Positions 1 through 32,000 of a stretch of 32,000 bases of DNA are shown here, in pieces. Each line of letters begins with the position of its first letter. Position 1 is the stretch's first letter. Below the pieces are notes generated by a model, which was not told the origin of the DNA, searched no databases, and saw only the letters and a list, made by a program, of their open reading frames with translations. Source of the DNA: Candidatus Hadarchaeota archaeon (GTDB lineage Archaea; Hadarchaeota; Hadarchaeia; Hadarchaeales; Hadarchaeaceae); NCBI GenBank assembly GCA_964514965.1, contig CAZETV010000001.1, positions 120,001 to 152,000 of the forward strand, in the 5' to 3' direction. Both the position numbers and the translations under genes were made by a program.

Positions 1-557
1 CCCACATAAAGACCAAAACAAGGCCCCAGATGTCTACAGTTAGATATAAAGTAATGAAGACGAGAGAAAGGGATTCAACCAGAAAAGGTGAAATAATAAT
101 GAAAAATGCAGAGGGTATAGAAAATAGCGGAACTAAGATTTTAAAGAAAGAAAATGCAGGGGGAATCAACATAACGGAAGCAGATATCATCGTCTCGGGT
201 GGAAGAGGATTAAAAAAACCGGATGATTTCAAGCTTCTGCGTGAATTGGCTGATGTTTTAGGCGGAGTCGTTGGATCGAGTAGACCTATAGTTGATGAGG
301 GGTGGATAGGAAGAGAACATCAAGTGGGATTCAGCGGAAACACTGTTAAACCAAAGCTCTATATTGCATGTGGCATATCTGGCGCGCCTCAGCACTTAGC
401 GGGTATGAGGGATTCCGATATCATCGTGGCGATAAACACTGACCCCTCAGCCCCGATATTCAAAGTGGCCGATTATGGTATAGTCGGAGATTTGTATGAT
501 GTAATACCTAAACTAATTGATGAGATAAGAAAAAATAAAAACAAGGTGTTGAATTGA
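1..557 (+). CDS. etfA: Electron transfer flavoprotein alpha subunit, C-terminal FAD-binding part (5' end outside window)
   Basis: The frame is open from the window edge, with no stop upstream of the ATG at 30. EtfA C-terminal signature: [10 protein letters not shown]...[10 protein letters not shown]...[29 protein letters not shown]...[22 protein letters not shown]. Confidence 0.85.
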
Positions 558-1921
558 TAAAAGAAATTGAAAAGAACTTACGGGATATCGTGGGAGAAGA
601 TTGGGTTGTAACTAAAAGGGAACAGATGGAAAATTATTTGATAGACGAGACCGCCGCCTCTGTTAGACCTCAACCCGCTGCTGAAGTTGTTTTGGTAAAA
701 CCCGCAAACGCTCAAGAGATATCCAAAATTCTGAAACTCGCTATCGAGAAAAAGATCCCAGTTTTCCCTAGGGGCGGAGGAACTGGGCTCGTGGGAGGGG
801 CTATCCCTACTAAGGATGGCATAATCCTCTCCACAGAAAGGATGGACAAAGTTGAGATAGACAAGGACAACATGATGGCAGTTGTCGAGGCAGGGGCTAC
901 GCTTGAAAAATTATTAAAAACAACAGAAGAAGCTGGCATGCTATTCCCACCGCACCCTGGAGATGAGGGAGCTCAGGTGGGGGGACTCGTGGTATGCAAC
1001 GCCGGTGGAGCGAGAGCAGTGAAGTACGGGATTATCAGAAACTACGTGAAAGGCATCGAAGTCGTGCTTCCTACAGGTGAGATAGTGAATTTGGGTGGAA
1101 AATTATTAAAAAATAATATGGGGTATAATCTGATGCATTTGATGATTGGAAGCGAAGGAACTTTGGGCATAATAACCAAAGTGATTTTTCGATTATATCC
1201 AAAATTTGGGGCTACTGCAACCTTAATTGTGCCATATGAGAACCGGCATGATGCGATAAACACTGTTCCAAAAATCCTCCAGAGAGGGGTAATTCCCTTA
1301 GCTATCGAGTATGTGGAAAAAGACACGATAGAAAAATCGGCCGAACATCTGGGCAAAAAATGGCCATGCGAAAGGGGCAATGCTTTTCTTATAATAATAG
1401 TGGCGGGGGTCGAGATAGATGAAGTATATTCAGAAAGCGAGAAAATATCGGTGACATGTCAAGAGAACAACTCCCTAGAGCCTTTAATTGCTGAGTCAAG
1501 AGAAGAGCAGGATAGGATTCTGGACATAAGGAGTAATATCTACACAGCGTTGAAACCCGAAATCGCCGATATCCTAGATGTGACGGTGCCGCCTGCCAAC
1601 ATGGGAAAACTTATGGATGTAATAGACAAGATTGCTGAGAAATTTAATGCGTATGTCCCGACGTATGGGCATGCAGGAGATGGTAATTTACACCCGCATG
1701 TAATGGTAGAAAAGGGAAAAGGTCTAGACAATATTAAAACGTTAAAGAATGAAATTTATAAAGCAGCTGTAGATCTAGGGGGAATCATAACAGGTGAGCA
1801 TGGAATAGGAAAAATTAGAATCGACGACCTCGCTCTTTGTCTGTCTGAAAAAGAAATACAACTAATGGAAGGAATAAAGAAGCTCTTTGACCCGAATAAT
1901 ATTCTAAACCCTGTTAAATAA
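554..1921 (+). CDS. FAD-binding oxidoreductase, GlcD/LctD family (glycolate oxidase subunit D / D-lactate dehydrogenase-like)
   Basis: 455 aa. FAD-binding PCMH-type motif [15 protein letters not shown] and C-terminal GEHGIGKIR...[10 protein letters not shown]. The TTG start overlaps the etfA stop (TTGA at 554-557). Confidence 0.85.
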
Positions 1922-1946
1922 GAGACGAATTTTTAGTCGGTAGATT

Positions 1947-1974
1947 AAAGAACGAACCATTTCGAAAAGTATCT
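1947..1974. repeat. Left copy of an imperfect ~30-nt direct repeat (AAAGAACG-N5-TTTCGAAAAGTATCT)
   Basis: The exact 15-mer TTTCGAAAAGTATCT at 1960-1974 and the 8-mer AAAGAACG at 1947-1954 both recur at 6802-6831. Confidence 0.5.
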
Positions 1975-2048
1975 TTTTATCTTTAACTTATGCGACACAG
2001 CAACACTACCAAAAAGTTTAATACTTACTACTTTGGCAACACAAAAAT

Positions 2049-3263
2049 ATGATTAGATTAGGCTTAGAAGTTTTTTTAAAGAGTAACGTAAGTTTAATTG
2101 AAGGTAAAAAAGTTGGTCTATTAACTAATCAAACTGGCATTGACAACGATTTTAACAGTATTATAGACTTATTTTACAATAATCCGAGAATTAAATTGAC
2201 AGCTATTTTTGCTCCAGAGCATGGAATACACAATGAACACCAAGCTGGAATCGGCTTCCAATCTTATGTGGATAAGAGGTATAACATTCCGGTTTTTAGT
2301 CTTTATAGATCATCTGTAAAATATTTGTCACTAACTTCTAGAAATCTAGATGAATGCATGCGTCTTGATGTATACAGTGTAGGTAAATCACCTACACATA
2401 AAATGATGGAGGCTATAGACGTATTAGTTTTTGACATACAGGATGTTGGTACACGAGTTTACACACATATCTGGACTATGGCGTTATGCATGAGAATATG
2501 CGCTAAAAAAGGTGTTTCTTTTATTGTTCTGGATAGACCAAACCCAATAAATGGCGTAACCATGGAGGGGTTTGTTCTCAACTATCCAAAGAATAGTTCA
2601 TTCATTGGATTATATCCTATACCTTTGAGGCATGGCATGACGGTTGGAGAGCTCGCTAGATTTTTTAATGGAGAATTTCTTGACAATAAGGTGGACTCAA
2701 AAGCTATACCCATGGAGGGATGGAAGAGGAAAATGTGGTATAGTAACACTTCCTTGCCATGGATTATGCCTTCACCAAATGTGCCTACCTTAGATAGTGC
2801 TACAGTTTACCCTGGACAAGTACTTTTTGAGGGCACTAACGTCTCTGAAGGCAGAGGGACTACTAAACCATTTGAGATAACTGGGGCACCATGGATAGAT
2901 GGCTTCAAATTGTCGAAAAAAATTAATGCTTACAAGTTTCCTGGAGTAAAATGCAGAGAAGTGTATTTTGTGCCATCATTTTCAAAATACAAGGGTAGGC
3001 TTTGTAACGGTGTACAGATACATGTTACAGATAAAACTAAGTACAAACCTTTTGAATTTGCGTTAAATTTAATCAAAACGATAATGGAGATGTATCCGGA
3101 TCGATTTAGTTTTCATGAAAATTACTTTGATATGGTCGTGGGAAATTCAAAAGTGAGGGAGATGCTGCTAAAAAATATTGGAGTCGATGAGATACTTCAA
3201 AGTTCTCAAGAAGACCTAATCAAGTTTTCAGAACTGAGGAGAGAATATTTACTTTACAGCTAA
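2049..3263 (+). CDS. DUF1343 family protein (YbbC/NamZ-like exo-beta-N-acetylmuramidase family)
   Basis: 404 aa. Family motifs KVGLLTNQTGID, FAPEHG, FDIQDVGTRVYTH, VLDRPNP, MPSPNVP and EGTNVSEGRGT. No signal peptide is visible. Confidence 0.8.
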   Translation: MIRLGLEVFLKSNVSLIEGKKVGLLTNQTGIDNDFNSIIDLFYNNPRIKLTAIFAPEHGIHNEHQAGIGFQSYVDKRYNIPVFSLYRSSVKYLSLTSRNLDECMRLDVYSVGKSPTHKMMEAIDVLVFDIQDVGTRVYTHIWTMALCMRICAKKGVSFIVLDRPNPINGVTMEGFVLNYPKNSSFIGLYPIPLRHGMTVGELARFFNGEFLDNKVDSKAIPMEGWKRKMWYSNTSLPWIMPSPNVPTLDSATVYPGQVLFEGTNVSEGRGTTKPFEITGAPWIDGFKLSKKINAYKFPGVKCREVYFVPSFSKYKGRLCNGVQIHVTDKTKYKPFEFALNLIKTIMEMYPDRFSFHENYFDMVVGNSKVREMLLKNIGVDEILQSSQEDLIKFSELRREYLLYS

Positions 3264-3286
3264 GTCATGGAGATGAGGAAGATAAC

Positions 3287-5329
3287 GTGGGAAGTAGTAT
3301 TCTTAAACTTCTTAAGTTATCTCCTTCAGCTCAGTCTGTAGACTATGTTAGAAGAAAAAAACAATTCCAGTTGCATAGACTTCTTACAGAACAACGCCAT
3401 CCAAAAACTTGGGACATGAGTTTCAAGATAAAATCTGATACTCTAGAAGGTTTAAGAAAAATACTGTCTGTGGACGAGGAAATATCCAACAAGATAATGG
3501 TACTTTCTAAAAAGCCTAAGCTGGTTATTCAAGCAGTAAACGCGGTTGCAAAAGCAATAGTCAAAGGCAAAAAAATTTACATTTATGGGTGTGGTTCTAC
3601 TGGAAGACTCGCAAAACAAATAGAAAGTGCGCTTTGGAAACCCTTTTGGAGACAGTTGAAGAGCAGCATGCTCTGGGAGAAACTAAAAAATTTCCTGCCT
3701 AGTGATATAGAAGAACATCTTATTGGGGAAATGACTGGGGGAGACAGAGCATTGGTAAGTGCTTTAGAAGGACTAGAGGATTTACAATTGATTGGATATC
3801 TTCAACTTATTGATAATAAAATAAAAAAAGGTGACGTTCTCTTTGCGATAACGGAAGGAGGAGAAACCTCGTCCGTTATAGGGTTTATACAAAGGGCATT
3901 GAAATTGTATGGCAAAATAACTTCTCAAAAAAAGAATGAAATTAAAAAGAAGCTTTATTTTATCTACAACAATCCAAATGAAGTTCTCAAATTGATAAAG
4001 CGTAGCAGAATAGTTTTAGAAAATAAAAGCATTACCAAAATTAATCTTACCACAGGATCCCAAGCTATAGCTGGTTCAACTCGAGCGCAGGCCACTACGA
4101 TAGACACCTATGTAATGGGTGTAATAATCGAAGAGGCGATATATAAAGTTCTGCGGGTTTTTTTGACAAAAGATGAACTTTCCCTCGTTGGCTTCAGAAA
4201 TAGAACTCTATCACAGAGATTGAAAGATTTTGTACATATCCCGAAGACAATATTTAATCTAATAAACGACATCGCCCCATTTACTGAATTAGAGGCGAAA
4301 GTTTACAAAAATCATCATTTTTCAATCTACCTTGCTAAAAAAGCTTTGTTTCCAATTTTTATAGATGTAGCTGAAAGGAGCCCGACTTTTAAACTTGATC
4401 CGTTAGATACTGTGAAAGTGCCGAGAAAAAGTTGGGTTCAAGTCTGGACACCAGTAACCGACTACAGGGAAGCATGGAAAGTGTTGCTAGAGCGTCGGTT
4501 TAAAGGCTTAAATCCTCCATTTTATAAAGCTCATGTTTCAAAAAAAGTTAGAGATAAATTCCTTCGACATACAGCACTTAACAGTCTAAACAAAGTAGGA
4601 CAGAACCAGGAGGCTCTTTATGATTTTTCATTTTCTAAATATAACATAGAGAAGCATCCTCCCAGAAAAGGAGATTTAAGTGTGATGATATGTGTTGACG
4701 AAGAAATAGATGAGCTACTAAATCCTTCCTCATCCTTTAGAAGTTTCCTCTCGCTCTGTAAAAAGAATAGGTCTAACGTGGCTCTCCTTTTAATTACAGA
4801 AAAACAACGTGATGAACTCGTGCTTTTAAGATCAAATATTGGAGACTTAGACCAAGATGACCACATCATAGTGCTCACGATGAATAGAAAAGATGATCCT
4901 CTTAATCTCAGGAGACACATCGCTCTTAAAATGGTGCTTAACGCACATTCCACAGCGGTAATGGCTAAACTTAGCAGAGTGTTAGGAAATACGATGGTAA
5001 ATGTTAATCCTAGCAATCTTAAACTCATTGGTCGATCCACATTCTTGATTTTGAGTCATGTAAACGATATAATAAATCGGAACGAATGGAAAAACAAATA
5101 TGGGAAGACAAAACCTGTTAAATATACTGATGCTAATGCGATTCTTTTTAGCGCCATGCGTTTTGTTAGAAAGTTAGAAAAAACTGGTCAAACTCCAGAA
5201 GTACCATTGTGTATAATCAGGGTACTTGAAGCACTACGACAAGAGAAGTGCATCAGCTGGGAGGAGACCTTTTTCATCTTGGAGAACGAGGGTTTTGAGA
5301 ATTATCTTCAACGTGTGTTAAGTTCATAA
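3287..5329 (+). CDS. Two-SIS-domain MurQ (MurNAc-6-P etherase) / glucokinase-regulatory-protein (GKRP)-like protein
   Basis: 680 aa with a GTG start. The N-terminal half matches MurQ/GKRP: LLTEQRHPKT, YGCGSTGRLA, MTGGDRALVSALEGLEDL, ITEGGETSSVIG, AGSTRAQATT. The second half has IDVAERSPTF (compare MurQ LDASECPPTF). The C-terminal cap motif is ALKMVLNAHSTAVMAKLSRVLGNTMVNVNPSNLKLIGRS (compare MurQ KAGTAQKLVLNMLST..GKVYxNLMVDVxxTNxKL). Confidence 0.7.
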   Translation: MGSSILKLLKLSPSAQSVDYVRRKKQFQLHRLLTEQRHPKTWDMSFKIKSDTLEGLRKILSVDEEISNKIMVLSKKPKLVIQAVNAVAKAIVKGKKIYIYGCGSTGRLAKQIESALWKPFWRQLKSSMLWEKLKNFLPSDIEEHLIGEMTGGDRALVSALEGLEDLQLIGYLQLIDNKIKKGDVLFAITEGGETSSVIGFIQRALKLYGKITSQKKNEIKKKLYFIYNNPNEVLKLIKRSRIVLENKSITKINLTTGSQAIAGSTRAQATTIDTYVMGVIIEEAIYKVLRVFLTKDELSLVGFRNRTLSQRLKDFVHIPKTIFNLINDIAPFTELEAKVYKNHHFSIYLAKKALFPIFIDVAERSPTFKLDPLDTVKVPRKSWVQVWTPVTDYREAWKVLLERRFKGLNPPFYKAHVSKKVRDKFLRHTALNSLNKVGQNQEALYDFSFSKYNIEKHPPRKGDLSVMICVDEEIDELLNPSSSFRSFLSLCKKNRSNVALLLITEKQRDELVLLRSNIGDLDQDDHIIVLTMNRKDDPLNLRRHIALKMVLNAHSTAVMAKLSRVLGNTMVNVNPSNLKLIGRSTFLILSHVNDIINRNEWKNKYGKTKPVKYTDANAILFSAMRFVRKLEKTGQTPEVPLCIIRVLEALRQEKCISWEETFFILENEGFENYLQRVLSS

Positions 5330-5536
5330 CAGCGGATTTTATTTCTAATACTGTATTGTTGACAAAATATAATGGGGTGGATGGGCCAAGGGAAAGACCG
5401 CATGAGCTGGGAAGATTTAGACAATAAGTTTGTTGGTTTTGCAGCAAAGACTCTTAATACTCAACTGAATTACTTAGTTTGAGTAATTGAAAAACCTTAA
5501 ATTTCATTAGAAGGTGTTAGCACTTGGTTTAACGAG

Positions 5537-6709
5537 GTGATATTTTTGGGCGGCGGTGCTGAAGCTGAAGTTAAAAATTCTAGAATGTCTGTGGGATGTG
5601 TTCTGAGGCATGGTAATCTAGAGGACGTCGGGATGGATCCCAGCCGCCTTAGGGAAGCAAGTGCATTCATCAAGAAGGCCATTTCCGAAAAAGCTTTTCC
5701 CGGCGCTGTTTTCTTGGTGGCACGTAACGGCGTGATAGTGGCACACGAAGCTTTTGGGGAGGCAGTATCAATACCCGCGGAACTTTCTAAACCTATGAAG
5801 TTAGATACCATTTTCGATACTGGGTCGGTGACTAAACCGGTGGCCACAGCAACATCCTTGATGATTCTACTCGAAAAAGGAAAGGTTTTGCTGGACGACC
5901 CCGTAAACTTCTATATTCCAGAGTACACTGGAGATGGGAAGGAAAAAACAACATTGCGCAATTTGTTAACACACACAGCCGGTATCACCGATCCAATTCA
6001 GCTATTTAAGAGGTGTAAAACTAGGGAAGATTTTCTAAGAGAAATATGCTGGATGAAGCTAGGATGTCCTCCCGGTAGTAGGGTCATTTACAGTTGTTTA
6101 GGTTTTATCTTATTGGCTTTCATCATAGAGAAAGTTGCAGGTGAGAGTCTAGCATCCTTTTCCAGACGAGAAATTTTTTCACCCTTGAGCATGAAGGATA
6201 CCCTCTTCACTCCTCCGGAAAAGTTGAGGGATAGAATCGCGGCGACTGAGAGATGTAGCTGGCGAGGGCGTATTATCATCGGGGAGGTTCACGACGAAAA
6301 CGCTTTTGGCATGGGTGGAGTAAGTGGCAATGCTGGACTTTTCTCCACCGCCCAAGACCTCGCTATCTTCGGCCAAGCATTCCTCAATATGGGAGCGTAT
6401 GGGCACAAAAGAATCCTCAGCTCCGCGACCGTTGAGTTGATGACCAAGAACCACACAGTAGGACTGGAAGAGCCTAGGGGTTTAGGGTGGGCTCTAAAGT
6501 CGGAGAAAGGACCCCAAGCTGGCGAATTGTTGTCCCCATTGACTTTTGGGCATACTGGTTTCCCGGGAGTTTCTCTATGGGTCGACCCAGCGAACAAACT
6601 TATCACGATCCTTATGACGAATAGGGTTCATCCCACTAGGGAGAACGAAGCAATTCTTCGAGTCAGACCACTATTCCATAATATCATTGCTTCCTCGATC
6701 ACTGGCTAG
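5537..6709 (+). CDS. Serine hydrolase, beta-lactamase/PBP (class C-like) family; possible AmiE-like muropeptide amidase
   Basis: SxxK motif in FDTGSVTKPVA, a YSx motif (IYSCLGF) and HTG in FGHTGFPG. The start is ambiguous: GTG 5537 in the ORF track, or in-frame TTG 5546 lying 5 nt after a GAGGTGA Shine-Dalgarno site (5534-5540). Confidence 0.8.
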   Translation: MIFLGGGAEAEVKNSRMSVGCVLRHGNLEDVGMDPSRLREASAFIKKAISEKAFPGAVFLVARNGVIVAHEAFGEAVSIPAELSKPMKLDTIFDTGSVTKPVATATSLMILLEKGKVLLDDPVNFYIPEYTGDGKEKTTLRNLLTHTAGITDPIQLFKRCKTREDFLREICWMKLGCPPGSRVIYSCLGFILLAFIIEKVAGESLASFSRREIFSPLSMKDTLFTPPEKLRDRIAATERCSWRGRIIIGEVHDENAFGMGGVSGNAGLFSTAQDLAIFGQAFLNMGAYGHKRILSSATVELMTKNHTVGLEEPRGLGWALKSEKGPQAGELLSPLTFGHTGFPGVSLWVDPANKLITILMTNRVHPTRENEAILRVRPLFHNIIASSITG

Positions 6710-6801
6710 GAGTTAGGTCATTACAGGATTTTCTCACTGAAAAACATGCCATTCATCTAGCTCAAAAATTGCTGGGTCAATACATATGAATTCTTCTCTA
6801 A

Positions 6802-6831
6802 AAAGAACGCTCAAACTTTCGAAAAGTATCT
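6802..6831. repeat. Right copy of the direct repeat (AAAGAACG-N7-TTTCGAAAAGTATCT)
   Basis: 15-mer at 6817-6831 and 8-mer at 6802-6809. It overlaps the stop codon of the ROK gene. Confidence 0.5.
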
Positions 6832-7861
6832 AACTATGCGTGTATATGAATACCAGTTTTGCTGCCCCATACAACGAGGCATTGGGCCCCAGCGACGAAG
6901 GCGCTATCTTTATTTCCTTATCTTTAATTTTCTTGACTAAGTAAGGCTGTGAATAAAGCTCCACAATTTCGTTTATGCGGTTCATCAGTAAGTCAGCGGA
7001 CTGCCCTACTCCGCCTCCGATGATGACCACTTCCGGGGCTAGGGTGCTGATGAGGTTTGACACAACAATGCCCATATATGTCGCGGTTTCTCGGACAATT
7101 TTTAGGGCGAGCGGGTCACTCTTCCTTGCGGCCTCAAATACCAATTTAGATGTTACGGCGTCAATCTTATTATTCACCATATCCATCAAAATCGTTTTAG
7201 ATCCTTTACGTATTTCTTCAACAGTTCTTCTAGCGATGCCCGTGCCAGAGCAGAGACTTTCAAAACATCCCTCGCCATAAATTTTGTCCATGAAGCTAGG
7301 CCCAAGCAACATCCACCCTATTGAGCCTGCGAGCTTCCCAACTCCATCGTACGGTTTTTCGTCAACGAGTATGCTGCCACCTATGCCCGTCCCCAGAATG
7401 ATGTAAATCGCATTTTTCGCCCCGCGAGCAGCACCTACCCATTGTTCTCCGAGCACCGGTGTAACGTGGTCGTGCACTGCGAATATTGGGAGCGAAGTAC
7501 CGAGATTTTTTTGTAGAAAGTTCTTTAGTGTCGAACCTTGTATTTGCGGGATGTTCGGTGCCCATGCAATTTTATCGTCATATTTTTCCACAAGTGTTGC
7601 ACACGCGATACCGATCCCCTTGATTTTTAACCCACTTGCTTTTGATTGATTCATTACTTTTTTAGTTAATTTTGCTATTTGGGAAAACATCGCGTCTATT
7701 GTACCTTTTTTAGTAGTCGGCTCTTCGACACGGAAAATAATTTTGCCATTTGAACTCATAAGCGCCGAAGCAATTTTTGTGCCGCCGATATCAACTCCTA
7801 TCGCATACGATTCTCTAGCTGGCTTCGTATTCTTGTGGAGTGCCGCTCTTTTTGGCATCAT
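6830..7861 (-). CDS. ROK family sugar kinase (glucokinase / N-acetylhexosamine kinase-like); no N-terminal HTH
   Basis: 343 aa. ATPase phosphate-1 motif AIGVDIGGTKIA, ILGTGIGGS and VVIIGGGV. The ROK Cys motif is degenerate (GEGCFESLCSG). Confidence 0.8.
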   Translation of the reverse strand: MMPKRAALHKNTKPARESYAIGVDIGGTKIASALMSSNGKIIFRVEEPTTKKGTIDAMFSQIAKLTKKVMNQSKASGLKIKGIGIACATLVEKYDDKIAWAPNIPQIQGSTLKNFLQKNLGTSLPIFAVHDHVTPVLGEQWVGAARGAKNAIYIILGTGIGGSILVDEKPYDGVGKLAGSIGWMLLGPSFMDKIYGEGCFESLCSGTGIARRTVEEIRKGSKTILMDMVNNKIDAVTSKLVFEAARKSDPLALKIVRETATYMGIVVSNLISTLAPEVVIIGGGVGQSADLLMNRINEIVELYSQPYLVKKIKDKEIKIAPSSLGPNASLYGAAKLVFIYTHS

Positions 7862-7983
7862 AAGATCCTATTGTAATCAAGGTTGACGTTAATTAAACTT
7901 TTACGGAAACAAAAGCACCTTTCGGGGTCATTCACTGTTTTAAAAAATTATAACAGATTGGGTGGGCCAAGGAGAATAGTTCA

Positions 7984-8991
7984 TTATTTAAACAGCGGAA
8001 TAACTTCTTTCGCAAAAAGCTTGTGAGTTCCTCGCTCGGCGGTTTTGTCAAAGTATAAGATGAAGTGGGTTACTCCGAGTTTCACGAATTTTTTGAGCTG
8101 CTCAGCGCATTGTTCAGGCGTCCCCATAATAATGCCTCGTAGGAATTGTTCCTTAGATATGGGCTCCCAAATCGCTTTCCCTCGATAGTCTTTGTTAAAA
8201 CCATCTTCGATGAGTTCCTGCACGATTTGCTGAACTTCCGTTTCAGTTTTGCCTATTATCACTTCAGCATGAAAGCTCAACTCGATTTCGTTTGGATTCC
8301 TTTTAACACTGGCGCAATGCTCTCTTAATATGCGGACTTTTCTTTCGAAGTCTTCTGGCATTCCTCCCCCAAGATTGTAGATGTCTGCATGTTTTGCCAC
8401 TACACGTAGAGTCAGTTTTTCTCCGCCTCCCCCGATCAAGATTGGGGGCCTCGGCTTTTGAACTGGTTTGGGGTAGTTGATTGCTCCATGAAGCTTGTAA
8501 TACTTACCTTCAAAATCAACTACGGGCTCGGTCCACATCCGTTTGATTATCTCGACCGCCTCATCGAGCATACCTATTCTTTTCGCCGCTTTCGGGAAAT
8601 CGTAGCCGTAGCCAAGGTACTCGTGTTCGTACCACCCGGCGCCTATTCCCAAAATCAGCCTGCCTCCCGAAATGGCATCTAGTACCGACGTCTGTTTTGC
8701 AAGCAATGACGGGTTCCGGTAGGAGTTGCAAGTCACGATTTGGCCAAGCTTCACCTTATCCGTTTTTGTTGCTAAGGCCGCGAGGGTCATCCAGCATTCA
8801 AAAACCGGACGATTTTCAATCTTTGGCACCGTGTGGAAGTGATCGTAAAGCCATATCGAATCATATCCAAATTGTTCAGCATCCTTTGCCGTTTGCACTA
8901 TAGATTGAAATTGGTCTTTGGGAGAAAGATCCTCTGCCAAATCCAACCTCCAGCCTTGGGGGATGGTCAAACCGAATTTTATTTGGTTCAT
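7984..8991 (-). CDS. Luciferase-like monooxygenase (LLM) class, probably F420-dependent oxidoreductase
   Basis: 335 aa. LLM pattern FGYDSIWLYDHF, LGIGAGW and PPILIGGGGEK. A GGAGTGA Shine-Dalgarno site lies 5 nt before the ATG. Confidence 0.8.
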   Translation of the reverse strand: MNQIKFGLTIPQGWRLDLAEDLSPKDQFQSIVQTAKDAEQFGYDSIWLYDHFHTVPKIENRPVFECWMTLAALATKTDKVKLGQIVTCNSYRNPSLLAKQTSVLDAISGGRLILGIGAGWYEHEYLGYGYDFPKAAKRIGMLDEAVEIIKRMWTEPVVDFEGKYYKLHGAINYPKPVQKPRPPILIGGGGEKLTLRVVAKHADIYNLGGGMPEDFERKVRILREHCASVKRNPNEIELSFHAEVIIGKTETEVQQIVQELIEDGFNKDYRGKAIWEPISKEQFLRGIIMGTPEQCAEQLKKFVKLGVTHFILYFDKTAERGTHKLFAKEVIPLFK

Positions 8992-9157
8992 TAGTTCACT
9001 CCTTTAAGTTTTCGAAATCGTCAAATATAAGTTTGCCGATTTTTTCTCCAATAAAAATTTTTAATATTCAACTGAAATATCGAGCATTTGAAAAACTTAT
9101 AAGTATTATTAAACGACTTTTAACATTTGGGTAACAAGTTTGAGGAGGCGATAACAG

Positions 9158-9991
9158 TTGAATAGCAGTTGCGGCGTTAAAGCCGGAAGCCTCGGCGATG
9201 AGATCAAGCTCATCATCAGAGGCGACGATATGGGATTTTGTCATAGTGCCAATTTAGCTTTTGAAAAAACTTGTAAGGAGGGAATTTTGACTTCGGCTGA
9301 GATAATGGTTCCGCCTCCTTGGTTCAATGAATCAGTCGAGATGGCAAGAAAAAACCCGAAGCTTGACATCGGAGTGCACTTGGTTCTGACCAGCGAATGG
9401 CAGCTCTACTCCTGGGGGCCAGTATTACCAGCATCTGAGGTGCCCAGTTTGGTTGATAAAGATGGTCATTTCTTCTCGTCTAAGCGTTCCTTCTTGGCGG
9501 CTAGACCGAAACCGGCTGAAGTCGAAAAAGAACTCAGAGCTCAGATTGAACTGGCGCTGAAAAAAGGCTTGAATGTTTCGCATTTATCTAGCCATATGTT
9601 CGCGACAAAATTTACTCCTAAACTGAAAATGATTACGAAGAAACTTTCCGCAGAGTATAAATTACCCATCTCTGGTGATATGGGAGAAAAACGTGGCGAA
9701 TGGTTCCCCATCTATGATGTCCCGCCTAAAAAGAAAGAAAATGTCTTAACAAGTATTCTTAAGAAACTCACCCCTGGCCTCTGGATGATTGGCACTCATC
9801 CAGGATTGAATACTCCCGAAATGAAGGCGATGAAAACGGTGGACCCCCGTGGGCTTAAACAAGTTGCTGCTCATCGGGCAGCAGTCACCAAGGCTTTGAC
9901 CAGCAGAAGGGCTAAACAGATAATAAAAAACAGGAAAATAAAATTGGTAAGTTATCGTGACATACATTTCTGTGATTCAAAAAAAGTCTAA
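9158..9991 (+). CDS. YdjC/ChbG family carbohydrate (chitooligosaccharide-type) deacetylase
   Basis: 277 aa. N-terminal LIIRGDDMGFCHSAN (family DDxG motif), DIGVHLVLTSEW and HLSSHM. TTG start preceded by GAGGAGG. Confidence 0.75.
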   Translation: MNSSCGVKAGSLGDEIKLIIRGDDMGFCHSANLAFEKTCKEGILTSAEIMVPPPWFNESVEMARKNPKLDIGVHLVLTSEWQLYSWGPVLPASEVPSLVDKDGHFFSSKRSFLAARPKPAEVEKELRAQIELALKKGLNVSHLSSHMFATKFTPKLKMITKKLSAEYKLPISGDMGEKRGEWFPIYDVPPKKKENVLTSILKKLTPGLWMIGTHPGLNTPEMKAMKTVDPRGLKQVAAHRAAVTKALTSRRAKQIIKNRKIKLVSYRDIHFCDSKKV

Positions 9992-10030
9992 AATGGTGAC
10001 ACTATACAATTTAAATTTCCAGGATTTTTT

Positions 10031-11293
10031 TTGTGGGGGACAAGTACCTCTGCCCATCAGGTAGAGGGAAACAACAGGAACAATCAGTGGTGGAAGTGGG
10101 AAAAAGAAGTTGGTTTAGAGGAATCAGGAATAGCTTGTGATCACTACAACAAATATAGAGAGGATATCGATTTAATGGCGGAGCTGGGCTACAACGCATA
10201 TCGTTTTTCCATCGAATGGAGCCGCGTAGAGCCCAAAAAAAGACAATTTGATGAAAAGGAAATCGAGCACTACAGAGACGTGATAAATTACATGAAAGAA
10301 AAAGGCATCAAACCGATACCCGTACTACACCACTACACGAACCCCTTATGGTTCATGAACGAAGGAGGATGGATCAAAGAAAAGAACGTTGAGTATTTCA
10401 TCGAGTTCGTGAGGAAAATTGTGGATGAGTTTGAGTTTGACTACTGGCTGACAATAGACGAGCCTATGGTGTATGCTTTTAGCTCATGTTTGGATGACAA
10501 GACTCCCCCAGCTTACTTGGTAAACAATAATTGGCCTCAACGAGAAAAAAGTTTTAAAATGGTTTTTAAGGTGGCTTCAAATCTCCTGCAGGCTCACGCC
10601 AAGTCCTACGAGACAATTCACGAGCATTCTAGGGGCAAGGTAAGTCTAGCAAAGGCGGTGAATATCCTTGAGCCAGCTTCGGGTTCTTCGTTGGACAGGT
10701 GGTCAACAGGCATGTGGGATTACATGGAAAATGGTGTGTTGTTGCAATCCCTGAAGGAAGGCAGACCGTTACCTCCGCTTTCAGGGGAAGAGTTCGGCGA
10801 GGTTCTCGATTTCTTCGGTCTTAATTATTTTTTGGGGCGGGTGTGCTACTTCGAGGAAAGTTCTCCAACTCCGCCTTGGTACTTTTTCCAGACCAAGGCA
10901 AAGGGAGGGGGTGAGGTTAACTCAATGGGGTGGTGGGTATACCCGGAGGGAATTTACAAGGCAATAAAAAGAGTTCATGAGATGTTTGGCCTACCGATAA
11001 TGGTTACTTCGAATGGGATAGGGACAGAGGATGACCTACAGAGGAGGAGATTCTTGGGCAGCCACTTGAAGCAGATTAGGAAAGGCATAGACAACGGGGC
11101 GGACGTAATAGGTTATCTACATTGGAGTTTCATGGACAACTTCGAATGGGCCGAGGGATTTGAACCCAAGTTCGGCCTGGTGGAGGTGGATTACAGTAAT
11201 CTTAAAAGAATACCTAGAAAGAGCGCATACATGTACGGTGAAATTGTCAAAAAGAATGGGATAGGCCCAGAGTTAGAGAAGAAATATCTATAA
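10031..11293 (+). CDS. Glycoside hydrolase family 1-like protein with altered catalytic motifs (TIDEP, VTSNG); start uncertain
   Basis: GH1 motifs: LWGTSTSAHQVEG, ACDHYNKYREDI, YRFSIEWSR, GGW, GLNYF, GWWVYPEG and HWSFMDNFEWAEGFEPKFGLVEVDY. The acid/base motif reads TIDEP rather than T(L/F)NEP. The nucleophile motif reads VTSNG rather than (I/V)TENG. Confidence 0.85.
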   Translation: MWGTSTSAHQVEGNNRNNQWWKWEKEVGLEESGIACDHYNKYREDIDLMAELGYNAYRFSIEWSRVEPKKRQFDEKEIEHYRDVINYMKEKGIKPIPVLHHYTNPLWFMNEGGWIKEKNVEYFIEFVRKIVDEFEFDYWLTIDEPMVYAFSSCLDDKTPPAYLVNNNWPQREKSFKMVFKVASNLLQAHAKSYETIHEHSRGKVSLAKAVNILEPASGSSLDRWSTGMWDYMENGVLLQSLKEGRPLPPLSGEEFGEVLDFFGLNYFLGRVCYFEESSPTPPWYFFQTKAKGGGEVNSMGWWVYPEGIYKAIKRVHEMFGLPIMVTSNGIGTEDDLQRRRFLGSHLKQIRKGIDNGADVIGYLHWSFMDNFEWAEGFEPKFGLVEVDYSNLKRIPRKSAYMYGEIVKKNGIGPELEKKYL

Positions 11294-11384
11294 TAGTTTT
11301 ATCGAGTTATTACGTTGACAAATTTTAGGTTAGAGAAGGGTGCTATTTGAAAAATCGAGAATTAATTCGCTTATCGGAACCTTG

Positions 11385-12245
11385 CTAAACAGTCGCTAAG
11401 CATACTCCGGTGAATATGATGACCATCCCCAAAATCGCTCTTCTGGAGGGTCGCTCCCCAACGAGGAGAATGCTGAGCAGGAAGCCGAAAGGTATCACGG
11501 CGCCGGCGACAGGTGCCAGCGCGCTTGCTTTTTCCATCCCCAGCGCGCTCAGGAATAAGAGGGGACCGATGAGAAAACCGATGGTGCCAGAGAGTAAGCT
11601 CAGCTCCAACCCCTTTTTGTCGAATTTTATGCCGGTCCTAATGTGGCGGACAGCCATTGCGATATTGCAGGCCACCGCTGCGGAGATTACCCTAATCGCA
11701 AGAAGCGTGTTTGCGGTCATCCCTTCATTAAGGCAAAATTTGTTGGGGGCAATTGCCGAACCCCACATGATTGCCACCAGCAAAGCTAGAGGAACCATCC
11801 TCTTCCAGCCATCGCCTGCTTTTTCCCCTTTCGGTGCCAGAAAGTATGCTCCAAGAACCACCAATGCAACCGATACAAAAATGAATGGTGTGATTTCCTC
11901 TCCCAAAAGCAAAACTGAAAAAAGAACGCCCCATACTGAATGGGTGTTGCCGATGGGTAAAACCCTGTGGGCGGCGTCCCTGTTCAATAAATAAAAGTAC
12001 AGCTCACATGCTACGAACCAAGAAACTACTCCAACGATGCTTGCTATCACGGTTAAAAAAAGTCCCGGGTAGCTCAAACTATCGGTCGACAAAGCGAATA
12101 GAACGATCAACGGTGCAACGAAAGTTGGTCTGATGGCGTTGAAGACCGATACGTCCAACTTCCTCAAAGCCAACTTGCCAGTCGTTTGGTCTGCCCCCCA
12201 GCAAAGGGCCGCAACTAGTGCAAGCGCGAATGCGAGAGAATTCAT
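11385..12245 (-). CDS. DMT superfamily (EamA-like) transporter
   Basis: 286 aa with about 10 predicted hydrophobic helices in two similar halves, typical of EamA domains. Confidence 0.75.
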   Translation of the reverse strand: MNSLAFALALVAALCWGADQTTGKLALRKLDVSVFNAIRPTFVAPLIVLFALSTDSLSYPGLFLTVIASIVGVVSWFVACELYFYLLNRDAAHRVLPIGNTHSVWGVLFSVLLLGEEITPFIFVSVALVVLGAYFLAPKGEKAGDGWKRMVPLALLVAIMWGSAIAPNKFCLNEGMTANTLLAIRVISAAVACNIAMAVRHIRTGIKFDKKGLELSLLSGTIGFLIGPLLFLSALGMEKASALAPVAGAVIPFGFLLSILLVGERPSRRAILGMVIIFTGVCLATV

Positions 12246-12302
12246 AGTTTAGAATAAGAGATATATAACATAAAGTTTGTGTGGGGAAAGAGGTCAGTTA
12301 AA

Positions 12303-13526
12303 ATGACAAAATCAAGATTAAATGTTCCGGACGAAAGCCGAAACAATAAATCCATTAAATTGTTTCGGTTTTTTCAGACGGCTGGATGGGGTTCCTTTTC
12401 AATCTTCTTTCCGATTTATCTCGTGGAGTGTGGTATTTCTCTTGTACAAGTTGGAGTAATAATGGCAATCCCTGTGGTGATCGGGATCTTTACGAGTATC
12501 ATGTGGAGTTCCTTTTCCGACGCTATCGGAAGAAGAAAACCTTTTCTGATACAGTCGACTGTTCTAATGACATTGTTTACATTTGCGGTCACGCTGGTAT
12601 CATCGTTTGAGGGGTTTATCATTCTGGGCGTGTTTAGGGCTTTGTTTACGCCCATGGCTGAAGGATTGATAGTGGCGAGTTTGTTTAGAACGTCCAATTA
12701 TCGCAGTAGAGCCACGGCTTACTCGGGTTTTGCAATATGGGGATCCATCGGATGGGCCACCGCCACCGCGCTAGCAGGTGTTGCAGTCTGGGTTTTTGGG
12801 ACAACGGCGGCTTTTTATTTCGCGGGTATACTGTTCACCGTCGCGATTATTTTTTCTCTTCAAGTCCCAGAGCCTAGGGAAATTGATGAGGGCTCCAAAA
12901 CATCAGCACGTAGTTCGGTTCGACCAAGCATTATCGCGGGCTATCTCGCCCCAATACGTGGACTTTTGACGAATAAGAAAATGGTGATTCTCCTCTTTAC
13001 TTCTCTCCCCCTATTTGCGGCGATGAATGCGTCCGAGCGATTCTTTCCTATTTATTTGGAGTCCTCTGGGGCCTCATCCATGCTTATAGGCCTTACTTTC
13101 ACATTTCCTGCTCTATTGGAGATTCCAGTTTTTCTCCGAGTGGGAGGGCTATCCGATAAAATTGGCGTGAGAAAACCTTTGCTCATTTTCTCTGCAGCAG
13201 TGTACGGCCTGCTCTTCTTCCTTGTCGTGTTGACTTCAGATCCCGTTCTACTCTTAGTGGTATATTCATTACTCACACCATTAGCGTGGGCCCCTTTGAT
13301 TACAGGTTCGTCTACTTTGGTTTCGGAAATCGTGCCGCGAGATAAATGGGTTACGGGGCAGACTTTATTAACGATCTGGATGTGGTCCGTGGGCGGTATA
13401 GTTGGCCCTCTCATCGGTGGATTCACTTCGGAAGCATGGGGGTTGCCGGCTATGTTTGCCGTTGCTTCGCTATTTGCGGTAGCATCGGGGATATTCTTTA
13501 GAGGGGTCAGAGAAAAAAGGCTCTAA
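12303..13526 (+). CDS. MFS transporter
   Basis: About 12 hydrophobic helices and the MFS loop motif SDAIGRRKPFL. I prefer ATG 12303 (GAGGT 8 nt upstream) over the ORF-track GTG 12279. Confidence 0.8.
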   Translation: MTKSRLNVPDESRNNKSIKLFRFFQTAGWGSFSIFFPIYLVECGISLVQVGVIMAIPVVIGIFTSIMWSSFSDAIGRRKPFLIQSTVLMTLFTFAVTLVSSFEGFIILGVFRALFTPMAEGLIVASLFRTSNYRSRATAYSGFAIWGSIGWATATALAGVAVWVFGTTAAFYFAGILFTVAIIFSLQVPEPREIDEGSKTSARSSVRPSIIAGYLAPIRGLLTNKKMVILLFTSLPLFAAMNASERFFPIYLESSGASSMLIGLTFTFPALLEIPVFLRVGGLSDKIGVRKPLLIFSAAVYGLLFFLVVLTSDPVLLLVVYSLLTPLAWAPLITGSSTLVSEIVPRDKWVTGQTLLTIWMWSVGGIVGPLIGGFTSEAWGLPAMFAVASLFAVASGIFFRGVREKRL

Positions 13527-13612
13527 GACCCTCAGGTCGCTAATCTTTCAGAGTGGCAATGTATCCGACAAACTGGTCAATGGTTGCGATAGATTAATCC
13601 TTTTCCAATTCA

Positions 13613-14167
13613 TTACCGGGGCATCGCTACTATTTCCCTAACATTTAGGTCCAAAAATTTCCTGGAATAAGACGGCTTCAGGACTATACAGGTATCCGCA
13701 CCATTGTCCGTGCCGGCGATGGCCAACACATCTCGGTCCACGTTTATGAGGCCCGCATCGGCCGCCATTAAAACTATTTCCACACATACCTTCATCCCTT
13801 GGGAGAACCTGTACAAGGTATTGGTAACTATCTCCTCCGCTTCGAATTTTTCGAACGCTTCTCCAACACCAGCGCTCAAGGAGTGCGGGCAGGTAAGCAC
13901 TCTCGCCCTTGCTTCCTCGAGCTTCTTTCGTTCTTGGCCGCTCATCACCCAGCCCTCCTCCTTGAAACCCTCGCAGATAGTCACGACGACGATGTTTACG
14001 CCCATCCTCCTGAATGAGTTAATCACCCTCATACCCGTGCCACCATGACTCGAGGCAACCACAATATCTGTTATGCCAAGCTCGCTTGCTCGCTCCTTTG
14101 CTAGCTCAATAGTCTTATCCGTATTCTCTGGTCCAGGTTTATCGAAATAGAATATTTTCTTTTCCAT
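13613..14167 (-). CDS. Pyruvate kinase C-terminal (alpha/beta) domain-like protein, function unknown
   Basis: About 184 aa. KIFYFDKPGPENTDKTIELAKERA..GI..IVVASSHGGTG pattern of stand-alone PK_C-like proteins. ATG 14167 lies 5 nt after GGGTGA; the ORF-track start 14176 abuts the Shine-Dalgarno site. Confidence 0.55.
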   Translation of the reverse strand: MEKKIFYFDKPGPENTDKTIELAKERASELGITDIVVASSHGGTGMRVINSFRRMGVNIVVVTICEGFKEEGWVMSGQERKKLEEARARVLTCPHSLSAGVGEAFEKFEAEEIVTNTLYRFSQGMKVCVEIVLMAADAGLINVDRDVLAIAGTDNGADTCIVLKPSYSRKFLDLNVREIVAMPR

Positions 14168-14205
14168 ACCATTCACCCTCAGTTTATCCCATGTACATTA
14201 CTTCG

Positions 14206-15300
14206 CTAAATCTCAATCATCTTATACTTGATTTCGCCCATCCCCAGTTTTTCCGCTACGCGCAGTTGAATCATGCTGTCCACACGGTTAATTCTCCCGA
14301 GCCTGTCCGGGCCGTCGTCGGCCAGCGCGCCGGGCACCGCTTTGGCTTTGTCGATGAGATCGAGCGATGCCTTGTCGATCGCGACCGGGTCCAGCGATGC
14401 AAGAATGCCCACATCAGCCACCACAGGATTGCCGGGTTGGGCGTAACAGTCGCAGAGCGGGGTAACATCTTGAATGACATTGATAAAGCAAACTTTGCCA
14501 TTGAACTTTTCCAAAACCGCCGCCGCTGCATGGGCTAGGTAAATTTGCATGCGCTCGTTCGCGCCATCCGGGATTTCCATAGCTTTGTTCGGGCAATCCC
14601 CATAGCAGGAATTGCAACTCATGCACTTCTCCATGTCCCTGCGCGCTTTTCCGCCCTCGACCCGCATCGCCCCGTAGGCGCAACTTTCCACGCATTTGCC
14701 GCAACCGTTGCACTTCTCCAAATCTATCTCAGCTAAGTTGGCCCTGTGCACGGCCGCCTTCCCGTGTTTAGCCACGCACCCCATTCCTACATTCTTGATC
14801 GCGCCGCCGAAGCCCGATAACTCATGTCCCTTTGTATGAGACACTACCACCATCGCATCAGACTCGGCTATGGATTGGGCAACTTCAACATCGTCGAAAT
14901 TACAGCCATCGACCTTCCTGCTCACGGGTTTTTTTGTGATATCGTATCCGAGCAGGCCGTCCGCGATTATTACTGGCGCGCCCATCGATTCGCCCGTGAA
15001 TCCATTCGTGGCCGCCGTCTGAAGATATCCCACGGCTGTCCATCTCGATTGGGGGTAGAGGGTAGTGGTGTCTGTCACGAAAGGGCGCCCTCCCGCCGTC
15101 TTTACAAGTTCCACTATTTTTTTCACGATTCCGGGTCTAACATAGGTCACGTTTCCAAGTTCGCCCATATGTGCTTTGACAGCTACCAAATCATCTTTGC
15201 GTAAGAATCCTGTTAGTGGCAGTTTCCCGAAGAGAGCCTCTATGCCTTCATGAACGGACTTTGCGGCCCCGCGATAATTGAAGAAGAAAACTTCGGACAT
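14206..15300 (-). CDS. DUF362 domain protein with two 4Fe-4S ferredoxin-type clusters
   Basis: Two CxxCxxCxxxCP-type motifs (CNGCGKCVESC, CMSCNSCYGDCP) are inserted in a DUF362-like scaffold. ATG 15300 lies 6 nt after GGAGGT; the ORF-track start is 15306. Confidence 0.75.
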   Translation of the reverse strand: MSEVFFFNYRGAAKSVHEGIEALFGKLPLTGFLRKDDLVAVKAHMGELGNVTYVRPGIVKKIVELVKTAGGRPFVTDTTTLYPQSRWTAVGYLQTAATNGFTGESMGAPVIIADGLLGYDITKKPVSRKVDGCNFDDVEVAQSIAESDAMVVVSHTKGHELSGFGGAIKNVGMGCVAKHGKAAVHRANLAEIDLEKCNGCGKCVESCAYGAMRVEGGKARRDMEKCMSCNSCYGDCPNKAMEIPDGANERMQIYLAHAAAAVLEKFNGKVCFINVIQDVTPLCDCYAQPGNPVVADVGILASLDPVAIDKASLDLIDKAKAVPGALADDGPDRLGRINRVDSMIQLRVAEKLGMGEIKYKMIEI

Positions 15301-15545
15301 TTTCATACCTCCATTTTAGTATCACGTGCGAAGCCGTTATTCACGACCAGCTGCGTGTACCCGTGGGTGCTTTTCTTAGTGATGCGCTTCTGGATAATTT
15401 CTATTGAGGACAAAATTTCTATCACCGACTTAGGTTTGGTATATATATCCTAAAAATATTGCTGAAATAACATCAGCGGAGTTCGCGAAAAAGTTTGAAG
15501 GAAAATATCCGCGCCGTTGAAAAAGAAGTGAAGTATGATCTATGC

Positions 15546-16472
15546 CTATTCTGGATTCATCGGTGAAAATTTCGCAATCAGGCGTAACACATCGTTTAAG
15601 GTCGGAAGGGAGGGTATGCCCCCCAATCCGTTGGTGGTCAGCGCGCCGACCGCGTTCGAGAATGATGCCGTCCTCTCTATCCTCCACCCCTTCAAGGTTC
15701 CGTATATTACACCGCCCATGAAGCCGTCCCCAGCTCCGATCGTGTCGCGCACCTCGACTTTGTACGGGTCGGAATATCCCTTCGAATTTTCGTCTGCGTA
15801 ATAGCACCCGCGATTCCCCAAGGAGATGAACACTTTGTCCACGGATTCAAGCAACCTCTCAGCCGCATCCTCGATGTCCAGCCTTAGTATAAATTTGACC
15901 TCCTCCTCGTTCAACTTTACCACATCCGCCATCTCAAGGCCCACACCAATCCACTTGCGAGCTTTCTTCATGTTTTTCCATAGGCTCAGCCTGAGGTTAG
16001 GGTCGTACGTGACTGTGAGACCGTTCTTCTCCGCTATCTTCACAGCCTTCAGGGTAGCACTCCTCGCTGGTTCAGTTACTAGGGAGATGCTACCGAAGTG
16101 GAAGACTTGGGCGCCAGCTATATAGTCATCATCTATTTCATCCGGCTTCAGCTGTGCATCTGCGCCCCTGTGGAACTGGAAATGGTGCTCCCCATCATCG
16201 TCAATCGAAACGAATGCCCGCGTCGTGTTTGCCCCTCTCTCAAGGCGGACGTTGCTCGTGTCCACCCCCTCCTTTTTTAAGATATTTCTCAGGGGCCTGC
16301 CGAACTCATCGTCCCCGACCTTGCCGATGAACCCGGACCTCAATCCCAAGCGTGAGCAAGCGACCGCGACGTTCGCTGGGGCCCCTCCAGCCGCCTTCTC
16401 AAAGGAAATTCCCCTATTCGTTGGAACGAAATCTATCAGAAGTTCCCCAAGGGAGATAATGTCGATGTTCAT
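15546..16472 (-). CDS. PfkB family carbohydrate kinase (fructokinase/ribokinase-like)
   Basis: 308 aa. N-terminal SLGELLIDF...GGAPANVAVA and C-terminal DTIGAGDGFMGG (PfkB signature 2). Confidence 0.8.
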   Translation of the reverse strand: MNIDIISLGELLIDFVPTNRGISFEKAAGGAPANVAVACSRLGLRSGFIGKVGDDEFGRPLRNILKKEGVDTSNVRLERGANTTRAFVSIDDDGEHHFQFHRGADAQLKPDEIDDDYIAGAQVFHFGSISLVTEPARSATLKAVKIAEKNGLTVTYDPNLRLSLWKNMKKARKWIGVGLEMADVVKLNEEEVKFILRLDIEDAAERLLESVDKVFISLGNRGCYYADENSKGYSDPYKVEVRDTIGAGDGFMGGVIYGTLKGWRIERTASFSNAVGALTTNGLGGIPSLPTLNDVLRLIAKFSPMNPE

Positions 16473-16545
16473 TCAGATCAATACCGTGCTAGTTTCACCT
16501 GTTATTCCTTAACTATACGCTCGTGCTGAGGACTTTCTCTAAAAA

Positions 16546-17517
16546 TTACCGGATATGCTGGAGTACTTCAGTGTTGACAACGTTTTTCGGGAGTTGCCCT
16601 TTCAAGACTTTAAGAATATTTTCACAAGTTACTATGGCAACTCTTCTGAGGCCATCAGTCGTCCAAGCAGCAGAGTGGGGGGTCAATAGGACGTTATCAA
16701 GATTGAATAAGGGATGCTTGGACACTGGTTCATTCTCCAAGACATCTATCCCAGCACCTGCGATCCAGCCCTCTTTCAGCGCCCTGTAAAGCGCGTCATC
16801 CTTTACTATTCCCCCTCGTGCGGCGTTCACTAAGACTGCACTACTCTTCATCAGCCGGAGTTCCTTTTCGCATATCATTCCTCGGGTTTCATCCGTAAGA
16901 GGGCAATTTATGCTGATGTAGTCTGATTCCTTTAACAAAGTCTTGAGGTCAACCACTTGGGCGCTGACCCCTTTCGCCTTTTCATTCGAAACATACGGGT
17001 CATAGGCGAGTACATTCATGTTAAAAGCTTCGGCCATCTTCGCTACAAGATATCCGATGTTGCCGAGCCCAATGATTCCGAGGGTTTTATTCCAGAGTTC
17101 ATCACCTATAAGCTGGTGTCTTTCTCTCCATCTACCGCTCCTAACTAACCTGTCTCGTGACATAAACTTCTTTGAAATAGCTATTATCATCCCAATGACA
17201 TGTTCTGGTACGGACGACCCCTCAACCTGCGGTATGTTAAAAACTAAGACTCCCTTTTTAGTACAAGCGTCCAAATCCACGCTGTCCACTCCGACTCCGT
17301 ATCTACCAATGACTTTCAGTCTCTGTACTCCTTCTAGCGATTTTTTGGATATCTTCGAATCCCCCGCTATGATCGCATCAACATCGCGGATGTCTTTGGC
17401 TAAAACCTCCCCAGAAAATTTTTTGATGTATCTTATCTCGGCGATATCCTCGAGCAACTTTAACCCAAATTCGACTTCGGGAAGCGGCTCCGTAATTAAA
17501 ATTTTATATTTCTTCAT
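16546..17517 (-). CDS. D-isomer-specific 2-hydroxyacid dehydrogenase (glyoxylate/hydroxypyruvate reductase or PGDH-like)
   Basis: NAD-binding GIIGLGNIGYLVA, catalytic region VNAARGGIV and LTPHSA. I trimmed the start to ATG 17517, which overlaps the eda stop as ATGA. Confidence 0.85.
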   Translation of the reverse strand: MKKYKILITEPLPEVEFGLKLLEDIAEIRYIKKFSGEVLAKDIRDVDAIIAGDSKISKKSLEGVQRLKVIGRYGVGVDSVDLDACTKKGVLVFNIPQVEGSSVPEHVIGMIIAISKKFMSRDRLVRSGRWRERHQLIGDELWNKTLGIIGLGNIGYLVAKMAEAFNMNVLAYDPYVSNEKAKGVSAQVVDLKTLLKESDYISINCPLTDETRGMICEKELRLMKSSAVLVNAARGGIVKDDALYRALKEGWIAGAGIDVLENEPVSKHPLFNLDNVLLTPHSAAWTTDGLRRVAIVTCENILKVLKGQLPKNVVNTEVLQHIR

Positions 17518-18191
17518 TTTAAGGCATGCCTCGCTTCTTTTATCCATTTGATGCATTGTTTAACTTTCTCCTTTATACCTTCGAAATCTCCTGCTTTCAC
17601 TAAGTCTTTATCGATAAGCTTGCCGCCGATATTCAAGGCTGCCGCACCTGCTTTAATCCAGGAGAAAATATCTTCGTGAGTAGTTTCTACCCCGCCTGCA
17701 GGCATTAGTTTAGACCAAGGACAAGGTACGAGCACGGCTTTTATGAAATAAGGCGTCACCACTTTTGCTGGGAACACCTTTACGATGTCTGCGCCCATCT
17801 CCTCAGCTTTAGAAATTTCAGATGGGCTGTTGCAACCTGGAACATAAGTCACTTTGCGACGATTACAAATCTTTGCTACTTCTGGGTTGAAGAGAGGGCC
17901 AACTATGAAGTTCGCCCCACTATCGATGTAGAGAACTGCGGTGGTGGGGTCTATTATCGTTCCAACACCCAAGATGAGGTCTGGAAGTTCTTTGTTGGAC
18001 CATTTCGCTAACTCGGTAAAGACTTGGTATGCGAAGTCCCCCCTGTTGGTAAATTCGACGACCGTGGCTCCGCCGTCGTAGCAGGCTCGGACGATTTTCT
18101 TCGCTATCTCAACATCTGCATGATAGAAAATTGGAAGTAATCCGATATCGAGAAGTTTGGCTGTAACTTCGTGTTTTAGGAATTTCGGCAC
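17514..18191 (-). CDS. eda: 2-dehydro-3-deoxyphosphogluconate / 4-hydroxy-2-oxoglutarate aldolase
   Basis: 225 aa. The Eda family pattern is EFTNRG, GVGTI, GANFIVGP, PGCNSPSE and VKVFPA (Schiff-base Lys context), then MPAGGV. Confidence 0.85.
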   Translation of the reverse strand: MPKFLKHEVTAKLLDIGLLPIFYHADVEIAKKIVRACYDGGATVVEFTNRGDFAYQVFTELAKWSNKELPDLILGVGTIIDPTTAVLYIDSGANFIVGPLFNPEVAKICNRRKVTYVPGCNSPSEISKAEEMGADIVKVFPAKVVTPYFIKAVLVPCPWSKLMPAGGVETTHEDIFSWIKAGAAALNIGGKLIDKDLVKAGDFEGIKEKVKQCIKWIKEARHALK

Positions 18192-18195
18192 GTTA

Positions 18196-19281
18196 TCATC
18201 TCACTATCCTACCTGAAACGACTCCCCGCATCAACCTCTCTATTTCATCCATCCTGATTACCGCGAAATCGCCGGGTATCGTGTGCTTTAGACAAGAGGC
18301 CGCGACCGCAAAGTCTAGAGCTCTCTGATAATCTCCCTCGTGGGTTAATAGGCTGTGGATCATGCCTCCAGAGAAACAGTCGCCGGCCCCGATTCTGTCG
18401 ACGATGTGGGTGATATCATATGTGGCAGTTTTGTATAGTTTTTTTCCATCGTATAAAACACCTGTCCAAGTGTTATGGCTCGCGCTTATGCTCCCCCTTA
18501 GGGTGATTGCTTCTAATCTGAGGTTTGGGAATCTCTCCATTAACTTCTCCGCAACGAAACGATAACTCTCAGCTTCCACTTTACCCTTTGTTACATCCGT
18601 CCCTGGAGCTTTAATTCCAAACACCTTCTCCACATCCTCTTCATTACAGATACTGATGTCGACGTATTTCATCAGTTCTGACATAACGTCTCCCGGGGTT
18701 CTTCCCCATTTCCAGAGCTTGGAGCGGTAATTCAAATCGCAGGACACAGTTACCCCCATTTCCTTTGCTTTCTTGACTGCTTCGAAACAAGTTTCCGCCG
18801 CTCCTCGGCTCACGGCAGGGGTTATTCCAGTCCAGTGGAACCAGCGAGCATCAGAAAAAACTTTATCCCAATCTATCATTCCGGGTTCTATCGTTGCAAA
18901 GGCTGAATTACCCCTGTCGTAAATCACCTTGTTGGGCCTGTGTACAGCTCCGATTTCGGCAAAATAAATTCCTATGCGATCTCCACCTCGAATTATCTTA
19001 TCAACACCTACTCCGAACTGGCGGAGGTGGCTGATACAGGCGTCTCCCAAATCGTTATCGGGGAGACGTGTTACGAAATCCACTGGGAGCCCCAAGTTCG
19101 CTATAGCTACGGCAACATTACCTCCAGCTCCAGCATACATCGCATCGAACGATCTTGACTGCAAAAACCTCATGAAACCTGGTGTCGATAACCGGAGCAT
19201 CATTTCGCCGAATGTTACTATTTTTTTGTCCAAATAACCACTTTTCATTTCTTTTCCCTTATTTATATCTCTGTTTTTCAT
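18196..19281 (-). CDS. kdgK: 2-dehydro-3-deoxygluconokinase (PfkB family)
   Basis: VTFGEMMLRLSTPG...GAGGNVAVAIANLG and DRIGAGDCFSGG. It lies 4 nt upstream of eda. A TTTTTTAAAA box sits about 20 nt upstream of ATG 19281, so the transcript may be leaderless. Confidence 0.75.
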   Translation of the reverse strand: MKNRDINKGKEMKSGYLDKKIVTFGEMMLRLSTPGFMRFLQSRSFDAMYAGAGGNVAVAIANLGLPVDFVTRLPDNDLGDACISHLRQFGVGVDKIIRGGDRIGIYFAEIGAVHRPNKVIYDRGNSAFATIEPGMIDWDKVFSDARWFHWTGITPAVSRGAAETCFEAVKKAKEMGVTVSCDLNYRSKLWKWGRTPGDVMSELMKYVDISICNEEDVEKVFGIKAPGTDVTKGKVEAESYRFVAEKLMERFPNLRLEAITLRGSISASHNTWTGVLYDGKKLYKTATYDITHIVDRIGAGDCFSGGMIHSLLTHEGDYQRALDFAVAASCLKHTIPGDFAVIRMDEIERLMRGVVSGRIVR

Positions 19282-19412
19282 GTAAGTTTTAAGACCACTT
19301 TTAAAAAACTCCCATTCACAAAAGCCGACTTTTATTTTGGCATCTTTTCGAAATTAGTGAGTAAACACTTAATTTTTTAGGCTTTGAGAGCGCTCCCAAT
19401 TGCAGTGATAAG

Positions 19413-20897
19413 GTGCCCCAAAAGCATGAAGAACTGATGGAGCTTGCTAAGCGACGCGGGTTCGTCTGGCCCTCGTTTGAGATTTATGGGGGAGTTGCAG
19501 GTTTCTATGATTTCGGGCCGCTCGGAGCACTTTTGAAGAACAAGATTATTCAGAAGTGGCGTGAGTACTACGTTGTTAAGGAAGGGTTTTTCGAGATAAA
19601 TTCTCCCAACGTTATGCCTGAGGAGGTCCTTAAGGCGAGCGGGCATGTTAATCACTTCGTTGACGCGATGGTCGAGTGCCAGAAGTGTGGTGCTGCATTC
19701 AAAGTTGCAGATTTGGCGCGCGAGCAAACAGGTAAGGATATCGAGGGCATGCCCAAAGAGGAGATGAATCAGTTCGTGAAAGAGCATCGAATGCGCTGCC
19801 CGGACTGCGGCGGAGAACTGGGGAAAATTTTCGATTTCAACGCAATGTTTCGAACGGCGGTTGGCCCTGGGAGTCAGCGAGTGGGTTACTTGAGGCCGGA
19901 AACTGCGCAGGGGATTTTCATCGACTTCAAGCGACTCCAGCGCCACGCGCGAGGCAAGCTACCGTTTGGGGTAGTGCAAATTGGCAAAGGCTACCGCAAC
20001 GAGATTTCCCCGCGTCAGGGCATCATAAGGTTGCGAGAGTTCACGATGGCAGAAGCCGAGGTCTTCTTCGATTCAGAGGATTCTCATCACCCAAAGTTTT
20101 CCGAGTTGGCAGGCGAACAGCTCAGACTTTGGCTGGCGGTCGACCAACAGCAGGGCAAAGAAAAACTAACTGAGGTAATGGCTGGAGATGCTGTTAAGCA
20201 AAAGCTCGTGTGCAATGAACTGATGGCGTACTACCTCGCGCTCACCAAGCGTTTCCTGCTCGATTTGGGTATCCCAAACGAGGCAATTCGATTTAGGGAA
20301 CAAACCCCAGGTCAACGGGCACATTACTCCAGCGAGACATGGGACGCCGAGATATCAACTGAAAGATTCGGTTGGGTCGAGGTTGCGGGACTGGCCAACC
20401 GTACAGATTACGATCTTTCACGTCACGCTGAATTTAGCAAGGAAGACCTAACGATATTTTCAGCAGATAAAAAGCGGAAAGTGCTCTGTCACGTGCTGGA
20501 ACCCTCTTATGGCATCGATCGCCCACTTTATTGCATGCTTGAGCACTCGTATGTGTCGGAGAAGAAACGCAAGTATCTTCGGCTTAAGAAAGAGTTTGCG
20601 CCCCTCGAGGTCGGCGTCTTCCCATTGCTTAACCGCGATGGAATACCCGAGAAAGCCCGCGAAGTTCATGACGCTTTGAGGGCAGGGGGTTTAATGGCTG
20701 AATATGACGATTCTGGGTCAATCGGTCGAAGATACGCGCGGGCTGACGAGATAGGAACACCATATTGCGTGACAATTGATTATCAAACTCTTGAAGATGA
20801 CACTGTAACTATTAGAAACCGTGATGACACTTCACAAGTAAGAGTCAGTACACTTAGTCTAGCCGATACAATAATCAACTTAATTAGGGGTTCTTAA
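19413..20897 (+). CDS. glyS: Glycine--tRNA ligase, alpha2 (archaeal/eukaryotic) type
   Basis: LAKRRGFVWPSFEIYGGVAGFYDFGPLG, Cys pairs CQKCG...CPDCGG, FNAMFRT, LRPETAQG and the anticodon-binding C-terminus GRRYARADEIGTPYCVTID. Start is GTG 19413 or in-frame ATG 19437. Confidence 0.9.
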   Translation: MPQKHEELMELAKRRGFVWPSFEIYGGVAGFYDFGPLGALLKNKIIQKWREYYVVKEGFFEINSPNVMPEEVLKASGHVNHFVDAMVECQKCGAAFKVADLAREQTGKDIEGMPKEEMNQFVKEHRMRCPDCGGELGKIFDFNAMFRTAVGPGSQRVGYLRPETAQGIFIDFKRLQRHARGKLPFGVVQIGKGYRNEISPRQGIIRLREFTMAEAEVFFDSEDSHHPKFSELAGEQLRLWLAVDQQQGKEKLTEVMAGDAVKQKLVCNELMAYYLALTKRFLLDLGIPNEAIRFREQTPGQRAHYSSETWDAEISTERFGWVEVAGLANRTDYDLSRHAEFSKEDLTIFSADKKRKVLCHVLEPSYGIDRPLYCMLEHSYVSEKKRKYLRLKKEFAPLEVGVFPLLNRDGIPEKAREVHDALRAGGLMAEYDDSGSIGRRYARADEIGTPYCVTIDYQTLEDDTVTIRNRDDTSQVRVSTLSLADTIINLIRGS

Positions 20898-20981
20898 TCT
20901 AAGAAACCCAACCAGCTCGCTTCTTCAAATTCTATTGAAACAGCAGTTAGGTCTCGATTAAGGCGATATCTTATCTAACAT

Positions 20982-21884
20982 TCAAAACCGATCTAGGCTG
21001 GTCATGTAAAACTTTTCGCCATAAACTTGCTTGAAGGTTGCATTGTTTGTCAACTGTTTTACCATTAGTACTCCGTAACTTCTTCTGTGGATGATATACC
21101 CCAGAGATTCATAGCTTCTCAGTATTTTCCCGTCAAGAATTGTTGTATCATAAACTACTTGTGTGGCTTCATGCTCAAGAGAATGAATTAGCTTCTTTGT
21201 TTCTTCGGTACTGGTTGCAACAATTTCTTTGATGCGCAGTATTCCCTCTTCATTTTTGAATAGGGCATAGCCATTTTTATCGAGTAGAATCGTTTCAGGT
21301 GTTATTTTCTCGCGTTTATAAAGAATCTTAAAATAGTTCGCATCTCTTACAACAATTCCCGTTTTATCCATGGCGAATTCGTCATAGATTTTGGAAATTT
21401 TCTCCCAGTCAATTTCTTTTTCTCTCTTTTTTGGAGTTTTCGTTTCAACAAATTTGTAAGCACTTAGAAAATCTGTTGCATCTTCATAACCACGTTTTCG
21501 ATAGAAGTTATAAGCCATATATGACCGGGATGTTATTAAGAAGGAGAATCTGTAACCTTTATCTCTGAAATATTCGTGGGTTGTATTCATTAGAGTTGTG
21601 AAAATTCCCTTCCTGGTATGGCTCGGGAGAACTGCAACACCCCACATTCCTCCGGCATGTTCGATTCTACCGCCCAAGATTTTGGTTGTTAGGTCTATTA
21701 CTCCAGCAAAACCAACTATTTTGTCACCTTCAAGAGCACAAAAACCAATAGGGGTGTCCTTCAAATTTGGGTCGATTCTCGCCATTTCCTCAATTTGATG
21801 ACCAAAAGGCCGACCAAAAGCCAGACACATGAGGGGCAACATATCACTTTTGTTTTTTAGGTCTCGATACGAAATAATTTCCAT
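20982..21884 (-). CDS. GNAT family N-acetyltransferase with C-terminal extension
   Basis: 300 aa. Acetyl-CoA motif A-like VAVLPSHTRKGIFTTLM. The gene is AT-rich relative to its neighbours. Confidence 0.65.
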   Translation of the reverse strand: MEIISYRDLKNKSDMLPLMCLAFGRPFGHQIEEMARIDPNLKDTPIGFCALEGDKIVGFAGVIDLTTKILGGRIEHAGGMWGVAVLPSHTRKGIFTTLMNTTHEYFRDKGYRFSFLITSRSYMAYNFYRKRGYEDATDFLSAYKFVETKTPKKREKEIDWEKISKIYDEFAMDKTGIVVRDANYFKILYKREKITPETILLDKNGYALFKNEEGILRIKEIVATSTEETKKLIHSLEHEATQVVYDTTILDGKILRSYESLGYIIHRRSYGVLMVKQLTNNATFKQVYGEKFYMTSLDRF

Positions 21885-22011
21885 ATTGCCGAGTCACCAT
21901 CCTGTAAAATAATTCTTTTAAAATTATATAAAAACCGATGTGGCACGAGCACGCATACAAGCGTGATATCAGTATTAGCAAAAAGACGATATAAATTCCG
22001 CACCGCTAAAG

Positions 22012-22977
22012 TTAAAAAACCAAGTAAATCATGATGGGCAATGCTATGAAGAGAGATACAAAAGTCAGGTAGAACACCATCGCCCCGTAGAGCTTGAGAT
22101 CTAGCTTGAAATTGTAGGCGAGGATGATGTTGAAGATGGCGGGCGGCATTAGGGATTGAATAAGCGTGGGTTTGGGTGTAATATCAGTAGCCACATTCAA
22201 CCCAGTCAACCAGATAAATGCTAAGATCACGATCGGACAGACCAAGAATCTTATCACACCCACGATCGCCAGCTTCGATAAGTACTTGCGGGGATTGACT
22301 ATGGGCATTTGGTAACCGACGAAAATAAGCATCAAAGCGAAAAACGGCTTGGCGAGGTAAATGTCGAACGTGTCTTTCACCAAATCAGGAAGGTAGGCAT
22401 TGAAACCGACGAAGAGCATTGCTGTTATGAGCGCTATGGTTGCCGGGAAGACCAGCACATTTGCTATCACGAAGCGCGGATTTACGCGTCGCTTACTGGA
22501 GGACGATGCGAGCGCCACACCCAGAACCAAGTTTGGGATTCCTATCGCCACTGCGTAGAGACTTGCTGGCCCCAAACCCACGATTCCAACCATGGCATAA
22601 ACGAGAGGCAAGCCGAGGTGGGTGACGTTCATGAACGCGGAGTTCAAGGCGACTGCGACGGTTGTTTTTTTGTTGTAGTGCCTGAAAACTGAAAACCCTA
22701 CGGCTAGCACAAAACAGATGCCTAAACCTATAAAACCAAAAACTGCGGCGCTGCTAAATCCCAAGATAGTACGCATATTGTAGCGCGCTATCGAAACAAA
22801 GACCACAGTTGGCAGCATCACCCATAGGATGACTACATTGAGGTAGCGAAATGCTGGCTTAGCGAGCAACCCTAAAATTTTGACACGGCCTGCGACAACT
22901 CTTGCGATAACTCCAACGATAATGAGCCCCAATACGTAGAAGGTAGGTGTTATGTAATCTCCGGGCATAGATTTCAC
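22012..22977 (-). CDS. AEC (auxin efflux carrier) family membrane transporter
   Basis: About 10 hydrophobic helices in a two-halves architecture. Start is GTG 22977 or ATG 22968; the latter lies 5 nt after GGTGA. Confidence 0.7.
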   Translation of the reverse strand: MKSMPGDYITPTFYVLGLIIVGVIARVVAGRVKILGLLAKPAFRYLNVVILWVMLPTVVFVSIARYNMRTILGFSSAAVFGFIGLGICFVLAVGFSVFRHYNKKTTVAVALNSAFMNVTHLGLPLVYAMVGIVGLGPASLYAVAIGIPNLVLGVALASSSSKRRVNPRFVIANVLVFPATIALITAMLFVGFNAYLPDLVKDTFDIYLAKPFFALMLIFVGYQMPIVNPRKYLSKLAIVGVIRFLVCPIVILAFIWLTGLNVATDITPKPTLIQSLMPPAIFNIILAYNFKLDLKLYGAMVFYLTFVSLFIALPIMIYLVF

Positions 22978-23220
22978 CAGTGGTTTTTGCTTGCTTGATT
23001 TGGCCTCCCAATTGCGCGGTTACTCCCAGCGCGACATAGCGATGAGCGCGGGTCTCGCTCGGTGAACACTCTCGCTTTCGGCCCCAGTAGTGTCGTTATT
23101 ATCTTAAATTTTTTTATCTTTTCCACCCGCATCATCTTCCAACCTCGTCGCGTTTTGCCAATCTATTTTTGGGTTGATAAACATTTTGTTCCATCAATAT
23201 TCAACTAAAAATATATTTTT

Positions 23221-23260
23221 TAGTATAGATAAACTTAAATGGATATAAAATAGTATAGAT
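23221..23260. repeat. Perfect 10-bp direct repeat TAGTATAGAT x2 (23221-23230, 23251-23260), 30-nt periodicity, just upstream of the wHTH gene
   Basis: Read directly from the sequence. It lies 18 nt upstream of ATG 23278 and is flanked by the AT-rich box AAAAATATATTTTTT. Confidence 0.6.
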
Positions 23261-23277
23261 TTGGGGGAGATGGCGAC

Positions 23278-23784
23278 ATGAATAAGAAAGTAAATAGGGG
23301 CGTAGAAAACTTTTTTTTACAAGATAAGCCAGTAAAAGCCTTAATTTTGTTAAAAAGGGAGAGTAAACAGCTTTACACGGCTATAATCTCTAAAGAAATC
23401 GATTGCACGTATGCGCACACTTTAAATGTGCTTTCAGAGCTAGAAAAGCTAAAATTAGTCATTTTTAAGGAAAGGGGGAGAGTTAAACTGGTTAATTTGA
23501 CAGAACTCGGAGAAGAAGCCGCCGAAGTCATTGAAAATTTCATTGATCTACTTAAACTTGGGGAGGTAGAGGCGGAGGTTAATCAGCTCTACGAACGAGA
23601 TGTTAAAGGACATTTAAGGGATGAAATGAACAAAAAGGATATATCTAGACAATTAGAGAAATATAAAGGCAATTTAAGGCTATTAGCTGATGGACGGCCC
23701 CAAAATGTTTTGCTTTTTGCAAAAAAGCTCTTAAAAAAAGTGGAAGGGATTGAAGCAGAAGCGCTTGGATACCCACCAAGTTGA
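23278..23784 (+). CDS. Winged-helix DNA-binding protein with coiled-coil C-terminus (putative transcription regulator)
   Basis: 168 aa. The wHTH-like segment is LYTAIISKEIDCTYAHTLNVLSELEKLKLVIFKERGRVKLVNLTELG. A repeat pair lies upstream. Confidence 0.55.
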   Translation: MNKKVNRGVENFFLQDKPVKALILLKRESKQLYTAIISKEIDCTYAHTLNVLSELEKLKLVIFKERGRVKLVNLTELGEEAAEVIENFIDLLKLGEVEAEVNQLYERDVKGHLRDEMNKKDISRQLEKYKGNLRLLADGRPQNVLLFAKKLLKKVEGIEAEALGYPPS

Positions 23785-23896
23785 AATCTCTATTAAAAAA
23801 GGGCTAAATCCCTCTTGCAGGGTAATTATCCGAAAGCAGGGGTCTTCTACCTCCGGATTTCTTGCGAACTCCACCCCCCCCGAGTGGGTCAGTTAC

Positions 23897-24032
23897 CTTT
23901 TATAAAGTAATGTGGTAAAATCAAAAATCGGCTGTGATGATGCGGCATAACTTTTGATGAGTTTTTACATTACTTAGGATAAGGTTTAAATACCAGAATT
24001 ACTTATTATAAAGCGAAAATTACTTTGCAAAG
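23897..24032. promoter_or_regulatory. Cluster of four ATTACTT-containing sites (candidate operator array) plus TATA-like boxes upstream of the second wHTH gene
   Basis: ATTACTTTATAAAAG on the minus strand at 23911-23897. On the plus strand: ATTACTTAGGATAAGG at 23969, ATTACTTATTATAAAG at 23998 and ATTACTTTGCAAAG at 24019. A TTTAAATA box lies at 23985-23992. Confidence 0.5.
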
Positions 24033-24040
24033 GTGATTAT

Positions 24041-24397
24041 ATGGAAGATAAGGGTGTGGCGGATAGAATTTTGGCGTTGGCGTACGGCAACCACCCGAAA
24101 AGCGCTTCCTTGAAACCAGAGGGGTTGAAAGTGTTGAGAGCATTGAGAGAGCAGGGCACCATGAGCATCGAACAGTTGATGGAGGTGCTGGGGTTGGATC
24201 AGAATTCCTCGGCTGGCCGCAAGCACTTTTACATTCTAATGAGACCCCTGAGAGAGACCGGCATGATTTCTACGAGAAGGGTCGGGGGCAAGACTAGCTA
24301 CTACTTAAGTTATGATGGCTTCAATCAGTACCTAAGGGAAATAAGGAAGGAAGCTGAATATTGGCTTACATCGGAGGCATTAAAAGAACGAACGTGA
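24041..24397 (+). CDS. Small winged-helix-like DNA-binding protein
   Basis: 118 aa. LKVLRALREQGTMSIEQLMEVLGL...LRETGMISTRRVGGKTSYYLS (helix-turn-helix plus wing). A GGTGAT Shine-Dalgarno site lies 4 nt before the ATG. Confidence 0.5.
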   Translation: MEDKGVADRILALAYGNHPKSASLKPEGLKVLRALREQGTMSIEQLMEVLGLDQNSSAGRKHFYILMRPLRETGMISTRRVGGKTSYYLSYDGFNQYLREIRKEAEYWLTSEALKERT

Positions 24398-24416
24398 TGA
24401 TAAAAGAGGGATACAC

Positions 24417-24740
24417 TTGGCCAAGAAAACTGGAAAAACGCTCGTGAAGATGAGACAGCAAATACGTGCTGCGAAGCTGGCGAGATACAAGCGCGAGCTG
24501 GTGCAGGCTGGAGTAAGCTTAGGAATGCCTAAGCCGTCTGAAGAGGCACGAAAGGAAAAGGATGAAGAGTTGAAGCGGCTTTACTTGGAGCTTTTTTCGA
24601 AGTCTGAAGAAAGTGCGCAGGAAAAGTCGGCTGAACAACCTTTGGCCCAGGGAGAACATGAGAAAAAGACACCACAGGAAGGGGGAGCGCCTAAACCTCC
24701 CGTCCAGAAACCCACCGAAGAATCGGAGCACGGTAGCTAA
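24417..24740 (+). CDS. Hypothetical Lys/Glu-rich, probably disordered protein
   Basis: 107 aa with a TTG start 19 nt after the previous stop. Low-complexity charged sequence with no recognisable domain. Confidence 0.4.
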   Translation: MAKKTGKTLVKMRQQIRAAKLARYKRELVQAGVSLGMPKPSEEARKEKDEELKRLYLELFSKSEESAQEKSAEQPLAQGEHEKKTPQEGGAPKPPVQKPTEESEHGS

Positions 24741-24839
24741 TCGTAGAAATAGAAAAACGCCAGGTCTGGTTGTCTAGCATACATGCTTGGAAAAAATTGA
24801 ATTGAAAAGGGATAAGCAATAGCTAAACGAATTTGCAAT

Positions 24840-25019
24840 TTGGAAAAGAATAAAACGCAATGCAATTGCACGTATGAACCTTGCCCACGAAAGGGCATCT
24901 GTTGTGAGTGTATTCAATATCACTGGCGGATGCGAGAACTACCCGCCTGTGTTTTCCCAAAAGATGTAGAGCGAACCTACGATCGTTCACTGGAACGGTT
25001 TATTGAGTGCGCCAGATAG
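24840..25019 (+). CDS. Small Cys-rich protein (59 aa), CxCTYEPC..GICCEC..YH pattern
   Basis: My translation: [59 protein letters not shown]. It has 8 Cys in 59 aa and a TTG start. It falls below the ORF-track length cutoff. It resembles a conserved small Cys-rich family that I believe is Pfam DUF6485, unverified. Confidence 0.5.
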
Positions 25020-25101
25020 TGGTATCTAATCTTAGAATAGCAGAAATTTTGCCATGCCCGCGCCAGTTATTATCTATCCAAACAGTTACTATGTCTCTTG
25101 T

Positions 25102-25830
25102 TCAAACTCCCAGCGACTCGTTCGGTACGTTCTGTATTGGTTTTCCGTGTGTGGTTAAGTTGACGATATTTGCGTTAAATTCCCCGGCCAGCCACGTGAG
25201 TAAATCGTTGCATATCTCGAGTTTGATGAGTTTTCGCTTGATGTCCTTGTTGCCTGAGTGCCGTCCGATTTTCGTGCCGAGATCCATTCCAGCTAGGTAT
25301 ATCTTGCTCGCCCCCAACTCATGCGCTATAAAGGCTGCACGATCGCCGTCAGTAAATCCTCCGAAATTGAAGAGTTTGCCGAAAGGCTCGACCTGTGTGG
25401 TGCCGATGATTCGATCCTTTAACTGGGGGATGATTTTACGCACTTGTGCAACATTGTCTCCGTGGGCATGCACGACCAACCAAGAGCCTCGCTTCCAGGC
25501 CTCAAGCTGGTCATCGACTGAGCAATCCAAGTCAGTAACAATGATATCGGGGTTGCAATATCTGAACACGGCAGAGGTCGCACCATCTGCGGCGATCAAG
25601 GCCTTTTTCAAATAGCCCGCCTGTTCGAGTTTCTTGAGGTCTAAGTCGAGCGATGGACCGGCCCCGAAGACGACGCACTCGTGCCCACGAATAATGTTAG
25701 TCAGCTTCTGGATATCTGGCGGGGGCAGGAGCCCGTCAAGTAGCTTGGCAGCGTCCTCATCCGCCCTATGGTCAAGTTTTAACTTTTCCACGATTTGGTT
25801 GTACCAAGGTTTCCAAATTTCCCAGCGCAT
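25102..25830 (-). CDS. mptE: MptE-like 6-hydroxymethyl-7,8-dihydropterin pyrophosphokinase (DUF115 family)
   Basis: VVFGAGPSL, IAADGATS, PDIIVTDLD and VVHAHGDN motifs. I trimmed the start to ATG 25830 (MRWEIWKPWYNQI...), 4 nt after the JAB stop. The ORF-track start 25935 would overlap the JAB gene by about 100 nt. Confidence 0.7.
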   Translation of the reverse strand: MRWEIWKPWYNQIVEKLKLDHRADEDAAKLLDGLLPPPDIQKLTNIIRGHECVVFGAGPSLDLDLKKLEQAGYLKKALIAADGATSAVFRYCNPDIIVTDLDCSVDDQLEAWKRGSWLVVHAHGDNVAQVRKIIPQLKDRIIGTTQVEPFGKLFNFGGFTDGDRAAFIAHELGASKIYLAGMDLGTKIGRHSGNKDIKRKLIKLEICNDLLTWLAGEFNANIVNLTTHGKPIQNVPNESLGV

Positions 25831-25834
25831 ATCC

Positions 25835-26209
25835 TCAGCCCACGACTTCCAATATGACTTCTTCCCCTCGGTGGTTGTAAGCTTTCCAAGAGCGCTCATC
25901 GTATGGGGAAGCGGCGATGATGTGTATGTGTCCAAACTTCGCGAAAAGTGCTAGATCCTCTCTGGAAGGCGAAGCGTTTGTAGAGGGGTGACTGTGCACG
26001 GTGCCGCAGGCGCTTGGGTCTATTGGGAGCATGTGTAGCTTGAAAACTGCTGATCTGCCAGATGAGATGGTTCCGGGAAGTATGAGCACTTCCTTGACGA
26101 CATCTCCGGCTGCGCGCAACACTCCTGCGAATTCATTAGGGTGAATAGAGCGAGAGGCCCCTAGGATAAAATCCAAAGTCTCCCTGTCGATGCGGGAAAT
26201 TCGTTTCAT
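25835..26209 (-). CDS. Stand-alone JAB/MPN (JAMM) metalloprotease-like protein
   Basis: JAMM motif E...HSHPSTNASPSREDL (HxHx7Sxx D) with upstream PNEFAG. I trimmed the start to ATG 26209 (MKRISR...), 11 nt after the transglutaminase-like stop. Confidence 0.8.
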   Translation of the reverse strand: MKRISRIDRETLDFILGASRSIHPNEFAGVLRAAGDVVKEVLILPGTISSGRSAVFKLHMLPIDPSACGTVHSHPSTNASPSREDLALFAKFGHIHIIAASPYDERSWKAYNHRGEEVILEVVG

Positions 26210-26220
26210 CTTCTCAGCAC

Positions 26221-28038
26221 TCACAACAAGCCGTATCCCGTCTCGTAACTGGCAAGTGCGTTCGTCCATGTCTGTTCTGATTGTATGTAAACTTCATAGG
26301 GAAGGGTTCCGAAGAACAGGTTTGGCCTCTTCGACTGCGGCTCCAAGGAGACCCACCCCTCGCCGGGCAAGTAAACTTGAACCCACGCATGGGAAGCAAC
26401 GGTCTTTCCCTCCGGTGTTTCCGTCACAGTAAATTCCCAACCTGTCGGTGGTTGCCATTCAGACTCTACCCACCCACTGACCCTTCTCGCTGGAATTCCG
26501 GCGGTTCTGGCTATAGCGAGGTATACGTTCGTATAGTCCCTGCACTGGCCTTCCCGAGAATTTATAACCTCCTCGGATGTGGGCGGAGTGAAGGATAGCC
26601 CGTAGGTGATGTTAGAACCGGTCCAGTTACATATCTCTTTAGCGAGTTCTTGGTTATCCAGGTTGTCGCGGATGTTTTCGAGTAGATCTTTTACCCGGGT
26701 CGTGTTAGTAATTACATATAAATCGGGTAGCAGGTAGTACGCGTGATTCGCAGGAATTGCGTTTCCGCCCCAGCTAAGCTCGCCCGAGGGAACGGGTGCA
26801 AAAGTGATCTCATCTGGCAGCTCCCCATACTTTCTGTTAGAGGAGAGGATTCTGGTGAATGTATACAGGATATCTCTAAATCGCATCCTTCCGATTGGAG
26901 ATTCTACTTCTCCTGGCACCTCCTTATCGAAATTTATATCATCTAGAACTGCCTGCGCTAGGCTAACGTATTCGGTTTTAGATAGATTTTCCCAGCAAGC
27001 GCCCCACTCACCACTCTCGCTATCCGGTTGAATGATGTTTTCAATGGGCTGCTGAATCGAAAACTGGTTATCTTGGGCTATAGTAGTGATGGCGTCAGCG
27101 GCGTAGTATAACAGCTGAGCAGGAGAGAGAGAATACCAAGAATCTTCGCTGTATATTAAGTAGTAATCGTTGAGTTCGCGTCCGTATTTTAGATCTAGGC
27201 GAAGTTGCTCCAAAGAACCGATAAATGAAGGGTTCTGGAGAGAGACACCTTTGTAGCTTATGGTGTACATTAGGTATTGTTCGAGGAGTTGCTGTGGGGT
27301 TATGGTGACCTCATTTTCGGCTGCAGTTAAAGTCACACCGTTCTCTATAACAGCTGATCTGCCATCGAACTCTCCGAGGTACACAGAGTCCTTATCATAA
27401 GACCCTCCCCCGTAATCGGTGAGTTCATGAGAGTCAAACATCGCGGAGTAGACATTTGCAGCGCCCTCTGGAAGAACTGTTACGCTTTGATACGAGCACC
27501 GATAAAAGGCAACATCGATTCCAAGTGTCTTGGCGACGCTGCGGACGAGAATCCAATTTGATTCCTGCCCAGCGATGGTTTCCTTGGCTGCGCTTTGATT
27601 GTCAACCCAGCTAAAATTTATCGTCCACACATTATCTGACCAGCGTGCTAGGTTAGGCGTCTCCCATGTAAGGAAAACTTTAAAATTTTCTCCGCCATTG
27701 AGCCCGGTCACCTCGCAGTTGGGGTTCTCTACCTCAAGACCATATCTCGCAAATGCATCCCGAATACTCTCGACATAAGATTGTTTCATAACGTCTGTAC
27801 CCATCAACCCGGCAATCTGTTTCATGAAGGTGGAGAACTGAGACGGCGGTAGTTGCATTGTTAGGCTGCAGCTGGCGTTGCCGTCTGCGTCAACGTAAGT
27901 GAACGACTCGTCAAACTCCTCGAATTCAGCGACTGATATCTGTTCTTCTTCAGGCGGTATTAGGAATATGATGAGTATAGAAACTACAACAGCGACGGCT
28001 ACAATGATGGCGGCGAAAATAACTTTATTTCGCAGCAT
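26221..28038 (-). CDS. Membrane-anchored transglutaminase-like (cysteine protease fold) protein
   Basis: 605 aa. N-terminal TM helix VIFAAIIVAVAVVVSILIIFLI. The C-terminal core has EGQCRDYTNVYLAIARTAGIPARRVSGW (Cys), SHAWVQVYL (His) and GWVSLEP. Confidence 0.8.
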   Translation of the reverse strand: MLRNKVIFAAIIVAVAVVVSILIIFLIPPEEEQISVAEFEEFDESFTYVDADGNASCSLTMQLPPSQFSTFMKQIAGLMGTDVMKQSYVESIRDAFARYGLEVENPNCEVTGLNGGENFKVFLTWETPNLARWSDNVWTINFSWVDNQSAAKETIAGQESNWILVRSVAKTLGIDVAFYRCSYQSVTVLPEGAANVYSAMFDSHELTDYGGGSYDKDSVYLGEFDGRSAVIENGVTLTAAENEVTITPQQLLEQYLMYTISYKGVSLQNPSFIGSLEQLRLDLKYGRELNDYYLIYSEDSWYSLSPAQLLYYAADAITTIAQDNQFSIQQPIENIIQPDSESGEWGACWENLSKTEYVSLAQAVLDDINFDKEVPGEVESPIGRMRFRDILYTFTRILSSNRKYGELPDEITFAPVPSGELSWGGNAIPANHAYYLLPDLYVITNTTRVKDLLENIRDNLDNQELAKEICNWTGSNITYGLSFTPPTSEEVINSREGQCRDYTNVYLAIARTAGIPARRVSGWVESEWQPPTGWEFTVTETPEGKTVASHAWVQVYLPGEGWVSLEPQSKRPNLFFGTLPYEVYIQSEQTWTNALASYETGYGLL

Positions 28039-28046
28039 GTGCTCAC

Positions 28047-29057
28047 TTATTTTAGTTCTGCTGGACTTAGATATTCTCTAACTTTTTTCGTCGCACTCAC
28101 AATTACTTGAAGTTTACCAATCGTTTCTTCTTGTGTTCGCGTCTTGAATCCGCAGTCGGGGTCGATCCAGAGCTGCTCGGGCTTTAAAACATCAAGGGCA
28201 CGCCGAATGCGATGCTCAACCGTTGCCGTGTTTTCGACTACATGCGAATGCACGTCCACCACCCCAAACGAGAGGTCCTTGGTGAAGGGGTGCTCTCGGA
28301 ACAGATCTACCAAGTCAAACTCGGAGTTCGACATCTCGAGGTCGAAGTTGTCAACTGGGAGCTTCAGCATCTCGGGGTAAATGAACTCGAAAGCTCCGTA
28401 ACAGATGTGGTTGATGAAATATGCATCAACACCTTCCGTCACGATTTTCATCGCCTCGATAGCGAATTCCGAAAGTTCCTCGGGCCTCGCCGAAATTGCA
28501 GGCTCGTCGATTTGGATTATTTTCGCTCCCGCTTTCGCCAGCGCTTTAACCTCTTCGTGCAACGCTTTCGCCAGCGCCAGACAGGCTTCTCGGCGACTCG
28601 GGTAGTATTCGTTGAACGACCAGTCCATCATTGTGTAAGGCCCCGTGACCATTCCCTTGACAGGTTTGCTGGTGAGTTCTTGGGCAAATCGCCACCAGTC
28701 CACTGTAATCGGCCTCTGCCACTTTACCTCGCTCGTGATGATCGGTTTTCGGTAGTAGCGGTTGCCATAGCTCCTAACGAGTCCGCTTATTTTGAAGCCA
28801 TCTAAGTTGTTCGCGAAGTACGTTACCATATCTCCTCGGTAAATCTCCCCGTCAACAAGCAAATCCAACCCCACCTTTTCCTGAATCTCAATCCACTCGC
28901 GCGTGACCCGCTCTTCGAGTTTTTTGAGTTCTTCGGCGGTCAACTTTTGGTCAGCGAATTTTCGTCTGGCATCGATTAGGTAGAGTGGCTTAGGAAGACT
29001 CCCGACAGTTGTGGTTGGCAGGAGGGGCAGCTTCAGGTTAAGATGTTCCAACTGCAT
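28047..29057 (-). CDS. metE: Cobalamin-independent methionine synthase, catalytic (C-terminal barrel-like) protein
   Basis: TTTVGSLPKP, zinc ligand context HICYG and IDPDCGFKTR. I trimmed the start to ATG 29057, which overlaps the upstream stop (TAATG). Confidence 0.85.
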   Translation of the reverse strand: MQLEHLNLKLPLLPTTTVGSLPKPLYLIDARRKFADQKLTAEELKKLEERVTREWIEIQEKVGLDLLVDGEIYRGDMVTYFANNLDGFKISGLVRSYGNRYYRKPIITSEVKWQRPITVDWWRFAQELTSKPVKGMVTGPYTMMDWSFNEYYPSRREACLALAKALHEEVKALAKAGAKIIQIDEPAISARPEELSEFAIEAMKIVTEGVDAYFINHICYGAFEFIYPEMLKLPVDNFDLEMSNSEFDLVDLFREHPFTKDLSFGVVDVHSHVVENTATVEHRIRRALDVLKPEQLWIDPDCGFKTRTQEETIGKLQVIVSATKKVREYLSPAELK

Positions 29058-30037
29058 TATATCAGCTCCCTTGCATTTTCGGCAATCGACGCCATGTTTT
29101 GAATTTTCTTGAATGCGACCTCCCTGGACAGGTAGTCGCCCAGCCCACATGAAGGATTGAGATAAACACACTTACTTTTGATGGCTGGCAAAATTAACTT
29201 TAAGACATTCATAACTTCATTTTCCCGTTCGAGTCTGGTGTTCCGCCCATCGATGAGCCCTACCCCGAGTTCCTTATCGCAACCAAAACGGGCAATTGCG
29301 TCAGGCAGTTTCGGGCTATAGGTGAAGTCTAAGCCGAGCACATCCACAGGGAGTTTGAGGAGTTTTTGGTAAAGAGGCATCGCGTCGCCAAAATACATGT
29401 AGAGAGCAACTCTTGCGTCGCCTTTTTCGGCCACGATTTTTTGGATAATCTTTTCGAAAACTTGAAAATCGGTCGGGTTTTTCAAGATAGCGGGTTCGTC
29501 AATCTGGATGAGTTCGGCCCCTGCTTCAGCGAGGTCTCGAACCTCTTGAGAGATCACCGAAGCAAATTCATCCACGAGCGGTTGGAACCCATCGCCGCGA
29601 CGGTTGATAGATAGCCTCGCAAGCGTGTAGGGTCCTGTCACCACGGGTTTCACGGATTTTGAAATTCCTCTCGCGAAAGTAAATTCACGTTTCAGAACAG
29701 ATTCGTGCTTTACAAGCTTGCCTCTGATGATTGGCTGGCGGAAGTAAAAATTCGTATCGAAAAACCTTAGTAAACCGTTAATTTCACAACCTTCCAACTT
29801 TCTAACAAAGTGAGAAATTGGATCGTGCCACCGTACTTGGCCGTCAGTTACCACATCCAGCCCGGCCCGCACTTGCTCTTCGATAACCCCTCGTGTTACT
29901 TCGTCCTGTACTCGCTCGAATTCTTCATCGGAAATTCCCCCGCGCTCATGCTGCGCGTAGGCTTGCCGATGCTGTTGCTGTTCTGGACGGTCACCTATCC
30001 GGGGATAGCTACTAGTACTTGCACTTAGGAGTTTCAT
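29057..30037 (-). CDS. MetE N-terminal-barrel-like protein (methionine synthase paralog lacking the His/Cys zinc pair)
   Basis: 326 aa and clearly paralogous to the downstream gene (VTDGQVRW, VTGPYT, IQIDEPA). It has YMYFGDA where the partner has HICYGAF. Confidence 0.75.
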   Translation of the reverse strand: MKLLSASTSSYPRIGDRPEQQQHRQAYAQHERGGISDEEFERVQDEVTRGVIEEQVRAGLDVVTDGQVRWHDPISHFVRKLEGCEINGLLRFFDTNFYFRQPIIRGKLVKHESVLKREFTFARGISKSVKPVVTGPYTLARLSINRRGDGFQPLVDEFASVISQEVRDLAEAGAELIQIDEPAILKNPTDFQVFEKIIQKIVAEKGDARVALYMYFGDAMPLYQKLLKLPVDVLGLDFTYSPKLPDAIARFGCDKELGVGLIDGRNTRLERENEVMNVLKLILPAIKSKCVYLNPSCGLGDYLSREVAFKKIQNMASIAENARELI

Positions 30038-30054
30038 CTGAATCCCATCGAATA

Positions 30055-30136
30055 TTTACTCGAAAGTTAAATAGATGCTCGGCTTATAAGCCTTGTAATA
30101 ATAAATTCATGCATAAAATATAAACCTTCGAGTAAA
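30055..30136. repeat. 10-bp perfect inverted repeat TTTACTCGAA / TTCGAGTAAA in the metE-operon / mvk divergent promoter region
   Basis: The arms are 30055-30064 and 30127-30136. They lie 18 nt from ATG 30037 (minus strand) and 26 nt from ATG 30162 (plus strand). Confidence 0.55.
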
Positions 30137-30161
30137 CTGTTAGGTTTTAGGTGAGTTTAAA

Positions 30162-31088
30162 ATGGGTTTCGGACGTGGATTCGGAAAAGTAATACTCTTT
30201 AACGAACATTTTGTGGTTTTTCAGGTGCCCTCGATTGTTTCGGCAATCGACAAGATGGCCGCGGCTACCGTCGAGCGCGGGGAGGGCTTTGGCTGGGCCT
30301 TGGAAGATGGTAGGCAATCCACCCCAGGATACAAAGAGGAGAAGCTCGAGCAACAGAAGGAATCAATCAACCGAATATTAAAAGCAGCAGGAATAGACCC
30401 CACCAAAAATCCAATCAAGATTATCTTCGGCGGAGATTTAGTTGCGGCGAGCGGAATAGGGGCCAGCGCCGCCTCATGCACCGCGCTCGCCCGGGCTCTC
30501 TCAGACGAGTTCAACTTGGGGCTTTCAGATGAGCGAATAAATGAGCTAGCCTACGAGGGCGAGAAGGGATATCATGGAACCCCATCGGGAATTGATAATA
30601 CCGCGGCGACCTATGGGGGATTGATTTGGTTCGTGAAGGGGGAACCAAACGTGATCGAGCGGATGAAAATAGAGGCGCCCGTCGAGGTGGTGATTGGAAA
30701 CACAGGGTTAGTCGCCAACACTAAAGCGGCGGTCACAGGGGTTCGCGAGCGGAAGGAAAAATATCCGGAAAAATATGACAAGAGCTTTAAAGAGGCGGAG
30801 GACTTGGCATATAGAGCTCGAAAAGCACTTGAGAGTCATGATCTAAAGACAGTTGGGGAATGCATGGATGAGAATCACAAACAGCTGCAAGCAATCGAGG
30901 TTTCGTGCAAGGAGCTTGACTTTTTGGTTGATCTGGCGAGGGACAAAGGTGCATTCGGAGCAAAAATGACCGGGGGAGGCCTTGGGGGGAACATGGTCGC
31001 ACTCACTCCGGGGAAAGAGTTGCAGGAGAAGGTAGCGCGAGCGATGGAAAAGGAAGGCTTCGAGGCCCTGAGGACGAGGATAGGGTGA
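30162..31088 (+). CDS. mvk: Mevalonate kinase
   Basis: GKVILFNEHFVVF, GHMP motif AASGIGASAASCTA and GAKMTGGGLGGNMVAL. Confidence 0.9.
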   Translation: MGFGRGFGKVILFNEHFVVFQVPSIVSAIDKMAAATVERGEGFGWALEDGRQSTPGYKEEKLEQQKESINRILKAAGIDPTKNPIKIIFGGDLVAASGIGASAASCTALARALSDEFNLGLSDERINELAYEGEKGYHGTPSGIDNTAATYGGLIWFVKGEPNVIERMKIEAPVEVVIGNTGLVANTKAAVTGVRERKEKYPEKYDKSFKEAEDLAYRARKALESHDLKTVGECMDENHKQLQAIEVSCKELDFLVDLARDKGAFGAKMTGGGLGGNMVALTPGKELQEKVARAMEKEGFEALRTRIG

Positions 31089-31092
31089 TTTT

Positions 31093-32000
31093 GTGAACTT
31101 GCGAGAGTTTATCAATATTTTGGACAAGAAAGGTCTTTTGATGAAAATTGAGAAGCCCGTTGACATCAAATATGAGATGGCAACTTTAATGAAGATGCTT
31201 GATGGAAAGCCGATTCTTTTCGAGCAGGTTAAGGGTTTCTCTATGCCTGTGATAGCGAACATCTGCTCGTCAAGAGAATTGATTGCGCTGGGGTTGGGTA
31301 TCAAGGAGAGCGAAATCATGGATAAGCTGTCAGAAGCCATTGAGCACCCGAAAGAGCCGAAGGTTGTAAAGGCGGAGGGGTACAAAGAAGTCGAGACAGA
31401 TCTCACGAAGTTCCCTGTCCTGACTCACTACGCTTTCGATGGGGGACCTTACATCTCTTCAGGAATAGTTATCGCAAACGATCCAGAGCTCGGCCTCAAT
31501 GCCTCGTATCAGAGAATGATGGTCATAGGAAAAGACAAAGTCGTGTTAAGAATATTGCCGAGACATTTTGATGAATTCCTAAATCGTGGGGTTCGAGAAT
31601 TCGCGATTTGCATAGGGAATTCCATGCCTGTTTTGGTAGCCTCGGCGGTCTCGTTAGAAATAGGAAAGAGCGAGCTAAGCATCGCGAATGCACTAGCGGA
31701 AACTAATTTAATCGAACTGGCGGGCCACAAGGTTCCTGAGGCTGAGATAATTATGATTGCCGAAATGACGGGAGAGGCGCACGACGAGGGGCCTTTCCTC
31801 GACCTGACGGAGACTCCCGATATCGTGCGCAAGCAGCGGGTGGCGCGGATTAAGAAAATATTCACGAAAGAGAACCCGCTCTATCAAGCTCTGCTCCCTG
31901 GAGCGCTCGAGCACAGAATTCTGATGGGCATGCCACGCGAGCCGACGATATTCAGGGAGGTCAACAAAGTTTGCGAGTGCAAAGATGTCTCGGTGACTCC
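31093..32000 (+). CDS. UbiD-family decarboxylase (3' end outside window); candidate anhydromevalonate-phosphate decarboxylase of the archaeal mevalonate pathway
   Basis: Absent from the ORF track because there is no stop in the window. My translation from GTG 31093: MNLREFINILDKKGLLMKIEKPVD...FDGGPYISSGIVIANDPELGLNASYQRMMV...HDEGPF. This is the UbiD N-terminal/core pattern. The gene starts 4 nt after the mvk stop. Confidence 0.8.
   Translation, partial: MNLREFINILDKKGLLMKIEKPVDIKYEMATLMKMLDGKPILFEQVKGFSMPVIANICSSRELIALGLGIKESEIMDKLSEAIEHPKEPKVVKAEGYKEVETDLTKFPVLTHYAFDGGPYISSGIVIANDPELGLNASYQRMMVIGKDKVVLRILPRHFDEFLNRGVREFAICIGNSMPVLVASAVSLEIGKSELSIANALAETNLIELAGHKVPEAEIIMIAEMTGEAHDEGPFLDLTETPDIVRKQRVARIKKIFTKENPLYQALLPGALEHRILMGMPREPTIFREVNKVCECKDVSVT

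Follow-up and report, generated by a model that had tools for sequence, protein, structure and literature searches.

In Bacillus subtilis, NamZ, MurQ and a β-lactamase-fold hydrolase are encoded together in the murQ-murR-murP-amiE-nagZ-namZ operon, and NamZ, AmiE and NagZ are secreted (PMC8054146). Tannerella forsythia has a PTS-free arrangement, murTKQ, in which a transporter is followed by an ATP-dependent sugar kinase and an etherase, and the GH171 exo-muramidases NamZ1 and NamZ2 feed in MurNAc (PMC10465942; bioRxiv 10.1101/2021.12.02.470905). The murQ-murP-yfeW genes of E. coli link MurQ to PBP4B/YfeW, which carries a sequence for export or anchoring at its N terminus. Eukaryotic GKRP-type proteins combine two SIS domains with a lid; non-vertebrate members are reported to be active MurNAc-6P etherases (bioRxiv 10.64898/2026.05.08.723886), among them those of Naegleria and lancelet, and to serve in the digestion of bacterial walls (bioRxiv 10.64898/2026.05.08.723886; PMC7052976).

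Here we analyse 32,000 nucleotides of a contig of the subsurface archaeon Candidatus Hadarchaeota (the window), which probably carries, as judged from homology and gene linkage, a gene cluster for the PTS-independent breakdown, in the cytoplasm, of amino sugars derived from peptidoglycan (MurNAc/GlcNAc), built around a recently imported bacterial cassette. The pathway itself is known, but this would be a variant of it in a domain where it was not expected. It resembles each of the systems above and departs from each: its kinase belongs to the ROK family rather than the MurK/BadF type of T. forsythia, two SIS domains are fused in its 680-aa etherase homologue, and its NamZ is leaderless; compared with B. 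subtilis, it lacks MurR, the MurP PTS and a GH3 NagZ, and all of its enzymes are predicted to be cytoplasmic; compared with E. coli, a PBP4B/YfeW homologue is likewise linked to a MurQ homologue, but there is no PTS and the archaeal protein has no export or anchor sequence.

Results

Archaeal setting of the cluster

The contig is archaeal, as the original prediction had it, and belongs to Hadarchaeota. The relatives matching at 95–96% identity are two Hadarchaeota/Hadesarchaea MAGs; 90% identity clusters of about 40 members carry Hadesarchaea names; and a single contig of 1,030,738 bp carries NamZ, the LLM oxidoreductase, the GH1-fold protein and mevalonate kinase (MVK) together. Of the archaeal markers named at the outset, an MptE-like protein, two consecutive MetE-type ORFs, mevalonate kinase and a class-II GlyRS were found, whereas the “ubiD-like” and “JAB” genes were not recovered.

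Gene families were assigned by Pfam and NCBIfam profile searches of the window, which placed the NamZ, MurQ-superfamily, β-lactamase-fold, ROK, LLM, YdjC, GH1, DMT and MFS genes where they had been predicted. The trio of NamZ, MurQ-like and PBP4B-like genes recurs in five related assemblies, where ROK, LLM, the β-lactamase-fold gene and LctD/Etf again surround the first two; synteny is conserved in these five independent assemblies, and the contig is neither bacterial nor chimeric. A hydrophobicity scan bore out the predicted absence of signal peptides, with NamZ, the MurQ homologue, the β-lactamase-fold protein, YdjC and GH1 all leaderless. The profile searches of the window returned no Mur-ligase or MurA/MurB-type gene, and neither NagA nor GlcN-6P deaminase was found within it; the analysis revealed neither an extracellular lytic enzyme nor a specific importer, and repeat, tRNA and Rfam scans gave no integration hallmarks or riboswitches.

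NamZ and the MurQ homologue SIS680

NamZ (2049..3263, + strand) is a leaderless GH171-family protein and a predicted exo-β-N-acetylmuramidase. Its two-domain architecture is complete (NamZ_N 1e-77, NamZ_C 5e-55; PF07075 at 260 and PF20732 at 187 bits, well over their cutoffs), and it matches the B. fragilis protein 4k05 at E 6e-74. The motifs PEHG (E57) and SEGRGT (R269) are invariant in 12 homologues; PEHG aligns with 4k05, which has Val at the position of the Arg, and E57 and R269 would correspond, by Pfam coordinates only, to the conserved B. subtilis residues Glu92, at the end of beta-2, and Arg279. Acidobacteriota/Aminicenantes proteins that are 57–62% identical to it have about 45 additional N-terminal residues, and most bacterial relatives have a leader ending in Cys. 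The archaeal ORF, by contrast, has no room to extend upstream and encodes no hydrophobic leader, and so does not share the export feature of B. subtilis NamZ. Being leaderless, the enzyme would require an imported substrate with MurNAc at its non-reducing end.

The adjacent gene (3287..5329, + strand) encodes SIS680, a 680-aa MurQ homologue of GKRP architecture (SIS-1, SIS-2, lid; SIS/GKRP_SIS_N) and a predicted MurNAc-6P etherase-like protein. The original prediction of a MurQ-superfamily gene therefore holds as to homology, but the protein is twice the length of MurQ (roughly 300 aa, single SIS), with about 330 aa inserted, and scores under every MurQ model cutoff (best 90.9 bits vs. 168), while passing that of GKRP_SIS_N (31.7 bits vs. 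27). Its AF2 model (pLDDT 87.7, pTM 0.91) has full-length GKRP (4bba, 4bb9 and 3w0l) as best Foldseek matches, with TM 0.65–0.71 and E ~1e-15 over ~700 aligned columns, and the order SIS-1, SIS-2, C-terminal lid is collinear with GKRP. Unlike the eukaryotic proteins, however, the SIS680 family is prokaryotic, is only ~13–15% identical to GKRP, and scores higher by its family profile against MurQ (71 bits) than against GKRP (31 bits).

The catalytic residues of MurQ (EC 4.2.1.126) are, reportedly, Glu83 and Glu114 (Hadi et al.). Residues were matched on trimmed sequences aligned with MAFFT; an hhalign comparison of the family profile with the single E. coli MurQ sequence covered the lid helix only. 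E164 of SIS680 (EGLED) is the counterpart of MurQ E114 (EGAED) and, like the phosphate loop GCGSTGRL (GxGxSGR in MurQ), is invariant in 28 family members. MurQ Glu83 (DASEC), on the other hand, falls opposite W117 (MAFFT) or A115 (ungapped), so that no acidic residue occupies this position. An invariant E113 sits 2–4 residues upstream of it; E148, D153, E190 and E193 are further invariant acidic residues of the family, in which many polar residues are invariant at 52–59% identity. Because SIS680 falls below all MurQ cutoffs and has no acidic residue at Glu83, etherase activity is only plausible on these alignments.

Bacterial origin of the NamZ–SIS680 cassette

Alignments with relatives delimit a laterally acquired cassette of 3.4 kb (1990..5424, + strand) that comprises NamZ and SIS680 with ~60 bp extra upstream and ~95 bp downstream. 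Its GC content is 0.365, against 0.465 in the remainder of the window. Compared with five relatives, the cassette shows ~95.5% nucleotide identity and its flanks 84–91%; dS is 0.06–0.14 in the cassette and 0.23–0.66 (about 0.44) in the flanks, 4–7-fold lower in the former. Cassette dN/dS is 0.14–0.48, and the value for NamZ, 0.35–0.48, suggests relaxed constraint. There are no terminal repeats at the cassette.

The closest non-archaeal matches of both proteins are from Acidobacteriota/Aminicenantes (52–62% identity). In the Acidobacteriota locus L006 the NamZ–SIS pair is also adjacent, with GC and GC3 that match the cassette, and archaeal SIS680 nests among bacterial sequences; a neighbour-joining tree of NamZ was uninformative under midpoint rooting. 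Taken together, the sequence comparisons strongly support a bacterial origin of NamZ and SIS680. The proposal of a bacterial-style gene set thus applies to these two genes, which show signs of transfer, but not to the others, which are native-like in composition and divergence. The source was probably a low-GC, Acidobacteriota/Aminicenantes-like bacterium and the acquisition fairly recent; the cassette would since have spread or recombined among related Hadarchaeota, amid native-looking genes.

Neighbouring genes

Downstream of the cassette lies a leaderless, PBP4B/YfeW-like serine hydrolase of the class C β-lactamase fold (5537..6709, + strand; Beta-lactamase 3e-65), a candidate MurNAc-peptide amidase or peptidase. 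It carries SVTK97, YSC185 and HTG339 as its SxxK, Y-x-N-type and K/H-T-G motifs, and is 32% identical to E. coli YfeW across 350 aa (E 1e-52). The predicted class C β-lactamase fold holds, and the likeness to AmiE was checked through E. coli PBP4B, of which the protein is a homologue; its score against the best model, PBP4B (192 bits), is nevertheless under the equivalog cutoff of 385, and its nearest solved structures are esterases.

The ROK-family sugar kinase (6830..7861, − strand; ROK 1.6e-50, PF00480 173 bits), a candidate MurNAc/GlcNAc 6-kinase, has the ATP motif DIGGT (DxGxT) at residue 24; a regex search of the protein gave no CxCGxxGC zinc motif. Its gene adjoins NamZ in loci L001, L004 and L007. 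The F420-dependent luciferase-like (LLM) oxidoreductase (7984..8991, − strand; TIGR03560 275.8 bits vs. cutoff 231.4), previously regarded as an unexplained extra, is no stray gene: all relatives keep it as a neighbour, and in L004, L005, L007 and L008 it lies directly 3' of SIS680.

A YdjC-family carbohydrate deacetylase follows (9158..9991, + strand; YdjC 7e-49, PF04794 167 bits), with the motifs GDDMG, GVHL and SHLSSH and with counterparts in L008 and L015. It scores 87 bits against the ChbG equivalog, below the cutoff of 227, and is therefore not ChbG itself. Next to it is a protein of GH1 fold whose archaeal clade lacks the nucleophile (10031..11293, + strand; Glyco_hydro_1 3e-82); ATA at 10004 is a possible start, with FPGFFLWG in frame upstream. 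It resembles the Pyrococcus horikoshii GH1 β-glucosidase 1vff (E 2e-100) in fold, length and acid/base Glu, but differs at the nucleophile: VTSNG stands where 1vff has ITENG, Ser aligning with the nucleophile Glu, and the NEP motif has become IDEP, with the acid/base Glu retained and Asn replaced by Asp, the DEP form being found throughout an archaeal clade. The Ser is conserved in homologues P0241–P0259, and Glu appears from P0260 on. As Ser replaces the nucleophile Glu, the protein is not a classical retaining glycosidase, and the likeness to chbF-chbG drawn in the original prediction is a weak analogy. A pseudogene was ruled out: the substitution is kept down to 49% identity in intact ORFs. 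Distant genomes with the Ser variant (MSBL1, Haloarculaceae) offered no functional clue in their genomic contexts.

The window begins within EtfA (electron-transfer flavoprotein alpha), of which the C-terminal part is present (30..557, + strand; ETF_alpha 1e-37); in L008, EtfB and EtfA are both complete. An LctD-like FAD-dependent lactate dehydrogenase (554..1921, + strand; FAD_binding_4 + FAD-oxidase_C) follows directly upstream of the cluster, which it also adjoins in L001, L004, L007 and L008. Among solved structures its closest relative is 7qh2_C, the LctD of Acetobacterium woodii Ldh-EtfAB (E 1.2e-94; next 3.7e-65), and EtfB and EtfA precede the LctD-like oxidase as in LctBCD, while the link to a MurNAc cluster is new in the archaeal locus. 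We propose that the LctD/Etf genes, which the original prediction did not connect with the cluster, may serve as the sink for the D-lactate that an etherase would release from MurNAc-6P. Beyond the GH1 gene are an EamA/DMT transporter (11385..12245, − strand; EamA 1e-28, 7 hydrophobic segments) and an MFS transporter (12279..13526, + strand; MFS_1 and MFS_1_like ~1e-42), a candidate importer with a 75% identical homologue in L008. That locus also has a second ROK-like kinase and, immediately upstream of NamZ, a true NagA (345 bits vs. cutoff 226).

Discussion

Our analysis suggests a route by which MurNAc-GlcNAc or small muropeptides would be imported by the MFS or DMT transporter or, in relatives, by Opp/Dpp-type ABC transporters; the PBP4B-like serine hydrolase would trim the stem peptide, and leaderless NamZ would free MurNAc from the non-reducing end. 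The ROK kinase, together with the second ROK-like kinase in L008, would make the 6-phosphates; SIS680 would cleave off the D-lactyl ether, yielding GlcNAc-6P and D-lactate; LctD-EtfAB would oxidise D-lactate to pyruvate; and NagA (in L008) and/or YdjC would deacetylate the amino sugar. As the host archaeon has no murein of its own, such a pathway can only be catabolic. The GH1-fold protein may act in place of NagZ as a substrate-assisted β-N-acetylhexosaminidase; a Thermus GH1 enzyme has reportedly been engineered into a hexosaminidase, which a review of glycosynthases did not confirm. PMC10570127 was considered as a precedent for substrate assistance in GH1 and dismissed, since it concerns GH185.

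A less probable reading, though the one to be taken most seriously beside murein catabolism, is that the locus degrades another amino-sugar glycan (chitooligosaccharides, exopolysaccharide, or archaeal envelope or N-glycan fragments) and that NamZ and SIS680 have drifted in specificity, e.g. towards another 3-O-substituted or acidic hexosamine phosphate. YdjC, the GH1-fold protein, NagA and ROK belong to the generic GlcNAc/chitobiose gene repertoire; SIS680 combines the missing Glu83 equivalent with extra invariant acidic residues; and the bacterial long-SIS gene is often away from NamZ, lying in L010–L012 beside an SSF transporter or GH2 rather than peptidoglycan genes. The few GH171 enzymes characterised so far bear on the question in both directions (PMC8054146), as all of them are exo-muramidases (PMC8054146; bioRxiv 10.1101/2021.12.02.470905). 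Against drift also stand the combination of NamZ with MurQ and PBP4B homologues, which is a peptidoglycan-specific signature, and the neighbouring lactate dehydrogenase, which fits a lactyl-ether substrate. It is improbable that SIS680 is instead a non-catalytic, sugar-phosphate-sensing regulator like vertebrate GKRP, perhaps of the neighbouring ROK/ASKHA kinases. Its best structural match is indeed full-length GKRP, it has a GGDR motif in common with Xenopus GKRP, it lacks the Glu83 equivalent, and ROK kinases adjoin it in archaeal clusters; but the general-base Glu is kept, the many invariant polar residues are typical of an active site, bacterial homologues have no adjoining kinases, and glucokinase binding by GKRP is reported to be an innovation of jawed vertebrates, earlier GKRPs being etherases (bioRxiv 10.64898/2026.05.08.723886).

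We regard it as very unlikely that Hadarchaeota use the genes to build or turn over a murein-like or MurNAc-containing polymer of their own envelope: although all the enzymes are cytoplasmic, like those of bacterial recycling pathways, the window has no Mur-ligase or MurA/MurB-type genes, the cassette was recently imported, and pseudomurein has no MurNAc and is limited to Methanobacteria and Methanopyri (PMC11111885). Least credible of all is an artefact, in which the assembly would be chimeric or bacterial DNA would have been mis-binned and joined to archaeal sequence. The foreign composition of the cassette and the Elusimicrobiota label on one >90%-identical copy would fit it; yet five independent assemblies from different sources all show the cassette flanked by the same archaeal-type genes, and NamZ and MVK share one 1.03-Mb contig, on which grounds a chimera was rejected, and at only ~60% identity to any bacterial homologue the cassette is not contaminating bacterial DNA.

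A bolder form of the murein-catabolism reading, which we put forward tentatively and hold to be rather unlikely as a whole, is that Hadarchaeota eat bacterial wall debris through a laterally acquired module working with three non-canonical enzymes: a prokaryotic GKRP-type etherase that would use another acid catalyst than MurQ and may stand for the fused bacterial form ancestral to eukaryotic GKRP, a cytoplasmic NamZ, and an Asp-Glu-dyad GH1 that would cleave β-GlcNAc by substrate assistance and thereby replace NagZ.

Automated annotation calls two under-studied enzyme groups plain “etherase” and “beta-glucosidase”: the former is a very large prokaryotic family of GKRP architecture that bears on the origin of GKRP, and the latter a conserved GH1 clade without the catalytic nucleophile. 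Peptidoglycan is a large, poorly tracked pool of sediment carbon and nitrogen, and archaea are not usually regarded as feeding on it. A transfer of both committed MurNAc steps from bacteria to archaea that is dated and can be traced by its composition would mark necromass feeding by archaea, and this marker could be tracked in metagenomes and metatranscriptomes.

Gene content and archaeal host

The gene order obtained from a six-frame ORF listing and Pfam/NCBIfam scans bears out the original prediction, whose gene families were found where it had placed them: a partial EtfA (30-557, +), a GlcD-type FAD oxidase (554-1921, +), a 404-aa protein with NamZ_N and NamZ_C domains (2049-3263, +), a 680-aa SIS protein (SIS680; 3287-5329, +), a beta-lactamase-fold protein (5537-6709, +), a ROK protein (6830-7861, −), an F420-dependent luciferase-like oxidoreductase (LLM; 7984-8991, −) exceeding the TIGR03560 cutoff, YdjC (9158-9991, +), GH1 (10031-11293, +), EamA (11385-12245, −) and MFS (12279-13526, +). 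The absence of signal peptides was also confirmed, as a hydrophobicity scan found a hydrophobic N-terminus in none of the cluster's soluble proteins.

The remainder of the window encodes PfkB kinases, a KDPG-type aldolase, GlyRS, an MptE-like protein, a mevalonate kinase and two MetE-type ORFs; the latter, predicted as a split metE, are consecutive on the minus strand (28047-30037; 374 and 326 aa) and, as called, overlap by 115 nt (29057-29171). Also on the minus strand (15546-19281) is a sugar-acid module of a PfkB kinase, a D-2-hydroxyacid dehydrogenase, a KDPG/KHG aldolase and a KDG-kinase-like protein that matches the kinase half of the “KHG/KDPG aldolase/sugar kinase fusion” model (494 bits). 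The module suggests a semi-phosphorylative Entner-Doudoroff-type route near the amino-sugar cluster.

The genome is archaeal and not a product of chimerism or mis-binning, since exact-sequence look-ups place NamZ, LLM, GH1 and mevalonate kinase on one shared 1,030,738-bp NCBI contig and the same genes are grouped in five independent assemblies (L001, L004, L005, L007 and L008, the last a Hadesarchaea relative). Among species-representative genomes, the 680-aa protein has only two loci, 95-96% identical and titled Hadarchaeota/Hadesarchaea. At the 90% level, NamZ and the SIS protein each belong to a cluster of ~40 variants, and the named members of these clusters are Hadesarchaea and one “Elusimicrobiota bacterium” MAG. 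This MAG carries NamZ and SIS680 copies (P0365 and P0377) that are >90% identical to the Hadesarchaea copies; it is probably a case of a mis-binned archaeal contig and less likely one of very recent transfer.

NamZ and SIS680 form a young, transferred cassette

The NamZ-SIS680 block (1990-5424) is of foreign origin and young. GC drops to about 0.36 across 2-5 kb of the window; GC3 is 0.32 in NamZ and SIS680 vs. 0.46-0.57 in the downstream cluster genes; nucleotide identity to the five relatives is about 95.5% in the block and 84-91% in flanking genes; and Nei-Gojobori dS is 0.06-0.09 for NamZ and 0.12-0.14 for SIS680, with values of 0.23-0.66 for the ETF, FAD-oxidase, ROK, LLM, beta-lactamase-fold, YdjC and MFS genes in the same genome pairs. 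The dN/dS of the cassette is 0.14-0.48. Besides the two genes it takes in about 60 bp before the NamZ start codon (ATG) and about 95 bp past the SIS680 stop; repeat and tRNA scans detected neither terminal repeats nor tRNA genes. Its neighbours vary between genomes. The left-hand one is ROK in three relatives (L001/L004/L007), NagA in L008 and the FAD-oxidase gene in the window; the right-hand one is LLM except in the window, where it is the beta-lactamase-fold gene.

Beyond the archaeal cluster, the best matches of both proteins are from Acidobacteriota/Aminicenantes and related candidate phyla (52-62% identity). One Acidobacteriota genome, L006, also has NamZ and SIS genes adjacent to each other, in a locus of similar composition (GC 0.33; GC3 0.28 and 0.31), and the phylogeny proposed for finding a donor of the murQ-like gene, here a distance tree, nests the archaeal SIS680 among bacterial sequences beside this genome. 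Transfer of the pair from bacteria to archaea, followed by recent spread or recombination among Hadarchaeota, is thus well supported; composition and divergence gave no transfer signal in the other cluster genes. The conserved 5′ part of the cassette (1990-2048) contains, about 35 bp ahead of the NamZ ATG, AAAAAGTTTAATAC, which by our own reading resembles an archaeal BRE/TATA box. This predicted element suggests that archaeal signals drive expression of the imported genes.

The cell-wall proteins and their relatives

NamZ has a complete GH171 architecture, with PEHG and SEGRGT motifs that are invariant across homologues, and matches B. fragilis 4k05 at E 6e-74. Characterised members of this predominantly bacterial family are exo-muramidases (PMC8054146). 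The archaeal protein lacks the ~45-residue leader present in most bacterial relatives, many of which look lipoprotein-like because their leaders end in Cys.

SIS680 retains the predicted MurQ homology but is not a plain MurQ. Its MurQ-matching parts (residues about 28-213 and 541-591) are separated by about 330 residues, and MurQ structures span only half of its AlphaFold model, which was based on an alignment of 28 family sequences (pLDDT 87.7, pTM 0.91). The best structural match is full-length glucokinase regulatory protein (GKRP; TM 0.65-0.71 over about 700 columns), itself described as a duplicated, fused MurQ (bioRxiv 10.64898/2026.05.08.723886; PMC7052976). In the alignment, the phosphate loop of E. 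coli MurQ is kept and Glu114 (EGAED) corresponds to the invariant E164 (EGLED), whereas Glu83 (DASEC) falls on W117 or A115 and has no acidic equivalent. The family-specific invariant acids E113, E148, D153, E190 and E193 could stand in for it.

The SIS680 family is large (2,917 matches at E ≤ 0.001), and “etherase” is a frequent automatic label on its entries. In two other bacterial loci, an SSF (sodium:solute symporter) gene lies directly 3′ of the long GKRP-type SIS gene (L010, 10163-11704; L012, 10072-11574) and could be its dedicated sugar importer.

The serine hydrolase is a homologue of E. coli PBP4B/YfeW, encoded by the third gene of murQ-murP-yfeW (32% identity, E 1e-52; aligned SxxK, YSx and HTG motifs). 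Its score is too low for the PBP4B equivalog model, and among solved structures it lies closest to esterase-type proteins.

For the oxidase upstream of the cassette, the best match among solved structures is the LctD subunit of A. woodii Ldh-EtfAB (7qh2_C, E 1e-94). EtfB and EtfA precede the oxidase (L008 1737-4965; in part, window 30-1921), and the three genes, for EtfB, EtfA and an LctD-like FAD lactate dehydrogenase, directly adjoin the MurNAc cluster in all the relatives examined. Around the L008 cassette (827-1579, 6168-7559 and 7570-8736) are further genes for a true NagA (345 bits vs. a cutoff of 226), a PRK02947-type SIS protein and a second, divergent ROK-like kinase (463 aa, of which roughly 150 form an N-terminal extension), for which the database gave no other match. 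Opp/Dpp-type ABC ATPases with an oligo_HPY domain, absent from the window, flank the cluster in L004 (8118-9598) and L007 (10832-12612); such systems could bring muropeptides or oligosaccharides into the cell. Another L007 gene product, 452 aa long and unannotated, partially matches Amidohydro_2.

A GH1 clade without the nucleophile

The GH1-like protein belongs to that family and fold, as predicted (best solved relative, P. horikoshii beta-glucosidase, E 2e-100), but its nucleophile Glu is replaced by Ser: the nucleophile motif is VTSNG and the acid/base motif DEP. Decay of the gene is ruled out by the Ser common to all homologues of 49-100% identity (P0241-P0259), a clade that takes in Hadarchaeota, an MSBL1 archaeon and a Haloarculaceae MAG. 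DEP occurs in 14 of 18 clade members, and TENG and NEP are kept in all homologues at ≤44% identity. By these motifs, the Ser variants are a conserved, nucleophile-less archaeal subfamily, whose members may be substrate-assisted hexosaminidases, phosphorylase-like enzymes or non-catalytic binders. As GH20-type substrate-assisted hexosaminidases use an adjacent Asp-Glu pair and no enzyme nucleophile (PMC10570127), we hypothesize by analogy that GH1 might be a beta-N-acetylhexosaminidase in place of the missing NagZ.

Genomic context is weakly informative about this role: YdjC adjoins GH1 in the window and in L015, and no related genes were found beside it in the MSBL1 or Haloarculaceae contexts. 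In the metagenomic locus L016 (962-3928), the place of YdjC ahead of GH1 is taken by a SIS_2 gene and a member of the GH42 beta-galactosidase family. In the window, YdjC and GH1 lie in one frame, with a single TAA and 13 codons between them (9989-10033). The canonical GH1 N-terminus, FPGFFLWG, can be read 5′ of the first standard start codon (TTG, 10031); at 10004, where relatives have their ATG (P0246, “...GDIMQVKFPDGFLWG”), the window has ATA.

Discussion

We infer each step of the following, most likely route: small peptidoglycan fragments would be imported; the PBP4B-like hydrolase would cut off the stem peptide; NamZ would split MurNAc-GlcNAc; ROK-type kinases would make the 6-phosphates; SIS680 would convert MurNAc-6P to GlcNAc-6P and D-lactate; LctD-Etf would oxidise the lactate; and NagA or YdjC would deacetylate the amino sugar for entry into central metabolism. 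The Etf/LctD neighbourhood fits the use of D-lactate released by an etherase. Such a route would resemble the MurT-MurK-MurQ logic of T. forsythia (PMC10465942), unlike the PTS route of B. subtilis and E. coli.

The main rival, that the cluster acts on a different amino-sugar substrate, is a minority reading to be taken seriously: it draws on the missing Glu83 equivalent of SIS680 and on the varied bacterial contexts of the long-SIS gene, which NamZ adjoins in one of four examined and an SSF transporter in two of four. A GKRP-like regulatory role for SIS680 is considerably less probable; GKRP-type proteins of Naegleria and lancelet are reported to be active MurNAc-6P etherases (bioRxiv 10.64898/2026.05.08.723886; PMC7052976). 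Turnover of an endogenous envelope is very improbable, and an artefact, given the five concordant assemblies, slightly more so.

Full-text searches of a literature that excludes most subscription journals turned up no description of archaeal salvage of the NamZ/MurQ type, whether in Hadarchaeota or elsewhere; comparable transfers are known into ciliates and other protists (PMC13198582, PMC7052976). We rate the system as a known pathway, in altered form, in an unexpected host. Two side findings, the prokaryotic GKRP-type family and the GH1 clade that lacks the nucleophile, have value of their own.

What the first reader, a model, noticed from the sequence alone, without database searches (positions are those of the whole stretch)
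10031..11293. GH1 glycosidase with intact sugar pocket but nucleophile Glu->Ser (VTSNG) and NEP->DEP: possible substrate-assisted or non-hydrolytic GH1
Compared by eye with GH1 enzymes such as Sulfolobus LacS and Thermotoga BglA, the glycone-pocket motifs are conserved: QVEG, CDHYNKY, YRFSIEWSR, HHY, GWWVYPEG and WSFMDNFEWAEG. The two catalytic motifs are changed. The acid/base motif T(L/F)NEP is TIDEP (Asp143-Glu144, codons 10457-10462). The nucleophile motif (I/V)TENG is VTSNG (Ser327, TCG at 11009-11011). TCG is at least 2 substitutions from GAA/GAG, so a single base-call error cannot explain it. An adjacent Asp-Glu pair with no enzyme nucleophile is the arrangement of 2-acetamido-assisted hexosaminidases (the GH20 D-E pair, and analogously GH18/GH84). 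In GH1 the Asn of NEP contacts the substrate C2 substituent. The gene follows a YdjC/ChbG-like deacetylase inside an amino-sugar cluster. My inference is a GH1 scaffold repurposed for GlcNAc or GlcN beta-glycosides, with Asp143 reading a C2 acetamido or amino group. Alternatives are a natural glycosynthase/transglycosidase-like enzyme, or a sugar-binding pseudoenzyme like the Klotho domains. I know of no characterised GH1 with this motif pair.
Basis: partly seen in the sequence, partly recalled or inferred. Interest (0 to 1): 0.8.

Follow-up and report, generated by a model that had tools for sequence, protein, structure and literature searches.

The report
Natural GH1 glycosidase lacking its nucleophile
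A small group of archaeal enzymes from a very well-studied sugar-cleaving family has replaced the residue normally needed for catalysis, in the same way that protein engineers once turned such an enzyme into one that cleaves N-acetylglucosamine, so it is probably a naturally evolved new kind of amino-sugar-cleaving enzyme.

Summary
ORF 10031-11293 is a GH1 protein, closest to P. horikoshii BGPh (1VFF). It has Asp143-Glu144 in place of N-E-P and Ser327 in place of the nucleophile Glu. I add a third change: Phe267 replaces the Tyr that hydrogen-bonds the nucleophile.

This is not gene decay. All 19 members of a monophyletic archaeal clade (49-100% identity; Hadarchaeota/Hadesarchaea, MSBL1, Haloarculaceae MAGs) carry Ser, using all four TCN codons, and Phe. 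Fifteen carry Asp; a derived subclade carries Ala or Pro. The acid/base Glu and seven other checked pocket residues are invariant; the QxEG Gln varies in two members. dN/dS is 0.07-0.14. All 101 sister GH1s keep N/E/Y/E.

Clade genes sit beside amino-sugar genes (YdjC, PIG-L, CE4, NagB, NamZ, kinases) far more often than canonical GH1 genes do: 5-6 of 12 contexts against 1 of 106.

D143 and S327 align to N163 and E338 of Thermus TtβGly. As I recall its abstract, the N163D/E338G mutant became a substrate-assisted β-N-acetylglucosaminidase.

Best reading (about 0.55): a natural substrate-assisted GH1 β-N-acetylhexosaminidase. Rivals are an exo-glucosaminidase, an inverting or non-hydrolytic enzyme, or a pseudoenzyme. 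There is no biochemical evidence. I found no natural precedent in the searched literature.

The parts
10004..11293 (+). GH1-family gene without a nucleophile ('GH1-S'). It is called from TTG 10031 (420 aa), but probably starts at ATA 10004 (429 aa, MQFKFPGFFLWG...).
   Evidence: ORF. Pfam GH1 E 3.3e-82. 1VFF E 2e-100. AF2 pLDDT 88.6 (420 aa) and 93.1 (429 aa). Foldseek TM 0.87 to 1VFF.
9995..10006 (+). Shine-Dalgarno-like GGTGA (9995-9999), then ATA (10004-10006) at the position where sister genes have ATG.
   Evidence: L012 and L093 have ATG at this position, L092 has ATA, and L094 has ATT where its sister L095 has ATG. GGTGA-type motifs occur upstream of other genes in the window.
10457..10462 (+). 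Asp143 (GAC) and Glu144 (GAG). Asp replaces the 2-OH-binding Asn of the NEP motif. Glu144 is the retained acid/base.
   Evidence: In the clade this position is D in 15, A in 3 and P in 1. Glu is 19/19. Canonical sisters have N and E in 101/101.
10829..10831 (+). Phe267 (TTT) at the position of the catalytic Tyr that hydrogen-bonds the nucleophile (TmBglA Y295, TtβGly Y284).
   Evidence: F in 19/19 clade members against Y in 101/101 canonical sisters.
11009..11011 (+). Ser327 (TCG) at the catalytic nucleophile position (TmBglA E351, TtβGly E338).
   Evidence: S in 19/19. Codons TCG, TCT, TCC and TCA are all used across clade loci.
11144..11149 (+). Glu372-Trp373 (the NFEW motif), retained glycone O4/O6-binding residues.
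   Evidence: invariant in both the clade and the canonical sisters. A retained Glu argues for a non-phosphorylated glycone.
9158..9991 (+). YdjC-family carbohydrate deacetylase directly upstream on the same strand.
   Evidence: Pfam PF04794 E 7e-49. NCBIfam carbohydrate / chitin-disaccharide deacetylase models hit below their cut-offs. A 78%-identical YdjC lies next to the clade member in L009.
2049..3263 (+). NamZ-family exo-β-N-acetylmuramidase homologue.
   Evidence: Pfam NamZ_N and NamZ_C, E 1e-77 and 5e-55.
3287..5329 (+). MurNAc-6-phosphate etherase (MurQ)-like SIS protein, 680 aa, with the homology split by an insertion of about 250 aa.
   Evidence: hits below the curated cut-offs.
5537..6709 (+). 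β-lactamase-fold serine hydrolase, PBP4B-like. From my own knowledge this is the same family as B. subtilis AmiE/YbbE; that was not tested here.
   Evidence: Pfam PF00144 E 3e-65. NCBIfam PBP4B E 1e-56, below cut-off.
6830..7861 (-). ROK-family sugar kinase.

Best explanation
The gene encodes a cytoplasmic GH1-fold exo-β-glycosidase that has given up the family's enzyme nucleophile. It most likely cleaves β-linked N-acetylhexosaminides (GlcNAc, possibly GalNAc) by substrate-assisted catalysis.

Proposed mechanism, all of it inferred. The sugar sits in the unchanged GH1 -1 pocket (His101, Asn265, Trp301, Trp365, Glu372, Trp373 and usually Gln10). Glu144 protonates the leaving group. The substrate's own 2-acetamido oxygen attacks C1 from the space vacated by Glu->Ser327 and Tyr->Phe267, forming an oxazoline/oxazolinium intermediate. 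Asp143, at the position of the Asn that normally binds the 2-OH, hydrogen-bonds and polarises the acetamido N-H, as the Asp of the GH20 D-E pair does. Glu144 then activates water, giving net retention.

In the cell the enzyme would release GlcNAc from imported disaccharides or oligosaccharides, such as chitobiose or GlcNAc-MurNAc. The released sugar would feed neighbouring deacetylases (YdjC, PIG-L), kinases and NagB. In this window it would fill the NagZ-like step of a NamZ/MurQ/AmiE-like peptidoglycan-sugar salvage cluster.

What is shown: the substitutions, their conservation, purifying selection, the intact fold and the amino-sugar neighbourhood. What is inferred: the substrate and the chemistry.
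For: (1) Three residues around the nucleophile site are replaced together and only there: N->D/A/P, Y->F, E->S. The acid/base Glu and 7 other checked pocket residues are invariant in 19/19; Q10 varies in 2 members.
(2) Ser is kept through all four TCN codons. dN/dS is 0.07-0.14. The clade is monophyletic in 50/50 bootstraps without the signature columns.
(3) All 101 sister sequences have N/E/Y/E. In a profile search of 1.84 billion representatives, the D/A/P-E-F-S signature occurs only in this clade among the best 150 hits.
(4) Neighbourhoods: YdjC (window, L009, L096), PIG-L plus NagB (L006/7, L008), NagB plus an Opp-type ABC importer (L093, L176-178), CE4 and GH9 (L009), and a BadF-type kinase plus SIS plus GatZ/KbaZ (L092). 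That is 5-6 of 12 distinct clade contexts against 1 of 106 canonical GH1 loci of at least 8 kb, Fisher p 2.6e-5 to 1.9e-6.
(5) D143 and S327 align with N163 and E338 of TtβGly. N163 is confirmed as the NEP Asn (PMC12366256). E338G is confirmed as the nucleophile/glycosynthase mutant (PMC9875253). From my recollection of the abstract of Andre-Miral et al. 2015 (the reference is confirmed, the full text is not held), N163D/E338G, and N163A alone, gave that GH1 β-N-acetylglucosaminidase activity, with turnover of NAG-oxazoline.
(6) The clade-specific changes make the site smaller and more hydrophobic (F267, F/L319, A209, Y/W102) and add no new basic residue. This suits an acetamido methyl group and does not suit phosphate or NH3+.
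(7) The window's MurNAc-salvage-like cluster has no GH3, GH20 or GH84 GlcNAcase in 32 kb.
(8) The AF2 models are confident and GH1-like.
Against: There is no biochemical data on any clade member. Asp143 is Ala or Pro in 4 of 19 members (a derived subclade), so the polarising Asp is dispensable there, or those members do something else. Adjacency to deacetylases also fits the archaeal Dac-then-GlmA logic, in which the glycosidase acts on GlcN-GlcNAc after deacetylation. The Hadesarchaea locus (SBP-NagB-GH1-ABC) has no deacetylase at all. Half of the contexts (haloarchaeal, MSBL1, L010, L094) carry no amino-sugar genes. Substrate-assisted enzymes of GH18 and GH20 use a Tyr to position the acetamido oxygen, whereas here a Tyr was lost. 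I could not inspect model coordinates or dock ligands. The key details of the engineering precedent rest on my memory of an abstract.
Confidence: 0.55

Rival explanations
1. Exo-β-D-glucosaminidase. The neighbouring deacetylase (YdjC or PIG-L) first converts chitobiose to GlcN-GlcNAc, as Dac does in Thermococcales. The GH1 then removes the GlcN. Asp143 would recognise the 2-NH3+ group, and a water molecule in the Glu->Ser cavity would attack C1, probably with inversion and with Asp143 as the base.
For: The gene lies immediately next to PIG-L (L006/7, L008) or YdjC (window, L009, L096), and next to NagB. This is the same gene order logic as the Dac/GlmA pathway, which I cite from my own knowledge. 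Asn->Asp is the change one would expect for binding an amine. The L177 locus has NagB and an importer but no deacetylase.
Against: To my knowledge, all known exo-glucosaminidases (GH2, GH9, GH35) keep two catalytic carboxylates. Removing a carboxylate and a Tyr next to a cationic 2-NH3+ substrate should hurt catalysis, not help it. The pocket became more hydrophobic. The Ala/Pro subclade has neither an amine-binding residue nor a base. There is no experimental precedent, whereas the GlcNAc route has one.
Confidence: 0.17
2. Non-hydrolytic glycosyl transfer. The enzyme would be a natural 'glycosynthase-like' catalyst or an inverting phosphorylase. The nucleophile cavity would bind phosphate or an α-configured activated donor (a sugar-1-phosphate or NDP-sugar), and Glu144 would act as acid/base.
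For: Glu->Ser at the nucleophile is one of the classic glycosynthase mutations; Gly, Ser and Ala are the effective ones (PMC8819650). The strict retention of Ser rather than Gly or Ala (19/19) suggests the hydroxyl group does something.
Against: No new conserved Arg, Lys or His appears near the site to bind phosphate. No phosphomutase or sugar-1-phosphate genes are seen in the neighbourhoods, and an aldose 1-epimerase in L176-178 suggests free reducing sugar. Catabolic operon contexts argue for degradation.
Confidence: 0.08
3. An inverting, or otherwise rewired, β-glucosidase/galactosidase acting on ordinary neutral glycosides. Asp143 would be the general base for a water molecule in the enlarged cavity. 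A variant of this idea is Ser327 activated by Asp143 as a novel nucleophile.
For: The O3/O4/O6-binding residues are unchanged. Some contexts contain GH42, GH31 or GH9 genes or plain sugar ABC transporters and no amino-sugar genes.
Against: This does not explain the loss of the 2-OH-binding Asn or the amino-sugar enrichment. The Ala/Pro subclade lacks the proposed base. A glycosyl-serine acetal would be a poor intermediate, and to my knowledge there is no precedent in clan GH-A.
Confidence: 0.08
4. A catalytically dead sugar-binding protein (pseudoenzyme), like the Klotho or LPH-type GH1 domains that lack one catalytic Glu. It might act as a sensor or chaperone for amino-sugar oligosaccharides.
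For: Loss of a catalytic Glu defines such domains. Eukaryotic multi-domain GH1 proteins with Gly at the nucleophile position turned up in the profile search. Three clade genes have weak ATA or ATT start codons.
Against: The acid/base Glu144 is invariant, Ser is fixed, and dN/dS is about 0.1. These are single-domain cytoplasmic proteins sitting inside catabolic operons between importers and downstream enzymes. The coordinated three-residue change looks adaptive rather than degenerative.
Confidence: 0.07

Closest known systems
Pyrococcus horikoshii β-glycosidase BGPh (PDB 1VFF) and the BGPh-like archaeal/bacterial GH1 subfamily
   Same: It is the closest solved relative: phmmer E 2e-100, full-length alignment, about 41-43% identity, Foldseek TM 0.87. 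It has the same (β/α)8 fold, the same length and the same glycone-pocket motifs.
   Different: BGPh and all 101 sister sequences have N-E-P, the NYY Tyr and E-N-G. The window protein and its clade have D/A/P-E-P, NYF and S-N-G.
Engineered Thermus thermophilus TtβGly N163D/E338G (Andre-Miral et al. 2015, Glycobiology 25:394-402)
   Same: The same two positions are changed in the same fold: NEP Asn->Asp and nucleophile Glu->small residue. D143 aligns to N163 and S327 to E338. As I recall the abstract, the mutant hydrolyses GlcNAc glycosides and NAG-oxazoline by substrate assistance, and N163A alone also gives GlcNAcase activity. That parallels the natural Asp and Ala variants.
   Different: It is a laboratory construct and only about 30% identical. 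It has Gly rather than Ser at the nucleophile position and keeps Tyr284, whereas the natural clade has Phe. Its details are from memory: the reference is confirmed but the text was not retrievable.
GH20 / GH84 / GH18 substrate-assisted N-acetylhexosaminidases and chitinases
   Same: The proposed chemistry is the same. There is no enzyme nucleophile, the substrate acetamido group acts as nucleophile, and an adjacent carboxylate pair (the D-E of GH20) follows β-strand 4 of a TIM barrel (background in PMC10570127, and PMC7014002).
   Different: There is no sequence homology: Pfam reports only GH1 and a weak GH5 match. The H-x-G-G D-E signature is absent. Clan GH-A is different from clan GH-K. No Tyr is positioned to hold the acetamido oxygen.
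Thermococcales Dac / GlmA chitobiose pathway (PIG-L deacetylase plus GH35 exo-β-glucosaminidase)
   Same: The operon logic is similar: Opp/Dpp-type ABC importer, PIG-L deacetylase, glycosidase and GlcN-6-P deaminase sit side by side.
   Different: To my knowledge GlmA is a GH35 enzyme with both catalytic carboxylates. Here the glycosidase is a GH1 without a nucleophile.
Klotho / LPH-type degenerate GH1 domains and myrosinases
   Same: They are also GH1 members that depart from the two-Glu rule. The myrosinase exception is noted in PMC6522968, and degenerate eukaryotic domains were seen.
   Different: Myrosinases lose the acid/base, not the nucleophile. Klotho/LPH domains are eukaryotic and multi-domain, have Gly/Ala/Asn substitutions and lack the coupled N->D and Y->F changes.

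Membership tests
GH1 (Pfam PF00232, clan GH-A) | Significant match to the family HMM over the full length | tested here: met
   PF00232 E 3.3e-82, 276.8 bits against a cut-off of 22.6. 194 PDB GH1 sequences match at E<=1e-3.
GH1 (Pfam PF00232, clan GH-A) | (β/α)8 barrel fold superposable on solved GH1 structures | tested here: met
   AF2 pLDDT 88.6 and 93.1, pTM 0.91 and 0.93. Foldseek top hit 1VFF with TM 0.87, followed by T. maritima BglA entries.
GH1 (Pfam PF00232, clan GH-A) | Acid/base Glu in the N-E-P motif after β4 | tested here: inconclusive
   Glu144 is present and invariant (19/19). The preceding Asn is Asp here and D/A/P across the clade. So this feature is half met.
GH1 (Pfam PF00232, clan GH-A) | Catalytic nucleophile Glu in (I/V)TENG after β7 | tested here: not met
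   Ser327 occupies this position in three independent alignments. Ser is found in 19/19 clade members and Glu in 101/101 sisters.
GH1 (Pfam PF00232, clan GH-A) | Tyr (second Y of NYY) hydrogen-bonded to the nucleophile | tested here: not met
   Phe267: F in 19/19 against Y in 101/101. Numbering was checked against TmBglA Y295 and TtβGly Y284.
GH1 (Pfam PF00232, clan GH-A) | Retaining double displacement through a covalent glycosyl-enzyme intermediate | not testable with these tools
   This needs kinetics, trapping with 2-fluoro sugars, and NMR.
Substrate-assisted β-N-acetylhexosaminidases (GH20/GH84-type mechanism) | No enzyme nucleophile, with an adjacent polarising Asp and an acid/base Glu/Asp | tested here: met
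   D143-E144 together with Ser at the nucleophile site. The Asp is present in 15/19 clade members and is Ala or Pro in 4.
Substrate-assisted β-N-acetylhexosaminidases (GH20/GH84-type mechanism) | Sequence homology to GH20, GH84, GH18 or GH85 | tested here: not met
   The Pfam scan returns only GH1 and a weak GH5 match. The NCBIfam scan returns GH1-type models plus one marginal endoglycoceramidase hit at E 0.0065.
Substrate-assisted β-N-acetylhexosaminidases (GH20/GH84-type mechanism) | Hydrolysis of β-GlcNAc/GalNAc glycosides via an oxazoline intermediate, and inhibition by NAG-thiazoline | not testable with these tools
   This requires enzyme assays.
Engineered GH1 GlcNAcase (TtβGly N163D/E338G) | Substitutions at the NEP-Asn and nucleophile-Glu positions of a GH1 barrel | tested here: met
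   The recalled TtβGly sequence is identical to 1UG6 over 431/431 residues. BLASTP aligns D143-N163 and S327-E338.
Exo-β-D-glucosaminidase (GlmA-like role after a deacetylase) | Genomic pairing with a chitobiose/GlcNAc deacetylase and a GlcN-6-P deaminase | tested here: met
   YdjC (window, L009, L096), PIG-L plus NagB (L006/7, L008), NagB (L093, L176-178). This pairing is not specific to GlcN over GlcNAc.
Exo-β-D-glucosaminidase (GlmA-like role after a deacetylase) | Two catalytic carboxylates, as in the known GH2, GH9 and GH35 enzymes | tested here: not met
   Only Glu144 remains, plus Asp143 in most members.
Glycosynthase / glycoside phosphorylase-like | A phosphate- or leaving-group-binding basic residue in the vacated nucleophile site | tested here: not met
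   No clade-specific conserved basic residue lies near the active-site motifs. K116 and R339 lie outside them by sequence position. Coordinates were not inspected.

The most novel reading that the evidence does not exclude
This would be the first naturally evolved GH1 (and, to my knowledge, the first clan GH-A) glycosidase that has dispensed with its enzyme nucleophile and works by neighbouring-group participation of a 2-acetamido substrate. It would be an archaeal β-N-acetylhexosaminidase that independently arrived at the same two-residue solution (NEP Asn->Asp, nucleophile Glu->small residue) that protein engineers designed into Thermus TtβGly. It would supply the missing GlcNAc-releasing step in chitin and peptidoglycan sugar scavenging by Hadarchaeota-type archaea.
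Probability: 0.5. Interest if true: 0.8.

Novelty: new variant of a known kind. Interest (0 to 1): 0.72.

Why it matters
GH1 is one of the best-studied glycosidase families. A review-level statement says its -1 subsite residues, including the NEP Asn and the nucleophile Glu, are conserved in more than 5,000 members, with myrosinases as the known mechanistic exception (PMC6522968).

A conserved, selected clade that has swapped out the nucleophile, its partner Tyr and the 2-OH-binding Asn would show three things. First, a catalytic mechanism can change naturally within a family. Second, nature used the route that rational 'mechanism engineering' predicted. Third, GH1 should be added to the families that can hold β-N-acetylhexosaminidases, or some other new activity.

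In practice these proteins are annotated as 'β-glucosidase' or 'GH1 family protein'. Metabolic reconstructions of Hadarchaeota, MSBL1 and haloarchaeal MAGs would therefore mis-assign cellobiose use and miss amino-sugar, chitin or murein scavenging. A nucleophile-free GH1 from a lineage often found in hot subsurface habitats could also be a useful transglycosylation catalyst with oxazoline donors.

Tried and rejected
(1) Frameshift or sequencing error in the 8-T run at 10025-10032, joining the out-of-frame ATG at 9993. I rejected this. The in-frame upstream peptide (IQFKFPGFF) matches homologues, and two other clade genes also have ATA or ATT at the start position.

(2) Pseudogene or decay. I rejected this on dN/dS of 0.07-0.14, synonymous variation at the Ser codon, and clade-wide conservation.

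(3) A displaced nucleophile elsewhere in the sequence. The only new clade-specific acidic positions are 135 and 275. By sequence position and model secondary structure, both lie outside the β4 and β7 catalytic loops. Coordinates could not be inspected.

(4) A compensating acidic residue in the Ala/Pro subclade. There are too many lineage-specific differences to single one out.

(5) A search for more clade members. The GTDB genome scan gave 1 (L012). The metagenome scan gave 2 truncated ones (L096, L097). A second protein search seeded with the haloarchaeal member gave none that were new. At 50% identity the whole clade collapses to a single representative.

(6) Full text of Andre-Miral et al. 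2015. It is not held. Searches for N163D and E338G gave only glycosynthase uses.

(7) Literature searches for a natural GH1 GlcNAcase or a nucleophile-less GH1 returned nothing relevant. The library covers open-access papers only.

(8) NamZ co-occurrence as a general rule. NamZ is found only in this window.
Full report
OBSERVATION. It matches Pfam GH1 at E 3.3e-82. Its best solved relative is the Pyrococcus horikoshii β-glycosidase 1VFF (E 2e-100). The residue-by-residue HMMER alignment puts TIDEP on TFNEP and VTSNG on ITENG. The codons are as stated: GAC/GAG at 10457-10462 and TCG at 11009-11011. I checked the columns in two more ways. The first was a 120-sequence MAFFT alignment to which I added T. 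maritima BglA. My recalled BglA sequence reproduces the published numbering Q20/H121/N165/E166/Y295/E351/W398/E405/W406. The second was a BLASTP alignment to Thermus thermophilus TtβGly. My recalled TtβGly sequence is 431/431 identical to PDB 1UG6. All alignments agree: D143 = NEP Asn, E144 = acid/base, S327 = nucleophile. F267 sits at the position of the second Tyr of the NYY motif, TmBglA Y295; from my own knowledge this is the catalytic Tyr that hydrogen-bonds the nucleophile.

NOT A SINGLETON, NOT DECAY. A search of 5.8 billion protein clusters returned 19 clusters at 49-100% identity, followed by a gap down to 44% or less. All 19 have Ser at the nucleophile column and Phe at the Tyr column. 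Fifteen have Asp at the Asn column, three have Ala and one has Pro. All 101 remaining hits have N, E, Y, E. With the three signature columns removed, the 19 form a monophyletic group in 50/50 NJ bootstraps. In a rooted subtree, D-E-F-S is the state of the deepest branches, and the Ala/Pro forms are a single derived subclade. Pairwise Nei-Gojobori dN/dS for pairs that gave a finite dS is 0.07-0.14. The Ser codon varies synonymously among loci (TCG, TCT, TCC, TCA), so Ser itself is under selection. A clade-profile HMM search of 1.84 billion 50%-identity representatives found the signature only in this clade among the best 150 hits. The other nucleophile-less hits are eukaryotic multi-domain LPH/Klotho-like proteins and one Ala variant that keeps NEP and Tyr. 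A second search seeded with the haloarchaeal member found no further members. Named members come from Hadesarchaea/Hadarchaeota MAGs, an MSBL1 single-cell genome and a Haloarculaceae MAG. The window's closest relatives (79-81% identity) come from Hadarchaeota/Hadesarchaea assemblies.

WHAT IS KEPT AND WHAT IS LOST. Invariant in the clade are the equivalents of H121, E166 (acid/base), N293, W324, W398, E405, W406 and F414. Q20 is kept in 15 of the 17 members that cover it. Residues of this set (Q18, H150, W151, N205, W425, E432, W433, E387) are the ones described for the Sulfolobus enzyme as contacting the glycone and as conserved in more than 5,000 GH1s (PMC6522968). The changes fall exactly on the three side chains that surround the α-face of C1 and the C2 substituent: N165, Y295 and E351. 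There are also secondary shifts towards hydrophobic residues (N/H209->A/V, Y319->F/L, F102->Y/W) and a Pro-Pro insertion at 281-282. No new conserved basic residue and no plausible replacement carboxylate appears near the catalytic motifs. AlphaFold models are confident (pLDDT 88.6 for 420 aa and 93.1 for 429 aa; pTM 0.91 and 0.93) and superpose on 1VFF and T. maritima BglA with TM 0.87-0.88. I could not access the model coordinates, so all statements about geometry rest on homology.

GENOMIC CONTEXT. In the window the gene follows a YdjC deacetylase (9158-9991). It lies 4-8 kb downstream of NamZ (2049-3263), a MurQ-like SIS protein (3287-5329), a PBP4B-like β-lactamase-fold hydrolase (5537-6709) and a ROK kinase (6830-7861, minus strand). 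From my own knowledge, these are the components of bacterial MurNAc/GlcNAc salvage (the B. subtilis NagZ-AmiE-NamZ-MurQ pathway) except for the β-N-acetylglucosaminidase. No GH3, GH20 or GH84 gene occurs in the 32 kb.

The other clade loci look as follows:
- Hadarchaeota L009/L012: YdjC (divergent), a CE4 deacetylase, an AraA-like isomerase and GH9.
- L092: a sugar ABC transporter, a BadF-type kinase, a two-SIS-domain protein and GatZ/KbaZ.
- Hadesarchaea L093/L176-178: SBP_bac_5, NagB, the GH1, two permeases and two ATPases.
- L006/7 and L008: a ROK regulator, GFO/IDH/MocA, DegT, a ceramidase-like protein, PIG-L, the GH1 and NagB, plus ABC importers.
- L097: SIS_2 and GH42.
- L010/11: a sugar ABC transporter only.
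- L094, L095/L005, L001 and L003: uninformative.

As a control, I ran tblastn with the same deacetylase, NagB and NamZ queries. It found such a neighbour in 1 of 106 canonical GH1 loci of at least 8 kb, against 5-6 of 12 distinct clade contexts (Fisher p 2.6e-5 to 1.9e-6). Two caveats apply: the clade contexts are phylogenetically related, and archaeal queries are less sensitive on bacterial loci.

MECHANISM. The most economical reading is substrate-assisted hydrolysis of β-N-acetylhexosaminides. Removing Glu and the Tyr hydroxyl makes room under C1 for the substrate's acetamido carbonyl. Asn->Asp converts the 2-OH hydrogen-bond partner into an acceptor for the acetamido N-H, the role of the Asp in the GH20 D-E pair. 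Glu144 stays as acid/base. This is inference, but there is an experimental precedent in the same fold. Andre-Miral et al. (Glycobiology 2015, 25:394-402) is confirmed as a reference, but its text is not held. As I recall the abstract, docking GlcNAc into TtβGly showed clashes with N163 and E338. N163A, and the double mutant N163D/E338G, then acquired β-N-acetylglucosaminidase activity, and the double mutant processed NAG-oxazoline. Independent sources confirm that N163 is the NEP Asn (PMC12366256) and that E338G is the nucleophile (glycosynthase) mutant (PMC9875253). My alignment places D143 and S327 on those two residues. The natural Ala/Pro subclade parallels the N163A result. It suggests that steric relief at C2 is the essential part and that Asp is an enhancer.

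RIVALS. (a) Exo-β-glucosaminidase acting after deacetylation, following the Thermococcales Dac/GlmA logic. Context cannot exclude this, and the L177 locus has no deacetylase. However, losing a carboxylate next to a cationic substrate, the more hydrophobic pocket and the Ala/Pro variants all argue against it, and there is no precedent. (b) Glycosynthase- or phosphorylase-like chemistry. Ser is a classic glycosynthase substitution, but no phosphate-binding residues and no sugar-1-phosphate genes are seen. (c) An inverting or Ser-nucleophile enzyme acting on neutral sugars. This does not explain the amino-sugar enrichment. (d) A pseudoenzyme. This is hard to reconcile with the invariant acid/base, the fixed Ser, dN/dS of about 0.1 and the catabolic operon positions.

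COMPARISON AND NOVELTY. By sequence and fold this is a GH1 member. By the family's mechanistic hallmarks (nucleophile Glu, its Tyr, NEP Asn) it is not a canonical one. Under the favoured reading it would work like GH20/GH84 enzymes without being related to them. Its closest functional analogue would be a laboratory mutant. Seven literature searches of the held open-access corpus found no natural GH1 of this kind. Subscription papers are not covered, so prior description cannot be excluded. I rate it a new variant of a known kind, with high but not top interest, because the chemistry is still unproven.

SIDE OBSERVATIONS. The gene probably starts at ATA 10004, not TTG 10031. The in-frame upstream peptide QFKFPGFF matches the conserved GH1 N-terminus. 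A GGTGA Shine-Dalgarno-like motif precedes it. L092 (ATA) and L094 (ATT) have near-cognate codons exactly where their sisters have ATG. The 429-aa model has a well-ordered N-terminus. A bacterial-type murein-sugar salvage cluster in an apparently archaeal genome is also noteworthy.

Noticed in passing
window 9995-10033; L092 about 150-180; L094 about 7085-7117: Three clade genes have no ATG, GTG or TTG before the conserved KFPxGF N-terminus. At the position where sister genes have ATG they carry ATA (window, L092) or ATT (L094), preceded by a conserved GGTGA Shine-Dalgarno-like motif. Gene callers therefore start at the internal TTG ('LWG') and truncate the protein by 9-10 residues. This may reflect near-cognate initiation or deliberately low expression.
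   Followed up: partly
window 2049-7861: A bacterial-style MurNAc/peptidoglycan sugar salvage set sits in what appears to be a Hadarchaeota-type archaeal genome: NamZ, a MurQ-like protein, a PBP4B-like serine hydrolase and a ROK kinase. The window also carries F420-dependent LLM and MptE-like genes. This suggests that the archaeon scavenges bacterial cell-wall sugars.
   Followed up: partly
window 3287-5329: The 680-aa MurQ-like protein matches MurNAc-6-P etherase models in separate pieces (residues about 143-290 and about 545-590). This implies an insertion of about 250 aa and an N-terminal extension. All scores are below the curated cut-offs, so it may not be a true etherase.
   Followed up: no
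L014 (Thermococcus sp. JdFR-02): This is the only canonical (N/E/Y/E) GH1 locus out of 106 with a PIG-L deacetylase homologue within 10 kb. A canonical BGPh-like GH1 next to a Dac-like gene could mark the ancestral context from which the Ser clade arose.
   Followed up: no
P0141 (529 aa): A single-domain GH1 representative has Ala at the nucleophile column but keeps NEP and the catalytic Tyr (signature QHNEYAWEW). It is a different and isolated kind of nucleophile loss, or possibly a sequencing error.
   Followed up: no
P0002, P0003 (81% and 80% identical to the window protein): The otherwise conserved Gln of the QxEG motif (glycone O3/O4 contact) is His in P0002 and Asn in P0003. This hints at further tuning of the -1 subsite within the clade.
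   Followed up: no
L006/L007 5330-9034; L008 1016-4908: The clade gene is embedded with a conserved trio of unclear role: a GFO/IDH/MocA oxidoreductase, a DegT-type aminotransferase and a neutral-ceramidase-like protein. PIG-L and NagB are alongside. This may be a pathway for an unusual amino sugar or glycolipid head group.
   Followed up: no
window 28047-30037 (-): Two consecutive ORFs with MetE-like (Meth_synt_2) domains overlap by about 115 nt in the longest-ORF calls.
   Followed up: no
L009 4278-5636; L092 4410-5750: A 446-452-aa AraA-like/sulfoquinovose-isomerase-like protein lies beside or near the clade gene in two different loci: directly downstream in L009/L012, and about 3 kb downstream in L092. 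The match is weak, and it may be an aldose-ketose isomerase for the released sugar.
   Followed up: no
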